Translations under genes and position numbers: made by a program | Source of the DNA: Deltaproteobacteria bacterium | Lineage (GTDB): Bacteria > Desulfobacterota > Syntrophorhabdia > Syntrophorhabdales > Syntrophorhabdaceae | Direction: 5' to 3' | NCBI GenBank assembly: GCA_003506795.1 | Contig: DNYO01000002.1 | Coordinates: 1 to 47,424, forward strand | Length of the DNA stretch: 47,424 bases | Notes under the pieces: generated by a model | What the model was told of the DNA's origin: nothing | The model's database searches: none | What the model saw: only the letters and a program-made list of their open reading frames with translations | Shown here: positions 1 to 47,424 of the stretch, in pieces | How the letters are laid out: each line of letters starts with the position of its first letter | Position numbering within the stretch: the first letter of the stretch is position 1

Positions 1-78
1 CGTGCATTTGGGCCTTGGAATCGTTCCGCAATATATCATATATTTATATTGTTGTCAATAGGATACAAGGAGTTAGAG

Positions 79-102
79 CCTTTTTCAGCAGACCCTAATT
101 AA
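79..102. repeat. 24-bp inverted-repeat copy (CCTTTTTCAGCAGACCCTAATTAA); candidate solo IS terminal repeat, partner of 47401-47424
   Basis: Read directly: 79-102 is the perfect reverse complement of the last 24 nt of the window. Those 24 nt start 13 nt after the stop of the ISL3-type transposase remnant. No transposase-like ORF follows the left copy; 103-419 holds only short ORFs. Confidence 0.6.
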
Positions 103-419
103 TACAGTCTAACTATTTTTTCTTTTTTGTTTCCTTCAAGCGGAGGGCGATTATATAAATAAACAATCTGTGGTGGGAAATAATTACAACGATCGGCGTC
201 TTTCTCATTGAAGGCAAGTTAATCGCGCTTGATGAGAATGAGTTGAGTTTTGTCTGTTTATATGCCGCAACGCCAACGGTTCTCGGCATATTCATGTGGG
301 ATAATGGGTCGACGATGATGCAAGGTCAATTTATGGTAATTCTACCAAAATAATTAGGGAAAGAGGAATTCTCCTTTTTTCAATTTACGATGATTTTATT
401 GGGGAGTTGAAGGAGAAAA

Positions 420-3400
420 ATGATGTTCAATGGAAAAATATCGGCCCATATATTCTTTATTATTGTATGTATTGCCGCTATTGGAGCGAAGATAGGTCAT
501 GGTCAGGCGATATCGTCGGTAGAGCAGCTGAATTATTGTTCGAATGGCGACGATAATCTCAATGAAATTGGGATAATTAATAATTATATATCACATTATG
601 CGAGCGTTTACTCCATTCCCAAGCGCATTCTTCAATATATTGCCTATGAACAATCAAAATATATTCAAAAGGACGTTTCTATTTCCAAGAGCACATTCAA
701 TAAAATCGGCTTGATGGGCATAAACGTCAAGGATAAGAATGCCCACTATGAGCGGATGTTGTTGGGAGATAAAATATTTAATCCTTTCTTTTCTATGCAT
801 TCAGATGAGTCAGCCTCTCAGTTCGTTATAAAAGTTGAAGAAGAGATTGTAGATATAGAAAGACTAAAGAACGATTTTAAATATAATATCGATATTGCCT
901 GCAGAATAGTTTTAGCCCAAAAATGGCAAGATGGGGCTATTGTTCTTCCAGATTATTCTAACGATATCTGGGGAGATACGATCAGCCATGTTTATAGAGA
1001 AAGCCCGAACTCTCATCAAACAACAATTATCCCCGTTGAATATCTGTATGAGCCCTTTATAGGAATATATTTGAATGTTCCCCTCTTTAGACAGAGGCAC
1101 GAAAATAGTTGGTCATATGATTTGATGAATGGAAGCTGCACCATAGCTGAATATGGTTGCTTCATTTCCTCCCAAGCAATGGTCATGAACTATTTCCATC
1201 AAGATATTACTAACCCGAATGAGTACAATGAATGGCTTAATGATGAATCCGGATACACCAATGGATGCTACTATGTCGCAGGAAAAGCAAACGAATTTCT
1301 TAAAAGCAAAGGAATTACAACATTTACTGAGTATAATGCGAAATTATCGGGAACTCCCGCCGCCGATTGGAAAGATATTGACGATCAACTGTCTATAGGT
1401 CATCCCGCAATTATACAAGTTGACTGCGCCAATAAGACTTGTAGCCATTTCATCGTAATTGTCGGAAAGAACGACATTACAAATGACTACTATATGAATG
1501 ATCCGTATAACTATAACGAACAGCTTTATAGTTATTATCCCAATAAGGGTCTTGAATTCACTGGCCGTGCGATGTTCCTATACGGAACCACTGTCCCATT
1601 GAATGAGGAGGCACAATGTGACAGGAGCAGCAGATATCCCGTTTCGATAACAGGCTGGAATTCTGTACTAGGCGTTGCCGGTGAAGCGATAAACCGAGCC
1701 TATTTCTATACTACTGCTACTGATGCAGCTTTGTACGAAAACTATACTATTTGGGCAAAGTATAGATTGGACATGTCTGGATATTATCAAGTACAAGCAT
1801 TTATTCCGGGAAAAATTGGAAATCGCTCTCAAAATACTAAATATCTTATTAAGCATACAGATATCAATAAATTGCCCGTAGAAGAAGAAGTCATTATTAA
1901 TCAAAATGATTATTACAACCAATGGGTTTCTATTGGCAAACCATTTTATTTCAATGCGGATGATTTAGAAAGCTATGTCAGAGTAAATGATAATACTGGT
2001 GAGGATATATCGCTTGGGCGTCGTATAGTATTTGATGCTATCCGATTTGTGCCGAATAATGAATGCGATTATTCAATCGGTCAGAATACAACGGGGCTGG
2101 AATTATATGCCTTTCAAAATGCATATTCCATCGCGGGTGGCCGAGAAAAACTAGGATGCCCTATTAACTACGTCCAAATTAATGGATTTGTTTCTTTTAA
2201 GAATACGACTTGCCATTATCAGACATTTAGTAATGGTTCAATTCAGTACCATCTGCTCGGGGCCTATCAGTTCCGAGCATTCCCAATAGTAAACCCTCTA
2301 TATAATAAATGGGCCTCTTTGGGCTTTAATATCAACAATCCTCTAGGTTACCCAATAAGTGACCTATCATCCTCACAAATCTCAAGCAGAGGGACCGCTT
2401 ATCAATTTCAGGACTATGAGGGAGGCGCTCTCGAGTATCACAGAAGTGGTTCTTTCAATGGGCAGGTATTTGAAGTCCATGGTGAAATATTTAGTAAATG
2501 GAAGACAATGGGATATGCATCCCACTCTATCGGCTTGCCAATCAGTGATGAGAGAGAGGCGCTTGCGTCTTATAAGGGGACAAGTGGACGAGTAAGTGAT
2601 TTCGAAAACGGACATATTCATTGGCATAGAGATGGAGATCACTCAGGAAAAGCGTTCGAAACACACGGTCCAATTGATACCATATACGTTGCTGCCGGGG
2701 GGACTGGTGATGAGCTTGGATTTCCAATATCTGATCAGTATCTCGGAAACAGTGGATACCCGCGCAACGATTTCGAAGGCGGCTACATTACCACTATAGA
2801 CGGCGTGAACTATCAAATATTTTACAACAGCGGTTCCGTGTTATCTGTCGTTCCGAGTAATAGGGATGTTACTGCGATCGCGAGCACAACGACCTTCGCG
2901 GTCTCGAACACGGGAACGGGAACGATGGGTTGGACCGCTTCGGTTGTATCCGGCTCAGCATGGCTCTCGATCTCATCCGGCGCATCAGGCACCAATAGCG
3001 GGACGATCACGGCCTCGTTCACTTCGAATGGCTCGACAGAGAGCCGAACGGGGACGATCCGGGTCACTGCCACCGGAGCAACGGGGAGTCCCAGGGATGT
3101 AACCGTGACCCAGGCAGGGACGGCAACGCAGCCAATACTCGCAGTAGCTCCAGAAAGCCGTTCCGTATCCTCGCCATCCGGAACAACAACTTTTTCTGTC
3201 TCAAATACCGGAACTGGTACGATGAACTGGACGGCTACGGTTGTATCCGGCTCGGCATGGCTCTCGATCTCTTCCGGTTCATCAGGGACCAATAGCGGGA
3301 CGATCACGGCCTCGTTCACTTCGAATGGATCCACGGAGAGCCGGACGGGGACGATCCGGGTCACTGCCACAGGAGCGACGGGGAGTCCCAAGGACGTAAC

Positions 3401-6400
3401 CGTGACCCAGGCAGGGACGGCCACCCAACCAATATTAGCAGTCACTCCGGACGGCCGCTCAGTATCATCGCTATCCGGAACAACGACCTTCGCGGTCTCG
3501 AACACGGGCACGGGAACGATGGGTTGGACCACTTCGGTCGTATCCGGCTCAGCATGGCTCTCGATCTCTTCCGGTTCATCAGGCACCAACAGCGGGACAA
3601 TCACGGCCTCGTTCATTTCGAATGGCTTGGCAGAGAGCCGAACGGGGACGATCCGGGTCACCGCCACCGGAGCAACGGGGAGTCCCAAAGACGTGACGGT
3701 CACCCAAGCAGGGACGTCCACCCAGCCAATACTCGCAGTAGCTCCAGAAAGCCGTTCCGTATCCTCGCCATCCGGAACAACGACCTTCGCGGTCTCGAAC
3801 ACGGGCACGGGAACGATGGGTTGGACCACTTCGGTTGTATCCGGCTCAGCATGGCTCTCGATCTCTTCCGGTTCATCAGGCACCAACAGCGGGACGATCA
3901 CGGCCTCGTTCACTTCGAATGGCTCGACAGAGAGCCGAACGGGGACGATCCGGGTCACTGCTACCGGAGCGACGGGGAGTCCCAAGGACGTGACGGTCAC
4001 CCAAGCGGGAGTTGTTCAAACTGGAATACTGAGGGTAACACCAGAGTATTGGCCGGCCACTCCCTCGGCTGGGACGGCGACATTTGAAGTTGTTAATGCC
4101 GGCTCAGGAACCATGAATTGGACGGCCTCGGTCGCCTCCGGCTCCTCCTGGCTTTCTATCCAATCAGGATCCTCGGGAACGAATAACGGATTGATCACCG
4201 TGAGCTACTCCTACAACGGAGAACCCGCAGCCCGTACCGGCTCGATTATTGTAACTGCCGCCGGAGCTACTGGAAGCCCGGCGCAGTTGACCGTTTTTCA
4301 GGAATCCGAGTCCGTCGAGGGCAGGTATCTCGATTGGACTCAAAAGACGCCCATGCCGGTCGGCAAAGTCAATGCGGCCTGCGCCGTCGTAGATGGGATT
4401 GTCTACGTTATCGGCGGGAATTCCCGATTTACGGTCTATGCCTATAATCCCGTTGCGGACACGTGGACCCAAAAAGCCGATCTCCCCATGGACGGAATCG
4501 ATGAGGGCGGTGCCGTCAGCATCAACAACAAGATCTACGCTATGGGACCGCCGTCGAATTCCGTCTTTTCCTATGATCCTGCAAAAGATGCTTGGACCTT
4601 CCTCTCGACCATGCCAAATCCGCGTCGCGGTGCTTCGGTTCTCGCCGTCGACGAGAAGATCTATATCATAGGCGGATTCGATTCGGGCTACTCCATTGTG
4701 GAGGAATTCAATCCATTCACGAATGTATGGACGCGGAAAACGGATATGCCGACTGGTCGGGGATTCTCGGCCTCGGCTGCCATCGGAAATGAAATCTATG
4801 TGTACGGCGGTCATGTGGGCGGCAGCTGGGATGTGTTGGAGGCCTATGATACAGCCACCGATACTTGGCAAAGCTTCTCGTTCAAGTTCGACTATCCGAC
4901 GCCGAAATCTCTTGCCTCGGCGATTTCCATCCACGGACGCATGTATGTCATTGGCGGAAGATTCGCAGATGCTTCAGCAATCGTCGACGCATACTATCCC
5001 GATTCGAACGCTTGGAGACAGAAAAATTCTCTATTGGTGCCGCGGATCGGTCACGTTTCGGCTCTTGTGGGCGGGCATATCTACGTCATTGGCGGTTCGG
5101 ATGGCAACAATAATATTGCCTCCGTGGAAGAGGGTATATTTTCCGGGGGGTATGACCAATACCTGATTTCCGGGAACGTGAGCCTGGATGGTCAGGGACT
5201 TGCTGGTGTCATCATCAACGGTCTTCCGGGTGCGCGCACGGATGCGAATGGAAATTATAAAAAGCTCGTCGATTGGGGATGGACGAGTGAGGCGGTCCCG
5301 GCCAAGGCAGGGTATTCCTTCGTTCCTTCCAGCCGGACCCATTTCTATATCCGGGAGGACCAGCCAGGTCAGGACTATACGGCCGAAACAATCGTCTCTG
5401 CGGCTTCCATCACGGTAACAACGCCGAACGGCGGCGAGGTTTGGCCCGGAGGCTCAACCCAGAACATACAGTGGAATTCAACCGGCGAAATTCCAAACGT
5501 GAAGATCGAATATTCATCCGATAATGGAGTGAATTGGACGACCATAGCTGCTGAAACCGCGAATAATGGCGCATTCCCATGGGTACTTCCGAAAATCGCC
5601 TCGAGTCAATGCCTGGTTCGAGTGGTCAATGCTGCAGCGGAGACTCCCTCTGACGTCAGCAACGCTGTTTTTTCCATCACGGCCGAGGAATCGCCGATTA
5701 TCGGGCTATCTCGAACGGCGGTTCATTTCGGCATGATACAGAACGGCGATCCGACCAAACCGCAATCCGTAATAATCAGCAACCAAGGTGCGGGGATTTT
5801 ACAATGGACTGCTTCTTCGTCGTCTGATTGGATCTCAGTCAACCCTGCGAGCGGAACCGGCCCCGGTGTTCTAGAAATCGGAATATCTAGAACCGATCTG
5901 TCACCTGGTTCTTATGAGGGGGCTGTCACGATTTCTTCCCAAGGGGCTTCGAATTCACCTCAAATTATCAATGTGAGCCTTAAAATCATGGCCGAGGACT
6001 CCTCTTCTGTTCCCTTCGGCTCGTTTGACACGCCGCTCAACAACGCCGCCGTGATGAGCAGCATCCCGGTGACCGGATGGGCGCTGGACGATGTCCAGGT
6101 GGAATCAGTCAAGATCTATCGAAATCCCGTCGGTGCGGAGAATCCTCCCAATGGACGCGTTTTCATCGGCGACGGTACCTTCGTGGAAGGGACGCGACCG
6201 GACGTCGAAAAAATCTATCCGAACAGCCCGCTCAACTATCGGGCCGGCTGGGGCTACATGCTGCTGACCAACTTCATGCCCGGCGGCGGCAACGGGACGT
6301 TCACCCTCTATGCCTATGCGACCGACAAGGAGGGCCACGAAGTCTTGATCGGCAGCAAGACGATCACCTGCGACAACCTCCACGCGGTCAAGCCCTTCGG

Positions 6401-7190
6401 CGCCATCGACACGCCGACGCAAGGGGGAGAGATCTCGGGGGCCCTCTACTACAACTTCGGCTGGGCCTTGACGCCGATGCCCAACAAGATTCCGACCGAC
6501 GGCTCGACGCTGGGCGTCTGGATCGACGGGCAGTTGGTCGGACGTCCCAGGTATAACAATTTCCGGGACGATATAGCCGCTCTCTTCCCCGGCTACGCCA
6601 ATTCCCAGGGAGCGGTGGGCGTCTTCGACCTCGATACGACCGCTTATGAGAACGGGATGCATAATATTGCCTGGAGCGTCCGAGACGATGCGGGCAATGA
6701 GGACGGCATCGGAAGCCGTTTCTTCTGGATCCTGAACATCGGGAATCCGGAAGCGACGCCCCAGCGAGGCCGGCTCAAAGTTCTATCGGATCTGGAGGGT
6801 TATACCGACGTCTCGTCCTCGCCGACTATGTTTCGTAAGGGCTATGATAGGAACGCGGCCCCAAGAAAGCTTGCGGCGACCTCCGGACAGGAGCTTCGGC
6901 TTCAAATCCGGGAAGTCGAAAGGATGGAGATCGCATTTGGAGAAGCCGCGGGGAAGAGGCGCAGTGATCAGAACCCGGAGACTGGGGGAGACATCTCGAA
7001 TTGGGAAGGCTATCTCGTCTTTGGTGAAGAGCTGCGAAGCCTGCCCATTGGTTCGACTCTTAATTCTTCCGCCGGCATCTTCTCCTGGTTGCCCGGCCCG
7101 GGCTTTTTGGGGGATTACCGGTTGGTTTTCGTGGAGCGCTCGAACCATGTTCGGCGGAACCTCACGGTGAGGATCGTTCCACGCTCCTAG
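420..7190 (+). CDS. giant secreted multidomain surface/cell-wall-associated protein (2256 aa)
   Basis: Longest ORF in the window (ATG 420, TAG 7188-7190) with a hydrophobic signal-like N-terminus (aa 7-30, ...AIGAKIGHGQA). By-eye motifs in order: SLT-like AYEQS...GLMGIN (~nt 570-930); C39-like Cys/His peptidase pattern EYGC...GHPAIIQVD...SHFIVIVG...YMNDP (~1060-1590); golvesin-like beta-sandwich YQVQAFIP...QWVSIG...DAIRFVP (~1620-2055); LGFP-type repeats LGCPI/LGYPISD/IGLPISD/LGFPISD (~2080-2820); 5 x 99-aa BACON-like repeats (2823-4307); six Kelch blades IYVIGG/IYAMG/IYIIGG/IYVYGG/MYVIGG/IYVIGG (~4317-5145); CarboxypepD_reg-like segment (~5166-5385). Further Ig/BACON-like modules run to the C-terminus. 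The CDS call is firm; the domain names are from memory of family patterns. Confidence 0.85.
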   Translation: MMFNGKISAHIFFIIVCIAAIGAKIGHGQAISSVEQLNYCSNGDDNLNEIGIINNYISHYASVYSIPKRILQYIAYEQSKYIQKDVSISKSTFNKIGLMGINVKDKNAHYERMLLGDKIFNPFFSMHSDESASQFVIKVEEEIVDIERLKNDFKYNIDIACRIVLAQKWQDGAIVLPDYSNDIWGDTISHVYRESPNSHQTTIIPVEYLYEPFIGIYLNVPLFRQRHENSWSYDLMNGSCTIAEYGCFISSQAMVMNYFHQDITNPNEYNEWLNDESGYTNGCYYVAGKANEFLKSKGITTFTEYNAKLSGTPAADWKDIDDQLSIGHPAIIQVDCANKTCSHFIVIVGKNDITNDYYMNDPYNYNEQLYSYYPNKGLEFTGRAMFLYGTTVPLNEEAQCDRSSRYPVSITGWNSVLGVAGEAINRAYFYTTATDAALYENYTIWAKYRLDMSGYYQVQAFIPGKIGNRSQNTKYLIKHTDINKLPVEEEVIINQNDYYNQWVSIGKPFYFNADDLESYVRVNDNTGEDISLGRRIVFDAIRFVPNNECDYSIGQNTTGLELYAFQNAYSIAGGREKLGCPINYVQINGFVSFKNTTCHYQTFSNGSIQYHLLGAYQFRAFPIVNPLYNKWASLGFNINNPLGYPISDLSSSQISSRGTAYQFQDYEGGALEYHRSGSFNGQVFEVHGEIFSKWKTMGYASHSIGLPISDEREALASYKGTSGRVSDFENGHIHWHRDGDHSGKAFETHGPIDTIYVAAGGTGDELGFPISDQYLGNSGYPRNDFEGGYITTIDGVNYQIFYNSGSVLSVVPSNRDVTAIASTTTFAVSNTGTGTMGWTASVVSGSAWLSISSGASGTNSGTITASFTSNGSTESRTGTIRVTATGATGSPRDVTVTQAGTATQPILAVAPESRSVSSPSGTTTFSVSNTGTGTMNWTATVVSGSAWLSISSGSSGTNSGTITASFTSNGSTESRTGTIRVTATGATGSPKDVTVTQAGTATQPILAVTPDGRSVSSLSGTTTFAVSNTGTGTMGWTTSVVSGSAWLSISSGSSGTNSGTITASFISNGLAESRTGTIRVTATGATGSPKDVTVTQAGTSTQPILAVAPESRSVSSPSGTTTFAVSNTGTGTMGWTTSVVSGSAWLSISSGSSGTNSGTITASFTSNGSTESRTGTIRVTATGATGSPKDVTVTQAGVVQTGILRVTPEYWPATPSAGTATFEVVNAGSGTMNWTASVASGSSWLSIQSGSSGTNNGLITVSYSYNGEPAARTGSIIVTAAGATGSPAQLTVFQESESVEGRYLDWTQKTPMPVGKVNAACAVVDGIVYVIGGNSRFTVYAYNPVADTWTQKADLPMDGIDEGGAVSINNKIYAMGPPSNSVFSYDPAKDAWTFLSTMPNPRRGASVLAVDEKIYIIGGFDSGYSIVEEFNPFTNVWTRKTDMPTGRGFSASAAIGNEIYVYGGHVGGSWDVLEAYDTATDTWQSFSFKFDYPTPKSLASAISIHGRMYVIGGRFADASAIVDAYYPDSNAWRQKNSLLVPRIGHVSALVGGHIYVIGGSDGNNNIASVEEGIFSGGYDQYLISGNVSLDGQGLAGVIINGLPGARTDANGNYKKLVDWGWTSEAVPAKAGYSFVPSSRTHFYIREDQPGQDYTAETIVSAASITVTTPNGGEVWPGGSTQNIQWNSTGEIPNVKIEYSSDNGVNWTTIAAETANNGAFPWVLPKIASSQCLVRVVNAAAETPSDVSNAVFSITAEESPIIGLSRTAVHFGMIQNGDPTKPQSVIISNQGAGILQWTASSSSDWISVNPASGTGPGVLEIGISRTDLSPGSYEGAVTISSQGASNSPQIINVSLKIMAEDSSSVPFGSFDTPLNNAAVMSSIPVTGWALDDVQVESVKIYRNPVGAENPPNGRVFIGDGTFVEGTRPDVEKIYPNSPLNYRAGWGYMLLTNFMPGGGNGTFTLYAYATDKEGHEVLIGSKTITCDNLHAVKPFGAIDTPTQGGEISGALYYNFGWALTPMPNKIPTDGSTLGVWIDGQLVGRPRYNNFRDDIAALFPGYANSQGAVGVFDLDTTAYENGMHNIAWSVRDDAGNEDGIGSRFFWILNIGNPEATPQRGRLKVLSDLEGYTDVSSSPTMFRKGYDRNAAPRKLAATSGQELRLQIREVERMEIAFGEAAGKRRSDQNPETGGDISNWEGYLVFGEELRSLPIGSTLNSSAGIFSWLPGPGFLGDYRLVFVERSNHVRRNLTVRIVPRS
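2823..4307 (+). repeat. five tandem 297-bp coding repeats (99-aa BACON-like Ig modules) inside the giant gene
   Basis: Repeat units start at about 2823, 3120, 3417, 3714 and 4011 (period 297 nt). Units 1-4 are near-identical at the DNA level; for example ACGACCTTCGCGGTCTCGAACACGGG recurs. Unit 5 has diverged. The protein motif TTTFAVSNTGTGTMGWT..VVSGSAWLSISSG.SGTNSGTITASF.SNG..ESRTGTIRVTATGATGSP.DVTVTQAG is repeated. Confidence 0.9.
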
Positions 7191-7191
7191 A

Positions 7192-7292
7192 GTTGGGGGT
7201 CAGGTCTTAAGATTCAAGTTATCTCGCGACAAAAAACGTCGTTTAATGACACTGTTCGGCAATAGATATCTTGAATCTTAAGACCTGACCCC
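7192..7292. repeat. long hairpin made of two inverted copies of the GGGGTCAGGTCT repeat family, immediately after the giant gene stop
   Basis: 7196-7218 (GGGGTCAGGTCTTAAGATTCAAG) is the perfect reverse complement of 7270-7292. The pairing extends to 29 bp (7196-7224 / 7264-7292) with one mismatch. The loop is about 40-50 nt. It is followed by a C10 run (7295-7304), not a T-run, so it is not a classical intrinsic terminator. Confidence 0.85.
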
Positions 7293-7305
7293 TTCCCCCC
7301 CCCCG

Positions 7306-7446
7306 TCATTTTAGAAGCGTCGCCGCGATTTCACGCAGGCGGGGCAGCATGTAGAAGGGGAGGGACAGCAGCTTGTAAGCCTTACCCGCGGGCGTCCTGA
7401 CCTCTTCCATCCGCATGAGGCCCTCTTTGATCAAAGTTGCTACAAG
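7306..7446 (-). pseudogene. orphan C-terminal fragment, winged-helix-like (…LIKEGLMRMEEVRTPAGKAYKLLSLPFYMLPRLREIAATLLK*)
   Basis: This is my own translation of the minus strand. The open frame runs only from 7446 to the stop at 7306-7308. The GC-rich coding-like sequence ends abruptly at the AT-rich segment starting ~7441. There is no plausible full-length start. The family assignment is weak. Confidence 0.25.
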
Positions 7447-7553
7447 TTATGTCATAAGTAGGGCCATATTAATAACAAGTATTATCATTAAAATGAAAAT
7501 TTATCAGCGGCGATCCGCTCCAATGATAATGCCCTCATGACGCAAACTATACA

Positions 7554-7594
7554 TTGACTAATTTAAATGAATTGATATACTAGCAGATATACTA
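7554..7594 (+). promoter_or_regulatory. sigma70-like promoter candidate with a duplicated 9-mer over the -10 region, upstream of ATPase gene 7620
   Basis: TTGACT (7554-7559), a 16-nt spacer, then TATACT (7576-7581). GATATACTA occurs twice (7574-7582 and 7586-7594). GAGG lies at 7608-7611, ahead of ATG 7620. This is consensus matching only. Confidence 0.3.
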
Positions 7595-7619
7595 ATTAAA
7601 GTTATATTGAGGCAAAACT

Positions 7620-8750
7620 ATGTTTCAAAGGACGATTTCTCAAAATCTGCTCGACGGCCTGGGACAACCCGGGAGCGTCTTGATCCTCTATGGTCCCCGC
7701 CAGGCCGGGAAAACCACGCTGGTCCGGCATCTCTTGGCGGGTTTTCCCAAGGCCCTATCCTTTGTCGGGGACGACCTCTACACCCAGTCGCTATTGGCCC
7801 GGCACGAGCTGGAGCATTTGAAGCGGATCGTCGGCGGCGCGACAACTCTTTTCATCGATGAAGCCCAGCGAATCGAGAATATCGGCCTGACCATGAAGCT
7901 GCTCGTTGATAACCTGCCCGTATCCATCATCGCCTCGGGCTCCGCCTCCTTTGAGCTGGCCGATCGGCTGGCCGAGCCCTTGACCGGCCGGGCTCGCATT
8001 TTTCACTTACATCCCCTTTCCTGGGAGGAAGTCGCTGAGAAGTATCGGACGGCGGCGCCCGACGTGGCCCTGGAAGAGATGCTCCGTTTCGGCATGTATC
8101 CCCGCGTGCACACCCTGGGAAGCGACGCGGAGAAGGAAGAGTACCTCTACAACTATGTGAACTCCTACCTCTACCGGGATCTCCTGGCATTCGAGCAGGT
8201 CAGGAAACCGAAGAAGGTCGTCGACCTTCTCATCCTGCTGGCCCATCAGATCGGCCGAGAGGTGGCCGTGTCCGAATTGGCGAACGCCCTGGGCCTGAGC
8301 CAGAAGACGGTGGAGAATTATCTGGATATCCTGGAGAAGATGTTCGTCCTCGTCAACATCCGCGGCTTCAGCCGCAATCTGCGCAAGGAGGTGACCAAGA
8401 CCTCCCGCTATTACTTTTCCGATGTCGGAGTTCGCAACGCCCTGATCCATTCTTTCGCCCGGCTCGATCTTCGCGACGATAGCGGCGGACTGTTTGAAAA
8501 CTGGTTCATCATGGAGCGGATCAAGCAGGCCGGCAATCGGCGTTCCCATAAGGGCTTTTACTTCTGGCGCACCTATGATCAGCATGAGATCGACCTGGTG
8601 GAGGAGGCGGACGGCAAGCTGACGGGTTTCGAGTGCAAATGGTCGCCAAATCCACGGCTGAGAGCGCCGAAAGACTGGCGCCAAAGCTACCCCGACGCCG
8701 GCTTCGAGGTCGTAACGCGCGCGAATTGGATGGAATATTTAGAAACCTGA
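7620..8750 (+). CDS. AAA+ ATPase, AAA_14 + DUF4143 architecture (COG1373-type)
   Basis: 376-aa ORF. Walker A is GPRQAGKTT and Walker B-like is LFIDEAQ. The C-terminal half has the typical DUF4143 pattern (…YLYRDL…VSELA…LGLSQKTVENYLDILE…). An RBS-like GAGG lies upstream. Confidence 0.85.
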   Translation: MFQRTISQNLLDGLGQPGSVLILYGPRQAGKTTLVRHLLAGFPKALSFVGDDLYTQSLLARHELEHLKRIVGGATTLFIDEAQRIENIGLTMKLLVDNLPVSIIASGSASFELADRLAEPLTGRARIFHLHPLSWEEVAEKYRTAAPDVALEEMLRFGMYPRVHTLGSDAEKEEYLYNYVNSYLYRDLLAFEQVRKPKKVVDLLILLAHQIGREVAVSELANALGLSQKTVENYLDILEKMFVLVNIRGFSRNLRKEVTKTSRYYFSDVGVRNALIHSFARLDLRDDSGGLFENWFIMERIKQAGNRRSHKGFYFWRTYDQHEIDLVEEADGKLTGFECKWSPNPRLRAPKDWRQSYPDAGFEVVTRANWMEYLET

Positions 8751-10073
8751 TGCTTCCGGCAGCTCGAGGAGAAACCGCCAGGCTGGGATCACATCGATGG
8801 TCCCGCCGCCGGCCTCGATCCGCTCGTCCTCATTCCGGGTCACAATGGTCCCGGTTTTCAAGTCCAGTTCCGCCATCGCCTCGCGCAAGGCCGCTGTTTC
8901 CCGTTTCCGCGCTTGCGGCTCGGCAAGGGATTCACACACCTGGACCAGCATCTGGGGCCGGCCGTGCCGCGGGACGATGAAATCGACCTCCCGGCCCGTT
9001 TTAGTCTTGTAATAGTGGATTTTCGCGTAAAGGCGTCGAAGGGCCGTGAATACGAGGTTCTCGAGGAGATGGCCGGAGTTGACTAAGATTCCGGACGACG
9101 TCGAAACGACCAGGGCGTGATCGATGCAGTAAACTTTTTTTGGATTGGTATTGCTCCGCGCAAGCGACGGGTCGAATATGCGAACGGTGAACAGAAAATA
9201 GGCATCTTCGAACCATTCCAGATAATCTGCCACCGCGAGCTTTGGAGCTTTATGCCCCAATGACTTGAGATAGCCCGTGAGTTTGTTGACGGAGTAGAGC
9301 GAGGCCGTGTTGTCCACCAGCCAGTGGGCCAGGTCGGCCGCCGCTTTGGGGTGTGAAACATCGTGGCGCTCGACTAGATCCCGAAACAGAATGGTGTGAA
9401 AGTATTCCTGGTGGGTCTTGATCCGCAGATTGCGGCCGAGACCGGCAACTGCGGGGAATCCGCCGGTCTCCCAGTATTCCTCGAAGGCTTTCTGCACAAG
9501 GAGCCGCTTCTTCGTCGACAGCGGGCCTTCGCCGGCGACTCCTTTGAAGTCCAAGAATTCCCTGAACGAGAACGGAAACATCTCCCACGAGAGCGCCCGC
9601 CCGCGCATCTGAGTTGCGATCTCCTTCGATAGCATCCCGGCCGATGAACCGGTCAGATACACCTCGCATTTTTCCGTGCGCATCAAGCGGTCGACGAAGG
9701 GCTCCCAACCGGAAGCGGCCTGGATCTCGTCGAAAAAGCAGTAGATCGTCTCGCTATTCTTTTTCTCCGGGTAGATGGAGAAGTAGGCTTCGACGATCAA
9801 GCCGAGATTGTCCCGTCGCAGGTTGTGCAGGCGGTCGTCAAAAAAGTTCAGGAAGAGAATGTTTTGCCGGGAAACCCCGCCGTCCATAAGTCGCTGGACG
9901 ACCTGAAACATGTATGTCGACTTGCCGCTCCGGCGCACCCCGATGCAGACGGCGGCCTTGCCGCGCGCCGTCTCGATACGCAAACGCCGCGGCACCCCAG
10001 TCTCCAGGCGGGCGTCCTGGAAGTCCAAGATGATGGCTTTGATCGTCTCTATCATAGGGTAGCTCCCGGTCAT
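8739..10073 (-). CDS. AAA+ ATPase, AAA_14 + DUF4143 architecture (COG1373-type), paralogous class to 7620-8750
   Basis: 444-aa ORF. Walker A is GVRRSGKST and Walker B-like is CFFDEIQ, followed by a DUF4143-like C-terminal half. The start may instead be ATG 10055 (MIETIK…), which has GGGAG 7 nt upstream. Its 3' end overlaps the convergent ATPase gene by 12 nt (8739-8750). Confidence 0.85.
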   Translation of the reverse strand: MTGSYPMIETIKAIILDFQDARLETGVPRRLRIETARGKAAVCIGVRRSGKSTYMFQVVQRLMDGGVSRQNILFLNFFDDRLHNLRRDNLGLIVEAYFSIYPEKKNSETIYCFFDEIQAASGWEPFVDRLMRTEKCEVYLTGSSAGMLSKEIATQMRGRALSWEMFPFSFREFLDFKGVAGEGPLSTKKRLLVQKAFEEYWETGGFPAVAGLGRNLRIKTHQEYFHTILFRDLVERHDVSHPKAAADLAHWLVDNTASLYSVNKLTGYLKSLGHKAPKLAVADYLEWFEDAYFLFTVRIFDPSLARSNTNPKKVYCIDHALVVSTSSGILVNSGHLLENLVFTALRRLYAKIHYYKTKTGREVDFIVPRHGRPQMLVQVCESLAEPQARKRETAALREAMAELDLKTGTIVTRNEDERIEAGGGTIDVIPAWRFLLELPEASGF

Positions 10074-10260
10074 CGTTATTCCCAGTTAAGGCCATAACTG
10101 GTAATAAATATACCCGGTTAGACATCCACGAGTCAAGGGGATAATCCGGCCCCTGACCCATTCAACATTTCTTATAAAGGGCCATTATCTGTACGTCTCG
10201 TTATATCACGGTCCTTATCCTTCTTTGTTCATGAAACCAGTCGACAACTTTTGTTGGCAG

Positions 10261-10329
10261 AAATGTTGAATGTTGAGACCTGACCCCCAACGGGCTTGCC
10301 GAAAATGTCAAATGTCAAGACCTGACCCC
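10261..10329. repeat. two direct copies of the (7-mer)x2 + AGACCTGACCCC repeat family
   Basis: Copy A is 10261-10291, AAATGTTGAATGTTG-AGACCTGACCCCCAAC. Copy B is 10303-10329, AAATGTCAAATGTCA-AGACCTGACCCC. Copy A bases 10276-10291 are the exact reverse complement of 7192-7207 (GTTGGGGGTCAGGTCT). A partial copy at 10160-10171 (ATTCAACATTTC) is inverted relative to 10260-10271. Confidence 0.8.
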
Positions 10330-10371
10330 TTTCTGAACCCGAGGAGAAAAATGTAAAATAGGCTGCGTCTA

Positions 10372-12219
10372 ATGAACGCCCCTGCGCCCACACCCCCCTC
10401 CGACCGCACTCCCGGCTTCTTCGATTTCGGCCGCACCCTCCGCCTCCGCCGGGCGCTCCAGATCGTCTGGCGCGGATCGCGCGGCTTCACCCTGGCCGGC
10501 ATCGCCCTCTCGGTCATCCAGGGCATTCTCCCCCTGCTCTCCCTCTATCTCCTCAAGATGGTCGTGGATTCGGTCTCCTCGGGCCTGGCCCTCCCCGCCG
10601 CCCAAAAGACCGCCGCCCTCGGCCGCTCCGGCCTTTGGATCGCCCTCCTGGCCGGCGTCTCGCTTCTCAACGTCGTCTTCCACCTCGTCTCCACCTACGT
10701 CCGCGACGCCCAGAGCCAGTCCATCACCGACTACGTCCACAACCTGATCCATGCCAAGTCCGTGGCCGTGGACCTGGCCTACTACGAGGACCCCCGCTAC
10801 TACGACACCCTGCACCGGGCCCAGCAGGAGGCTCCTTACCGGCCGGCCATGATCGTCTCGGACCTGCTCAAGATGACCCAGTCGGCCATCTCGCTCGCCG
10901 CCGTCACGGTGATCCTCGTCTCGGTCCACTGGGCCATCGCCGTGGTCTTGGTCCTGGCCTCGATCCCCGGCTTCGCCATCAAGGTCCGCTACTCCGGCCG
11001 CTGGAACCGCCGCCTCCGCCGCCGCTCCGCCCCCGAGCGGCTGGCCCTCTATCTCCACCAGGTCCTGACCGGCGACCAATACGCCAAGGAAGTCCGCCTC
11101 TTCGAGCTGGGCGAGGACTTCCGCGCCCGCTACGCCGGCATCCGGGCCCAGCTCCGCGAGGAGCAATTGACCTTCAGCCGCCGCCGCTCCCGGGCCGAGC
11201 TGGCCGCCCAGGCCGTCTCCATCCTGGCCGTGATCGGGGCTCTGGCCTTCACCGCCCGCTCGGCCATCCTGGGGGCCATCACCATCGGCTCCCTGGTGAT
11301 GTACTTCCAAGCCTTTCAGCGCAGCCAGGGCTTCATCCAGGATTTCCTTGGCGGGCTGGCCGGCCTCTACGACGACTCGCTCTTTCTGGGCTACTTCGAC
11401 GAGTTCATGGAGCTTCGCCCCGCAATCTCTGACCCGCCCTCGCCCCGCACCGTCCCCGCCGCCCTCTCCCAGGGCATCGCCTTCGAGGATGTCACGTTCC
11501 GCTATCCCGGGGCCGAGCGTCAGGCCCTAAACGGCGTCTCGCTCACCCTTCTTCCCGGCACCGTCACGGCCCTGGTCGGCCACAACGGCTCCGGCAAGAC
11601 CACCCTGGTCAAGCTTCTCTGCCGCCTCTACGATCCCGAATCAGGCCGAGTCCGTCTCGATGGTGCCGACTACAAGGATTACCGCCCCGCCGACCTGCGC
11701 CGCCTCTTCGGGGTCGTCCCGCAGGACGCCTCCCGCTTCTACCTGACGGTGGCGGAAAACATCGGCCTCTCGGCCCTTGGCAGCGCCCCCGACCCCGCCC
11801 GCGTCGAGCGCGCCGCCCGCCAGGCCGGGGCCGAGGCCTTCATCCACCGCCTTCCCCAGGGGTACGACTCCGTCCTGGGCAAGCTCTTCGAGAAAGGCGA
11901 GGACTTGAGCGTGGGGGAGTGGCAGAAGATCGCCCTGGCCCGGGCCTTCTACCGCGACGCCCCCATCATCGTCCTGGACGAGCCGACCTCGGCTATGGAC
12001 GCCGAAGCTGAGGCCGAGGTCTTCGACGCTTTCAAGGAGCTCATCGCCGGCCGCACCGCCCTCCTCATCAGCCATCGCTTCTCAACGGTGCGCGGGGCGG
12101 ACGTCATCCATGTCCTCGATGCGGGGAAGGTCGTGGAGAGCGGCGATCACGCCGCTCTGATGGCCCTGGGCGGCATCTACGCCCGGATGTTCACTTTACA
12201 GGCGGGGCACTACCGCTAG
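10372..12219 (+). CDS. ABC exporter, fused permease/ATP-binding protein (MsbA/ABCB-like)
   Basis: 615 aa. The N-terminal half is a multi-helix hydrophobic domain. Motifs seen: Walker A GHNGSGKTT, signature LSVGEWQKIALARA, Walker B IIVLDEPTSAMD and H-loop LLISHR. Confidence 0.9.
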   Translation: MNAPAPTPPSDRTPGFFDFGRTLRLRRALQIVWRGSRGFTLAGIALSVIQGILPLLSLYLLKMVVDSVSSGLALPAAQKTAALGRSGLWIALLAGVSLLNVVFHLVSTYVRDAQSQSITDYVHNLIHAKSVAVDLAYYEDPRYYDTLHRAQQEAPYRPAMIVSDLLKMTQSAISLAAVTVILVSVHWAIAVVLVLASIPGFAIKVRYSGRWNRRLRRRSAPERLALYLHQVLTGDQYAKEVRLFELGEDFRARYAGIRAQLREEQLTFSRRRSRAELAAQAVSILAVIGALAFTARSAILGAITIGSLVMYFQAFQRSQGFIQDFLGGLAGLYDDSLFLGYFDEFMELRPAISDPPSPRTVPAALSQGIAFEDVTFRYPGAERQALNGVSLTLLPGTVTALVGHNGSGKTTLVKLLCRLYDPESGRVRLDGADYKDYRPADLRRLFGVVPQDASRFYLTVAENIGLSALGSAPDPARVERAARQAGAEAFIHRLPQGYDSVLGKLFEKGEDLSVGEWQKIALARAFYRDAPIIVLDEPTSAMDAEAEAEVFDAFKELIAGRTALLISHRFSTVRGADVIHVLDAGKVVESGDHAALMALGGIYARMFTLQAGHYR

Positions 12220-13327
12220 GCTTGCTCTTCTTCTTCCGACCAAAGAGAATGTGCCCGGCTTTCGCGGCGTCGCCCTTGACATCCTGAAGCGTGTCGAGAA
12301 ACTCCTTCATATCTGGGTCCTCGACGTTCATCCGCTTCAGGAAGTCCTGGACCAGGGCGATCCCGCAAAACAGAAACAGTCCTAAAAATCCTGCTATCAG
12401 CGCGGTCTTTCTGACCTGGGGGCTCACCCTGCTCCTCGGCGGCACCGCTCTCTGGATGACCACGATCGGGTCCTTGGTCTCCTGCTCCTGGATCTTGGCC
12501 AGCTCCAACTGCTTATTGAGAGTGATGTAAATCTCTTCCTGCAGCCGCACGTTCCGCTTCAGCCGATCCTGTTCGATCTGCAGCTCCGGGGTGGCGATCT
12601 TGCGGTTCCTCTTCTCGAACACAGAACTGGCCGTCTCGGCTTGATTCAGGGGGGTCTTGGTCTCCTTAAGCTGGTTTTCGATGAACTCACGATTCGTCTT
12701 GGCCTTGGAGTTCAGCTCGTTCTGGCTAAAAAGGACCAGCTCATCCAGCAGGAGATTGGCAGCCGCCGCCGCGATGACTGGATCCGAATCGGAGAACGAC
12801 AAGCTCATGACCGTCGATGCGGCCCGGCCTGATACGGCTCTTGGGGCGACGACCTTCAACTTCTTGCGGATCGCCTCTAATCCGATCGCCTTTCGCTCGG
12901 CCTCGGTCTCGCCCTTAATCTTGAGAGACTCCATCAGGGTCAGAGGCTTCTCGCCCGCCGGTGCAGGGAGCGGCTTGCTGGACGCGGTATCGAGGAAACC
13001 CCGGCTCTGCAGGATCTGGCTGTAGTATTCGATGAGAAACTGGGCGTCCGCCGCGGGATTAGTCGCTCTACCGACGCCGAAAGACTCGTCGATCTTGGAT
13101 GACATGCCCTGCGCCCGCGACGGCAGGAAGCTCGCCGTTGCCTCGAAAACCGGCGTCTGGAGTTTGGCGTAGACGATAGCCAGGGTGCATAGGCCTAGCG
13201 TCCCCAGGATGATGAGCCACCGCCGCTTCAACAGGACATTGACATAACGGAAGAGGGAGACAGACTCATTCTCTTCCTCAGGCGGCCCATCCCACCCTGG
13301 CTTCTCCATGTTCTGGCCGGGGATCAT
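12191..13327 (-). CDS. polysaccharide co-polymerase / chain-length determinant (Wzz/GumC-like, no kinase domain)
   Basis: Wzz-type N-terminus (LFRYVNVLLKRRWLIILGTLGL…PVFEATASFLPS), a long coiled-coil middle, a GNVR-like VVIQRAVPPRSRVSP and a C-terminal TM helix. The track ORF extends to 13483. ATG 13327 gives an ATGA overlap with the upstream wza-like stop, so I prefer it as the start. Confidence 0.8.
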   Translation of the reverse strand: MIPGQNMEKPGWDGPPEEENESVSLFRYVNVLLKRRWLIILGTLGLCTLAIVYAKLQTPVFEATASFLPSRAQGMSSKIDESFGVGRATNPAADAQFLIEYYSQILQSRGFLDTASSKPLPAPAGEKPLTLMESLKIKGETEAERKAIGLEAIRKKLKVVAPRAVSGRAASTVMSLSFSDSDPVIAAAAANLLLDELVLFSQNELNSKAKTNREFIENQLKETKTPLNQAETASSVFEKRNRKIATPELQIEQDRLKRNVRLQEEIYITLNKQLELAKIQEQETKDPIVVIQRAVPPRSRVSPQVRKTALIAGFLGLFLFCGIALVQDFLKRMNVEDPDMKEFLDTLQDVKGDAAKAGHILFGRKKKSKPSGSAPPVK

Positions 13328-15960
13328 TTCCCGCTCGCCTCGGGCTTGGCCGTGACCACAATAATAGCGCCGGGCGGGATAACGGGATTGAACGAGGTGT
13401 TCTCCTTCTTCTCCATCATCCCCCCATCCGGCATATGGATTACGACCTTGTCCAGGTCGGCGTTCTTGGCATATCCGCCGCAAAGGTTCAGGTAATAACC
13501 CAGCTTGGCCCCCCTGATGTACTGGATGACAGCCGGCTTCAGGACCGCGCCCTTGACCTCGACGATCTCGATCCTCGTCGCTTCTCCCTGGAAAGGCACC
13601 TCGATGGTGCTTCCCGCCGAGATGACGGGACTCGGCCGGAACAGCCCCCCACCAACCTTACGGGTCGTATTGTTGGCCGAATAGAGGATGACATTGGCCG
13701 GATCGGCTGTCTCCATGTATCCGCCGCAGAGCTCGATATAGTCCCGGACCTTCATTCCGGCCTTATGCTGTAGGATGAGGGGCTTGCGGACCGCACCCCT
13801 CACTTCCACGGTTCCTGGATTGCTGGGGATAAAGATCTGGTCGCCGTCTTTCAGGATGAGGTCATATTTGCTGCCCGGGTTCTTGAGGGCCTGGACCAGA
13901 TCCAGAGTGATCTCGTAAGACCGAGGGCCTTCTCCGGGGACCATGGCGACGATATTTCGATTCCTGGTGATGGTCGCCCCTTCGGGCAGGGCTTCGGGTT
14001 TCAGTCCCTCGGCTCTCTGGATCAGGCTCGAGAGCCGCTCCTCCCGGTTTTCAAGGGAGTAGTTGCCCGGGTACTTCACCTCGCCCTGCAGCGACACGAC
14101 CGGCAGCGGCTCCCAGCCCGGCAAATTGCGGACTGCGACCCGGTCGAAGGCTTTGATGGGGGTCTTCTTGTCTTGGGGGATGACGGCATAGCCAAGCTCT
14201 ACAGGCACCCTGATGGTCGATTCGCCCTGCACGGCCGAATCGGCTCCATCTCCAAGCCCCTCCGACCTTGCAACCACAGCTTCCGGCTTATAGGCATCGG
14301 CCCGCAATCCTCCGGCCAGGACGATAAGATCTTCGACGGTCAGGTTCTCCGTGAAATCATACGTGCCCGGTCTGTTGATCAATCCGCCGATCTCGACCTT
14401 GGACTTGACCATCATCTGTTCGTTGGCATAGACGCGGATGAGGTCCTCTTCCGTCAAGGCCATATCGGTCGCCTTGTCGCCGTCGATCAGCTTGCCGAGA
14501 TTGAAGGGGATGAGCTTCTTGCCTACCGGCCCTTGGACCTTGCGGATCACGTGGGCCATGTCCTGGTAAACCGTCCTGCGGTAATCGGCGTCCTGGAACC
14601 CGCCGTGGGCGAACACCACATCGAAGAGGGTCATGTTCTTGGCCAGGACATAGCGCCCCGGTTCTTTAACATGGCCTTCCAGGGAAATATATTTATCCTT
14701 ACCCGTCATCCCGAAGGTCGAATAGATCGAAACCTGATCCATCTCCTTCAGGACGAAATTCTTCTCATCCGTTCCGACGAAAGAGAAAATTCCGGGCTTG
14801 TCTTCCTTGTAGAGCTCCTCCAAGGTGAACGTTGTCAGCTTCTTGGAGAAGTCCGACTCCGTCCTGACTAGATCAGCCCGCTCCAGATAGACATATTCCC
14901 TCAATCCCTCGGCTTTTTCGATGAGATCCTTGAGGGTCATGCCAGGCTTGAATTCATAGTTGCCCGGCCTGGTGATGCCGTCCCCCTGGATGGTGACGAC
15001 GCTCTTCCTGACTTGGATATTGCCGAGAACCGTGATTTCATCCTGATCGACCAGGGGATAGTTCTGTTTGGCATCCCGATAGAGGGCGTCGAGATTTAAA
15101 TCTAGAAATACCTCGCCCCGGTTGGTCTCGAATCTTTTGAGCTGGGAACGCATAAGAAAGGCATCCGAGGTGAATCCCCCGGCGAAAGCCACAAGCTCTT
15201 TGATCCCTTCGCTGCCGATCAGCTCGTAGTTCATCGGCCGGCGGACTTCACCCATAATCGTGGCGGATTTCTTCTTCAGAGGGACAATGACATAATCCCC
15301 AGCCTGAAGGCGGGACTTCTTCACATCCAGCTTGCCGGTGAGAAGAAAGTCATAGATGTCGATTGTATCGATCCGGCCATCGGCCCGCCGGATCTTTATG
15401 TCACGAAGGGATCCCGATTCCTTCACTCCACCGGAATTATGAAGGAGATTGATGATTGTCGCCGTACCCGAGGTTAGAGTGTAGGCGCCTGGATTCTGGA
15501 CTTCACCGACCACATAGAGCAGCAGCTTCCTGATCTTGCCTAATTTGACATCAACGAAGGCGGTGCTTTGAGTTGGGTTTTCGACATTGATATACGATGA
15601 GTGGATGAGCGAAAGCGCTTGAGTTACCCGATCTTTCAGCTCTTTGAGGCTGACTCCATTAGTGGAGATTCTGCCGCCCTCCTCGGGCAACTCCAGGTAT
15701 CCTTCCTCCGAGATAGTCAGGTTGTTGGTGGAGTTCAGGGCACCCCATAAAGTCAGAACAACCTCATCTCCAGGGCTAAGGAGGTATTGCTCGTCAACCG
15801 GGCCTTCAGAGATTGGGCCGGCAGTGGTTTTAAAGATATCGTATCCGAATGATATTGCCTTTGCCGGGGTGGATGTCTGCCCTTCTGCGGTTCCTACAAG
15901 CGCAGTGCAAAAGAACAACGAGAGACAAAGGTAAATAACTGCCTTAATTGGATTTCCCAT
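13324..15960 (-). CDS. polysaccharide export protein, Wza-like (Poly_export domain + multiple SLBB domains)
   Basis: Poly_export motif YLLSPGDEVVLTLWG…EEGYLELPEEGGRISTNGVSLKEL, followed by many repeated beta-grasp (SLBB-like) units. The preferred start is ATG 15960 (MGNPIKAVIYLCLSLFFCTALVGTAEG, signal-like) with AAGGAAG upstream. The track ORF starts at TTG 16023. Confidence 0.85.
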   Translation of the reverse strand: MGNPIKAVIYLCLSLFFCTALVGTAEGQTSTPAKAISFGYDIFKTTAGPISEGPVDEQYLLSPGDEVVLTLWGALNSTNNLTISEEGYLELPEEGGRISTNGVSLKELKDRVTQALSLIHSSYINVENPTQSTAFVDVKLGKIRKLLLYVVGEVQNPGAYTLTSGTATIINLLHNSGGVKESGSLRDIKIRRADGRIDTIDIYDFLLTGKLDVKKSRLQAGDYVIVPLKKKSATIMGEVRRPMNYELIGSEGIKELVAFAGGFTSDAFLMRSQLKRFETNRGEVFLDLNLDALYRDAKQNYPLVDQDEITVLGNIQVRKSVVTIQGDGITRPGNYEFKPGMTLKDLIEKAEGLREYVYLERADLVRTESDFSKKLTTFTLEELYKEDKPGIFSFVGTDEKNFVLKEMDQVSIYSTFGMTGKDKYISLEGHVKEPGRYVLAKNMTLFDVVFAHGGFQDADYRRTVYQDMAHVIRKVQGPVGKKLIPFNLGKLIDGDKATDMALTEEDLIRVYANEQMMVKSKVEIGGLINRPGTYDFTENLTVEDLIVLAGGLRADAYKPEAVVARSEGLGDGADSAVQGESTIRVPVELGYAVIPQDKKTPIKAFDRVAVRNLPGWEPLPVVSLQGEVKYPGNYSLENREERLSSLIQRAEGLKPEALPEGATITRNRNIVAMVPGEGPRSYEITLDLVQALKNPGSKYDLILKDGDQIFIPSNPGTVEVRGAVRKPLILQHKAGMKVRDYIELCGGYMETADPANVILYSANNTTRKVGGGLFRPSPVISAGSTIEVPFQGEATRIEIVEVKGAVLKPAVIQYIRGAKLGYYLNLCGGYAKNADLDKVVIHMPDGGMMEKKENTSFNPVIPPGAIIVVTAKPEASGK

Positions 15961-16065
15961 GAGCACTTCCTTAGGAGTTCCCAAAATCAACGAAATATTA
16001 GTATAGGGATTGTGCCTTGTCAAACTTTGGTTGATTACCCCTTTTTCTCTTTTTCCTTTCCCCCC

Positions 16066-16093
16066 TTGACAACTTTTTGGACAAGTATAGAAT
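16066..16093 (+). promoter_or_regulatory. sigma70-like promoter candidate for the plus-strand sugar operon
   Basis: TTGACA (16066-16071), a 16-nt spacer, then TAGAAT (16088-16093). It lies in the divergent intergenic region between the wza-like gene and the legB-like gene. This is consensus matching only. Confidence 0.3.
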
Positions 16094-16311
16094 TGGGCCT
16101 GCGCTTACCAAGGCGCATAAAGGGTGAAGTGGATGGGTTTTGCTGGGGAAATTCGCGGTGCTGTTCCTTTTCCTTCAGCAGGTTTCCAGATAATCCTTTA
16201 TAGCCGCCGGGCTTTGCCCTAGAATGAGTACCGCTCAGAAGTCGTTATGCGTTAATAAGCTTTTACGAAGAAACTGAGAGTTGAAAGGGAAGAGTCGGAA
16301 AAAGCCCCGAG

Positions 16312-16323
16312 GGCGGTAGCCTG
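16312..16323 (+). promoter_or_regulatory. ops/JUMPStart-like element GGCGGTAGCCTG in the operon leader
   Basis: It matches the enterobacterial ops consensus GGCGGTAGnnTG at all specified positions. It is on the non-template strand for rightward transcription, 66 nt upstream of ATG 16389. A preceding G also matches the JUMPStart context (GGGCGGTAGC). Confidence 0.45.
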
Positions 16324-16388
16324 CCCAGGAATGATAGGAGAAGGATGTATTAGGCTATGAAATAAATTTAGAAGAGGACAATTTGAAA

Positions 16389-17363
16389 ATGGGAAAGATA
16401 TTAATCACCGGGGCTGGAGGCTTCATCGGCTCTCATCTAGCCGAAAGGTGTGTCGAGCTTGGTTATTCGGTTCGCGCTTATGTTCACTATAATTCGAAAA
16501 ACGGTTGGGGCTGGCTCGACAGTTCGTCATCGAAATCGGACATGGAGATTGTAGCAGGGGACATTCGGGACTACGATTCAGTTTTAAAAGCGATCAACGG
16601 TTGCGACACGGTTTTCCACTTGGCTGCTTTAATAGGGATTCCGTATTCCTACACATCCCCATTGGCCTATCTTCGAATAAATATCGAGGGAACCTATAAC
16701 ATTCTCGAGAGCTCCAAGAATTTCCACCTCGAGTCCGTTTTGATTACATCGACAAGCGAAACTTACGGCAGCGCCCAAACCGTTCCCATCAATGAGAGCC
16801 ACCCTAGCGTTGGGCAATCGCCTTACTCGGCTTCGAAGATAGCGGCGGATCAATTGGCCATCAGTTACCATCGATCTTTTGGACTCCCGGTTAAAATTGT
16901 TCGACCTTTTAACACTTTCGGTCCGAGGCAGTCGGCACGAGCCGTCATCCCGACCATTATCACGCAGCTTCTGGACGGCCGACAGGAACTCCAGTTGGGG
17001 AATACCGATCCAACCCGCGATTTAACCTTTGTTCGGGACACCGTCGAAGGATTCATCGAAATCAGTAAGTGTCCAAGCCTATTCGGAGAGGCTACCAATA
17101 TCGGAATGAACGAGGAGACATCGATCGGCGATCTGGCACATTTAATTGCCGAGCTGATGGGGCTCCCGTGCAAAATCACCACGGATGGCGAACGTATTCG
17201 TCCGGTTCGAAGCGAAGTCGATCGTCTGCGGGCTGACAACTCCAAATTGATGGAAAAGACGCCCTGGCGGCCCCGCTACGGCTTGCAGGCGGGGCTGCTG
17301 GAAACGATCTCCTGGTTCCGAGAGCATGGCCGAGACTATAAGACGAATATCTACAATGTCTGA
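16389..17363 (+). CDS. legB: NAD-dependent NDP-sugar 4,6-dehydratase, LegB-like (extended SDR)
   Basis: Rossmann motif ILITGAGGFIGSHL, YNSKNGWGWLD motif as recalled for LegB-type dehydratases, catalytic YSASK. It is the first gene of the NulO operon. TTG 16383 is an alternative start. Confidence 0.7.
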   Translation: MGKILITGAGGFIGSHLAERCVELGYSVRAYVHYNSKNGWGWLDSSSSKSDMEIVAGDIRDYDSVLKAINGCDTVFHLAALIGIPYSYTSPLAYLRINIEGTYNILESSKNFHLESVLITSTSETYGSAQTVPINESHPSVGQSPYSASKIAADQLAISYHRSFGLPVKIVRPFNTFGPRQSARAVIPTIITQLLDGRQELQLGNTDPTRDLTFVRDTVEGFIEISKCPSLFGEATNIGMNEETSIGDLAHLIAELMGLPCKITTDGERIRPVRSEVDRLRADNSKLMEKTPWRPRYGLQAGLLETISWFREHGRDYKTNIYNV

Positions 17364-18516
17364 ATTCATTCCTCTTTCCGTTCCCAGGATCAATGGGAAC
17401 GAGTGGACCTATATCAAGGAATGCCTGGACTCTGAGTGGGTTTCCTCTGTCGGGTCGTATGTCGAGCGATTTGAAGCCGACATCCGCCGCTTCACCGGAG
17501 CCTCCTACGCCGTGGCCTGCGTCAACGGTACTGCGGCGCTCCACGTGGCCCTGCGCTTGGCCGGCGTCTCAGCTGGAGACGAGGTCCTGGTTCCAACACT
17601 GACCTTCATCGCCCCAGTGAATACCATCGCCTACCTTGGCGCCCATCCCGTGTTCATGGACGCGGACGCCTATTACAATATCGACCCGGAAAAAACCCTA
17701 CAATTCCTCAGGGACGAAACAGTCCAGCGGGGCCATGCGGCCTACAATAAAGCCACTGGCCGGCGGGTGGCGGCCCTCCTCCCGGTCCACGTTTTCGGGA
17801 ACGCCTGCCGGCTCGAGGAGTTGGCTGAGGTTTGCCGCGAGCGCGGCATCGCTATCGTTGAGGATGCGACCGAAGGATTGGGCACGTTCTATCGGGCCGG
17901 CACCTCGGCCAACAAACATGTCGGGACAATCGGCATGCTGGGCTGCCTTTCCTTCAACGGCAATAAAATCATCACGACAGGCGGCGGCGGCATGATCCTC
18001 ACGGAGGATCCCGGGCTGGCAGCCAGGGCGAAATATTTGTCCACCCAAGCTAAGGATGACGCGGTTCAATTCATTCACGGCGATATCGGCTACAACTACC
18101 GTCTTACTAATATTCAAGCGGCCCTCGGTGTGGCCCAACTGGAACAACTGCCGGGATTCTTGGAAGTCAAAAAAGAGAACTTCGAGCTTTACAATCGCGC
18201 GATCGAGGATATAACGGGCCTCTGTCTCGCTTCCCCGCCCTCCTACGCGGACAACAACCATTGGATGTATACCCTTCAGGTTGAGGCGAGCCGATATGGC
18301 CGGGATCGCTTCCAGCTCCTGGCCGACCTAGAGGCTGCGCAGGTTCAAACGAGGCCCGTCTGGATGCCGAATCATTTGCAAAAGCCGTACCGCGACTGCC
18401 AAAGCTACAAGGTTAAGAACGCAGTCAAACTTTGGGACGTCACCCTGAACCTCCCTTGCAGCACCGGACTGACGCCCGACCAGGTGGAGGCGGTTGTGGG
18501 ATTGTTACGACAATGA
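17356..18516 (+). CDS. legC: DegT/DnrJ/EryC1-family PLP aminotransferase, LegC-like
   Basis: N-terminus MSEFIPLSVPRINGNEWTYIKECLDSEWVSSVGSYVERFE is typical of LegC/PseC-type aminotransferases. ATG 17356 overlaps the previous stop (ATGTCTGA). Confidence 0.75.
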   Translation: MSEFIPLSVPRINGNEWTYIKECLDSEWVSSVGSYVERFEADIRRFTGASYAVACVNGTAALHVALRLAGVSAGDEVLVPTLTFIAPVNTIAYLGAHPVFMDADAYYNIDPEKTLQFLRDETVQRGHAAYNKATGRRVAALLPVHVFGNACRLEELAEVCRERGIAIVEDATEGLGTFYRAGTSANKHVGTIGMLGCLSFNGNKIITTGGGGMILTEDPGLAARAKYLSTQAKDDAVQFIHGDIGYNYRLTNIQAALGVAQLEQLPGFLEVKKENFELYNRAIEDITGLCLASPPSYADNNHWMYTLQVEASRYGRDRFQLLADLEAAQVQTRPVWMPNHLQKPYRDCQSYKVKNAVKLWDVTLNLPCSTGLTPDQVEAVVGLLRQ

Positions 18517-19145
18517 AAAAGCTCGTTCTGGTCGGCGGCGGGGGACACGCCAAGGTCCTGGCGGGAGAGTTGATGAGGCTCGGCGAATACGGGCTTCTCG
18601 GGTACACGGCACTCCACGACGCGGGCCCTCTCCTAGGCCTGCCTTTTCTTGGCGGGGACGAAATCCTGGCTGGGATTATCCGCAGCCATCCCGGCTGCGC
18701 GGCGGCTCTGGGAATTGGAACCGTGAACACTTCGGAGTTCCGGAAAGCGGTCTTTTTGAGTCTGCGGGACCAGGGATTTGAGTTTCCCGCCATTATTTCT
18801 CCGCATGCCGTCGTGGGAGAGGAAACGGCCTTAGGCGATGCGACGGTGGTCTTTGCTGGCGCCGTTGTCAATCCGGGCGTCCGTTTCGGCCGGGGTGTGA
18901 TCGTCAATACAAACGCCTCTGTCGATCATGACGGCCAGATCGGTGATTTCGTCCATATCGCCCCCGGGGCGACTCTGAGCGGAGGCGTCAGCGTCGGGGA
19001 CTTCAGTTTCATCGGCACCGGGGCCAGTCTCATCCAAGGCGTTCGAATCGGGTCGAAATGCCTGATTGGGGCCGGCGCCGTGGTAACGAAAGATTGCCTC
19101 GAGGCCGGTACCTATGTTGGTGTCCCGGCGCGGCGGAAAGGCTGA
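18513..19145 (+). CDS. legH: NeuD/PglD-family hexapeptide N-acetyltransferase, LegH-like
   Basis: MKKLVLVGGGGHAKV N-terminus followed by a left-handed beta-helix hexapeptide region. ATGA overlap with the legC-like stop. Confidence 0.75.
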   Translation: MKKLVLVGGGGHAKVLAGELMRLGEYGLLGYTALHDAGPLLGLPFLGGDEILAGIIRSHPGCAAALGIGTVNTSEFRKAVFLSLRDQGFEFPAIISPHAVVGEETALGDATVVFAGAVVNPGVRFGRGVIVNTNASVDHDGQIGDFVHIAPGATLSGGVSVGDFSFIGTGASLIQGVRIGSKCLIGAGAVVTKDCLEAGTYVGVPARRKG

Positions 19146-19155
19146 AGGACGGATC

Positions 19156-20151
19156 ATGGGCATCTTCATCATTGCTGAAGCGGGGGTCAATCACAACGGC
19201 TCCCTGGCTATAGCCAAGAAAATGGTCGATGCCGCCAAGGCCTGTGGCGCCGATGCCGTCAAGTTCCAGGCCTTTCGGGCCGATCGGCTCGTTTCCCGGA
19301 CGGCCCCGAAAGCGGCCTATCAAAAAAAGGCCTGCGGAGCCGATGAAACCCAGCTGGAGATGCTGCGCCGGCTCGAGCTGACGCCGGCCGGGCATCAATC
19401 CCTGTTTCGGCATTGCCTCGCCCGCCGCATCCTCTACCTGGCTTCGCCGTTCGACCAGGCCAGCGCCGACGATCTCGCGGCCTTGGGCATGAAGGCCTTC
19501 AAGGTCCCTTCCGGGGAGATCACCAACCATCCGTTCCTGGCTCATGTCGCCCTCCTGGGCCGGCCGATCTACCTTTCGACGGGGATGTCGACCCTGGGCG
19601 AGATCGAAGCCGCCCTGGGCGTGATCCGGGAAAACGGGAAGCCGCCCGTGACGCTGCTCCATTGCGTCACCGAATACCCCGCGCCCTATCAAGAGATCAA
19701 CCTGAAGGCCATGGAGACGATGCGGCGGGCCTTCGGCCTGCCGGTGGGATATTCCGACCATACCGACGGGATCGAAATCTCCATCGCGGCGGCCGCCCTG
19801 GGCGCCGTCGTGATCGAGAAGCATTTCACCCTGGACAGGGGCATGGCGGGCCCTGATCACCGTTCTTCCCTGGAACCGGCGGCACTGGCCGCCATGATCA
19901 AGGCGATCCGGCATGTCGAGTCCGCGCTCGGCGACGGGATCAAAGGCCCGGCACCTTGCGAGATCAGGAACATATCCGCCGTTCGGAAAAGCATCGTGGC
20001 CGCGCGCGATATCCGGGCCGGCGAGGTTCTGCGGCCGGAGCTTCTGGCCGTCAAGCGGCCCGCCGGCGGGATCGGCCCGGAGCGTTGGCGGGATATCATC
20101 GGCCGCAAGGCCGTCCGGAGCTTCCAACGCGACGAGATGATCGAGATATGA
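19156..20151 (+). CDS. legI: NeuB-family nonulosonic acid synthase, LegI-like
   Basis: FIIAEAGVNHNGS motif, TIM-barrel NeuB pattern and a C-terminal SAF-like segment (…VAARDIRAGEVL…). Confidence 0.8.
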   Translation: MGIFIIAEAGVNHNGSLAIAKKMVDAAKACGADAVKFQAFRADRLVSRTAPKAAYQKKACGADETQLEMLRRLELTPAGHQSLFRHCLARRILYLASPFDQASADDLAALGMKAFKVPSGEITNHPFLAHVALLGRPIYLSTGMSTLGEIEAALGVIRENGKPPVTLLHCVTEYPAPYQEINLKAMETMRRAFGLPVGYSDHTDGIEISIAAAALGAVVIEKHFTLDRGMAGPDHRSSLEPAALAAMIKAIRHVESALGDGIKGPAPCEIRNISAVRKSIVAARDIRAGEVLRPELLAVKRPAGGIGPERWRDIIGRKAVRSFQRDEMIEI

Positions 20152-21311
20152 GCCGGACCATCTGCGTCGTGACGGGCACGCGGGCCGATTACGGGCTCCT
20201 CTATCCTCTCCTGGCGGAAATCCGGAGCGACCCGGGGCTGCGCCTGCAAATCATCGCCACGGGGATGCATCTGTCCGCCGATTTCGGCCTGACCTATCGC
20301 GAGATCGAGAGCGACGGGTTTGCCATCGACGAAAAGGTGGATCTCCGGCTGTCATCCGATACCCCTACGGGGATCGCAGCCTCCATCGGTTTCGGCGTGC
20401 AAGGCGTGGCGGCCGGCCTCGACCGGCTGCGGCCCGACCTCCTGGTCGGATTGGGCGATCGCTTCGAGCTTTTGGCCGCCGTAACGGCGGCGGCCGTTTC
20501 GCGGATCCCGGTGGCCCACATCCACGGCGGGGAGTCTTCGGAAGGAGCCTATGACGAGCTGTTCCGCCACGCCGTCACGAAGATGTCCCATCTTCATTTC
20601 GCTGCCGCCGAGATGTACCGGCGCCGCATCATCCGAATGGGCGAGGCTCCCGAGCGGGTCTTCAACGTCGGGGCACTGGGAATCGACAACATACTCCAGA
20701 CCCGGCCGATCGCTCCCGCGGACCTGGCCGCCGATCTGGGCGTGTCCTTGGCCGGACCGACCTTCCTGGTGACGTACCACCCGGCGACTCTCGAGAGCGA
20801 GCCTCCGGAGAATTCTTTCCGGGAGCTGCTGGCCGCGCTGGAAGGGCGCCCGGACGCGATGGTGATCTTCACCAAGCCGAACGCGGACCTCGACGGCAGG
20901 GTTATCGGGCGCATGGTCGACGAGTTCGTCGCGGCCCATCCCCGGCGGTCCGCGGCGTTCACTTCCCTCGGCCGGATCCGCTACCTGTCCCTGCTGCGCC
21001 TCGTCGACGCCGTCATCGGCAATTCCTCGAGCGGGATCATCGAAGCCCCGGCCGTCCATACCCCCGCCATTAACATCGGGGACCGCCAGCAGGGCCGGGC
21101 TCGGGCTGCTTCGGTGATCGATTGCCGCGCCCGGAGGGACGACATCACGGCCGCGATCGCCCGTCTGGACGATCCGGACTTCCGCCGGGCGGTGGCGCAG
21201 GCGGCCAACCCGTATGGCCAGGGAGGGGCGGCTGCGAAGATCAAATCGATCCTCAAGAGCCACGACCTGAAGGACATTTTGATGAAAAAATTCTATAACG
21301 CCGAGGCTTGA
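20148..21311 (+). CDS. legG: hydrolysing NDP-sugar 2-epimerase, NeuC/LegG-like
   Basis: MSRTICVVTGTRADYGLLYPL N-terminus and HIHGGE motif. ATGA overlap with the legI-like stop. The track ORF's upstream extension lies inside the previous gene. Confidence 0.8.
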   Translation: MSRTICVVTGTRADYGLLYPLLAEIRSDPGLRLQIIATGMHLSADFGLTYREIESDGFAIDEKVDLRLSSDTPTGIAASIGFGVQGVAAGLDRLRPDLLVGLGDRFELLAAVTAAAVSRIPVAHIHGGESSEGAYDELFRHAVTKMSHLHFAAAEMYRRRIIRMGEAPERVFNVGALGIDNILQTRPIAPADLAADLGVSLAGPTFLVTYHPATLESEPPENSFRELLAALEGRPDAMVIFTKPNADLDGRVIGRMVDEFVAAHPRRSAAFTSLGRIRYLSLLRLVDAVIGNSSSGIIEAPAVHTPAINIGDRQQGRARAASVIDCRARRDDITAAIARLDDPDFRRAVAQAANPYGQGGAAAKIKSILKSHDLKDILMKKFYNAEA

Positions 21312-21316
21312 CGCCC

Positions 21317-22384
21317 ATGACATCCGTTGCCCTTGCCGACTACCTGATCTCCAGCGGCTCGTCCGTCAAGGAGGCCATGAAACAGCTCGACCGGACGGCC
21401 CGGAAGACCCTCTTCGTCGTGGGAGCAAACGGCCGGCTGGCGGGCTCCTTGTCCGACGGGGATATCCGCCGCTGGATCCTGTCGGGCGGCGACTTGAACG
21501 ACGAGGTGGCGAAAGCCTGCTTCCGCTCTCCGCTGACGGCCCGGAAAGGTGAGGATCGGAAAAACCTCAAGGAGGAAATCCTGCGCCGGCGGATCAGCTG
21601 CGTCCCGGTTTTAGACGACGACGATGAAGTCGTTGACGTTCTCGATTGGGATGTCCTCGTCGGCGGCCAGATCGAGCGCAAGGCCAAGGGCAAGATCGAC
21701 ATTCCCGTCGTCATCATGGCCGGCGGTCTGGGCTCCCGGCTCGACCCTTTCACCAAGATCCTGCCGAAGGCGTTGATCCCCATCGGCGAGAAGACGATCA
21801 TCGAAACGATCATCGACCGCTTCCGGGAATACGGCGTTGATCGGTTCTTCGTCTCCATCAACTACAAAGCCAAGGTCATCAAGGCCTATTTCGAAGATCT
21901 GAATCCGGCGTATGGAATCACCTATCTCTATGAGGACGAGCCATTGGGGACGGCTGGCGGATTAGCCAGCCTGAGTGGGCTCATCGCGGGTCCCTTTCTG
22001 ATCACCAACTGCGACATCCTCCTGGACGCCGATTATGCCGATTTGGTCGAATTCCACCGCAAGAATAACCACGACATCACCCTCGTCGCTTCGGTCAAGC
22101 ACTTTCACATCCCCTACGGGATCTGCGAGATCAAGAACGGAGGCGAGTTGATCGGAATCTCCGAGAAACCGGAATATTCCTTCCTCGTCAACGCCGGGAT
22201 GTACGTCATCGATTCCGCCCTTCTGGGGCTTATCCCACGGGGCGAGGTCTTCCACATGACCCAATTCATCGAGAAAGCCCAGGCGGAGGGCAAGAGAATC
22301 GGCATTTATCCCGTCGGCGAGAAGGCTTGGATCGACGTGGGAGAATGGGCGGAATACAAGAACGCCCTGGCCCGGCTGCTGTAA
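21317..22384 (+). CDS. ptmE: CBS-domain + sugar-phosphate nucleotidyltransferase, PtmE-like
   Basis: N-terminal CBS pair (…SLSDGDIRRW…CVPVLDDD…) followed by the NTP-transferase motif VIMAGGLGSRL. TTG 21308 (TTGA overlap) is an alternative start. Confidence 0.7.
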   Translation: MTSVALADYLISSGSSVKEAMKQLDRTARKTLFVVGANGRLAGSLSDGDIRRWILSGGDLNDEVAKACFRSPLTARKGEDRKNLKEEILRRRISCVPVLDDDDEVVDVLDWDVLVGGQIERKAKGKIDIPVVIMAGGLGSRLDPFTKILPKALIPIGEKTIIETIIDRFREYGVDRFFVSINYKAKVIKAYFEDLNPAYGITYLYEDEPLGTAGGLASLSGLIAGPFLITNCDILLDADYADLVEFHRKNNHDITLVASVKHFHIPYGICEIKNGGELIGISEKPEYSFLVNAGMYVIDSALLGLIPRGEVFHMTQFIEKAQAEGKRIGIYPVGEKAWIDVGEWAEYKNALARLL

Positions 22385-22398
22385 GCACGGGGACCGAT

Positions 22399-23343
22399 AT
22401 GAAAGCGCTTGTCATCGGGCTTGGATCGATCGGGCGGCGCCAGGCCTCTTTGTTGGCCGGGCGGAAGGGAATCGAGCTCCGGGCTTTCCGCTCGGATCCC
22501 CGGTCCGGTCCCAACGATCTCGGCCTTCCGGAGATGAGGGACTGGAGCGAAGCGTCCCGCTGGGCGCCGTTCGCCGCGTTCATCTGCAACCCGACCTACC
22601 TCCATCTCGAGACCGCGCGGCGGTGCGCCGAGCTCGGCTGCCCGCTGTTCATCGAAAAGCCTCTGGGTGCGGCCCGCGAAGGGCTGGACGAGCTTCTCGA
22701 AGTCGTCGGGCGCCGGGGCATCGCGACGTATGTCGCCTACAACCTCCGCTTTCATCCCGTCATCGAGCGCCTCCGGCAGTGGGCCGGAGAGCACCCGGTC
22801 CTCCATGCCCGGATCGTCTGCACGTCCCATCTCGGCCTGTGGCGCCCGGCGGCCGCTCCCCTGAAGACGTACAGCGCCTATCGAAGCCAAGGTGGCGGAG
22901 CCATGCTGGATTTATCGCACGAGCTGGACTATGCCGACTGGATCCTCGACGGCATCACCAAGATCGACGGCCGGTTGGGCCGCCGCGGCCGGGTGACCGA
23001 GGACGCCGAGGATTGCGTCGACCTTTTGCTTGAGGGCCGGCGGGGGTGGGCCGACGTTCACCTGAATGTCCTCAGCCATCAGCGCCAGAGGACGATTCAA
23101 ATCGACGCCGAGGACATGACCGTCGCCGGAGATCTTGTCGACGCCTCCCTGTCCTCTTTCCATCATCACGAGCTCGTCGAAAAGACGGATTATGGGTTGG
23201 CCATCCAAGACACCTATGATCGTCAAATCGATTACTTCCTTGCCCATATCGACGATCCGCGGATGATGAACAACGTCTTCGCCGCCGCGGAATTGTTGCG
23301 AAAGATGATCGGCTTCAAGGATGCCCATGAACCCTCGGAATGA
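22399..23343 (+). CDS. ptmF: Gfo/Idh/MocA-family oxidoreductase, at the PtmF position of leg/ptm clusters
   Basis: MKALVIGLGSIGRR Rossmann N-terminus and EKP motif (FIEKPLG). It sits between the ptmE-like and cytidylyltransferase genes, as I recall for C. jejuni Cj1329-Cj1331. Confidence 0.55.
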   Translation: MKALVIGLGSIGRRQASLLAGRKGIELRAFRSDPRSGPNDLGLPEMRDWSEASRWAPFAAFICNPTYLHLETARRCAELGCPLFIEKPLGAAREGLDELLEVVGRRGIATYVAYNLRFHPVIERLRQWAGEHPVLHARIVCTSHLGLWRPAAAPLKTYSAYRSQGGGAMLDLSHELDYADWILDGITKIDGRLGRRGRVTEDAEDCVDLLLEGRRGWADVHLNVLSHQRQRTIQIDAEDMTVAGDLVDASLSSFHHHELVEKTDYGLAIQDTYDRQIDYFLAHIDDPRMMNNVFAAAELLRKMIGFKDAHEPSE

Positions 23344-24049
23344 CTTTCTGATCACGATCTGCGCCCGGGGCGGCTCCAAGGGCGTGAAGAACAAGAATAT
23401 CCGCCCTTTGCTGGGCAAGCCTCTGATCGCCTACACCATCGAACAGGCCCTTTCCTGGGGCCGCGCCGAACGGGTTGTCGTCAGCACGGATTCTCCCGAG
23501 ATCGCCGAGGTCGCCAAGCGGTACGGCGCCGAGGTTCCCTTTCTCCGTCCCGCCGAATTGGCTACGGATCACGCGGGCAAGCTCGCCGCCCTCAAGCACG
23601 CTTTTCTTGCAAGCGAAAAGCTCTTCGACAAGAGCTATGGCTTTCTGGTTGATTTGGATGCCACGGCACCCGTCCGGACGCGGGACGACTTGGACCGCTG
23701 TCTCGAGGATTTCCTGGCCTATGATCCACCGACGCTCTTCAGCGTCGTTCCGGCCCGCAAGAGCCCGTATTTCAACATGGTCGAGGTCTCTTCGGAAGGC
23801 CGGGTCGGAATCTGCAAGCGTCTGGAATCCGGAGTCCTTCGCCGTCAGGATGCGCCGGCGGTCTACGAGATGAACGCTTCGATCTACTTCTACCGGCGGG
23901 ACTACCTTTTGGCGCCGGGAACCGTCTCCCCGATCTGCGAAACGAGCCGGCTTCATATCATGGATGCGCGGACTTCCCTGGACATCGATACGGAGTGGGA
24001 CTTTCGCTATATCGAATTCCTGTTGAAAGAGGGCTTGGTATGTCTGTGA
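23327..24049 (+). CDS. legF: CMP-nonulosonic acid synthetase (acylneuraminate cytidylyltransferase family), LegF/NeuA-like
   Basis: ICARGGSKGVKNKN motif typical of the CMP-NeuAc synthetase family. AAGGA lies 5 nt before ATG 23327. ATG 23321 is also possible. Confidence 0.8.
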   Translation: MNPRNDFLITICARGGSKGVKNKNIRPLLGKPLIAYTIEQALSWGRAERVVVSTDSPEIAEVAKRYGAEVPFLRPAELATDHAGKLAALKHAFLASEKLFDKSYGFLVDLDATAPVRTRDDLDRCLEDFLAYDPPTLFSVVPARKSPYFNMVEVSSEGRVGICKRLESGVLRRQDAPAVYEMNASIYFYRRDYLLAPGTVSPICETSRLHIMDARTSLDIDTEWDFRYIEFLLKEGLVCL

Positions 24050-24840
24050 CCAGCTATTTGGACCGGTTCCGATTGGACGACCAGATCGCGTATGTGGCCG
24101 GTGGATGCGGCCTTCTCGGCCGGGAAACGGCTGTCGCCTTGGCCGAAGCCGGGGCCAAAACAGTCATCCTTGACCTGGCCGACGAACAGGGCCGGGCTTT
24201 AAGCCAATCGCTTCGCTCTGCCGGGCACCAGGCCGATTTCGCCCATTTCGACATCACCAGGCTGCAGCGCTTGGAGAAGGACCTTGTCCGGTTGACCGAT
24301 CAACACGGCCTTCCCCAGGTCTGGGTGAACGCGGCTTACCCGCGAACCGCGGATTGGGCTCTTCCCCTGGAGCAGGGAACCGCCGCCTCGCTCAGAAAGA
24401 ACGTCGACTTGCATCTCAACGCCTATGCCTGGCTCAGCCGTTCGGTGGCGCTGCTGATGAAATCCGGCGGAATCCACGGCTCGATCATCAACTTCGGCTC
24501 CATCTACGGCGTCGTCGGGAACGATTTCACGGTATATGAGGGAACATCTCTGACATCGCCCATGGCCTATTCCTTGATCAAGGGGGGGATCGTCAACCAG
24601 GTCCGATACCTGGCGTCCTATTTCGGAAAATCGGGCATCCGGGTGAATTCGATCTGCCCGGGCGGGATCCAGGCCGGACAGAACTCGAGATTCATCAAGA
24701 ATTATTCGCGGAAGGTCCCGCTGGGGAGGATGGGAACGCCGGAAGACATCGCCGGAGCGGTTCTTTTTCTCGCCTCTCCGGCTTCGTGCTATATCACCGG
24801 GGCGACGTTGATGGTCGATGGGGGATGGACCGCGATCTGA
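24040..24840 (+). CDS. ptmA: short-chain dehydrogenase/reductase, PtmA-like
   Basis: Classical SDR pattern: glycine-rich VAGGCGLLGRE, NAAY, and S…YSLIKGG. It is the last gene of the coupled operon, and ATG 24040 overlaps the previous stop by 10 nt. Confidence 0.65.
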   Translation: MSVTSYLDRFRLDDQIAYVAGGCGLLGRETAVALAEAGAKTVILDLADEQGRALSQSLRSAGHQADFAHFDITRLQRLEKDLVRLTDQHGLPQVWVNAAYPRTADWALPLEQGTAASLRKNVDLHLNAYAWLSRSVALLMKSGGIHGSIINFGSIYGVVGNDFTVYEGTSLTSPMAYSLIKGGIVNQVRYLASYFGKSGIRVNSICPGGIQAGQNSRFIKNYSRKVPLGRMGTPEDIAGAVLFLASPASCYITGATLMVDGGWTAI

Positions 24841-24868
24841 ACCCGATTCCCGCCCAAACGAGGCGCGA

Positions 24869-25081
24869 ATGTTTATCAAAAAGATTCTTTTTGATTGGAA
24901 GACCGATCGCCTCGGTCCGGGTCTGCCGTTTACCCATTGGATGCTCTATTTTCGTCCTTGGCTTGCGGGAAAACCGATCATCCTGGTTTACGATGAGGGG
25001 ACTCCAATGAATGTTGATTTCCGAGTCCTGGGGATTCCGCTCGCCCGGAATGCTGGAGAACTGGAAGCGGCTGTAAATTGA
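24869..25081 (+). pseudogene. possible N-terminal fragment of an acyl/acetyltransferase (MFIKKILFDWKTDRLGPGLPFTHWMLYF…)
   Basis: The first ~30 aa resemble the DR(I/L)GPD.PFTHW N-terminus I recall from WcaF-like hexapeptide acyltransferases. The remaining 40 aa show no hexapeptide repeats and the ORF is only 70 aa from ATG 24869. Confidence 0.3.
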
Positions 25082-25197
25082 GGACTCGATCTTAGGGATG
25101 CCGGGATTATCTGCGATTGGCCTTCATCTGGAAATCGGCCGGCCGAAATGATGGCCCAGAAAGCCTAAAGGGACGAGGAAGTTCCTCCTTGGAAAAA

Positions 25198-25731
25198 ATG
25201 GCGAAATGGTTTCGGAAAGTAAGGCGGCTCTTGTTCAGCCTTTGGCTCAAGCCTCAATTGGCTCACTTGGGCCATGGCTCTCGTATCACTCCGCCGTTTC
25301 TGGCCTCGGAAGCCAAAGGCATTTGGATTGGGGCCGGCGTGACGATCCGAGAATATGCCTGGATAATTTCGAAATGTCCTTCAGAGCGGGAAGCCAGTAT
25401 ATTTATTGGAGATGGGACCTATATCGGCCGATTTGCGCATATCAGCGCCTTAAAAGAAGTCTGGATTGAAGAGAACGTCATGATTGGCGATCGGGTGTTT
25501 ATTGGTGATGAAACTCATGTCTATGCAGATAAGATCCTTCCCATAATTCATCAGGGAACGAAATTCCAGGGGCCGGTTGTTCTTAAGTCTGGATGCTGGC
25601 TGGGCGATGGGGCCGTGGTCCTCCCCGGCGTGACCATCGGCCGAAACGCCGTCGTCGCTGCAAATGCCGTCGTGACTAAGGATGTACCCGATTTCGGAAT
25701 GGCGGCCACCCCGCCCTTGAGGAGGTGTTGA
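25198..25731 (+). CDS. hexapeptide-repeat (left-handed beta-helix) acetyltransferase
   Basis: Repeated [LIV]G motifs (IWIGAGVTI, IFIGDGTYIG, VMIGDRVFIGD, GCWLGDGAVVLPGVTIGRNAVVAANAVV). It is a paralog of the disrupted gene at 31714-32315. The last ~10 aa (TPPLRRC*) look frame-shifted relative to that paralog; the alternative frame reads GGHPALEEVLIEMD against VGNPANVMKQLD. Confidence 0.8.
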   Translation: MAKWFRKVRRLLFSLWLKPQLAHLGHGSRITPPFLASEAKGIWIGAGVTIREYAWIISKCPSEREASIFIGDGTYIGRFAHISALKEVWIEENVMIGDRVFIGDETHVYADKILPIIHQGTKFQGPVVLKSGCWLGDGAVVLPGVTIGRNAVVAANAVVTKDVPDFGMAATPPLRRC

Positions 25732-25748
25732 TTGAAATGGATTCCCCG

Positions 25749-26685
25749 ATGAAGCTCCTGCTCATGACCGGGATTTCCCCCCTGTTTGAAGCCGGGGCTA
25801 AAATGTATGTCTACCAGCTCTTGGCCAATTTTCCCGGCGGTGACACACATGTCGTGACGAATCGTTGCGCGAGACAGAAGAATTACGATCGCCTCCAGAA
25901 TTTCCGGACTTGGCGCTCCTGGCTGGACGGGAGAAATCCCGGCAAGCTAAGCCAATTGGCGACTTTTCTGGCCTGGATGATTGGCCTTCTGCTCCGTCAT
26001 CCCTTTTGGAGGACGGATGTGATCGTGGCCGCGGATATCTATCTTTCCGCTCTGCGGCCTAATATTTCCGAAAAAAATTCGGGATGTTTTTTTGTACTAT
26101 CGTTTATACCGAGGTGCTGTTGATGTTCGGTCGGCGTACGGACGACAGCTTCTGGATGCGATGGTGGGCCTGGGCCGGCCGACAGATCGAGCGCAAGGCC
26201 TTCGACCGTGTCCTGCTCGCCTTTCCCGAAGTGTTGACCTGCTTCACGGAGGCCAAGCTCAACGTTGTTGGTCGGGGTACCGTTGCGGTCCTTGGCCGCC
26301 CGTTTGGATCTTGGGGAGCGTATCGTCTTCACCTGTTACACCCCAAACGAACATATTTGCTGCCCTTTTCGATCACTGTTAGCTGTTCGTCATGCCCCAC
26401 GGCGAGCTGGAAAATGGAGATACAGAGGGTTGTCCAACGGTTTTCCTGGAGGCAGCTGCCCATAAACCGAACGTCGGAAGTATAGCCGTGTGTGATCGCT
26501 ATTCTATCAGAGACGGAGAGACGGGATTCGTCGTGGATGGCAGTGATGTCGTCGCCGTCACGGTGGCTATCGTCCGTATCATGGAAAATCCCGAGAACGC
26601 CCGGCGAATGGGCGAAAACGGAAAGCGGAGGGTGCGGGAAGATCTCTCGCCTGTCCGCGGCGTCTCCCGCCTGCATGATTTTTAG
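25749..26685 (+). pseudogene. GT4 glycosyltransferase pseudogene, decayed paralog of 32312-33508
   Basis: Homology to the intact paralog can be followed through four reading-frame segments. Frame changes occur at the A7 run 26071-26077, near 26275 and near 26345. There is an in-frame TAG at 26380-26382 (…ALFDHC*LFVMPHGELENGDTEGCPTVFLEA versus …LYNLCEIFVMPHRELENGDTEGCPTVFLEA). About 70 aa appear to be deleted, joining RRTDDSFW… to …GRQIERKAFD (versus GRLIERKGHD). Confidence 0.8.
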
Positions 26686-26722
26686 CGCACGAATATCCGC
26701 ATCTGAAAGAAAGGGTTAGCAA

Positions 26723-27646
26723 ATGCGAGTATCTTCGATCCTGGTGACGGGCGGCGCCGGATTCATCGGCGCCCATTTGACTTCCTCTCTGCTCGAAAAG
26801 GGAGAGCGTGTCGTCGTCCTCGACAACATGTCGTCGGGAAAGCTGGCTAACCTTCAAGCGTTGAAGATCGCGCCCGAAATAATAGTCGATGATATCTCGC
26901 GGAAGGAAAGCCTTGAACCGCTGAAGGCCTACGACGTGAAGAAGATCTTCCACTTGGCGGCTCAGGCTAGCGTACCTCTATCCGTGAAGGACCCGGTCCG
27001 TGATTTTGAAGTGAACGTCCAGGGGACCATCAACATCCTGGAATTCGCCCGGGCCAAAGGGGCTTCCGTGGTCTTCCCTTCCACGGTATCAGTCTATGCG
27101 CCGGACTGTCCCAAACCGATCAGCGAAAACGCTGTAGTCCATGCCAGCTCTCCGTACGGAGCGGCCAAGGCCGCCGGCGAGAACTATTGCTTTGCCTATG
27201 CGAACTGCTTCGGCGTAAGGGTTGTCGTGGCCCGCCTTTTCAATGTCTATGGGCCGCTGATGGCAAAGTACGTCATCCACGATTTCGTGCGAAAACTCAA
27301 GGCCGATCCCAGGAGCCTTAGGATTCTCGGTGACGGTGAACAAATTCGGGATTATCTCTATGTTTCTGACGCCGTCCGGGCCTTGCTACTTCTTTCTGAA
27401 TTCGGACGTTCGGGCCAGGTCTACAATGTAGGATCGGGGAATCCGGTCCGGATCACGGACCTGGCTAGGCTAATTACGGACGAATTGGGATTGAAAGACG
27501 TCGAGCTTGAGTACACGAACGAAAAGATAACGGGCGATATTCATCAATGGTACGCGGATAGTGCGCGTTTGGCCGCCTTGGGTTTCAAGCCCGAGGTTTC
27601 TTTTGCCGTAGGACTACATAAAACGATAACTTCCTTGACCGAATGA
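26723..27646 (+). CDS. NAD-dependent sugar epimerase/dehydratase (GalE-like extended SDR)
   Basis: ILVTGGAGFIGAHL Rossmann motif, catalytic YGAAKAAGE, 307 aa. Confidence 0.85.
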   Translation: MRVSSILVTGGAGFIGAHLTSSLLEKGERVVVLDNMSSGKLANLQALKIAPEIIVDDISRKESLEPLKAYDVKKIFHLAAQASVPLSVKDPVRDFEVNVQGTINILEFARAKGASVVFPSTVSVYAPDCPKPISENAVVHASSPYGAAKAAGENYCFAYANCFGVRVVVARLFNVYGPLMAKYVIHDFVRKLKADPRSLRILGDGEQIRDYLYVSDAVRALLLLSEFGRSGQVYNVGSGNPVRITDLARLITDELGLKDVELEYTNEKITGDIHQWYADSARLAALGFKPEVSFAVGLHKTITSLTE

Positions 27647-27674
27647 GAGAAACGAAATAGCCGAGGATCTTGAC

Positions 27675-28146
27675 GTGACACGTTGCATTCGATGCGCCTT
27701 GACAAAGACAGTGCCGGGAATCACATTCGATCAGGACGAAGTTTGGCTGTTCTACCGGGCTATGATCATTTAATTCCAAGGGCGAGGCTGCGATATCCGA
27801 TCTGATCTCTTCCACACCCCGAGAGGCGGGAGAATTCGACTGCCACGTCCTCCTGAACGACGGCCGGGACAGAAGCTCACGGGCTTATTTCGAGAGAAGA
27901 GTCTTGGGCCTGCGGACCCTGGCCTTCAATCACGACAACGAGTTCCAAACGGATCAGGCCATCACGATTATGCAGAGGATTTATCGTATCAATGATGATC
28001 CCCCCTTAATCGCTCGATTCCGAAGCGATGTCCATCATTGCTTGGTCAAGACCAGTCTTTGCTCTTCTGATTCTTTCTGGAACAACGGCGTATGTCGTAT
28101 GTGCTCCTGCGAGTTTCACAGCGTAGCCTATCGGACGGCCGAATAG
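27675..28146 (+). pseudogene. decayed N-acetyl-sugar amidotransferase-like (PP-loop, WbpG-type) gene remnant
   Basis: GTG 27675 opens TRCIRCALTKTVPGITFDQDEV…, which resembles the C..C…GITFD..GVC zinc-ribbon N-terminus of this family, then stops at 27771-27773. A second frame (through ORF 27904-28146) reads EFDCHVLLNDGRDRSSRAYFERRVLGLRTLAFNHDNEF. That looks like a corrupted fDC.v.lSGGkDSs…GL+pLa…DNgf PP-loop region. Further degraded sequence probably continues to ~28530. Confidence 0.4.
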
Positions 28147-28590
28147 AAGAACATTCTTCTAATTCTATGGGGGGGGGGATCGGCCATGTAGTCGACCGTC
28201 GGTATAAAAGTTGTTGTCGTGGCCCGTTTCAAGAAGGATATCTTTCGATGCCGGAAGTTGTTGCGCGTAAATTTCTGTTTGGCTGAATGGCATGCCTTGT
28301 CAGCTTTAACCAACTTCTCGGATGCACCAAGGATTGTTTCAGCTTCTTTAATATGATCAACGCTGGGCAATTGGAAAGAGCCGTAGCCACAGAGCAGGAG
28401 GGGCCATAATTTCCCAGATCTATGATGGAATCAAGGACCTCCTGCTCCACAACATCGGAATGCCAAGAAAAGAACTTGAGGAACTGATGGGACCTAACCG
28501 CTTTTAGAGGAGAAAAGGCATACCAATGCATTATCAGAATAGGAGTTACTTATAGTTGTTTATAATCAATTGGTTTGAATGAGATTATAG

Positions 28591-30129
28591 GTGCACGGTA
28601 GTATATTGGCGAAAGTCGAGACGTCGTCTCTTCCCTCGGGCAAGCTCTTTTCTGCGAGCTTGATTTATACTGTTGGAGATTTCCTTACGACGGCCATCTC
28701 CGGCTTTCTCCTTATACCGGTCTATTTGCATTACATGACGCCTGCTGACTACGGTATATACAGTACGGTTACAGTCCTAATCAATATGCTCGGAGTCCTA
28801 TTGGCGATGGGCCTGGGCTCTGCCTTGGGGCGATTCTACTTCCTCTATCGTGACCGGGGGGAGGAATACCGGTATCTTGGGAGTATCTGGCTCTTTCAGA
28901 TATTAGTTTCGCTGGCCCTGGTAGTGGCTTTGGCCCTTTGGGGCTCGCCCCTCTGGGCTGCTATCTGTCCCGAAATCCCCTTCCGCCCTTACATCTGGTT
29001 CGTGCTTGCAGGCTCCTTCCTTACTTTCAGCGCTAGTGTCTATCCCTTGTGGCTTAGAGTCCTGGAAAGGCCCGTTGCATTTGTGATCCTGCAGGTCGCA
29101 GGGACCGCTGCCTTTGCGTTGTCCCTGGGCGTGTTTCTGATCCTGCTGCGGCAGGAAGCGCAAGGAGCACTAGGCGCTGCGATTTTTTCCAACGCTCTCA
29201 TTGCACTGGTGGGCCTCGTGGCCCTCGGCAGGAAAGCCACTTGGAGGATCCAGTACAATCTCCTGCGGCCCTCCCTCGACTTCGGAAGGTGGATGGTCAT
29301 CGGGACCTTCGGATACTTCTTTCTGAACAAATCTCAGCTCTTCTTTCTGCAGCACTACGGTGACATGGCTTCCGTCGGCGTCTACAACCTCGGACTGCAG
29401 TTGGGCGGTATCTTGACACTCCTGGCCCTCTCCTTTGCCAAGGCGTGGCAGCCCTTTGTGTATTCCGCGAAGACGTCGGGCGAGGCGGCGGATGCCATTT
29501 CTTCCACGTCGAAGTATTTCGTCGCCGTCATGTTGTACGGGATGCTGGGAATCGCCGTTCTCTCTAACGAGATCCTCCGCGTTGTGGCGAAACCTGATTA
29601 CTTCAAGGCCGGAATCGTCATCAGGCTTGTGGCAATCGCTTCCTTCGTCTACGTCCTATCGAACCTCACCAACACGGGCCTCTTCTACATGAAGAGGCCC
29701 GAATTGGCCCAGGCGGCCATGCTCCTTTCAGCTGGACTGAATGTTGTCCTGAACATGATCCTCATCCCGCGGTGGCAGATGGTGGGGGCCGCCCTGGCGA
29801 TGCTGGCCGCCTTCTCTGTGATGGTCATTTCCGGTTTTTTTTTGGTGCAAAAAGTGATGCACGTGAAGTACGACTGGGCAATGCTTGTTAAGATCACGGG
29901 GATTGGGACGGGACTCCTAGTGACTGAGTGGCTTCTCATTCCCCAGAGGATCGGGTTCCTCGAATCGGGCATCCGGGTGGCTCTCCTGGCCGCCTTTCCC
30001 CTGCTTCTATGGCTGGGGCGCGTATTCAGCAAATCGGAGATCAAAGCGATCCTGTCACAAATTAGCACCACACTCTCCTATATAAGGCGGGCGTTGAAGA
30101 GAAAGACTACCGTGAGCAGACCTGTTTGA
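28591..30129 (+). CDS. wzx: polysaccharide/O-unit flippase, Wzx-like (MOP superfamily)
   Basis: 512 aa with a GTG start and about 12-14 hydrophobic helices throughout. This is the typical Polysacc_synt membrane-protein profile, in a Wzy-dependent gene context. Confidence 0.75.
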   Translation: MHGSILAKVETSSLPSGKLFSASLIYTVGDFLTTAISGFLLIPVYLHYMTPADYGIYSTVTVLINMLGVLLAMGLGSALGRFYFLYRDRGEEYRYLGSIWLFQILVSLALVVALALWGSPLWAAICPEIPFRPYIWFVLAGSFLTFSASVYPLWLRVLERPVAFVILQVAGTAAFALSLGVFLILLRQEAQGALGAAIFSNALIALVGLVALGRKATWRIQYNLLRPSLDFGRWMVIGTFGYFFLNKSQLFFLQHYGDMASVGVYNLGLQLGGILTLLALSFAKAWQPFVYSAKTSGEAADAISSTSKYFVAVMLYGMLGIAVLSNEILRVVAKPDYFKAGIVIRLVAIASFVYVLSNLTNTGLFYMKRPELAQAAMLLSAGLNVVLNMILIPRWQMVGAALAMLAAFSVMVISGFFLVQKVMHVKYDWAMLVKITGIGTGLLVTEWLLIPQRIGFLESGIRVALLAAFPLLLWLGRVFSKSEIKAILSQISTTLSYIRRALKRKTTVSRPV

Positions 30130-30146
30130 GCGGGCAATGGAGCGAA

Positions 30147-31748
30147 ATGCGAGTACGAATAAAAGAGCTGCTGAAGGAGATAAAGCCCCTCAGGGACCTC
30201 CGGATAGCCTACGCCGACGGTAGATTCGACCGTCAGACCAGGGGATTCGTCCGTAGGTATTTCCAGGAGGGGCACACGCGGACCGAGGGAAAAGAGATCG
30301 GCTTTGTGGTCGAACCCTGGCCACTCGACACCGCACTGCCCTCTTATGTCGTGGTCCTGGCCATGGCATTCATGCATCGTGGGCGGCGCGTCCGGATCTT
30401 GTGGGATGACACGCCGTTTGCGACGGGGCCTGGCAACGAGAGGTACTTGCAGCGTCGCATTGGGCGAGTCCTGGAGAGACTGCCCGCTGCCCTACCCGTA
30501 AGTAGGCTTTCGAGTTACTCCCCCGATGCTGTGTCCCTGCTCAGCGGGGAAGACTTCGCCTCGCTCGCGAGGTTGAACACCTTCCGCAAGTTTCTTACGG
30601 AGACGCCTCCTGAGGTGAGCCGGGGCTTCGAAGAAGCGGCCCGCAGGACACTCAACCTCACCGCACGGCGCGTCCAGACCCTATACGGGGCTCTCAAACT
30701 CGACTATGTGATTGCACCCGGGGGCATATACAGAACCAGCGGGGTGTTCGTTAAGGTCGGAAAGAAGATGGGGGTTCGGGTTGCAACACTGGACAGTGGG
30801 CCCACCGTTCTGTTGATAAGTACCGATGGCGTCGCTTCCTATCTGGACGATATACCTAGGGCCTTTCGCGGCCTGAAGCCGGAGGACGACTGGGTCATCG
30901 AAGAGGCGCGTGAGGAGTTCGACCGGCGACTCAAAGGCTCCGACGCCTTCAACTATCAGCGGGTGGCCGCCGCGGGCAACGTGGTATGGAATGGCGTGCT
31001 CATACCGCTCAACCAGAGCTTCGATTCCTCTGCACTCGGTCGGCATCGCGTGTTCGGAAGCCAGACCGATTGGATGCTGGAAACTGTCGCCTGGCTCCTC
31101 GAACATACCACCGAGGACGTGGCGATCCGGCGCCATCCCGTCGAGCGACTCGAAAGGATGAAGAGCCGCGACGATTACAGAGGTAGACTCATGGAGCGCT
31201 TCGGAACAGAACGGCGGATCAGGTACATCGGGGCGGACGAGCCGGTGAACACCTATGACTTGCTTCTCGGGGCTCGGGTGGTGATCCCTCATGTCTCGAC
31301 GGTCGGAATAGAAGCCGCAGCGCTCGGCATCCCCGTGGTGACGCAGAGCGACAGCTACTACGCCGACATGGGTTTCGTATGGAGCGCCAAGACCAGGGCG
31401 GAATACATCGACCTCTTGAGGAAGGCGGTTTCGGGTGAGCTCAGGGTAAGCGAATCCCAAAAAGCCGACGCATGGCGGTGCTACTATCTTTCCCAGCGGT
31501 GCAACTTCTTTCCCTCGCGATTTACTCCGGGCCAGATCACCTCCATCGTGAGAGAGTTACCCGGTTCGATCTTGAGCGGGAAAGACATAGATACGCTTTG
31601 TCAGGCGTACGAGAGCAATAGCCCCCTCGCCCAAGTCGTTCATAATATGAAGCGAGAAGCGGTCTCTGGTGGGTCTGATTCCACGGGTGTTTTTCGGGGG
31701 ATTAGGACCAAAAATGAGGAAGAGAGTCCTGAGAGAAAGAATATTTAG
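30147..31748 (+). CDS. capsule-biosynthesis-type (KpsS/KpsC, Capsule_synth-like) putative glycosyltransferase; candidate nonulosonic-acid transferase
   Basis: 533 aa from ATG 30147, with GGAG 4 nt upstream. The track ORF starts at TTG 30126. Patterns seen: VLIPLNQSFDSSAL…FGSQTDWMLETV…VAIRRHPVE and …VIPHVSTVGIEAAALGIPVV. These resemble the …llPLQ..D.q…f.s…w…lv.K.HP… pattern of Capsule_synth proteins as I recall it. The CDS call is firm; the family call is tentative. Confidence 0.5.
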   Translation: MRVRIKELLKEIKPLRDLRIAYADGRFDRQTRGFVRRYFQEGHTRTEGKEIGFVVEPWPLDTALPSYVVVLAMAFMHRGRRVRILWDDTPFATGPGNERYLQRRIGRVLERLPAALPVSRLSSYSPDAVSLLSGEDFASLARLNTFRKFLTETPPEVSRGFEEAARRTLNLTARRVQTLYGALKLDYVIAPGGIYRTSGVFVKVGKKMGVRVATLDSGPTVLLISTDGVASYLDDIPRAFRGLKPEDDWVIEEAREEFDRRLKGSDAFNYQRVAAAGNVVWNGVLIPLNQSFDSSALGRHRVFGSQTDWMLETVAWLLEHTTEDVAIRRHPVERLERMKSRDDYRGRLMERFGTERRIRYIGADEPVNTYDLLLGARVVIPHVSTVGIEAAALGIPVVTQSDSYYADMGFVWSAKTRAEYIDLLRKAVSGELRVSESQKADAWRCYYLSQRCNFFPSRFTPGQITSIVRELPGSILSGKDIDTLCQAYESNSPLAQVVHNMKREAVSGGSDSTGVFRGIRTKNEEESPERKNI

Positions 31749-32315
31749 CATCAAGGAACGAGGCGTCACTCTCCTGCGCACTTGGCTCCATATGGGGCGG
31801 TTTCGACGGTGGGGTGGGCTGTCGAGGATTGCACCTGGCTTGCGCGAAATTGTCCTATGGCGATAGAAGTAGGGCGCAACGTGACCATCCTGGAATACGC
31901 AAACTTGAATGTCAAAGATCATCGTTCTGATGTAAGAGCCACTATCATCATTGGGGACAATGAAAAAATCGGCCGTCCATATCAACGCATGGGTAGACGT
32001 CGTTATCGAACCGGATGTACTCATCACCCATCGCGTTCTTCTGGGCGATGAGGACCACATGTACTGCGACACCTCGGTGCCGATTCAGTACCAAGGGAGC
32101 AAATTTATATGTCGCGTTCTGCTCGAGGCGGGGTGCTGGATCGGAACAGGCGTGATCATTCTCCCCCGGACTCATCAAGGGAAAAAAATGCGGCAATCGG
32201 AGGGGATTCGGTCGTTACCAAATATGTCCCTGACTATACCGTTGCTGTGGGCAATCCGGCCAATGTCATGAAGCAGCTCGACCCTATATCCTTCCCTGTT
32301 GGTTCTGAGCGATGA
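31714..32315 (+). pseudogene. hexapeptide acetyltransferase disrupted by multiple frame changes (paralog of 25198-25731)
   Basis: Homology to the intact paralog alternates between two frames. The segments are MRKRVLRERIF…GGLSRIAPG, then …PMAIEVGRNVTILEY…IIIGDNEKIGR, then …AVHINAWVDVVIEPDVLITHRVLLGDEDHMY…GCWIGTGVIILP, then …KNAAIGGDSVVTKYVPDYTVAVGNPANVMKQLD. Breaks lie near 31840, near 31975, at the C5 run 32163-32167 and at the A7 run 32182-32188. The final stop forms an ATGA overlap with the next gene. Confidence 0.75.
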
Positions 32316-33508
32316 GCCTCCTCTTTCTTTCAGCCTGCTACGCTCCTCCCCTGGAGGGCGGCTCGGTAGTCTATCTTTACAACATCATCTCCCACATGCC
32401 TCCGGGAGACGTGGTCCTCTTCACCAACGCACGTAGAAACCAGGTTGGTTTTGACGCAACCCAGGCGTACAAGATCTTCCGTAACCGAAGGCTCTGGGAT
32501 GACTTTGGAAAGCGAGCCCAGGTGGGGCTCCTTGCGGAGTGGTTCTTTTCGGTCGCCCGGATCCTCTCGATGCGTGCGGACATCGAACTCCTACATGCCG
32601 GCGAGGTCTATCCTTCAGGTTTAGTGGCTTGGGGGCTCAGTCGCCTTTTTCATAAACCATACGTCGTCTACCTTTATGCGGAGGAACTGACCCAACAAAA
32701 CCGAAGGACGGACCTTCTTTGGGGAAAGCTCAAAAATCTCTTCTACAAGACGGCCCTCCGAAGGGCTGCGGCAGTGGTGGTCGTTTCGGATTACACGGGC
32801 GAGCTCGTGCTCGCATATGGAGTGCCTCCATCTCGGATTCATAAAGTGCTCCCGACCTTGGCAATCAGCAAGAGAGGCGCATGTGGAACCGAGCCCGAAG
32901 TCCGACGCAGGCTCGGATTGCAGCATGATCATCGAATTATCCTCAGCGTGGGCCGGCTCATCGAGAGAAAAGGTCATGACCTTCTAATCCGTGCCTGGCC
33001 GGCAATTATGTCAGCTGTTCCCGAAACTCGGCTGATAATTGTTGGAAAGGGACCGTATTTGTCCAATCTACAGGCGTTAGTCCAGGAAACTGGCGTAGAG
33101 AATGAGGTGACCTTTGCTGGGGCTGTAGACGAAGAAGATCTACAATCCCTTTACAATCTTTGCGAAATATTCGTCATGCCTCATCGTGAACTAGAAAACG
33201 GGGATACGGAGGGCTGTCCGACGGTCTTCTTGGAGGCAGGAGCCCATGGTAAACCAGTCATCGGGGGCCTCGCCGGCGGTGTGAGAGATGCAATTCTTGA
33301 CGGAGAAACGGGATTGTTGGTTGATGGAAAAAACCCTGACGCTATTGCTACTGCTGTAATAAGATTGCTCCGAGATCCGTTGTTGGCAAAACGGCTAGGC
33401 GAGGCGGGAAAACGCCGAAGCGAAGCCGAACTATTACCCGCCTTTGCTGCAGAGCGGGTGATGGCCCTGAGCAAGACGATCATTGAAAGAGCAGATAGAG
33501 TGACTTGA
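32312..33508 (+). CDS. GT4-family glycosyltransferase (GT-B fold)
   Basis: 398 aa. It has the C-terminal GT4 pattern GRLIERKGHDLLI…RLIIVGKGP…FVMPHRELENGDTEGCPTVFLEAGAHGKPVIG…GETGLLVDG. Confidence 0.85.
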   Translation: MSLLFLSACYAPPLEGGSVVYLYNIISHMPPGDVVLFTNARRNQVGFDATQAYKIFRNRRLWDDFGKRAQVGLLAEWFFSVARILSMRADIELLHAGEVYPSGLVAWGLSRLFHKPYVVYLYAEELTQQNRRTDLLWGKLKNLFYKTALRRAAAVVVVSDYTGELVLAYGVPPSRIHKVLPTLAISKRGACGTEPEVRRRLGLQHDHRIILSVGRLIERKGHDLLIRAWPAIMSAVPETRLIIVGKGPYLSNLQALVQETGVENEVTFAGAVDEEDLQSLYNLCEIFVMPHRELENGDTEGCPTVFLEAGAHGKPVIGGLAGGVRDAILDGETGLLVDGKNPDAIATAVIRLLRDPLLAKRLGEAGKRRSEAELLPAFAAERVMALSKTIIERADRVT

Positions 33509-33606
33509 TTAATGTGCGCTTATCGACAGGTACCCGACTCGATAAATATGATCCGATTCCCTTCGCCCGTCTGATTTTGGCCCGGGTGCTGTCAGAATAA
33601 AAACCA

Positions 33607-34821
33607 ATGAGGTCATTCACTCGATTTCTTCTTCTGCTTCTAGTATTTTCCATACCCTGGGAAGAGGCCGTATCTTTGCCGAGATTGGGGACAGTTTCTA
33701 GTCTTCTTGGCTATATTGTTTTATGCACTGCCATCCCGGCCATCGCCTTTTCAGGCGGCTTAAGGAAGCTAAATCGTACGCATTTATTAATAAGCGTTTA
33801 TACATTCTGGTGTATGACTTCCTATTTTTGGGCAATCGACCAAGAAGCAACCACAATTGAGATATGGACGTTGATCCGGCTCGTAGTGCTGGCCTGGTTG
33901 GTCTGGGAATTTGCGCAAGAGGAAAAGGCCCAGATCCAGGTCATGAAAGCATACCTTTTAGGCTGCTGCGTCACAATCGTTGTGCTCCTTCAGGCTGCGA
34001 TGGAAGGGAAGCGTGTGACTATCCACGAAGGGATAGGAATCCGGTATCGTGCATTGGGGATGAACGAAGACGATCTTGCCCTCCTCCTAGTCATTAGCAT
34101 TCCAATTTCCCTCTACCTGGGATCGATCGCCCATCGGCGTAGAAAGTACTCTATGTGGTTGTTTTGGGTTTACGCGATTAGTGCTGGGCTTGGCGTTGTT
34201 TTAACCGGAGCCCGGGGCGGATTTCTTGCTATGGTGGGAGGGCTATTCTTCTGGGGTTTCACGCAGGCGCGGTTTAGCGTAAAGAAATGGCTAGTGCTCG
34301 GGGTATTAATCGCCATAGTCGCGTTAGTTTCTTATTATATTGTTCCCGAATCAATATTGGAACGACTCGGGGGAACGATTACTGAATTGCGTACAGGAGA
34401 CTGGTCTGAGAGAAAATTCATCTTCCAGAGAGGGCTCGACATGTTTATTGTCAAGCCCGTCGTGGGGAGCGGGTTCGGATGCTTCATCTCCCTAGTCAAA
34501 AGAGCCGCGCACAACACTTTCCTCGCTATACTTGTCGAGACGGGGCTTGTGGGCTTAGTGCTATTTCTTTGCATTTTGGCGAGCATTGTGACCGGTGTGC
34601 GGCGTTTGGGCAAAGGACAGCGCTATTTATGGTTGACGGTCTTGCTCATGTGGTGCCTGGGAAGCCTCTCGATAGGGTGGGAGAATGCGAAGGCGACCTG
34701 GTTGATCTTCGGACTTGTGATGGCCCACTCTGCCTCATCGGTGAAGTCCGAGAGGGATAAGCGTGAAGCTGTAATGCGTCCGTGTCACGAAGGACGCACG
34801 TCGCGGAGCTTTCAGTCATGA
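33607..34821 (+). CDS. wzy: O-antigen polymerase/ligase-family membrane protein (Wzy-like)
   Basis: 404 aa and polytopic. It has the Wzy_C-like core TGARGGFLAMVGG…AHNTFLAILVETGLVGLVLFL. Confidence 0.7.
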   Translation: MRSFTRFLLLLLVFSIPWEEAVSLPRLGTVSSLLGYIVLCTAIPAIAFSGGLRKLNRTHLLISVYTFWCMTSYFWAIDQEATTIEIWTLIRLVVLAWLVWEFAQEEKAQIQVMKAYLLGCCVTIVVLLQAAMEGKRVTIHEGIGIRYRALGMNEDDLALLLVISIPISLYLGSIAHRRRKYSMWLFWVYAISAGLGVVLTGARGGFLAMVGGLFFWGFTQARFSVKKWLVLGVLIAIVALVSYYIVPESILERLGGTITELRTGDWSERKFIFQRGLDMFIVKPVVGSGFGCFISLVKRAAHNTFLAILVETGLVGLVLFLCILASIVTGVRRLGKGQRYLWLTVLLMWCLGSLSIGWENAKATWLIFGLVMAHSASSVKSERDKREAVMRPCHEGRTSRSFQS

Positions 34822-34930
34822 AAACTGAATGATATTCTAGTTTACGGTGTTAATAATAGGAGGATACTTCGCCTGCAGATTAAATAATGCGCCTACGCTT
34901 AAGGGGCCGGCCAAATTAGGTTGAGGGAGC

Positions 34931-36073
34931 ATGATGGAAGAAATTAGGGCAAGGGGTTGTCGTCCCAAGATCGCGTTGTTCATCGCGGGCATGGGCGTTG
35001 GAGGAGCGGAGAGGGTATTTTTAAATCTCGCCAGGGAACTATGTCTAAAAGGGTTCTCCGTAGATCTCGTGGCAGGGACTTTTCATGGCGCGGCAAATTT
35101 GGAGTTACTACCTGCGGCCGTAAGGCTCGTCGATCTTAAAATGAACCGTATGTCTCTCGGCAGCCTAAGGTTGATCGCATACCTACGCAGAGAAAAGCCG
35201 GCGGCACTCCTTGCTGCTGGTGATCATACAAACTGCCTTGCTGTCCTTTCTGGCATACTCGCAGGCACCAGGGATCGTGTCTTTATAAACGCGGTTAATA
35301 TGATTTCTCCCCAACTTCTGATGGTCAGTCAGCCAAAACGTTGGTTGTTTGAGAAGTTCATTCGGTTTTGCTTTCCTAGGGCGCGGGCGGTCATAGCTGT
35401 CTCCGAAGGTGTTGCTGCGGAATTAAAAAATACTTTCAGCGTATCTCCGGGTAACCTAAAAGTGATCTATACCCCGATCATTACGAAGGAACTGTCGACG
35501 TTGGCAGCCGCATCGGTTGATCATATCTGGTTTAAGGAAGGAGCGCCTCCTGTGATTATCACCCTAGGAGGTCTTAAACCAGTGAAAGATCAAGAGACTC
35601 TGATCCGCGCTTTCGCTCTTGTCCGACAGACGGCTGACGCTCGATTAGTCATCATCGGCGAGGGAGACCGAAGGAACTGTCTTGAGACCCTCATCAATAA
35701 CCTCGGGCTTAACGGCTATGCTTCGCTAGTCGGTTTTAAGGAAAATCCATTCGCTTTCATAGCGAAATCCAAGGTGTTCGTCCTATCATCGGTGTCCGAA
35801 GGCTTGCCGAGTGTCTTGATAGAGGCCCTAGCCTGTGGTTGCCGCGTTGTCAGCACGGACTGTAATAGCGGCCCTAATGAAATATTGCGGGGCGGACAGT
35901 TGGGACGGCTCGTCCCCGTCGGGAACGTCGCGGCCATGGCAGAAGCCATCTGTGCGAGTCTTCGGGAGGAAGGCGTGACAACCTGCAGGAACGAGGATTT
36001 GATCCCCTTCACAGTGGAAAGCTCCGCGAAGGCATACCTGAAAGTGCTCCTTGGAGAGGAACGCCCAAGTTGA
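34931..36073 (+). CDS. GT4-family glycosyltransferase
   Basis: KIALFIAGMGVGGAERVFLNLAREL N-terminus and VLSSVSEGLPSVLIEALACGCRVVSTDCNSGPNEIL (E-x7-E region). Confidence 0.85.
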   Translation: MMEEIRARGCRPKIALFIAGMGVGGAERVFLNLARELCLKGFSVDLVAGTFHGAANLELLPAAVRLVDLKMNRMSLGSLRLIAYLRREKPAALLAAGDHTNCLAVLSGILAGTRDRVFINAVNMISPQLLMVSQPKRWLFEKFIRFCFPRARAVIAVSEGVAAELKNTFSVSPGNLKVIYTPIITKELSTLAAASVDHIWFKEGAPPVIITLGGLKPVKDQETLIRAFALVRQTADARLVIIGEGDRRNCLETLINNLGLNGYASLVGFKENPFAFIAKSKVFVLSSVSEGLPSVLIEALACGCRVVSTDCNSGPNEILRGGQLGRLVPVGNVAAMAEAICASLREEGVTTCRNEDLIPFTVESSAKAYLKVLLGEERPS

Positions 36074-36735
36074 AAGTTCAATAAGAGTTTAGTTATCTCT
36101 TAGGGGATTTCTGGTACTTCGCTAAGATCCAACAATAATTTCGTCGGTTGTAGGGGCTCGTGCTTTACTTCTAGGAGGTGTGATTCTAATTCGACGAACC
36201 CATAAGTAAGTCGGGGTAGAAATGTAAATATAACGATAGCCTACCGGCTCATTATGTTCACCGCTCGGTGATGGGTACTTTTAATACTATTTATAGTTTT
36301 GCCGTGGGCGGTTAAGTACTTATTAATTATCCTTAATCGCCTTGGAGAATGATCTTCTCTCCCAAATACTTGACACTATTAAAGCGGTTGAATAGCGTTG
36401 CTACGACATCGGGGACGCGTTTTCTCGCCCTTTCTTCACGATCTTCATAGCAGAAGGCTGAAAGTAATAATCCGATTGGTTGATGGGCTTCTCTTTGATG
36501 ATCAGAAGATGGGCTTGTTCAGTTGGAATTGCATAAACTTACCGAATAATAATTGCTCTTTGTTTGATCAATTATAAAGTAATAAACGAGGCAAAAAATA
36601 ACTTAAAGCTAATCGGGCAAGTCTTCTGCCCGCACAAGGCCCTGCGGAATATTCTCGGAGACTCAAAGGAGGGTGTTTAGCGATCGGGTTAATCGCGACA
36701 GAGGGCACCATTATCATAATGAATAAAGGGAAGGA

Positions 36736-37677
36736 ATGCGGGTGAAAACTGCCTTAATCACGGGCTCAAGTGGATTTAGTGCGAGTCACCTGGTTGCCCG
36801 ACTGAGGCGTGAGGACCCCCTGCGTGTTATTGGCGTCGATTGGTTAACCCCCACTCAGTCGATTTGCGCTGTTGATGAACGATTCCGTCTCGACCTTGGC
36901 GAGGGCGATAAAGTTAAGAGGCTTGTAAAGAAGATCAAGCCGAATCTTATTTTTCACCTTGCTGGTATACAACATGGGGAAGCAAAAGATGTCTACCGAA
37001 CTAACGTCCTCGGCACTATCCACCTACTTGAGGCTGTTAGGAAGGAGTGTCCCTCGGCGGGTATACTAATAATAGGATCTGCAGCCGAATATGGATTAGT
37101 AAATTCATGTGAGCTACCGGTTGTGGAAACAACGCCGTGTCGGGCTCAAGGGGCCTATGGTCTGAGCAAACAGGTTTCAACGATGATAGGGCTCGACTAT
37201 GCAAGGTGTGCTGGGCTCAAAGTGGTCGTCGCTCGCCCTTTCAATATCATTGGGGTCGGAATGCCGGAGAGCCTCTTCGCGGGTGCCATTTTAGCACGGG
37301 CAAGGATGGCTCTAAACCATTCAGGGGAGGCTGTGATCAAGGTGGGGAACCTCGAAAGCCAGCGGGACTTCATCGCTGTGGAGGATGCAGTCGATGCATA
37401 TGTTCGTATGATTTCAGGTTGTTTCTGGGGCGAGATATTCAACATCTGCTCCGGCCACCCGCTGAAAATGGGCGATTTGGCTAAGATGTTGTTATCCCAT
37501 TCTTCGCGTCCTATCAGACTTGAAACAAATCCCGCACTAGTGCGTGAGGGAGAGGTGAACGTCATCTACGGAAGCGGCGAGAAGGCTCGTAGGGCATTTG
37601 GATTTGTTCCGTCGGTCGGCGTCAAAGAGACCGCGAAGCGGATGTGGTACTCGTCCTTGGCGGGGAAACCCTTATGA
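36736..37677 (+). CDS. NAD-dependent sugar epimerase/dehydratase/reductase (extended SDR)
   Basis: ALITGSSGFSASHL Rossmann-like motif, catalytic YGLSKQV, and the RBS-like GGGAAGGA directly upstream. It is the first gene after a 660-bp AT-rich spacer. Confidence 0.8.
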   Translation: MRVKTALITGSSGFSASHLVARLRREDPLRVIGVDWLTPTQSICAVDERFRLDLGEGDKVKRLVKKIKPNLIFHLAGIQHGEAKDVYRTNVLGTIHLLEAVRKECPSAGILIIGSAAEYGLVNSCELPVVETTPCRAQGAYGLSKQVSTMIGLDYARCAGLKVVVARPFNIIGVGMPESLFAGAILARARMALNHSGEAVIKVGNLESQRDFIAVEDAVDAYVRMISGCFWGEIFNICSGHPLKMGDLAKMLLSHSSRPIRLETNPALVREGEVNVIYGSGEKARRAFGFVPSVGVKETAKRMWYSSLAGKPL

Positions 37678-39340
37678 GCTTTGCCGTTTCGATGGCTCAC
37701 CAATTGCGGTGGTCCAGACAATAGGCCTAGCCCCGGGGCTATCCAAGGCTGGAGAAACCACAAGAAGGTAATATCTAAACTCAAATCTTTGGTTGCGCAT
37801 CCATTCGTCACGTGCGACTTAAGGGAGGATGGTTGGCGTTTATCACAGCTAGCCAAAGATCAAAGCGATCATTGATTAGAATACCATTCAAATGGATCTG
37901 TTACTATACGTTGGAGGCCGGGCCATTAACGTCTACTTGAGCGACTTCATTCAGTATGCGACGAATGCATTATGCGGTAGTTTGTTGAGGGCAAGTTGTA
38001 TCTATAAAATCTTGACGCGCTTATCCTTCCAATCGGCCGAGATTGTCTTTGATAATGGCGAATACCCAAATATGAGAGCCCGAGAACTGGCCCCCATGTG
38101 CTGCATCGAATCCGTGCTCCTCGGCATCGATTTAGTTCGGTTTTTCCCAACCTTGGAGCACGAATGATCGGTAAGCGGAGCTTGCGCAAGGGGTCTCATG
38201 TGCGGCTATCACAACTAGTGCCTCGTTAGATAACTCGCCGTAATCCAACAGACCGCGTCGGATTTCGTTATAGCATTTCCATTAAGCGGCCGCCTTTAAT
38301 GCAAGGCTAAAGCTCAAGCAGATGAAGTGACGAGTGCCAGATTGAGGAGCGAGTAATGTTTTTTGTAGGCGTCGCTAGTAAAATATTTCGAGAGAGTCTA
38401 CATTTCGGGGATACCCTCATGTCGATAGATGATGGGATGACTTCCTCCATGCTAGAGGACACAATCTGCGGATTGTTCCCCATCCTTCCCGAGTTCCTAC
38501 TAAATTGGGAAAGGTTTTATCCCGCCTGTCACTGGGCTTTTCAAAAGTGTTCCGCTTATAACTCGAAACATGTACCTCCTGACCATGGGCCTCAGAGGAA
38601 CTTCACAGCCGGAGGGTTTACAAGCCTAGCTGCATACAAAGCGGAAGCATGAGGTGGTCCGGTGGCATCCGGGTTCGATCATTACTGCAAGGCGCACATC
38701 TTTAATCTATAGGGATGCATGAGTTGTGTGCAGGTCTCTGAATTGCGTTCCTTAACGATTGCGGGCACAAGAGGAACAAGTCCCTTTTGATGTTGCGTAA
38801 TTAAAGTCAAGTTGCTAGGGAATTTCCCGAGAGGAGTACGCTTTCTCCGGAAGACGGATTTCAACCGGTGTTTGCTCCAATTTAGGACCTTGCTTGGGAA
38901 GCGGGTCTGTTTGGGCTGTGCGTCGGGGTACCGGTATCGCTGGATATAAGGGATGTGTGATTAGAAATCTTTATGGATACCGCGCCGAGGCCAAAACATA
39001 CGTTAGCAATTGAGGCCTAACGTCAATTTATCGAAAAGCGCGAAGAGCTTGCAAGGTGACATTAGCTTTAGCCGGAATCACTAGCCTGTTTGTAGAATGG
39101 GCGCGTCGTGTGGGGCTAATCTGAAAAGAGCGAAAAATAGTTTTTGATATGAGTTGTGCGGTGATACCACCATCACCTGTCGATAAGAGCCAAACCGGTC
39201 TTTGTTGGAATGAGCTCGGCATCGATCCTGAAAAATCGATTCATAGTCTACTTATCTGGTAAGATCAGGCCAAAGTTTGATCCTGATACAATCAAAAAAC
39301 ACCATGCCTATTGGCAAGAGGTGGGGCTTGAGGTGCGCCT

Positions 39341-40468
39341 ATGAGACTACTTATCTGCATGCCGCATTATTCCCCTTGGGCACAGCACTTGGCCGTTATG
39401 TTGCAGTCATTTGGTCACGAAGTGCATATCTTCGATTTTGTGGATACATCTAATTCAGGCTATGTTAACAGCAAGATTTCAGGTATTGTTTCCGATTTTG
39501 AAAGGTTCAAAACGCAAGTCTCAGGGATTCACTTGGCTTGTCCTCCACTCAAGAGCAAGTTGTGGTATGCATTGTATGTTCGCCGTTTCGCTCGGCTGGC
39601 CCGGGAAATCCAAGCGGAGATGGTTCTTACGCTTTACGGCGGCTGGTTTGCGCTACTGGCCTATTTGAGCGGCGTGCGCCCTTACTGCGTATATGTTGTG
39701 GGCAGTGATATACTGCTTTCAGGGCCCGTAAAAAGAAGAATCAACCGAGTGACGCTCAAGGCGGCATCCCGCGTTTTTGCAAATGGCGAGTATCTGGCAG
39801 CAAAGGCACAGAAACAAGCTCCTCGTGCTTGGATCGAGCCCCTCCTCATCGGTATCAATACGAGGGCGTTTCAACTGGCGAGCCCGCCTTCTGGTCCAGT
39901 ACAGTTAATTTGCACAAGAGGGTTCCAGCCTATCTACAACAACGAGGCCATCCTTCGAGCGGTGGCGCGCTTCCCGAGCGAGGCCCCGGAGTTTCGCCTT
40001 GTCTTTACGTCGGGCGGCGAAGGAATTCGAGGAGCTAGCTCTCTGGCGGATAAACTCATTCGGCCGGATCTGCGGGGACGAATCGAGTTCTGGGGCGGCG
40101 TCTCATACGCTCGTATCGTCGAGGGTCTGCACAATTCCCATGTCTTCGTCTCTCTCTCCCGCTCCGATGGAACTGCAACATCTCTTCTTGAAGCACTTGC
40201 CTGTGGTCTTTACCCAGTGCTCTCGGACATTCCGCAGAACAGAGAATGGGTGAGTGAGGAGGCAGCCAACGGCAGGCTCGTGACGTTGGACGACGATGCG
40301 CAACTTGCCGACGCGCTCCTCTATGCTATCCGCATTTCGTGCGAGGGAAGGCGGCATGCGGAATTAAACCGCGCGTTGGTACATGCAAGGGCTGATGCCG
40401 AGGCAAACCAGCGTAGATTGGCAAAAGCACTTGAAGTGGCGCGTGCATCTTTTAGCCGGATTCGATAA
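39341..40468 (+). CDS. GT4/GT1-type glycosyltransferase
   Basis: MRLLICMPHYSPW… N-terminus, and C-terminal SLSRSDGTATSLLEALACGLYPVLSDIPQNREWV…NGRLV (E-x7-E-like region). Confidence 0.75.
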   Translation: MRLLICMPHYSPWAQHLAVMLQSFGHEVHIFDFVDTSNSGYVNSKISGIVSDFERFKTQVSGIHLACPPLKSKLWYALYVRRFARLAREIQAEMVLTLYGGWFALLAYLSGVRPYCVYVVGSDILLSGPVKRRINRVTLKAASRVFANGEYLAAKAQKQAPRAWIEPLLIGINTRAFQLASPPSGPVQLICTRGFQPIYNNEAILRAVARFPSEAPEFRLVFTSGGEGIRGASSLADKLIRPDLRGRIEFWGGVSYARIVEGLHNSHVFVSLSRSDGTATSLLEALACGLYPVLSDIPQNREWVSEEAANGRLVTLDDDAQLADALLYAIRISCEGRRHAELNRALVHARADAEANQRRLAKALEVARASFSRIR

Positions 40469-40911
40469 TCCTATTACATTTAAGGTTTGTAATAACTATG
40501 GGGCCGATGCTCTGGTGGCTCTGATCCAAAGAATAGCGCTACCGGGCGGCGGTCTTTTCCTTTCTGCTTTCATATCAAGGCCATGGGGAGGACTAGTGCA
40601 CGTCCCCAATTTGATTATTTCCTCGTAGAGCACATAATATGTGCCCAATGCGACGCCAGAGTAGTCCGACTTGCCGTTTTGCCGGGAGGACAACGCGAAT
40701 AGCAGCAATCTATCAAGGCGTTCGCTTTCAAGGACCGCATTCTACGACGGGAGTAGCTGTTATTTCGCTCTTGATTTTTGCCTGAAGCCGGCGTTCAGGA
40801 GGGCGGTTTCGCTCATGGCAACTGATACCTTCCTCCCGGGTCTGCATGCCCTCTTGCGTCTGAGAGCATCTGCGCGTAGCCAACTGCAAGGCAGCCAGCC
40901 GGGAAAGGCTC

Positions 40912-42240
40912 TTGTCGGCCTCCCAATGGGGGGTTGCGAGGTCGGTTTGCGTTGTCCCGATAGAGGGGAAGGCTATAAGTAGGATCTGGCTGATTACCAC
41001 AGGCGAGCCCCTGCCGCTGGAGGCGGAGCGTCCGCATCGCACGGGCATGCTTGCGAACAAATTGGTCGATGCGGGACACGATGTAACATGGTGGACGACT
41101 ACGTTCGATCATCAAACAAAGTCCTTTCTGTACCGACGGGACTCCCGTCTTTCCTTGAGAGCCGGGGTGGAGCTTGTCCTTCTACACGGCAGGACACCAT
41201 ACTGGAGGAACGTATCGGTTAGGCGGTTGATCAATCACATTCAGGTGGCCCGATCATTCAGGTGTCGGGCAGCATTGGCACCAAGACCCGATGTCATCGT
41301 GTGCTCATTCCCCACCATAGATTTAAGCCGTGAGGCGGTTCGGTTCGGCCGCGCCCGCCAAGTGCCCGTCGTCATCGATGTTCGTGACTTGTGGCCGGAT
41401 ATTTTCGTATTTCCCTTTCCGCCGCCGTTCCGCAGTCTTGTCCGGACCGCGCTTATTCCATATTTCTGCTGGACAAAGGAAGTCTTTTCTAATTGCGATG
41501 CTATCGTTGCTGTATCCAGTTTTTACCTCGATTGGGGTCTACGGAATGGAAAACGTACTCACACTCCGAGTGAGCGTGTCTTTCCTTTGGGATACCCCCC
41601 TCCTGAGACTCGTTTAGGCAATCTTGACGAGCAGAAGGCGTATTTTACGCAACAGGGCATCAATCCGGCGAAGAAAACGGTCTGGTTTGTCGGGACTTTC
41701 GGACGCACCTATGACCTTCTGCCCATAATCGAGTGTGCACGAAGCATGAAGGACAACCGAAACGTTCAATTCGTCATCACGGGCGATGGCGAGAAGCGAA
41801 GACTCTGGCAGAATGCAGCGAGTGGTCTGGATAATGTCTTCTTCACCGGTTGGGTAAGTGGAGATAAATTGGAGTATCTAATGCGCCTGGCGACAGTGGG
41901 CCTTATGACTTATGCGCCAGATGCACCGCAGGGGTTGCCGAATAAGATATTCGAGTACATGGCGGCTGGACTGCCGATTCTATCCTCCCTGCGCGGTGAG
42001 ACGCGTAAGTTATTGGAATATCACCGAATTGGTTTCACTTATGATCCACAAGATCCTGCAGACGCGCTCGCAAAACTCCGCGTTATGATATCCGACTCGA
42101 CGTTGTCCCAAGAGATGGGAGAGAAAGCACGGAGACTCTTCGAGAGCGAGTTTTCAGCTGATCGGGTCTATGGTCAGTACGCAGAATATATCCGAGAGGT
42201 TGCTCTGAATGGACCCAAGCCCACCCCGCATAGGCTGTAG
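40912..42240 (+). CDS. GT4-family glycosyltransferase (WbuB/WcaI-like)
   Basis: RIWLITTGEPLPLE…HRTGMLANKLVDAGHDVTWWT N-terminal domain, and C-terminal GLPNKIFEYMAAGLPILSS. The only in-frame start upstream of the conserved core is TTG 40912, which gives a ~22-aa extension, so the start is uncertain. Confidence 0.75.
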   Translation: MSASQWGVARSVCVVPIEGKAISRIWLITTGEPLPLEAERPHRTGMLANKLVDAGHDVTWWTTTFDHQTKSFLYRRDSRLSLRAGVELVLLHGRTPYWRNVSVRRLINHIQVARSFRCRAALAPRPDVIVCSFPTIDLSREAVRFGRARQVPVVIDVRDLWPDIFVFPFPPPFRSLVRTALIPYFCWTKEVFSNCDAIVAVSSFYLDWGLRNGKRTHTPSERVFPLGYPPPETRLGNLDEQKAYFTQQGINPAKKTVWFVGTFGRTYDLLPIIECARSMKDNRNVQFVITGDGEKRRLWQNAASGLDNVFFTGWVSGDKLEYLMRLATVGLMTYAPDAPQGLPNKIFEYMAAGLPILSSLRGETRKLLEYHRIGFTYDPQDPADALAKLRVMISDSTLSQEMGEKARRLFESEFSADRVYGQYAEYIREVALNGPKPTPHRL

Positions 42241-42855
42241 TATAATCTGGATGATGCTGCGTACATTCGGATGCGTAGCGCGCAAGGCCTAATAGAAAAC
42301 ATCGGCCTAATGAAACGTGCAATCGACTTAGTTATCTTAAACACGCTCCAATATCCGTGTCCACCAGAAACATGTTGGCGGGAAAATATTTTTACTAACC
42401 AACTCGGGCAAAAAGGTTACCCGGTATGGGTGTTGCTCAACGTTGGGAAGAATGCTCGGCACTGAATGAAAGCCCCCTTAGAGCTGTATGATGATTATTG
42501 TGGTTATTAAGGAAGGAGTATCCATATATCCTTAACGCTAATATGACTTTATTCTAACGATCAAAAATATGGTCATCGAGTACTTGAGTGTTAGGCTGCT
42601 TGCTCTGGCTATAAAGAACTGGGGAGTTCGGAGCGGGCTTCTATCCTTAGCAATCGGGTATCCAGAAGGACTCACAGCCAACCTGGTTTGTGTTGCTGAA
42701 GGCAGTCTACTTCTAAATGAACTAATCCGCAATGCGGAAAGCGCTTACAAATAATCGTTCCAAACAGAAAAGGTATCTACCGCCATTATGAAACGTCTCC
42801 ACCGGGCGTGGCAAGACCACGGAAGTGTCAGCGGTGGCTTAAGGAGGTAATCGCA

Positions 42856-43767
42856 ATGGGAGATCGTAGTATTTGGTTTAAGGGTCGAATGGTTGAAACT
42901 AAAGACGCAAAAGTCGCCGCGTTGTCGCCTACAGCACAGTTCGGCTTGAACGTCTTTGAGGGCATTCGTGCTTACTGGAACGACAGTCTGAGACAACTTT
43001 ACGCTTTTCGCCTTAAGGAGCACTTTGACCGCTTGGCGCGGTCAAGCAAACTACTGGGCATCGAATGTCGCTATGGGGCCGACGATATGAGAAAGAACAT
43101 CATTGATACAGTAAGATACAATGAGTACAAGGAGGACATCGCCATCCGCATGACGGTCTTCATCGATGGAGAAGGCTCATGGACCTCCACGGATCCCTCT
43201 GATATGTTCATTGCGCCAATCCGGAAGCCCAGGACGGACACGAACAGAGTTAAAGGCCTTACTTCTTGCGTATCAACCTGGCGACGCATCGGCGACAATA
43301 ATCTCCCGCCACGAGTCAAAGCAGGGGCCAACTACATTAACGGGCGTTACGCCCACCTCGAGGCGAAACGTAATGGATACGACCTTCCCATCCTTCTCAA
43401 TGCGGAGGGCAAGGTGGCGGAGGGCGCAGGTTCGTGCCTGTTTCTTGTGTGCAACGGGGTGTTAACTACTCCTACTTTAACTTCATCAGTTCTTGAAAGT
43501 ATTACCAGGGCAACGCTGCTCGAAATAGCCGAGAAAATGGGAATCAAGACGGCCGTTAGAGAAATTGACCGAACCGAGTTATATATGGCTGAGGAGTTGT
43601 TCCTGTGTGGAACTGCTGCGGAGGTCACTCCCATTGTTTCTGTGGACCGTCTAATCGTTGGGAACGGGGGCACTGGCCCAATAACAATGTCTCTGTTGAA
43701 AAGATACCTGGCCATTGCGAGTAACGAGGATTCCTCCCGCCCTGATTGGCTAACTGCACTTTATTAA
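42856..43767 (+). CDS. class IV (fold-type IV) PLP aminotransferase, branched-chain/D-amino-acid aminotransferase family
   Basis: IWFKGRMVETKDAKVAALSPTAQFGLNVFEGIRAY matches the IlvE/Dat-type N-terminus. A strong RBS AAGGAGG (42841-42847) lies 8 nt before ATG 42856. Confidence 0.8.
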   Translation: MGDRSIWFKGRMVETKDAKVAALSPTAQFGLNVFEGIRAYWNDSLRQLYAFRLKEHFDRLARSSKLLGIECRYGADDMRKNIIDTVRYNEYKEDIAIRMTVFIDGEGSWTSTDPSDMFIAPIRKPRTDTNRVKGLTSCVSTWRRIGDNNLPPRVKAGANYINGRYAHLEAKRNGYDLPILLNAEGKVAEGAGSCLFLVCNGVLTTPTLTSSVLESITRATLLEIAEKMGIKTAVREIDRTELYMAEELFLCGTAAEVTPIVSVDRLIVGNGGTGPITMSLLKRYLAIASNEDSSRPDWLTALY

Positions 43768-43784
43768 TAATGTGCCGGAGCGAG

Positions 43785-44432
43785 ATGACGAGACAGCGCA
43801 TAAAAATATCACCCGCCAAAACGATGCCATATGGAGGGGTGAAGCGCTCCTTGGATATTCTTATCGCAATTATTCTGATAATCCCTTTCGGGGTGATAGT
43901 TCTCTTTGCTGCCATACTTATTAAACTGGGCTCACCAGGCCCGGTTCTATTTGCGCAAAAAAGACTTGGTCGCAATGGCCGACCCTTCACAATGTTAAAG
44001 TTTCGGACCATGGTTACTAACGCAGAGCAGATGCCTGAAGGGCTATTCAGTTACGCCGACGATCCTCGCGTTACATGGATAGGAAGGAGGTTGCGTGCGA
44101 CCAGTATCGATGAATTGCCGCAACTCATAAACGTGCTCTGTGGAGACATGTCGGTCGTTGGTCCACGCCCACCTGTAACCAATGAGCTTGGTGATTATGA
44201 TAACTTAACGGAAGAAAGAAAGATTCGCTTTATGGTCAAGCCAGGTATAACTGGGCTCGCTCAGGTTTCAGGACGGAATTATCTTGACTGGTCGAAAAAA
44301 ATTATTTATGACAACTGCTATATCGAAAATTTTCGACGGCGGGGCATATTTGAGGACTTGAGGATATTAATGCTCACCCTAGGCGTGGTAATTAATATGA
44401 AAGGTATTATCGAGCGGAAACCAGAGGTGTAA
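43785..44432 (+). CDS. initiating phosphoglycosyltransferase, small monotopic Bac_transf family (PglC/WbaP C-terminal type)
   Basis: KRSLDILIAIILIIPFGVIVLFAAILIKLGSPGPVLFAQKRLGRNGRPFTMLKFRTM…DELPQLINVLCGDMSVVGPRP. The start is uncertain between 43770, 43785 and 43824; GGAG precedes 43785. Confidence 0.85.
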   Translation: MTRQRIKISPAKTMPYGGVKRSLDILIAIILIIPFGVIVLFAAILIKLGSPGPVLFAQKRLGRNGRPFTMLKFRTMVTNAEQMPEGLFSYADDPRVTWIGRRLRATSIDELPQLINVLCGDMSVVGPRPPVTNELGDYDNLTEERKIRFMVKPGITGLAQVSGRNYLDWSKKIIYDNCYIENFRRRGIFEDLRILMLTLGVVINMKGIIERKPEV

Positions 44433-44434
44433 TT

Positions 44435-45679
44435 ATGGTGCTTTGGGACGAGGCCGAGCGAACAGCAGCGGAATATGGCGATAGCTTTTATATATACGAT
44501 GAGGAGCGTTTCGTAGGGAACTTTAAAGCCCTTGAGCGTGCCTTTGCGGAGCAATATGAGCCGACGCATCTAGCCTATTCTTATAAAACGAACTACACGC
44601 CTGACATTTGCAAAATGGTCAATCAGCTTGGAGGGTACGCTGAAGTCGTATCCGATATGGAGTATGTGCTAGCAGGAAAGCTCGGCGTTGATGGAAAGAG
44701 AATCATCTACAACGGGCCCTACAAAACTGCCCCGTCGCTGCGCAGCGCCCTCTTCTCTGGCTCGATCATCAATATCGATTCATTAAGTGACCTCGATATT
44801 GTTATGCAAATTGCATCCGAGCATCAGGATCGAGACTTTACTCTTTCCGTTCGCTGCAATTTCACGCTGGATGGGAAGTTGGACTCACGGTTTGGACTAG
44901 ATGTCGAGGGGAAAGAATTTAAAGAAGTGATAGGGCGATTGAGTAGAGGAAGGAACACGCGACTGGTCGGATTGCACTGCCATTATCCAAATAGAGATTT
45001 GACTTCCTTCGCCACGCGAGCCCGGAAGATGCTCGATTTGGCGCGTGCGATATTCACAGAGCCACCCGACTTCCTAGATATTGGCGGCGGATTCTATGGA
45101 GAGATGCCCGATGAACTGAAGTCGAAGCTATCGGTCGTGCCAGCCACCTTTGCGGATTATGCGTCGCTAATAGGAGGCCTCTTTAGAGACGCCTATCCGA
45201 AGCCCGGCGTGAGGCCAACGCTGGTAATCGAGCCGGGAACAGCGCTCGTAGCGAATACGTTTAGCTTCGTAGCCAAGGTCGTTGGAGCTAAAACCGTCCG
45301 CGGTCGGCGAATTATGACTGTGGCTGGAAGTATTTTCAATATAAGTCCAAATACGCGATCGGGCAATCTGCCGGTGACCGTGTTAAGGCGAAAGGCGCTT
45401 GAGGACGTGACGGCGAGTTATGGGCCGGTTGATATTGCAGGGTACACATGTATTGAAAATGACTACTTGACCAAGTCATATGGGGGCGCTCTGGATGTGG
45501 GTGATTACGTAAAATACGACAACATAGGCTCGTATTCCATAGTGATGAAGCCTCCGTTTATTTTTCCAAATGCGCCCATTTTGAAGAAGGTTAGCAATGG
45601 CAGGGACTACGTGCTGATCAAGGAGCGGGAGCCTTATGATTACATCTTCGAGAATTTCCGAGGGCTGAAATGGACCTAA
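44435..45679 (+). CDS. PLP-dependent decarboxylase, fold-type III (Orn/DAP/Arg decarboxylase family)
   Basis: SFYIYDEERF…LAYSYKTNY (Lys region), FLDIGGGF, VIEPGTALVANT and GYTCIENDYL motifs in the family order. RBS AGAGG lies 6 nt upstream. Confidence 0.75.
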   Translation: MVLWDEAERTAAEYGDSFYIYDEERFVGNFKALERAFAEQYEPTHLAYSYKTNYTPDICKMVNQLGGYAEVVSDMEYVLAGKLGVDGKRIIYNGPYKTAPSLRSALFSGSIINIDSLSDLDIVMQIASEHQDRDFTLSVRCNFTLDGKLDSRFGLDVEGKEFKEVIGRLSRGRNTRLVGLHCHYPNRDLTSFATRARKMLDLARAIFTEPPDFLDIGGGFYGEMPDELKSKLSVVPATFADYASLIGGLFRDAYPKPGVRPTLVIEPGTALVANTFSFVAKVVGAKTVRGRRIMTVAGSIFNISPNTRSGNLPVTVLRRKALEDVTASYGPVDIAGYTCIENDYLTKSYGGALDVGDYVKYDNIGSYSIVMKPPFIFPNAPILKKVSNGRDYVLIKEREPYDYIFENFRGLKWT

Positions 45680-46512
45680 TCTACATTACCAACGTTCCCC
45701 TGCGAGCCATTGTTGCACAGCGCGCCGGGGTTGACAGGGTGATGGTCGACCTGGAGATAATTGGCAAAAAGGAGAGGCAGGGAAATCTAGATACTGTTAT
45801 ATCTAACCATAATCTCCGTGACGTTGAGGAGATGAGGGCCATCTTAAAGACAAGCAATTTGATGGTCCGCATAAACCCCATTCACGATAATTCCAATGAG
45901 GAAATAACTCGAGTCATAAGATTAGGTGCGGAAATCGTCATGTTGCCAATGTTTAGGAGGGTCGCTGAGGTTCGTGACTTCGTAAGGATGGTGAGCGGGA
46001 GAGCGAAGACTTGCCTTCTCCTTGAAACTGGGAGCGCCCTGGCACGGGCTCGGGAAATTCTTGGCCTCGATGGCATAGACGAAGTATTTATTGGTTTAAA
46101 CGACCTCCACTTGGAGTTAAAGCTCGACTTTATGTTCGAGGTACTTGCCGGTGGCCTGATAGATTACTTGGCATCTATCCTGCGTGACAAGAAATGCAAG
46201 TTCGGTTTCGGAGGCGTTGCAAGGATTGGGAAAGGCAAGCTCAAGTCAGAGTTGGTCTTATCGGAGCATCGGCGCCTGGGGTCCTCGCTGGTCATCTTAT
46301 CGAGAGACTTTAACCGACTGTTTGAGAGCGAGAACGAAGATATTGCGTCTCGCCGTTTCGCTGATGATGTTCGAGCTATACGAACACGAGTATCAGAACT
46401 TAAGAATGCCGATGTGTTTGAACTGCAAAGAAATGCAGAAGAATTGAAAAGATCAGTTCGCGAGATCGTGAGCGGGAGTGAACTGGACCCACATAATGGA
46501 GCAGGGCATTAA
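45670..46512 (+). CDS. HpcH/HpaI aldolase / citrate-lyase-beta-like TIM-barrel protein
   Basis: VDRVMVDLE…MVRINP…RLGAEIVMLPMFRRVAEVRDFV…LLLETGSALARAREILGLDGIDEVFIGLNDLHLEL fits the family's metal-binding E…D pattern. It overlaps the decarboxylase stop by 10 nt. This is assigned by eye only. Confidence 0.55.
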   Translation: MDLIYITNVPLRAIVAQRAGVDRVMVDLEIIGKKERQGNLDTVISNHNLRDVEEMRAILKTSNLMVRINPIHDNSNEEITRVIRLGAEIVMLPMFRRVAEVRDFVRMVSGRAKTCLLLETGSALARAREILGLDGIDEVFIGLNDLHLELKLDFMFEVLAGGLIDYLASILRDKKCKFGFGGVARIGKGKLKSELVLSEHRRLGSSLVILSRDFNRLFESENEDIASRRFADDVRAIRTRVSELKNADVFELQRNAEELKRSVREIVSGSELDPHNGAGH

Positions 46513-46586
46513 AGCGGAAAGAGCTGAGTTTAGAACGTGATAAGCGCTTCGAGAATACTGACTCTTTTCCATCTAGTGTGGGCTGA

Positions 46587-47387
46587 TGCGGTATTAGGGG
46601 CCCCGGGGGGCATGATGTCGATCTCAGCGACTTTCGTCATCGGGGCATCAACGAGTTCTCGATCCGCAAGGGCCACGTTTACATGACTTCCTTCAGCGAT
46701 CTGAAGGCTTCTCGGGTCGTATACCTTGCGGAAGGCCGGAAAAAGGGCGTGGTCGAGGAGTTCCTCGAGGATCTCCAAGCCCGGGAGGTCGATCCCGCCA
46801 AGATCCAGGTCGTTTGCTGCGATATGTGGGATCCCTACCTGAACGAGATCGGGATGTTCCTAAAGAACGCTCCGGTGGTCTTTGATCGGTTCCACGTCAT
46901 GGGCCAAATCAATCTGGCCTTGGAGACTGTCCGCCGTCGGGAGCAGCGGGAGAACACTGTCTTGAAGAAAAGCCGGTTTCTGTGGCTGAGGAATCCGAAG
47001 AACTTGACTGAGAAACAGAAATCGCGGCTGGCCTCTTTGACATCGCAATATTTGAAGACGACCTGCGCCCATCGGATCAAGCTGGCGCTGGCCCGGTTCT
47101 GGGAGATCCGGGATCCCGCCGAAGCCATCACCTACTTGAAGCGCTGGTACAACTGGGCGACGCACAGCCGGCTCTATCCTATCATCCGGGCAGCCCGGAC
47201 TATCAAACGTTACTGGCATGGGATCATCAACTACTTGAAGACACACGTGACGAACGAGACGGTGGAAGGCCTGAACTCGAAGATTAAAACCGCGATGAAG
47301 CGCGCCTACGAATTCAAGCACGTCGACTATCTCCGGACAATAGTCTATCTTGTCGCCGTTCGGCTAAGCTTCAGCTACCCACAGTAA
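46587..47387 (+). mobile_element. 5'-truncated ISL3-family transposase remnant
   Basis: The C-terminal two-thirds of the ISL3 DDE domain are present: …GINEFSIRKGHVYMTSFSDL…VVCCDMWDPY…VFDRFHV…LWLRNPKNLTEKQ…THVTNETVEGLNSKIKTAMKRAYEFK. The frame is open only back to a TGA at 46584-46586. The N-terminal ~150+ aa (zinc-ribbon/HTH part) are absent. The canonical GIDEF reads GINEF. Confidence 0.8.
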
Positions 47388-47400
47388 ATGGAAGAGAGCC

Positions 47401-47424
47401 TTAATTAGGGTCTGCTGAAAAAGG
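47401..47424. repeat. candidate right terminal inverted repeat of the ISL3-type element (window ends inside it)
   Basis: TTAATTAGGGTCTGCTGAAAAAGG starts 13 nt after the transposase stop and is the perfect reverse complement of 79-102. Confidence 0.6.

Follow-up and report, generated by a model that had tools for sequence, protein, structure and literature searches.

The inverted 24-mers bracketing a 47-kb surface-polysaccharide locus are probably the tips of two copies of a multi-copy insertion sequence

The stretch of DNA analysed here, the window, is 47,424 nt long and represents a complete contig, an exact window protein being recorded on a contig of that length. Nearly all of it, positions 103 to 47400, is a unique segment of 47,298 bp (S), defined by Pfam matches, gene calls and single-copy depth and lying, in our reading, between two copies of an insertion sequence (IS) that we call ISx. 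S carries the gene of a giant Kelch/BACON/C39-like/LGFP surface protein (423 to 7190), whose 2255-aa product has a C39-like peptidase domain, LGFP repeats, five to six BACON domains and a six-bladed Kelch propeller. Gene callers start it at the second ATG (423); no protein that begins at the first one (420) is recorded, and all contigs carrying the giant protein stop at the same place. The segment also carries two AAA_14-DUF4143 genes, an ABC transporter, Wzz and Wza, a pathway for NeuB-type nonulosonic acid and sugar nucleotides, a flippase, Wzy, glycosyltransferases, an initiating sugar transferase and the relic of an ISL3 element.

The two AAA_14/DUF4143 ATPase genes are convergent (7620 to 8750 on the forward strand, 8739 to 10073 on the reverse strand). 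A 97-nt near-palindrome at 7196 to 7292 (GGGGTCAGGTCTTAAGATTC…GAATCTTAAGACCTGACCCC) recurs as half-copies at 10254 to 10287 and 10296 to 10329, and this set, which brackets both ATPase genes, looks like a small MITE- or REP-like repeat. GC content is 36 to 46% upstream of the giant gene and across its first ~2.5 kb (window 1 to 3000), 53 to 69% in the rest of that gene and the left half of the locus, and lower, 45 to 55%, in the right third (33 to 46 kb), where the glycosyltransferases and Wzy are found. Such base composition suggests a mosaic locus that may have been exchanged.

At the right end of S lies an internally deleted ISL3-family element of 841 bp (46560 to 47400, forward strand), recognized by Pfam and by alignment to L007, a full 1328-bp relative with a 405-aa transposase and 86% amino acid identity to the window element. 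Its left terminal repeat (GACTCTTTTCCATCTAGTGTGG, 46560 to 46581) pairs with a right repeat (CCACAGTAAATGGAAGAGAGCC, 47379 to 47400) that ends exactly at 47400; the two are complementary at 18 of 22 positions. The left repeat is followed by 57 nt of ISL3 leader. An intact residual open reading frame (ORF) of 234 aa (46683 to 47387) contains the DDE_Tnp_ISL3 domain only (E = 2e-67). In L007 the terminal repeats read GGTTCTCTTCCAT(CC/TT)A(G/C)TGTGGGT, with the stop codon overlapping the right-hand copy. Window positions 46560 to 46616 align with L007 69 to 125 and positions 46617 to 47400 with L007 613 to 1396, so 487 bp are missing internally from the window element. This deletion removes the part that codes for the zinc ribbon and the HTH: the full ISL3 relatives have 405-aa transposases with Zn_ribbon_ISL3 and HTH_Tnp_ISL3, whereas the window element has ISL3-type repeats (GGYTCTYTTCCAT…) and the DDE_Tnp_ISL3 domain but neither of those two. 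It also has GINE where the relatives have GIDE. We therefore take the element, on this alignment, to be an internal-deletion derivative and not a 5′ truncation; it is probably inactive. Its depth in the read graphs is that of a single-copy sequence, and an 8-bp target duplication is absent from its flanks (AGAATACT vs TTAATTAG).

A second ISL3 remnant, with a 234-aa ORF and 83% amino acid identity, sits in an unrelated context at positions 9930 to 10721 of L006 (ENA ERZ25039477 contig_146553). It starts at the equivalent of L007 608, within 5 nt of the deletion edge in the window (L007 613), and has an AT-rich tandem-like array upstream in place of the left repeat. The breakpoints of the two remnants thus nearly coincide at the start of the DDE domain.

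The original prediction drew attention to perfect inverted 24-mers at the two ends of the locus. Indeed, window positions 79 to 102 (CCTTTTTCAGCAGACCCTAATTAA) and 47401 to 47424 are perfect reverse complements. A comparable inverted match arose in none of 100 shuffles of the sequence, and we estimate that a sequence of 47 kb would contain about 4e-6 perfect inverted pairs of 24 nt by chance. The contig has sister assemblies of 47,580 and 47,352 nt, and the 234-aa transposase remnant at its right end has an identical copy on 16 other contigs. Two of the longer assemblies, L001 and L002, are MEGAHIT k141 contigs that reach 117 nt beyond the window end. From the left flank AGAG (75 to 78), the right copy had been expected to continue CTCT, and in these contigs it does. 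The match past 47424 goes on, without mismatch, for at least 141 nt in all: L002, the 47,580-nt contig, is identical to the window across 10,742 nt, and its tail past 47424 is the exact reverse complement of window 1 to 102 plus 39 more nt. The left end of the same contig (L008) also has the extra 39 nt, and its first 141 nt are the reverse complement of its last 141 nt. The 47,580-nt contig can therefore be written as T(141) + S(47,298) + T′(141). Since 141 nt is the k value of MEGAHIT, the repeat length is a lower bound, at least 141 nt per side, with inner edges at 102/103 and 47400/47401; 24 nt is merely the point where the window contig stops, not the size of the repeat. Likewise, Logan contigs, assembled with k = 31, end exactly 30 nt (k − 1) inside T′. 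Such a T-S-T′ pattern is the hallmark of unique DNA whose two ends both run into the same collapsed repeat node.

We aligned Logan contigs from four public runs (two studies) to window 1 to 700. Window positions 1 to 97 proved to be the last 97 nt (1445 to 1541) of a 1541-bp Logan unitig. Its depth was 38 to 98x, against 12 to 18x for the unique 47.3-kb segment, a 3- to 6-fold ratio of unitig means from metagenomes that possibly hold several strains. Hydrocarbon-degrading enrichments are among the metagenomes in which the locus is present at 12 to 18x. The unitig is unbranched internally. The graph branches at position 97 to other flanks (CGTAAAAGCGC…) and again, three ways, at 102, where the paths lead to the start of the segment, to its ISL3 end and to a third flank; together, the two branch points lead to at least 5 flanks. 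The 34-mer at 69 to 102 has a depth of 22 to 44x, which in three of the four runs is about the sum of the depths of the two segment-end contigs. Because the repeat has multi-copy depth and branches to several flanks, we identify it as the end of a second, multi-copy IS, ISx, with about 4 to 5 ends per genome equivalent. Both segment-end unitigs enter the repeat by 30 nt (k − 1) and then stop, and the read graphs contain no alternative neighbour at either end of the segment. As ISx alone adjoins each end, the repeat flanks every copy of the segment at left and right.

We then considered where else this tip occurs. Among GTDB species representatives, a 22-mer of the tip was found only in Candidatus Aminicenantes bacterium UBA4085, at the starts of two contigs (L009 and L010) with different flanks. 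The same ISx end, with at most 1 mismatch over ~100 nt, is present in soil, groundwater and aquatic metagenomes next to yet other flanks. All junctions are common up to …CAGCAGACCC, that is, to GACCC, and diverge afterwards. ISx thus shows what is expected of an IS: multiple copies, a sharp common boundary and unrelated flanks (at least 8 after GACCC, counting the runs and UBA4085). At every readable junction the flank opens with the 6-mer TANNTA, and two more junctions are consistent with this. TAATTA follows the tip at both window ends and probably at two further junctions (one unplaced mismatch each), TAACTA in L009 and two other runs, TATGTA in L010, and TACGTA next to two different flanks. 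All these junctions are read from one side, that of the only ISx end seen. From this pattern, ISx would insert at TANNTA with a 6-bp duplication.

The window ends can now be read base by base. The left ISx copy occupies positions 1 to 95 (reverse strand) with its terminal 95 nt, matching the unitig, with the tip at 95 and the remainder beyond the contig start. The ISx part of the left 24-mer is 79 to 95 (…CAGCAGACCC), the portion shared by every junction up to GACCC, and the TAATTA at 96 to 101 is, by the TANNTA pattern, the presumed target-site duplication copy of this ISx. At the right, a single T at 47401 separates the ISL3 tip from TAATTA at 47402 to 47407, the 6-bp target of the right ISx copy; the first 17 nt of that copy (GGGTCTGCTGAAAAAGG) follow at 47408 to 47424 (forward strand), inverted relative to the left copy, and it continues past the contig end. 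Of the 24 nt, 17 are accordingly ISx end and 6 are preferred target, and the last one matches by chance or target preference. TAATTA is the commonest target seen, and in every case an A comes next, so that the identity of these 7 further nt calls for no special cause.

Several observations on the junctions stand apart. In three of them the two bases past TANNTA repeat the NN, giving TAAT-TAAT (window 96 to 103), TAAC-TAAC (L009 23 to 30) and TATG-TATG (L010 24 to 31). Other junctions read TACGTAAA and TACGTAAT, and the pattern is absent in the Persicobacter relative described below; it may reflect an extended AT-rich target preference or chance. In a soil-metagenome contig (run X13) the junction reads ISx-TAATTAAT-TCGGGAGT-TATGTAGGGTGTCCCCGAATTC, and in UBA4085 (L010 1 to 50) it reads ISx-TATGTATGGTGTCCCCCAATTC. 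The two ISx insertions apparently occupy one orthologous site with an offset of 16 nt, which suggests that ISx inserted independently into a hot spot in two lineages. A Calothrix plasmid match to the 24-mer region, with no transposase nearby, was treated as chance.

The only similar terminus in annotated collections belongs to an IS of Persicobacter sp. JZB09 (CP012852/CP012860-63). This ~1.67-kb element occupies about 20 places on five replicons (plasmid records) of that one strain. Its repeats are GGGTCTGCTGAAATAGCG and GGGTCTGCTTAAAAAGGTCTC, and the ISx tip is identical to its right end at 16 of 17 positions and to its left end at 15 of 17. Its 519-aa transposase has the domains DUF772 and DDE_Tnp_1_2, scores 306 bits against NCBIfam NF033578 IS5_1 (cutoff 275) and is encoded from ~150 nt inside the left tip. 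Perfect 6-bp duplications of the form TANTTA flank four of four copies (TAATTA, TATTTA, TAGTTA and TACTTA). This IS5-family element and ISx have in common a similar terminal sequence (GGGTCTGCT[G/T]AAA[A/T]AG…), TA-rich flanking 6-mers (TANTTA and TANNTA), a size of 1.5 to 1.7 kb and multiple copies in unrelated flanks. However, the likeness is confined to ~20 terminal nt, the subterminal DNA is unrelated, and the hosts differ, a Bacteroidota strain for the one and an uncultured Aminicenantes-type bacterium for the other. On the basis of the ~20-nt terminus, the one-sided TANNTA flanks, size and copy number, ISx, if our main reading holds, is probably a DDE element of IS5-family type. Against this assignment, the textbook duplication length of most IS5 subgroups is not known to be 6 bp.

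The visible end of ISx also gives a hint of its orientation. A near-consensus sigma-70-type promoter at 30 to 58 (reverse strand; TTGACA-17-TATATT, with TG) reads into ISx and agrees with 11 of 12 consensus positions, a score that stands for consensus match alone; no promoter of similar strength was found to read outward to the giant gene. Peptide searches with all open frames, on the inward and outward strands, found no called protein covering the 141-nt end, consistent with a non-coding leader. The inward promoter, the lack of a called protein and the Persicobacter ORF start ~150 nt from the left tip together suggest that the visible end is the left end, upstream of the transposase. In that case the transposase genes of both ISx copies would be directed outward, away from S. 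An outward-strand frame ending AFFSRP-stop mimics the C terminus of the Persicobacter transposase (ETFLSRP-stop); we do not claim it as coding, as no such protein is on record and BLASTP gave no similarity. For the ISx interior, a 40-mer (window 56 to 95) and a 32-mer (window 1 to 32) had no exact match in JGI metagenome contigs; the 40-mer had none in GTDB genomes, and a scan of IMG/VR gave no match either.

These data suggest, with a probability that we put at roughly 85%, that each 24-mer marks the visible outer tip of one of two full-length, mutually inverted copies of a ~1.54-kb multi-copy IS. Read from left to right, the locus would consist of an inverted ISx, TAATTA, S, TAATTA and a second ISx; the IS end that faces S would be the same on both sides and is probably the left one, which bears the promoter. 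The two copies, which we infer to be complete, would collapse to one node of the assembly graph, and every short-read assembler would end the contig inside it; of the repeat, this window would have kept 102 nt at its left end and 24 nt at its right end. The copies would have arrived by independent insertions, the right one happening to land one base from the right tip of the ISL3 element. So read, the bracket is ordinary IS biology combined with a repeat-induced contig break.

The original prediction had taken the 24-mer for an ISL3 terminus, with the right copy at the expected site of the ISL3 right repeat and the left copy as its matching left repeat or a solo relic. The right 24-mer does directly adjoin the ISL3 element, which moreover lacks a target-site duplication. 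However, the window, L007 and L006 are conserved up to …GGAAGAGA(A/G)CC, at window 47400, and are unrelated directly after it. The right repeat is therefore 47379 to 47400; the 24-mer starts one base beyond the tip, at 47401, outside the conserved region, and its partner is 47 kb away. The relatives end …CCCACAGTAAATGGAAGAGA(A/G)CC and diverge at once. The true left repeat is at hand at 46560 to 46581, followed by the 57-nt leader, and the left 24-mer is neither a missing left repeat nor a solo relic of the ISL3 element. Furthermore, the 24-mer region has 3 to 6 times the depth of the single-copy ISL3 element, and the repeat runs at least 141 nt into DNA unrelated to ISL3. These results refute this explanation, and we give it almost no credence. 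Nor was an ISL3 element split or rearranged around the locus, as had also been proposed: it kept both ends and lost 487 bp internally. Insertion of ISL3 into a junction of the left type was likewise rejected, because the DNA to the left of ISL3 is unrelated to the segment start and there is no 8-bp duplication. The outcome is largely one that the original prediction had itself named as counting against it, a dispersed repeat unrelated to ISL3, and the right contig end is, as it had also allowed, an assembly collapse, at the ISx repeat. What stood was the idea that two IS copies flank the locus in the manner of a composite transposon; the IS in question is ISx, not ISL3.

The repeat could instead be a dispersed sequence other than an IS, such as a duplicated gene end, or a graph artefact in which one repeat copy lies beside a partly inverted segment. 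The repeat interior was never seen, and T-S-T′ with T of length k is just what a graph yields. Yet the sharp GACCC boundary followed by TANNTA and then by unrelated flanks, in several genomes and environments, is the behaviour of transposable elements, and the terminus matches that of a transposase-bearing IS in Persicobacter. An inversion polymorphism would predict two neighbours for each segment end and unitigs that stop at 103 and 47400, but the unitigs stop 30 nt into the repeat; a polymorphism of this kind around a single ISx copy was rejected, no alternative neighbour being present at either segment end. A circle or plasmid with one ISx copy was excluded, since both segment ends join the same ISx end and the unitig has no long terminal repeats. 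Overall, we regard a non-IS repeat or an artefact as very improbable. A further alternative accepts ISx and adds function: ISx-S-ISx would be a working composite transposon of ~50.4 kb that moves via its outer ends, or a segment that flips by homologous recombination. As in a composite transposon, the same IS is found at both ends, with at least 141 nt of exact inverted identity, and both ends feed the 1541-bp unitig; the absence of branches within that unitig makes both inverted copies apparently full length. ISx looks mobile, with many flanks in several environments, parts of S are atypical in GC (36 to 50%), and an IS relic lies at the segment edge. Against this, no sign of movement was found: S was seen in one context only, with identical sequence, including exact protein matches, in every assembly compared. 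With ~4 to 5 ISx ends in each genome equivalent, a spacing of 47 kb between two copies is unremarkable, and the TAATTA at both inner junctions is a normal ISx target, which is what two independent insertions would leave. No assembly crossing ISx was present among the 16, 14 and 5 contigs read, none of which exceeds 50 kb. We consider this alternative unlikely, though less so than a non-IS repeat or an artefact. Slightly less likely still is its broader form, in which the ~50-kb unit would move or swap the complete surface-polysaccharide locus and the 2255-aa protein among uncultured Aminicenantes-type bacteria, either by active composite transposition or as a cassette bounded by ISs that can be inverted or exchanged.

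The favoured reading, an ISx copy at each end of S, corrects the nature of the bracket: it consists of two copies of another, mobile IS and not of a split or relic ISL3 element. The locus extends into a ~1.5-kb IS at each side, and binning and annotation should not take the 24-mer for an ISL3 repeat. In addition, Aminicenantes-type genomes sampled from hydrocarbon, aquatic, soil and groundwater sources contain an IS that targets TANNTA and is apparently active. Should the unit be shown to move, an uncultured phylum would offer a case of an entire cell-surface locus mobilized by ISs, a familiar theme in pathogens.

In Tn5 and Tn10, two inverted copies of one IS bracket the cargo, and the Haemophilus influenzae cap locus is flanked by IS1016. 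The present arrangement resembles all of these in that two copies of one IS bracket a cargo. Where the H. influenzae elements flank capsule genes, the cargo here is a surface-polysaccharide locus, and the copies are inverted. In contrast to these systems, S was seen in one genomic context, and as a cargo of 47 kb it is large.

Follow-up and report, generated by a model that had tools for sequence, protein, structure and literature searches.

The question raised by this locus is whether a 12-nucleotide motif in the leader of a long surface-polysaccharide operon is a genuine regulatory element of the ops type and, if so, what kind of factor might read it in a bacterium whose genes do not look enterobacterial. 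The window, by which we mean the whole stretch of 47,424 nucleotides that was analyzed, contains the motif GGCGGTAGCCTG between a promoter-like site and the first gene of the operon, with the gene for a Wza-like exporter on the other, divergent side. A sequence-only reading had described the motif as an ops/JUMPStart-like antitermination element and had suggested that a specialized NusG-family regulator may exist in this lineage, and the analysis presented here followed up this proposal.

An ops-type core in the leader of a legionaminic-acid operon

The features of the window that bear on this question are as follows.

12191-13327, after the Wza-like gene and divergent from the leg operon: Wzz (Pfam)
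13324-15960, minus strand: Wza-like exporter with 7 SLBB domains, divergent from the operon (Pfam)
16066-16093, plus strand: promoter-like site TTGACA-16 nt-TAGAAT, agreeing with the consensus at 11 of 12 positions
16100-16388, plus strand: predicted 5′ leader, delimited by the promoter-like site and legB
16306-16327, plus strand: extended element, with the lineage consensus cCuAAgGGCGGUAGCcUGuc and the window version CCCGAGGGCGGTAGCCTGCCCA; match of model R1 (described below)
16311-16326, plus strand: small hairpin GGGCGG-TAGC-CTGCCC, of which the inner mini-hairpin alone recurs in relatives
16312-16323, plus strand: core of the ops type, GGCGGTAGCCTG, an exact match to GGCGGTAGNNTG located on the non-template strand within the leader of the leg operon
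16389-17363, plus strand: legB, NAD-dependent 4,6-dehydratase, first gene of the operon (Pfam; homologs named LegB)
16389-46512, plus strand: same-strand polysaccharide genes, ~30 kb (Pfam)

The core meets the 12-nt ops consensus GGCGGTAGnnTG at 10 of its 10 specified positions, as the sequence-only reading had stated, and a search of both strands of the window for GGCGGTAGNNTG returned one exact match, that at 16312-16323 (+). Dinucleotide-preserving shuffles gave a chance rate for GGCGGTAGNNTG of 0.04 per window, with a match in 4 of 100 shuffles, which agrees in order of magnitude with the 0.09 that had been estimated beforehand for both strands. When one mismatch was tolerated, the window contained three matches compared to 2.4 expected by chance, and there was thus no excess of near matches.

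The site is oriented with the operon on the plus strand and lies between legB and a promoter-like site that is conserved in the related locus L016. Its placement on the non-template strand ahead of the first gene was as claimed, although the gap between the end of the motif and the legB ATG (16389) measures 65 nt instead of the 66 nt given; an in-frame TTG is present at 16383. The promoter-like TTGACA/TAGAAT that had been noticed upstream was also found, ~210 nt before the element, and transcription is predicted to start near 16100, which would place the element at about +212. None of the RNA sequencing runs searched contained the locus. A second promoter-like site within the leader, TTTATA-17 nt-TAGAAT at 16197-16225 (+), is not conserved in L016. 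Inspection argued against a sigma-54 promoter, in which the GG and the GC would be one base farther apart than they are here; the GC also lacks conservation.

The operon had been claimed to exceed 20 kb in one direction; it runs for ~30 kb on the plus strand, from 16389 to ~46512. It starts with a legionaminic-acid set, comprising a LegB-type dehydratase, a DegT aminotransferase, an acetyltransferase, NeuB, a 2-epimerase, a CBS-nucleotidyltransferase, a GFO oxidoreductase, a CMP-transferase and an SDR, continues with a flippase, glycosyltransferases, Wzy, further glycosyltransferases and an initiating sugar transferase, and ends with a decarboxylase and an aldolase. The operons targeted through ops specify LPS, capsule and other surface polysaccharides, conjugation functions or toxins, and a legionaminic-acid and Wzx/Wzy polysaccharide operon fits this target class. 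Consensus scans for internal promoters and intrinsic terminators within the operon gave counts no higher than in shuffles. Two stretches inside the operon, 37677-39341 (1.66 kb) and 42240-42790 (0.55 kb), may represent gene remnants or internal regulatory regions, and the 91- and 98-aa ORFs in the first of them have no Pfam match.

Related loci and the lineage of the window

An identical contig is present in metagenomes of methanogenic hydrocarbon-degrading enrichment cultures, and nine contigs that encode an identical LegB protein have leaders that are 100% identical, so that these copies say nothing about conservation. The homologs of LegB level off at ~70% identity over several phyla, which makes this protein unusable for locating orthologous leaders. 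The homologs of the Wza-like protein are graded, from 81% to 45% identity, and keep the divergent layout; orthologous leaders were found with this protein as the anchor. A metagenome scan with a Wza alignment added 60 loci to the first Wza loci, and the set of relatives consists of 73 non-redundant related loci (709 kb), which are polysaccharide loci only.

Few homologs of the Wza-like protein carry a lineage name, these being from Candidatus Aminicenantes (56% identity) and Thermoanaerobaculia (51%), and a Wza search of genome contigs gave a sole match, of 56% identity, on a 2.3-kb contig. The names attached to homologs of the ABC exporter were uninformative, levelling off at 50-55% identity. 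A homolog of the ABC exporter of the window, with 74% identity, lies on a 74-kb contig (L081) that is syntenic with the Wza-bearing loci L018 and L089 over an MTHFR-like gene, ABC, LptD, ugd and Wzz, and the ATP synthase c, LpxD and Ugd proteins of this contig cluster at ≥90% identity with proteins of a MAG named 'Candidatus Aminicenantes bacterium'. On the basis of this synteny, together with the named homologs and clusters, we assign the window with good confidence to Candidatus Aminicenantes (candidate phylum OP8; NCBI Candidatus Aminicenantota) and not to the Proteobacteria. The earlier impression that the gene content is not enterobacterial was confirmed, with the relatives pointing to Candidatus Aminicenantes.

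Conservation of the element in diverged relatives

The closest Wza loci, L016, L017 and L018, have the same layout as the window, with Wza and a divergent polysaccharide operon, and the motif occurs in the divergent leader of each of the three, oriented as the operon. Over the 709 kb of relatives, GGCGGTAGCNTR was observed 20 times compared to 0.75 expected with independent bases, an excess of ~27-fold, and weight-matrix matches of at least 19 bits numbered 21 against a shuffle mean of 0.25 (73 loci, 709 kb). All 20 copies of GGCGGTAGCNTR are intergenic and co-oriented with the next gene. The 9-mer GGCGGTAGC was found 22 times in 619 kb; in 18 of these it is embedded in (A)A(G/C)-GGCGGTAGC-(C/T/A)-T-(G/A) followed by A/T-rich sequence, and the other four lie in GC-rich coding sequence and have other flanks. 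Exact matches to the consensus GGCGGTAGnnTG are present in the leaders of relatives at nine sites besides that of the window.

An alignment of 19 sites from relatives showed that positions 1-5, 8, 9 and 11 are invariant, that T6 and A7 have one change each, and that position 10 varies among C, T and A and position 12 between G and A. At the level of sequence, this pattern of fixed and free positions matches the E. coli ops consensus. The flanks of the sites, on the other hand, fall into at least nine unrelated families, which indicates that the core itself is under selection. The distance between a site and the next gene ranges from 2 to 407 nt, with the exception of L029, where the next long gene lies 853 nt downstream. 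This next gene is typically a sugar-nucleotide gene (for a Gmd-like dehydratase, an epimerase or Ugd) or one that encodes a flippase or glycosyltransferase.

Two copies of the element are present in each of L016, L018, L052 and L073. The L016 copies, at 2912 and 2741 on the minus strand, read GGCGGCAGCCTG and GGCGGTGGCCTG (T6 to C, A7 to G) and are ~170 nt apart, the second one lying 11 nt before a flippase gene. In L018, 2 nt separate the second copy (3962) from an ATG at which a typical DegT N-terminus (MNIPLLDLK) begins. The DegT gene of L018 is called in fragments, at 2809-4522, probably owing to frameshifts.

A model built from the 19 sites of the relatives with the window left out (R1) found the extended element at 16306-16327 as the only significant match on both strands of the 47-kb window (18 bits, E = 1e-4). 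Among loci that were fetched later, R1 identified exactly one site in L089, with 18.5 bits and 28 nt before a flippase gene in the Wza-divergent leader, and no site in L087, which is from Thermoanaerobaculia, or in L090, a more distant locus. A second GGCGGTAG in the window (TAATGGCGGTAGATAC, 42777-42788, minus strand), where it overlaps the start region of a class IV aminotransferase gene on the opposite strand, was rejected as probably due to chance, its model E-value being 0.3 and the CNTR extension missing.

The distribution of the element is patchy, as it does not occur in the related polysaccharide leaders of L040, L092 and L087. The ABC exporter of L092 is 86% identical to that of the window and is followed by ugd. 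The element was also not found in the leaders of one sublineage (L030, L031, L032, L043, L053 and L057), where a tRNA gene and then the gene for threonyl-tRNA synthetase lie divergent from Wza and there is no polysaccharide operon. In L087, toxin-antitoxin genes (PemK, HicA/HicB, RelE with HTH, and BrnT) are located among the glycosyltransferase genes at 14649-19759.

These data bear directly on the simplest alternative, namely that the site is a chance match in one window. It is a single 12-mer that was chosen by eye among many motifs, and a few of the shuffles (4 of 100) contain one as well. Nevertheless, the conservation data refute this explanation, which we regard as extremely improbable: the motif recurs in relatives at ~27 times expectation with its orientation and position fixed, the model that excludes the window recovers the site at E = 1e-4, and the match in L089 was prospective. 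A 12-mer that is not conserved in the leaders of relatives would have spoken against the sequence-only reading, and we found the opposite, in that GGCGGTAGC recurs and is always co-oriented. Recurrence with position and orientation kept in diverged relatives points to a real regulatory element, and these comparisons strongly support the conclusion that it is a genuine, conserved one of the ops type.

Comparison with ops and JUMPStart

In E. coli K-12, the waaQ and rfb leaders contain ...GGGGCGGTAGCGTGC... at 75-85 nt before the first gene, and the counterpart in the window is ...GAGGGCGGTAGCCTGC.... The 12-mer of the window differs from the waaQ/rfb ops GGCGGTAGCGTG at one free position only, and the preceding G and following C of the E. 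coli sequence are also found in the window. As in E. coli, the site is on the non-template strand and precedes a long surface-polysaccharide operon, here in what is predicted to be its leader, and it sometimes occurs in two copies. A mini-hairpin with G5 and T6 in the loop is predicted as well, and the lack of a reader gene adjoining the target is a feature shared with E. coli rfaH. The two differ in the host, which is assigned to Candidatus Aminicenantes instead of the Proteobacteria, and no RfaH was found in the window or in the element-bearing loci. In addition, E. coli ops has no counterpart of the 5′ AA(G/C) of the Aminicenantes element, in which position 12 is G or A and position 9 is always C, and the distance from transcription start to element is about +212 (predicted) in the window compared to about +46 in waaQ.

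The label 'JUMPStart-like' did not hold. The Rfam family RF01707 (JUMPstart) had no match in the whole window at the gathering score (35 bits), in the window leader at E ≤ 10, or in 8 related loci at E ≤ 1, whereas the positive controls scored 60 bits for the E. coli rfb leader and 55 bits for the waaQ leader. The failure of RF01707 here while the controls score shows that the Aminicenantes element is an ops core without the JUMPStart 5′ stem-loop. The Rfam searches of the window leader and of the 8 related loci were negative at both gathering and permissive thresholds. JUMPStart, a 39-bp gamma-proteobacterial sequence, resembles the Aminicenantes element in being located just upstream of a polysaccharide cluster, at the boundary between a conserved leader and variable genes, and its 3′ end is the ops core, as in the Aminicenantes element. 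However, the 5′ half of JUMPStart, with its stem-loop and second GGTAGC, is absent from the latter.

The predicted fold of the leader RNA is unremarkable (z = +0.87). A structured leader RNA, riboswitch or terminator was rejected on the basis of this value, together with the lack of a terminator-like site and of any structure common to the sites. Across 20 sites, no flanking structure was shared (mean z -0.6), and the mini-hairpin G1:Y10, G2:C9, C3:G8 with the loop GGTA was predicted with a paired fraction of 0.70-0.95 at motif positions 1-3 and 8-10. This intrinsic mini-hairpin is the sole recurrent structure, which is consistent with recognition of DNA in the transcription bubble. In the RfaH-ops complex (PDB 5OND, 6C6S), the geometry of the mini-hairpin presents G5 and T6 to RfaH.

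The minimum for an elemental pause is a G at -10, a pyrimidine at -1 and a G at +1. With T11 of the motif taken as the -1 base, G2 would be the -10 base of this consensus and position 12 the +1 base. The fit of the motif to the pause consensus raises the possibility of a signal that needs no factor, either an intrinsic pause, for instance one serving translation coupling, or a junction for recombination by cassette exchange. Sequences resembling ops are reported to pause diverse polymerases (PMC7593976). The junction version has some appeal from the comparison of the window with L016, whose leaders are 76% identical, including an identical 28-nt promoter-like site, since this homology stops just 3′ of the element and the gene cassettes beyond it differ. 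A bare pause, however, for which the bases at -10, -1 and +1 suffice, would leave nine consecutive near-invariant bases unexplained, and recombination would need long flanking homology and not a 12-mer, whereas the flanks are unrelated between classes of loci. We therefore consider a factor-independent signal to be quite improbable.

A search for NusG-family readers

The observation that the window encodes no NusG/RfaH paralog was borne out, as no NusG-family ORF was detected in it either with Pfam (main ORFs) or with phmmer using E. coli RfaH and NusG as queries (ORFs of at least 70 aa). Similarly, phmmer found none in the element-bearing relatives (ORFs of at least 70 aa, ~0.7 Mb of related loci). 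The sole NusG-family ORF in the ~0.7 Mb, at 3358-3969 (+) of L062, belongs to the UpxY family (NF033644, 118.7 bits, cutoff 100). This is a distant locus with 30% Wza identity, in which the UpxY gene lies 1.1 kb downstream of the Wza homolog and the element is absent; its detection shows that the search method is able to find such genes. Given that no NusG paralog is located near the element-bearing loci, the reader would act in trans, like E. coli RfaH.

The published work divides these factors in a similar way: the gene for RfaH, a factor that requires ops, forms a cistron of its own away from the operons that it controls, whereas the genes for LoaP, TaA and UpxY adjoin their target operons (PMC7819879, PMC7593976). 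The unlinked arrangement found here fits the RfaH type. Matches to the RfaH model are reported from 23 of 117 phyla (PMC7593976), and most phyla are predicted to have NusG C-terminal domains that switch fold (PMC9247905). A detailed understanding of how a NusG paralog is recruited by sequence exists for E. coli RfaH only (PMC7593976). We found no paper that connects Acidobacteria or Aminicenantes with ops, RfaH, NusG or UpxY.

The UpxY/UpxZ system of Bacteroides, LoaP of Firmicutes and TaA of Myxococcus resemble the system proposed here in the processive anti-termination of long operons via the leader, and their targets are polysaccharide or polyketide operons. They differ in having the paralog gene within the target operon or adjoining it, whereas none is nearby in the present loci and a DNA-type signal is conserved. 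The element system is not of the target-adjacent NusG-paralog type. To our knowledge, no ops-type DNA signal has been described for the UpxY, LoaP and TaA systems.

RAYT-like genes beside the element

In two sublineages, the element adjoins genes of another kind.

L025 8566-9525 and L026 8562-9587, minus strand: class-1 RAYT-like gene (NF047646, PF08299)
L026 8384-8491: (A)ATAGAC array, also present in the leaders of L025, L027, L048, L054 and L076
L073 1393-2133, L077 about 1997-2743 and L078 1762-2427, minus strand: class-3 RAYT-like gene (Y1_Tnp, 1e-12; NF047646, 55-57 bits)

All six class-1 loci (L025, L026, L027, L048, L054 and L076) have a RAYT-like gene between Wza and the element. The encoded proteins, of 320-340 aa, combine an N-terminal RAYT-like domain in degenerate form (NF047646, 47 bits, below cutoff) with a C-terminal DnaA-type HTH (PF08299), and the loss of the HUH motif together with the gain of the HTH makes them look like domesticated transposases that have been retained in a constant place. 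Directly 5′ of the element, the class-1 leaders contain at least five (A)ATAGAC repeats with a spacing of 9 nt or a multiple of 9, and this array beside the gene for an HTH protein may be a binding array. The proteins of the three class-3 loci are 222-247 aa long and homologous to those of class 1 (phmmer, 1e-9); their genes lie 122-200 nt downstream of the element and, in L073, between two direct element copies (2268 and 1204). Most loci have no RAYT-like gene, and none is present in the window, L016, L017, L018, L081 or L089.

These neighbors suggest the possibility that the element is real and is read by a DNA- or RNA-binding regulator outside the NusG family, for which the top candidate would be a domesticated RAYT-like protein with or without the DnaA-type HTH. 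The RAYT-like genes are directly beside the element in 6 of 6 class-1 and 3 of 3 class-3 loci and encode homologous proteins, the element contains GTAG, and RAYTs recognize single-stranded hairpins headed by GTAG. The domesticated appearance of the class-1 proteins, the ATAGAC array with its 9-nt period, and the lineage-specific 5′ AA and relaxed position 12, both unlike E. coli ops, are also in line with such a reader. However, the window and the five loci named above do without a RAYT-like gene, no palindrome common to the sites follows the GTAG, and the RAYT-like genes are not flanked by inverted copies. Moreover, the identity with ops over nine bases in a matching genomic setting would be a coincidence. 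We consider a reader outside the NusG family to be unlikely, and its specific version, in which domesticated RAYT-like proteins and not a NusG paralog would read the element on the exposed non-template strand or in the leader DNA, to be very doubtful. If this version were true, a transposase-derived transcription regulator would have converged on the same 9-base core as ops. The RAYT-like genes beside the element may reveal an unrecognized class of regulator or a preference for a target site.

The same genes might instead mark the element as a REP-like or mobile-element remnant tied to Y1 transposases, with no role in expression. REP sequences consist of a GTAG head and an imperfect palindrome, and they occur in many copies and in both orientations, with inverted pairs typically around the RAYT gene. 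The GTAG within the element, the Y1_Tnp/RAYT-like genes that adjoin it in nine loci, and the L073 gene between two direct copies are in line with such a remnant. On the other hand, the element lacks a palindromic body, no convincing inverted repeats or inverted element copies were seen around the RAYT-like genes, and the sites are confined to polysaccharide leaders, where all are co-oriented with the downstream gene, with zero copies at gene 3′ ends in the 709 kb. We judge a remnant of this kind to be highly improbable.

A proposed model for recruitment of an RfaH-type factor

The explanation that we favor, and that on balance we think probable, is that an RfaH-type factor is recruited at a paused polymerase via the non-template strand and makes transcription of the 30-kb operon processively resistant to termination. 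The sequence, its placement and orientation, its strong conservation across diverged leaders and the lack of a NusG paralog gene nearby are observations, whereas the pause, the folding of the hairpin, the nature of the reader and the anti-termination itself we infer from the E. coli RfaH/ops system. Transcription would begin at the conserved TTGACA/TAGAAT promoter, and ~210 nt on, the polymerase would meet GGCGGTAGCCTG, whose G (-10), T (-1) and purine (+1) fit an elemental pause. Within the opened bubble, GGCGGTAGCCTG could fold into a mini-hairpin (G2:C9/C3:G8) that leaves G5 and T6 exposed. A NusG paralog of the RfaH kind, whose gene would lie elsewhere in the genome, could then read the exposed bases and bind the polymerase, shutting out the housekeeping NusG, so that transcription, and perhaps translation too, would be carried through the ~30-kb polysaccharide operon.

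Several findings count against recruitment of an RfaH-type factor. Each of the L016 copies is altered at a base of critical importance to E. coli ops, close to half of the sites have an A at position 12, directly after the pause site, and the conserved 5′ AA(G/C) is foreign to E. coli ops. The leaders of L040, L092 and L087 lack the element, and RAYT-like genes adjoin it in two sublineages. According to published analyses, 95% of RfaH is proteobacterial, and the residues through which it contacts ops are assigned to a late stage of its evolution (PMC7593976, PMC7819879).

Nonetheless, an RfaH-type factor acting in trans far from the Proteobacteria, with the E. coli ops code unchanged, appears more likely than a RAYT-like reader. 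An unchanged ops code would mean either that factor and signal were transferred together between phyla or that ops recognition is older than has been proposed. The occurrence of an ops-identical nine-base core in capsule-type leaders of an uncultured phylum thus provides a testable case for an ops code beyond the Proteobacteria, and the model predicts that genomes bearing the element hold an unlinked, probably autoinhibited, RfaH-like factor. The element also marks the 5′ boundary of variable polysaccharide clusters in Aminicenantes MAGs, and a model such as R1 could be used to map the regulon.

Other features of the window

Farther upstream of the leader, the window encodes an ABC exporter, two AAA_14/DUF4143 ATPases and a 2256-aa BACON/Kelch protein. 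This last protein (420-7190, plus strand) contains a C39-like peptidase domain, LGFP, BACON and Kelch repeats, and the first 2 kb of its gene have a G+C content of 36-38% compared to 52-61% farther along. At the other end of the window there is a gene for an ISL3-family transposase (46683-47387, plus strand). The longest assembly of this contig on record is 47,580 nt, and the fact that the contig never extends much past the window suggests a repeat that breaks the assembly.

Follow-up and report, generated by a model that had tools for sequence, protein, structure and literature searches.

When a pair of genes for polysaccharide synthesis occurs twice within one locus, and a different member of the pair is broken in each place, this raises the question as to whether the pair was duplicated there and then sorted by loss, or whether two units of separate descent have come to lie in the same cluster. 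Such an arrangement is found in the window considered here, that is, the whole stretch of 47,424 nucleotides that was analysed (contig DNYO01000002.1 of assembly GCA_003506795.1, Deltaproteobacteria bacterium), in which a hexapeptide acetyltransferase (AT) gene followed by a gene for a GT4 glycosyltransferase is present twice on the same strand, the two copies lying 6.6 kb apart. The initial annotation of this DNA described a recent duplication followed by reciprocal decay. We consider it probable that the two copies are instead anciently diverged cassettes which recombination or horizontal transfer brought together and whose redundant genes then decayed, with no recent duplication inside the locus.

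The locus and its two cassettes

The sequence was recovered from hydrocarbon-degrading and aquatic metagenomes and belongs to an uncultured organism; the GTDB species set contains no close relative, the best GT4 match reaching 51%. Pfam and family matches identify the whole window as a large Wzx/Wzy-type surface-polysaccharide locus equipped with genes for a legionaminic-acid-type nonulosonic acid. Upstream of both cassettes, on the minus strand, lie the genes for a chain-length determinant (12191-13483) and an outer-membrane exporter (13324-16023). A full legionaminic-acid-type nonulosonate pathway, assigned by family matches, occupies positions 16383-24840 upstream of copy 1 and comprises a dehydratase, an aminotransferase, a hexapeptide N-acetyltransferase, NeuB, a 2-epimerase, a CBS-nucleotidyltransferase, a GFO oxidoreductase, a cytidylyltransferase and a PtmA-like SDR. 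The downstream genes encode a Wzx flippase, a Capsule_synth-like protein, a Wzy-like polymerase, several GT4 enzymes, a second epimerase, an initiating sugar-phosphate transferase and an ISL3 transposase, the last of which marks the edge of the polysaccharide locus. GC3 is mosaic along this order (0.69-0.81 in the nonulosonate genes, 0.54-0.64 in copy 1, 0.70 in Wzx and the Capsule_synth gene, and 0.54-0.60 in the rest), which fits a patchwork origin of the locus. The same locus also harbors a second decayed module, in which this theme recurs: heavily decayed GT4 remnants at 37889-38509 and 38493-39113 share 31% identity with a pair of intact GT4 genes located just 3' of them.

In other loci, the conserved unit is longer than the two-gene module initially described: it is formed by a protein of ~450 residues (X), the AT, the GT4 and a GalE-like epimerase, often with a Wzy-like gene next. 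The order AT-GT4-epimerase, with 4-nt ATGA overlaps between AT and GT4, is found in an Acidobacteria MAG (L008), a Verrucomicrobia MAG (L009) and the metagenome contigs L077, L078, L079 and L080, while the variant loci L010-L012 and L014 have the epimerase ahead of the GT4. The ~450-residue proteins, encoded upstream of the AT in L077, L079 and L080, matched no Pfam family. The cassette is normally single-copy: in ~12 related loci the only exception is a weak second AT-like match in L011.

In the window, by comparison, the unit is recognizable in two places. The claim that AT and GT4 occur twice is borne out by tblastn, as AT1 (copy 1) matches copy 2 at 31954-32187 (E = 2e-17) and GT4-2 (copy 2) matches copy 1 at 26132-26697 (E = 7e-32). 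Copy 1 consists of a remnant of X, AT1, the dead GT4 gene psiGT4-1 and an intact epimerase, so that the AT, GT4 and epimerase positions are all present. The X remnant (24935-25078, plus strand), detected by tblastn to related loci, preserves 48 codons from the C-terminus of the ~450-residue protein and shares 50% identity with residues 373-420 of the L077 protein (E = 2e-7 to 2e-10) and 40% with the L079 homolog; it lies within the gap between the SDR gene, which ends at 24840, and AT1, with which it is colinear at the expected distance. The epimerase (26723-27646, plus strand) is, by Pfam and PDB matches, an intact GalE-like NAD-dependent sugar-nucleotide epimerase that covers the Pfam Epimerase model completely (1-240/240, E = 1e-57) and aligns over its full length with UDP-glucose 4-epimerases of the PDB (E = 5e-51); its homologs (50-59%) are found directly after or before the GT4 in L007-L012, L014, L077, L079 and L080. 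This cassette epimerase adjoins copy 1 only, and in the gap that follows it (27647-28590) no gene remnant was detected by tblastn when ORFs of the related loci and of the window were compared with the gaps.

Copy 2 is made of the Capsule_synth-like gene, the dead acetyltransferase gene psiAT-2, GT4-2 and then Wzy, which lies 98 bp beyond GT4-2; it has no epimerase. The Capsule_synth-like protein (30126-31748, plus strand; 540 residues; PF05159, E = 1e-5; TIGR04396, E = 4e-5) is intact, and its gene stands directly 5' of psiAT-2, in the position held by X in related loci; homologs in L010 and L011 adjoin Wzx and AT. From GT4-2 onward the gene order is that of L080 (Wzy, GT4, second epimerase, GT4), minus the cassette epimerase.

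Lesions and survivors

Broken reading frames were reconstructed with a custom protein-to-DNA aligner that allows frameshifts (dynamic programming), with family members as guides; damage was scored at conserved columns, defined as those at least 90% conserved in 119 homologs. The dead GT4 gene of copy 1, psiGT4-1 (25749-26685, plus strand), begins at the ATG at 25749 and bears all of the lesions initially reported: three frameshifts, placed by the aligner near 26054-26068, 26280 and 26359, an in-frame TAG at 26380-26382, and a deletion that takes out the linker together with the last part of the N-terminal domain (reference residues ~136-208), measured at ~68 residues where ~70 had been claimed. 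One codon is also gone from the invariant AHGKP, and only 22 of the 38 conserved columns are kept, against a family minimum of 31, which amounts to 16 conserved residues lost; the GT4 subfamily motif is nonetheless still encoded. Its frame being broken, its lesions reproducible and conserved residues lost, psiGT4-1 is a pseudogene. Its closest relatives in the family alignment are P0006 (43%) and P0009 (42%), and a search of 5.8 billion proteins yielded no intact close relative (best 42%). The 16 lost positions, the large deletion and a best relative at only 42-43% argue that this pseudogene is old.

In copy 2, the dead hexapeptide acetyltransferase gene psiAT-2 (31714-32315, plus strand), delimited by the same frameshift-aware alignment, begins at the ATG at 31714, shows aligned homology to ~32285 and changes frame near 31839, 31975 and 32184, with no in-frame stop in that alignment; its end overlaps the start of GT4-2 as ATGA (32312-32315). 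With 39 of the 50 conserved columns kept, where the family minimum is 44, and with a broken frame and reproducible lesions, it too is a pseudogene. Its closest relatives are P0165 (63%; the AT of the Acidobacteria MAG, L008), P0151 (61%) and P0230 (59%), so that it is about as close to its best relative as AT1 is to its own. The lack of stops and the 63% identity to its best relative suggest that psiAT-2 is younger than psiGT4-1.

The neighboring GT4-2 (32312-33508, plus strand) is, by Pfam, PDB and homolog matches, an intact, PimB'-like GT4 glycosyltransferase, and the description of copy 2 as an intact GT4 beside a broken acetyltransferase is confirmed. It has both the N-terminal domain (Glyco_transf_4, PF13439, E = 6e-12) and the C-terminal domain (Glycos_transf_1, PF00534, E = 1e-42) that define a GT4 glycosyltransferase, keeps 38 of 38 conserved columns (family minimum 31) and is ~50% identical to its closest homologs. 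The ELENGDTEGCPTVFLEA motif, which had been singled out as unusual, proves to be a signature of the whole GT4 subfamily; nine residues (G297, D298, T299, E300, G301, V305, F306, E308 and A309) are invariant in 21 GT4 homologs. GT4-2 displays both an EX7E-type motif, in which E300 and E308 are invariant, and the subfamily signature GDTEG[CF][PG]TVFLEA.

AT1 (25198-25731, plus strand; alternative starts at 25117 or 25189) is assigned by Pfam and PDB matches to the hexapeptide-repeat sugar O-acetyltransferases of the maltose/galactoside acetyltransferase type. Its reading frame is open, its hexapeptide repeats are those of a left-handed β-helix (Hexapep, PF00132, E = 2e-18), and it matches MAT/GAT structures of the PDB at E values from 7e-14 (maltose O-acetyltransferase) to 1e-11; its closest homologs are P0122 (58-62% identity) and P0123 (56%). 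To this extent the view of AT1 as essentially intact stands, but its C-terminus departs from the family. The xGxPAx motif, carried by 118 of 120 homologs and followed there by a median of 8 residues, is absent; in place of the [AG]-G-x-P-A-[RK] segment and its tail, AT1 reads A-T-P-P-L-R. It keeps 44 of the 50 conserved columns, which is the family minimum (44), and occupies a long branch in a neighbour-joining tree of AT homologs. Its stop codon (TGA, 25729-25731) is probably premature and its C-terminal motif altered: another in-frame TGA, 7 codons downstream at 25750-25752, overlaps the ATG of psiGT4-1 (25749) as ATGA, and this is the same junction as in copy 2, L077, L079 and L080. A C-terminal frameshift, considered because another frame reads GGHPA, was rejected; the aligner keeps the original frame, and the in-frame ATGA junction 7 codons 3' is better explained by a premature stop.

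The surviving acetyltransferase thus looks slightly damaged. AT1 may still be working, its β-helix and conserved Asp-x-x-His segment being intact; yet with the motif lost and the gene seemingly shortened by 7 codons, the proposal that one working gene of each type is left may fail for the acetyltransferase. Complementary loss therefore holds in so far as the AT is open in copy 1 and the GT4 intact in copy 2, and is blurred by the damage to AT1.

Origin of the two copies

All of this presumes that the lesions exist in the organism. If they were sequencing or assembly artefacts, arising from homopolymer errors or a chimeric contig, all four genes could be intact, and some features point that way: the oldest samples date from 2013, two of the three psiAT-2 frameshifts fall at or beside A6/A7 runs (the A7 being 32182-32188), and A7 and T7 runs at 26071-26093 lie just 3' of the first psiGT4-1 frameshift. 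However, JGI, ENA and Logan assemblies of at least five samples, drawn from different studies and years, match the window with 100% identity over 22312-43508 (the contigs come from three JGI metagenomes, two ENA assemblies made with megahit and one Logan assembly), with the sole exception of a 2-bp deletion in the Wzx gene of one JGI assembly. In contigs assembled from four runs (two studies, 2013-2021), both regions match the window without a single difference, and one contig of 33.6 kb contains both copies. Such agreement among independent assemblies and runs shows that the lesions are not consensus errors; moreover, homopolymer errors cannot account for a ~68-residue deletion, a stop codon and the loss of 16 conserved residues. 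Consensus error or chimerism is thus very unlikely. Hardly more credible is phase variation, by which homopolymer tracts would switch the genes on and off, although suitable tracts exist in both pseudogenes, with the A7 sitting at a psiAT-2 frameshift and the A7 and T7 lying within psiGT4-1. Each pseudogene would require at least three independent corrections, psiGT4-1 is also short of ~68 codons, and no sample shows any length variation at the contig level.

With the lesions accepted, the reading initially proposed is that AT and GT4 were duplicated inside the locus and then degenerated reciprocally, recording recent recombination. The repeated gene order on one strand and the complementary losses speak for it, as does the ATGA start/stop coupling, which copy 2 has and of which copy 1 retains a vestige; we regard it nevertheless as quite improbable. 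There is essentially no DNA identity between the copies: nucleotide BLAST and dot-plots of copy 1 against copy 2 return nothing except 183 bp at 70% identity, and this sole nucleotide-level similarity, which pairs 26363-26463 (plus strand) with 33147-33247 (76% over 101 nt), encodes the conserved GDTEGCPTVFLEA region. A single match of this kind makes it impossible to date a duplication at the DNA level. At the protein level, AT1 and psiAT-2 are 38-45% identical (38% in the alignment of 120 homologs), while their foreign relatives stand at 58-63%; among the 120 AT homologs, AT1 ranks 103 for psiAT-2 and psiAT-2 ranks 120 for AT1, so that they are mutually the most distant members or nearly so. 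They also fall in separate clades of the neighbour-joining tree, a simple distance tree in which pseudogenes sit on long branches. Likewise, psiGT4-1 is nearer to foreign GT4s than to GT4-2, which is 35% identical to it and ranks 24 in the family alignment, and its conceptual translation, used as query, scores 217 bits with P0006 against 169 bits with GT4-2. The two units are thus not each other's closest relatives, and the specific relationship that the duplication presupposes breaks down; judged by their sequences, the copies represent separate family lineages. The single-copy state of the cassette in the ~12 related loci, bar the weak match in L011, also argues against duplication in place. 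Only a very ancient event would fit these distances, at odds with the claim of recent recombination; a very old duplication within the lineage may have taken place, each copy being later transferred to other lineages. Searches for a closely related strain or genome of either copy found none (the nearest homologs are at ~50% for GT4-2 and 62% for AT1), and a search for direct or inverted repeats marking the junctions gave only short matches at chance level. A search for RNA runs came back empty.

A further possibility, unlikely in our view, is that the locus as a whole has become unneeded, for instance during long-term enrichment, and is undergoing general decay, in which case the survivors would form no unit and their complementarity would be coincidental. 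Many lesions are in keeping with this: besides psiGT4-1 and psiAT-2, the X remnant and two further dead GT4 genes (37889-39113) are present, AT1 is an atypical, truncated member of its family, one assembly carries the 2-bp Wzx deletion, and an ISL3 transposase lies at the edge. Against it, GT4-2 retains every conserved residue, the epimerase, Wzx, Wzy, the initiating transferase and the nine nonulosonate-pathway genes are all full length with strong family matches, and the sequence is invariant over samples from eight years.

For the joining of two diverged cassettes, which we prefer, an order of events leading to the present patchwork can be inferred. The exchange of polysaccharide-gene modules would have placed two diverged cassettes side by side in one locus; each step would then have been served by a pair of genes, one of which became redundant and free to decay; decay would have proceeded by slippage frameshifts, a nonsense mutation and deletions; and the AT and epimerase of copy 1 would have been left together with the GT4 and the upstream Capsule_synth-like gene of copy 2, which are the survivors observed. 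In a chance model that spares one functional copy for each of the three genes and lets losses fall at random in all other respects, 3 of 4 outcomes would be mixed, and the complementary pattern thus needs no special explanation.

If AT1 is still active, as its sequence would allow, we infer that the surviving genes may now cooperate. By family resemblance only, the epimerase would supply a 4-epimerised nucleotide sugar as donor, the GT4 would add the donor sugar to a lipid-linked repeat unit, and the AT would O-acetylate the added sugar. That the survivors form a working hybrid cassette, with AT and epimerase from one lineage and GT4 and Capsule_synth-like gene from another, is a tentative and somewhat doubtful proposal; were it true, complementary loss between co-resident distant cassettes would be more than a scar and would constitute a route to new polysaccharide structures.

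Comparison with known systems

The best solved-structure match of GT4-2 is PimB', a GDP-mannose-dependent alpha-1,6 mannosyltransferase (PDB 3oka/3okc, E = 3e-32), the two having the GT-B fold family and the EX7E-type motif region in common. The match is confined to residues 157-383, in the C-terminal domain, and the contexts differ, as GT4-2 belongs to a Wzx/Wzy polysaccharide locus whereas PimB' serves phosphatidylinositol mannoside synthesis. For AT1, the best solved structures are those of MAT/LacA (PDB 2ic7, 1ocx and 1kqa; E = 7e-14 to 2e-11); the hexapeptide left-handed β-helix and the conserved ...VVTKDVPD... segment are common to both, but the GG-x-PA segment that follows VVTKDVPD is replaced by A-T-P-P-L in AT1, which also ends early. 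The substrate of AT1 is presumably a polysaccharide sugar.

While this case opens no new biological principle, it provides a clean and reproducible example, from an uncultured bacterium, of a route by which a polysaccharide locus would be remodelled: cassettes are imported beside resident ones, after which surplus genes are lost one at a time and datable scars stay behind. It also corrects the annotation of the locus, as two pseudogenes, the cassette epimerase and further remnants are now identified, and it defines a widespread, uncharacterised cassette (unknown protein-AT-GT4-epimerase), present across phyla, linked to nonulosonic-acid loci and biochemically approachable.

Gene remnants that mark the exchange or replacement of modules are well documented in O-antigen loci, as exemplified by the tyv remnant in the Abe module of Yersinia pseudotuberculosis and the mutated tyv of Salmonella group A (PMC5399914). 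The present locus resembles such mosaic O-antigen and capsule loci in that modules are exchangeable and that, once a module has been imported, genes made redundant or displaced survive in frameshifted or truncated form and mark old recombination junctions. It differs from the O-antigen examples in that the cassette has been retained side by side in two versions, each minus different members, and in that the host is uncultured and without a close sequenced relative, the partners being only 35-45% identical. Pneumococcal cps loci also carry pseudogenes. There is, in addition, a likeness to reciprocal loss after duplication, where homologous multi-gene units lose different members until about one functional gene of each kind is left; here, however, the starting redundancy would stem from acquisition and not from duplication within the lineage. 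The case is thus a further example of the known footprint of gene-cluster shuffling, with the modest twist that both versions have been kept, each of them half dead.

State of the copy-1 acetyltransferase

The hexapeptide acetyltransferase of copy 1, AT1 (25198-25731, forward strand), ends at a stop codon located seven codons upstream of an in-frame TGA (region 25729-25752); this TGA overlaps the ATG of the next gene as ATGA, which is the type of junction found in copy 2 and in the related single cassettes. Because an ATGA-coupled TGA thus lies in frame just past its stop, AT1 seems to have been shortened by a nonsense mutation. The family motif xGxPAx is not present in AT1. Within the gene, an alternative frame at 25376-25393 reads QSGK as compared with QSGR in the closest homolog, a match obtained only with a low frameshift penalty, and hints that two mutually compensating frameshifts might possibly have occurred there.

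A second GT4 module present twice

A further module, a pair of GT4 genes, also occurs twice, with its upstream copy completely dead. Two severely decayed GT4 remnants (37889-38509 and 38493-39113, forward strand; 31% amino acid identity), disrupted by several stops and frameshifts, match the two intact GT4 genes located directly downstream (39341-40468 and 40912-42240).

Composition, the Wzx variant and the two ends of the window

The complete legionaminic-acid-type nonulosonic acid pathway (16383-24840) has a GC content at third codon positions (GC3) of 0.69-0.81, clearly above that of the remaining locus (0.54-0.60); higher GC3 (0.70) is also found in the Wzx flippase and the Capsule_synth-like gene. 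Between the epimerase and Wzx lies a 940-bp stretch of low GC (48%) without a credible gene (27647-28590), in which no remnant of any gene from related loci or the window was found. Wzx itself (28591-30129) carries a 2-bp (CT) deletion at ~29196-29199 in one JGI assembly (sample 3300002220; locus L001), causing a frameshift, and is intact in every other assembly; the deletion is either a genuine strain variant or an assembly error. On the left, a gene at 420-7190 (forward strand) climbs from 36% to 60% GC along its length; it encodes a giant 2256-aa protein that has LGFP, BACON and Kelch repeats as well as a C39-like peptidase domain. Two convergent AAA_14/DUF4143 ATPase genes (7620-8750, forward; 8739-10073, reverse) adjoin the polysaccharide export genes. 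An ISL3-family transposase (46683-47387, forward strand) occupies the right end of the locus.

Left edge of copy 1

The left boundary of the copy-1 block is marked by the C-terminal remnant (24935-25078, forward strand) of a ~450-aa protein without a Pfam match; in the metagenome contigs L077, L079 and L080, which carry related single acetyltransferase-GT4-epimerase cassettes, this protein is encoded immediately 5' of the acetyltransferase every time.

What the first reader, a model, noticed from the sequence alone, without database searches (positions are those of the whole stretch)
42856..46512. Aldolase + class IV aminotransferase + PLP decarboxylase cassette wrapped around the initiating phosphoglycosyltransferase
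Four genes are tightly packed: 17 nt and 2 nt of non-coding spacing, then a 10-nt overlap. They begin with a strong AAGGAGG after a 570-bp AT-rich spacer. They encode an IlvE/Dat-type aminotransferase, a PglC-type PGT, an Orn/DAP-type decarboxylase and an HpcH/HpaI-type aldolase/lyase. None is a standard sugar-nucleotide enzyme.

A coherent chemical reading has three steps. The aldolase condenses pyruvate with a small aldehyde to a 4-hydroxy-2-oxo acid. The aminotransferase converts that to an amino acid. The decarboxylase then yields an amino alcohol or amine. The product could serve as a non-carbohydrate substituent on the glycan, amide- or phosphodiester-linked.

Alternatives are supply of a D-amino acid or a polyamine. 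I know of no described polysaccharide-decoration pathway with this enzyme trio.
Basis: inference. Interest (0 to 1): 0.7.

Follow-up and report, generated by a model that had tools for sequence, protein, structure and literature searches.

The report
Aldolase-based branched amino-sugar starter module
These four tightly packed genes are one version of a widespread, uncharacterised module that most likely welds pyruvate onto the first sugar of a surface polysaccharide and then trims it to a short amine side-branch, chemistry not yet described for any enzyme.

Summary
Four co-directional genes encode an IlvE-like class IV aminotransferase (AT4), a small PglC-type phosphoglycosyltransferase (PGT), an Orn/DAP-type PLP decarboxylase (DEC) and an HpcH/HpaI-like barrel protein (ALD). 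They end a Wzx/Wzy polysaccharide locus that also makes a legionaminic-acid-type sugar.

They are not housekeeping genes. The same four genes recur, in shuffled order, in at least eight bacterial phyla, and the trio without a PGT recurs in one archaeal MAG. ALD belongs to a large family (664 clusters at 50% identity).

In 65 of 82 surveyed loci ALD lies within 3 kb of a small PGT. Its partners are alternative 2-oxo-acid enzymes: AT4+DEC, D-2-hydroxyacid dehydrogenase, Ldh_2, or AsnB-type amidotransferase.

Natural fusions link ALD to the PGT, a GT4, a PglF-type 4,6-dehydratase domain, both reductases, DegT and DEC. A DEC–AT4 fusion also exists.

Best reading (inferred, about 0.55): ALD adds pyruvate to the C4 keto group of UDP-4-keto-6-deoxy-HexNAc, AT4 transaminates the branch, DEC decarboxylates it to a 2-aminoethyl branch, and the PGT starts the repeat unit. 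The known sugar shewanellose matches the amidotransferase variant.

A free small amino alcohol attached later is less likely.

The parts
42842..42848 (+). Shine-Dalgarno AAGGAGG, 7 nt upstream of the AT4 start codon
   Evidence: Read directly.
42856..43767 (+). AT4: IlvE-like class IV (fold type IV) aminotransferase with a remodelled side-chain pocket. Proposed to transaminate the 2-oxo-acid branch.
   Evidence: Pfam Aminotran_4, 1.4e-45. TIGR01122 ilvE_I 264.9 bits against a cut-off of 245.55; NF005146 277.5 against 279. Best PDB matches are BCATs, 1e-70. K159, E193, Y164, R97 and the G256-T/S-A loop are kept, but Y95 becomes A/S/T, M107 becomes S/T and W126 becomes K/R in all 14 cassette copies.
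43785..44432 (+). Small monotopic PglC-type phosphoglycosyltransferase (215 aa). It starts the repeat unit on undecaprenyl phosphate and is a conserved member of the module.
   Evidence: Pfam Bac_transf, 9.6e-60, covering 178 of 179 profile positions. It matches only the C-terminal catalytic part of the large PGT models. A small PGT lies within 3 kb of ALD in 65 of 82 loci. PGT-ALD fusion proteins exist.
44435..45679 (+). DEC: fold-type III PLP decarboxylase of the Orn/DAP/Arg family. Proposed to decarboxylate the amino-acid branch to an amine.
   Evidence: Pfam Orn_Arg_deC_N plus Orn_DAP_Arg_deC. Below every equivalog cut-off: FslC 137.5/500, lysA 136.5/297.9, TIGR03099 74.7/478. Nearest structures are FslC 7kh2, LysA and BtrK. 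Three homologs sampled from the DEC side all sit in the same cassette. ALD-DEC and DEC-AT4 fusions exist.
45670..46512 (+). ALD: HpcH/HpaI-like (beta/alpha)8 barrel with a C-terminal helical tail. Proposed pyruvate-dependent C-C bond-forming enzyme that acts on the 4-keto nucleotide sugar.
   Evidence: Pfam HpcH_HpaI, 45.4 bits; all 27 aligned homologs hit only this family significantly. AF2 model pLDDT 91.7. Foldseek best matches are class II pyruvate aldolases and pyruvate-kinase barrels, TM 0.6-0.69. E119 and D145 align with the metal-ligand motifs of HpaI-type aldolases. R67 is invariant.
40912..42240 (+). GT4 glycosyltransferase that sits directly upstream of the cassette. Likely adds the second sugar onto the lipid-linked branched sugar.
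   Evidence: Pfam Glycos_transf_1/Glyco_trans_4_4. It falls in one homology cluster (c18) with the GT4 just upstream of the cassette in Geomonas L001, Flavobacteriales L003 and L007. GT4-ALD and PGT-GT4-ALD fusion proteins exist, though whether their GT4 domains are of this c18 type was not checked.
46683..47387 (+). ISL3-family transposase remnant (C-terminal two thirds only) that bounds the cassette. It hides whatever lay downstream, where relatives carry a PglF-type dehydratase.
   Evidence: Pfam DDE_Tnp_ISL3, 5e-62. NCBIfam transpos_ISL3 matches model positions 142-369 of 370. All six displayed metagenome contigs carrying this ALD end at or in the stretch just downstream of ALD that holds this element; five of them include the transposase gene. 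A PglF-like gene follows ALD in L001, L003 and L005.

Best explanation
The cassette is the starter-sugar module of this polysaccharide locus. It is proposed to build a C-branched amino sugar on the nucleotide level, in five steps.

1. A PglF/WbpM-type 4,6-dehydratase makes UDP-2-acetamido-2,6-dideoxy-hexos-4-ulose from UDP-GlcNAc. This enzyme is not visible here because the contig ends at an IS remnant.
2. ALD, a divalent-metal class-II-aldolase-like barrel, adds the enolate of pyruvate to the C4 ketone. This gives a 4-C-(2-oxo-2-carboxyethyl) branch.
3. AT4, a BCAT-like enzyme whose hydrophobic pocket has become larger, polar and cationic, transaminates the 2-oxo acid to a 4-C-(2-amino-2-carboxyethyl) branch.
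4. DEC removes the carboxylate and leaves a 4-C-(2-aminoethyl) branch, which is a primary amine.
5. The small PGT transfers the sugar 1-phosphate to undecaprenyl phosphate. The upstream GT4 then extends it.

What is shown:
- gene content and tight packing;
- cross-phylum co-conservation;
- mutually exclusive sets of 2-oxo-acid tailoring enzymes;
- natural fusions;
- retained catalytic motifs;
- the altered AT4 pocket.

What is inferred: every substrate and product, and the order of steps.
For: Conservation of the cassette:
- The four genes recur together in Geomonas, Mesorhizobium, Flavobacteriales, Verrucomicrobiota, Gammaproteobacteria, Acidobacteriaceae, Bacteroidales, Negativicutes, Clostridia and Planctomycetota. 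At least five gene orders occur.
- An archaeal MAG keeps DEC-AT4-ALD without a PGT, flanked by short SDR genes that resemble the dehydratase only weakly (23% identity).

Survey of 82 ALD loci:
- A PGT lies within 3 kb in 65 of them.
- AT4+DEC is present in 16 loci and never co-occurs with 2-Hacid_dh, Ldh_2 or AsnB. The main exclusive sets are 2-Hacid_dh only (16 loci), AT4+DEC only (14) and AsnB only (8).
- Two unrelated 2-oxo-acid reductase families, a BCAT-type transaminase and a carboxylate amidotransferase appear as alternatives. This identifies the ALD product as a 2-oxo carboxylic acid.

Fusion proteins:
- PGT-ALD: two loci and four further clusters at 50% identity
- PGT-GT4-ALD and GT4-ALD
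- ALD-Polysacc_synt_2, the dehydratase catalytic domain (P0384)
- CoA_binding_3-ALD
- ALD-DegT
- ALD-2-Hacid_dh and ALD-Ldh_2
- ALD-DEC
- DEC-AT4

Other points:
- A PglF-like gene is adjacent to ALD in L001, L003, L005 and L055.
- No ligase or acyltransferase is co-conserved with the cassette, so ALD itself is the only candidate for making the linkage.
- ALD keeps the Glu and Asp metal ligands and an invariant Arg at the HpaI Arg70 position. Its fold is closest to class II pyruvate aldolases.
- The known sugar shewanellose is 2-acetamido-2,6-dideoxy-4-C-(3'-carboxamide-2',2'-dihydroxypropyl)-D-galactose (PMC4052302). That is exactly pyruvate added at C4 and then amidated. It matches the ALD-PGT-AsnB variant.
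- In S. putrefaciens A6 shewanellose accompanies an 8-epilegionaminic acid derivative. The window likewise carries a legionaminic-type gene set.
Against: - No enzyme of this family has been assayed, and no glycan structure is known for any carrier found here.
- The link to shewanellose is untested. No Shewanella or Morganella appeared among the named hits.
- No PglF-type dehydratase is present in the window. One lies within 10 kb in only 5 of 16 AT4+DEC loci, or 6 if a truncated copy at a contig end is counted.
- Four Clostridia loci carry an ALD-DEC fusion plus AT4 with no PGT nearby. L053, the one examined in detail, places them next to alanine dehydrogenase, a GH127 hydrolase and a GT1. The trio can therefore exist outside a Wzx/Wzy locus.
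- Loci that combine DegT, acetyltransferase and 2-Hacid_dh with ALD (7 of 82) do not fit one simple linear pathway.
- HpaI His45 is not conserved: the motif is DLE-I rather than DxEH. Sequence alone cannot separate aldolase-like from CitE-like chemistry.
- The ALD-dehydratase fusion rests on a single assembled contig.
Confidence: 0.55

Rival explanations
1. ALD condenses pyruvate with a small free aldehyde (formaldehyde, acetaldehyde, glycolaldehyde or glyoxylate). AT4 and DEC convert the 4-hydroxy-2-oxo acid into a free amino alcohol or amine. Another enzyme then attaches it to the glycan.
For: - The chemistry is coherent for HpcH-type aldolases.
- Four Clostridia loci hold ALD-DEC plus AT4 with no PGT or Wzx/Wzy genes nearby; L053, the one examined, has alanine dehydrogenase next to AT4.
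- A PglF-like gene is missing from most AT4+DEC loci within 10 kb.
Against: - No ligase, ATP-grasp, nucleotidyltransferase or phosphotransferase is co-conserved with the cassette.
- The PGT is a conserved member of the module, and ALD is fused to the PGT, GT4, DegT and a 4,6-dehydratase domain.
- The AT4 pocket changes are towards smaller and cationic residues (Y95A/S/T, M107S/T, W126K/R). This suggests a bulky anionic substrate, not a small hydroxy acid.
Confidence: 0.2
2. AT4 replaces PglE and aminates the C4 ketone of the nucleotide sugar directly, as an (R)-amine-transaminase-like reaction. ALD and DEC make a separate small substituent or act on another sugar of the repeat unit.
For: - Class IV enzymes include ketone-accepting amine transaminases.
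- AT4+DEC loci mostly lack DegT (14 of 16).
- In gene order, AT4+DEC occupy the place that DegT and the acetyltransferase hold in other ALD loci.
Against: - AT4 keeps the BCAT carboxylate-binding loop G-T/S-A and Arg97, and it passes the ilvE_I model cut-off. Both point to a 2-oxo-acid substrate.
- AT4 never occurs without DEC, and a DEC-AT4 fusion exists. This ties AT4 to an amino-acid product that DEC consumes.
- ALD and DEC would be left without a linked role, despite the ALD-DEC fusions.
Confidence: 0.1
3. ALD acts on phosphoenolpyruvate or oxaloacetate rather than as an aldolase. One example is a phosphonopyruvate-type route, in which the transaminase and decarboxylase would give an aminoethyl-phosphonate-like head group for the glycan.
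For: - The barrel is in the PK/PEP-utilizer/PEP-mutase fold class, and pyruvate kinases are among the best fold matches.
- Three of 27 homologs give a faint PEP_mutase hit at 0.006.
- Reductase and transaminase branch points on phosphonopyruvate are described in the literature (preprint 10.1101/2021.04.07.438883, listed but not read).
Against: - Every member hits HpcH_HpaI and none reaches the PEP_mutase threshold.
- No cytidylyltransferase or LicD-type transferase is co-conserved.
- An AsnB partner and a dehydratase fusion make no sense for a phosphonate route.
Confidence: 0.05
4. The aminotransferase and decarboxylase are ordinary ilvE and lysA genes that happen to lie next to glycan genes.
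For: AT4 passes the TIGR01122 ilvE_I cut-off. Source annotations call the DEC homologs diaminopimelate decarboxylase.
Against: - Co-location with ALD and the PGT holds across phyla, with shuffled gene orders and fusions.
- DEC scores 136.5 against a lysA cut-off of 297.9.
- The AT4 pocket residues are changed in all cassette copies.
Confidence: 0.02

Closest known systems
Class II (divalent-metal) pyruvate aldolases HpaI/HpcH, YfaU/RhmA and SwHKA (Pfam HpcH_HpaI)
   Same: Same (beta/alpha)8 fold, TM about 0.62-0.69. The Glu and Asp metal-ligand motifs align. An invariant Arg sits at the Arg70-equivalent position (HpaI numbering is from my own knowledge).
   Different: - Only about 15-20% identity.
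- Far below the HpaI and RhmA equivalog cut-offs.
- His45 is not conserved.
- Extra invariant basic residues (K33, R36, R212) and a C-terminal pair of long helices.
- Lives in glycan loci and is fused to the PGT, GT4, DegT or dehydratase, not in aromatic or sugar-acid catabolism.
- The proposed electrophile is a nucleotide-sugar ketone.
Shewanellose, the C-branched sugar of the Shewanella putrefaciens A6 O-antigen. Its structure is known. I know of no described biosynthesis, and the searches found none.
   Same: Its structure (PMC4052302) equals pyruvate added at C4 of a 2-acetamido-2,6-dideoxy-hexos-4-ulose plus amidation. This matches the ALD-PGT-AsnB loci. It occurs together with a legionaminic-type acid, and the window also has a legionaminic-type gene set.
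   Different: The window has AT4+DEC instead of AsnB, so the predicted branch is 2-aminoethyl, not 2,2-dihydroxy-3-carboxamidopropyl. The genetic link between ALD and shewanellose producers was not tested.
PglF-PglE-PglD-PglC module for UDP-diNAcBac in Campylobacter jejuni N-glycosylation (own knowledge)
   Same: A compact starter-sugar module. A 4,6-dehydratase makes a 4-keto sugar, tailoring enzymes act on it, and a small monotopic PGT transfers it. Many ALD loci carry exactly PglF-DegT-PGT-acetyltransferase plus ALD.
   Different: Tailoring here uses an aldolase-like enzyme, a class IV aminotransferase and a fold-type III decarboxylase, instead of a DegT aminotransferase and a hexapeptide acetyltransferase.
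YerE-type ThDP-dependent branching of CDP-4-keto-3,6-dideoxyhexose in yersiniose biosynthesis (own knowledge)
   Same: A carbon unit derived from pyruvate is added to the C4 ketone of a nucleotide sugar to give a 4-C-branched sugar.
   Different: A different enzyme family and cofactor: ThDP with an acetyl carbanion and loss of CO2, against a metal-bound pyruvate enolate that keeps the carboxylate. No further transamination or decarboxylation follows.
N-citrylornithine decarboxylase FslC, diaminopimelate decarboxylase LysA and Glu-ACP decarboxylase BtrK
   Same: These are the best structural relatives of DEC. The PLP-lysine motif SYKTN, the GGGF loop and the C-terminal TCIEND and GSYS motifs are present (read; motif roles are from own knowledge). 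All three act on amino acids that carry a large distal group.
   Different: Below every equivalog cut-off. EPGR is replaced by EPGT. DEC occurs only with ALD and AT4 in the contexts sampled.
Branched-chain amino acid aminotransferase IlvE (E. coli 1I1K)
   Same: Full-length homology, and it passes TIGR01122. The catalytic Lys159, Glu193, Tyr164, Arg97 and the 256-258 loop are conserved.
   Different: The hydrophobic side-chain pocket is replaced: Y95A/S/T, M107S/T, W126K/R, and Y129 is variable (the roles of these residues are from own knowledge). The gene context is glycan synthesis, not ilv genes. Automatic annotation as ilvE is probably wrong.

Membership tests
HpcH/HpaI class II pyruvate aldolase superfamily | Pfam HpcH_HpaI match above the gathering score | tested here: met
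   45.4 bits against 25. All 27 aligned homologs match, best 6.7e-15.
HpcH/HpaI class II pyruvate aldolase superfamily | (beta/alpha)8 barrel of the PK-like class | tested here: met
   AF2 model pLDDT 91.7, pTM 0.89. Foldseek best matches are HpaI, HpcH, YfaU and pyruvate-kinase barrels, E about 1e-9 to 1e-10.
HpcH/HpaI class II pyruvate aldolase superfamily | Glu and Asp ligands of the divalent metal (HpaI Glu149 and Asp175) | tested here: met
   LLLET (E119) and GLNDL (D145) align with MIET and IGPTDL of HpcH/HpaI aldolases. Both are invariant in 27 homologs.
HpcH/HpaI class II pyruvate aldolase superfamily | Catalytic Arg (HpaI Arg70) and His45 of the DxEH motif | tested here: inconclusive
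   R67 in VRIN is invariant and lies about 26 residues before the LPM strand, as Arg70 does in HpaI (the HpaI sequence is from memory). The His is not conserved: the motif is D27-L28-E29-I30.
HpaI / RhmA equivalogs (catabolic aldolases) | NCBIfam equivalog score cut-off | tested here: not met
   TIGR02311 19.4 against 368.8; NF007521 18.3 against 441.
CitE / malyl-CoA lyase of central metabolism | Orthology to citrate lyase beta or acyl-CoA lyase, with a metabolic gene context | tested here: not met
   Only weak matches: 1sgj E 0.015, and acyl-CoA lyase beta 5e-5 with a profile. No NCBIfam CitE hit. The context is glycan genes in 68 of 82 loci.
IlvE branched-chain aminotransferase | Equivalog model cut-offs | tested here: inconclusive
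   TIGR01122 is met (264.9 against 245.55). NF005146 is narrowly missed (277.5 against 279).
IlvE branched-chain aminotransferase | Hydrophobic side-chain pocket (Tyr95, Met107, Trp126, Tyr129 of E. coli IlvE) | tested here: not met
   A/S/T, S/T, K/R and variable residues, respectively, in all 14 cassette AT4 sequences. The reference sequence was verified against 1I1K.
LysA diaminopimelate decarboxylase | TIGR01048 equivalog cut-off | tested here: not met
   136.5 against 297.9.
FslC and the exosortase-associated decarboxylase (TIGR03099) | Model cut-offs | tested here: not met
   137.5 against 500, and 74.7 against 478.45.
Small monotopic PglC-type phosphoglycosyltransferase | Complete Bac_transf catalytic domain in a protein of about 200 aa, without the large N-terminal membrane domain | tested here: met
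   Residues 20-203 cover profile positions 1-178 of 179. It matches only the C-terminal positions of WcaJ- and WbaP-type models.
Shewanellose-type C-branched sugar pathway (proposed here, not an established family) | ALD homolog present in strains known to make shewanellose | not testable with these tools
   No named Shewanella or Morganella hit among the 120 best relatives of a Pseudomonas ALD.
Shewanellose-type C-branched sugar pathway (proposed here, not an established family) | Enzyme activity: pyruvate addition to a UDP-4-keto-6-deoxy-HexNAc | not testable with these tools
   Requires a biochemical assay. It is supported only indirectly, by fusions and neighbourhoods.

The most novel reading that the evidence does not exclude
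The HpcH-like proteins found next to small PGTs are a large, unrecognised family of nucleotide-sugar C-branching aldolases. They add pyruvate to the 4-keto intermediate. Interchangeable partner enzymes then produce a whole series of 4-C-branched starter sugars: 2-oxo, 2-hydroxy, carboxamide (shewanellose), acetamido, amino-acid and aminoethyl branches. This occurs at more than 530 places in species-representative bacterial genomes and in one archaeal MAG. The window's version would give a cationic 4-C-(2-aminoethyl) sugar. Together with the legionaminic-type acid encoded in the same locus, that would make a zwitterionic surface polysaccharide.
Probability: 0.5. Interest if true: 0.85.

Novelty: new variant of a known kind. 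Interest (0 to 1): 0.72.

Why it matters
If correct, this names the missing enzymology for C-branched sugars such as shewanellose. To my knowledge its structure has been known for about two decades with no described biosynthesis, and seven full-text searches found none.

It would add a third way of branching nucleotide sugars, beside SAM-dependent methyltransferases and ThDP-dependent YerE.

It predicts several sugars not yet seen by chemists. These would occur in gut Clostridia, soil and marine Bacteroidota, pseudomonads, planctomycetes and others.

It flags a systematic annotation error: cassette genes are called ilvE, lysA, alanine racemase or RhmA.

A free amine on the first sugar, next to a nonulosonic acid, would make a zwitterionic glycan. 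That class has known immunomodulatory effects.

The hypothesis is directly testable with four purified proteins and LC-MS.

Tried and rejected
- Literature: seven completed full-text searches found nothing on this trio or on HpcH-like genes in glycan loci. One further search was rejected for syntax. Only the shewanellose structure was retrieved.
- Link to shewanellose producers: I searched relatives of a Pseudomonas ALD hoping for named Shewanella or Morganella hits, and found none among the 120 listed. My recollection that Arenibacter certesii makes shewanellose was not borne out by the review I read, so I dropped it.
- Downstream context: I looked for the window's downstream genes in other assemblies. 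All six displayed contigs carrying this exact ALD break at or just before the ISL3 remnant.
- Dehydratase in the window: none is PglF-like. There are only remote SDR matches at 23-24% identity.
- Promoter, terminator and Rfam scans of the spacer and cassette were at chance level or empty.
- Phosphonate (PEP mutase) reading: rejected on family assignment and partner genes.
- Housekeeping ilvE/lysA reading: rejected on scores, pocket residues and conservation.
- The context of the ALD-dehydratase fusion P0384 could not be seen, because the gene lies at a contig end.
- My simple ORF caller miscalled genes in high-G+C loci (for example L005, L019 and L073). The statistics were therefore redone with tblastn.

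Full report
**Observation**

The window's last 4.6 kb holds four co-directional genes:
- AT4, 42856-43767
- PGT, 43785-44432
- DEC, 44435-45679
- ALD, 45670-46512

They are separated by 17 nt and 2 nt, and the last pair overlaps by 10 nt. All end in TAA. AAGGAGG lies 7 nt before the first ATG. The upstream spacer is 615 nt rather than 570, and it is only mildly AT-rich: 45% G+C against 54% for the window.

Pfam assigns Aminotran_4, Bac_transf, Orn_Arg_deC_N/Orn_DAP_Arg_deC and HpcH_HpaI.

**Setting**

The rest of the window is a Wzx/Wzy-type polysaccharide locus:
- a Wzz-like protein and a long SLBB/Poly_export exporter;
- a nine-gene set typical of legionaminic-acid-type nonulosonic acid synthesis, at 16383-24840;
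- a flippase and a KpsC/S-like Capsule_synth protein;
- four GT4 enzymes, a Wzy_C polymerase and two SDR epimerases.

An ISL3 transposase remnant follows ALD. All six displayed metagenome contigs that carry this exact ALD break at or just before it, and five of them include the transposase gene. The genes originally downstream are therefore unknown. No PglF-type dehydratase is present in the window.

**The individual proteins**

- AT4 is a full-length relative of branched-chain aminotransferases. Its best PDB matches have E about 1e-70, and it passes the TIGR01122 cut-off.
- DEC is below every equivalog cut-off (lysA 136.5 against 297.9; FslC 137.5 against 500). Its nearest solved relatives are FslC, LysA and BtrK.
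- ALD matches HpcH_HpaI weakly (45 bits) and is nowhere near the HpaI or RhmA equivalogs.
- The ALD AlphaFold model is confident (pLDDT 91.7). It most resembles class II pyruvate aldolases and pyruvate-kinase barrels, with TM about 0.6-0.69.
- The profile alignment places E119 (LLLET) and D145 (GLNDL) on the metal-ligand motifs of HpaI-type aldolases. R67, at the Arg70-like position, is invariant. The His of DxEH is not kept.

**Conservation**

ALD belongs to a large family:
- more than 5,000 clusters at 90% identity among the scored candidates;
- 664 representatives at 50% identity with E ≤ 1e-30;
- at least 533 places in species-representative genomes, spanning many bacterial phyla and one archaeal MAG.

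The same four genes sit together in Geomonas subterranea, Mesorhizobium sp. A623 and a Flavobacteriales MAG. They also sit together in Verrucomicrobiota, Gammaproteobacteria, Acidobacteriaceae, Bacteroidales, Anaerovibrio and Clostridia.

I then started independently from DEC. Three of three sampled homologs (43-51% identity, including Rosistilla ulvae) lie in the same cassette. At least five gene orders occur, so selection rather than recent common descent keeps the genes together. A GT4 of one homology cluster precedes the cassette in the window, in Geomonas and in two other loci.

**What varies around ALD**

I surveyed 82 non-redundant loci.
- A small PGT lies within 3 kb of ALD in 65 loci and within 7 kb in 68. 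Four of the 14 exceptions are at contig ends, and one is archaeal.
- The partners fall into nearly exclusive sets:

| Partner set | Loci |
|---|---|
| D-2-hydroxyacid dehydrogenase only | 16 |
| AT4+DEC only | 14 (16 in all) |
| AsnB-type amidotransferase only | 8 |
| DegT plus hexapeptide acetyltransferase | 8 |
| Ldh_2 only | 3 |

- Partner identities were confirmed by Pfam.
- AT4+DEC never co-occurs with either reductase or with AsnB.
- Two unrelated 2-oxo-acid reductase families, a BCAT-type transaminase and a carboxylate amidotransferase are thus interchangeable. This identifies the ALD product as a 2-oxo carboxylic acid, as expected if pyruvate is the nucleophile.

**Fusions**

ORF continuity and Pfam show these fusion proteins:
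- PGT-ALD (L016, L022 and four further clusters at 50% identity);
- PGT-GT4-ALD and GT4-ALD;
- ALD-DegT (four loci);
- ALD-2-Hacid_dh and ALD-Ldh_2;
- ALD-DEC;
- DEC-AT4 (P0328);
- ALD fused to a Polysacc_synt_2 4,6-dehydratase catalytic domain (P0384);
- ALD fused to the CoA_binding_3 domain, which also forms the N-terminal part of the PglF-like protein of L001.

Together the fusions link PGT, ALD, DEC and AT4, and they link ALD to the enzyme that makes 4-keto-6-deoxy sugars.

**Mechanism proposed**

1. A PglF-type dehydratase makes UDP-4-keto-6-deoxy-HexNAc.
2. ALD adds pyruvate at C4.
3. AT4 transaminates the new 2-oxo acid.
4. DEC decarboxylates it to a 2-aminoethyl branch.
5. The PGT loads the sugar phosphate on the lipid carrier, and the upstream GT4 extends it.

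Three further observations fit this scheme.
- The conserved module contains no ligase or acyltransferase, so ALD is the only candidate for making the linkage.
- In all 14 cassette AT4 sequences the catalytic residues and the carboxylate loop of E. coli IlvE are kept. The hydrophobic pocket residues are replaced: Y95 by A/S/T, M107 by S/T and W126 by K/R. This suggests a larger, anionic substrate (reference sequence verified; residue roles are from my own knowledge).
- The known sugar shewanellose is 2-acetamido-2,6-dideoxy-4-C-(3'-carboxamide-2',2'-dihydroxypropyl)-D-galactose, found with an 8-epilegionaminic acid derivative (PMC4052302). That is exactly the product expected from the ALD-PGT-AsnB variant. 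The window likewise pairs the cassette with legionaminic-type genes.

**Caveats**

- Nothing has been assayed, and all substrates are inferred.
- The link to shewanellose producers could not be tested.
- A PglF-like gene lies within 10 kb in only 5 of the 16 AT4+DEC loci, or 6 if a truncated copy at a contig end is counted.
- Four Clostridia loci have ALD-DEC plus AT4 and no PGT nearby. L053, examined in detail, places them beside alanine dehydrogenase, a GH127 hydrolase and a GT1. The free-metabolite model is therefore not excluded there.
- Loci that combine DegT, acetyltransferase and a reductase with ALD need a second sugar or a different order of steps.
- The ALD-dehydratase fusion is seen on one contig only.

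**Comparison and novelty**

The architecture mirrors the PglF-PglE-PglD-PglC starter module, but the tailoring enzymes are different. The concept resembles YerE-type branching, but the enzyme family and cofactor are different. Seven completed full-text searches found no description of HpcH-like enzymes in glycan loci or of this trio.

I rate it a new variant of a known kind, namely a nucleotide-sugar tailoring module tied to the initiating transferase. The predicted chemistry is new.

My confidence that this is a dedicated glycan module rather than housekeeping genes is about 0.9. My confidence in the specific C4-branch mechanism is about 0.55.

Noticed in passing
window 16383-24840: Nine consecutive genes form the set typical of legionaminic-acid-type nonulosonic acid synthesis: SDR dehydratase, DegT aminotransferase, PglD-like acetyltransferase, NeuB, hydrolysing 2-epimerase, CBS-NTP transferase, GFO/IDH/MocA oxidoreductase, CMP-transferase and an SDR. 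Shewanellose in S. putrefaciens A6 also accompanies an 8-epilegionaminic acid derivative.
   Followed up: partly
window 46683-47387: An ISL3 transposase remnant lacking about the first 140 residues of the family model. All six displayed metagenome contigs with this ALD break at or just before it, so it is probably a repeated element. One source is JGI sample 3300002219, with records named SCADCLC.
   Followed up: partly
window 37678-39340: A 1.66-kb stretch inside the polysaccharide locus has no ORF longer than 98 aa on either strand, at 48% G+C. It may be a decayed gene or a regulatory region.
   Followed up: no
window 420-7190: A 2256-aa protein combines Peptidase_C39-like, LGFP, BACON and Kelch repeat domains. 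It is probably a large surface or secreted protein.
   Followed up: no
window 7620-10073: Two convergent AAA_14/DUF4143 ATPase genes (7620-8750 on the + strand, 8739-10073 on the - strand) overlap by 12 nt at their 3' ends.
   Followed up: no
window 30126-31748: A 540-aa protein gives a weak Capsule_synth (KpsC/KpsS-like) match. It could be the transferase for the nonulosonic acid.
   Followed up: no
window 42856-43767 and homologs: AT4 scores above the NCBIfam ilvE_I cut-off. Sources name DEC homologs 'diaminopimelate decarboxylase' or 'alanine racemase', and ALD homologs 'RhmA' or 'citrate lyase beta subunit'. These are probably systematic misannotations.
   Followed up: partly
L031, L044, L053, L073 (Clostridia MAGs): An ALD-DEC fusion (about 700 aa) plus AT4 lies outside any Wzx/Wzy locus. 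In L053 it sits between a GH127 beta-L-arabinofuranosidase and an alanine dehydrogenase, with a GT1-family glycosyltransferase nearby.
   Followed up: partly
L010 (archaeal MAG, ALD at 6319-7122): DEC-AT4-ALD occur without a bacterial-type PGT, flanked by several short SDR genes (about 320 aa) that match the PglF-like query only weakly, at 23% identity.
   Followed up: no
P0414 (427 aa, representative library): A response-regulator receiver domain is fused to the N-terminus of an ALD domain. This hints at regulated activity in some lineages.
   Followed up: no
L035, L036: A more distant DEC homolog (35-36% identity) occurs without AT4. In L035 the gene next to it belongs to cluster c47, which reads as an ATP-grasp protein by eye and was not checked against Pfam. 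This may be a different amino-acid-ligating variant.
   Followed up: no
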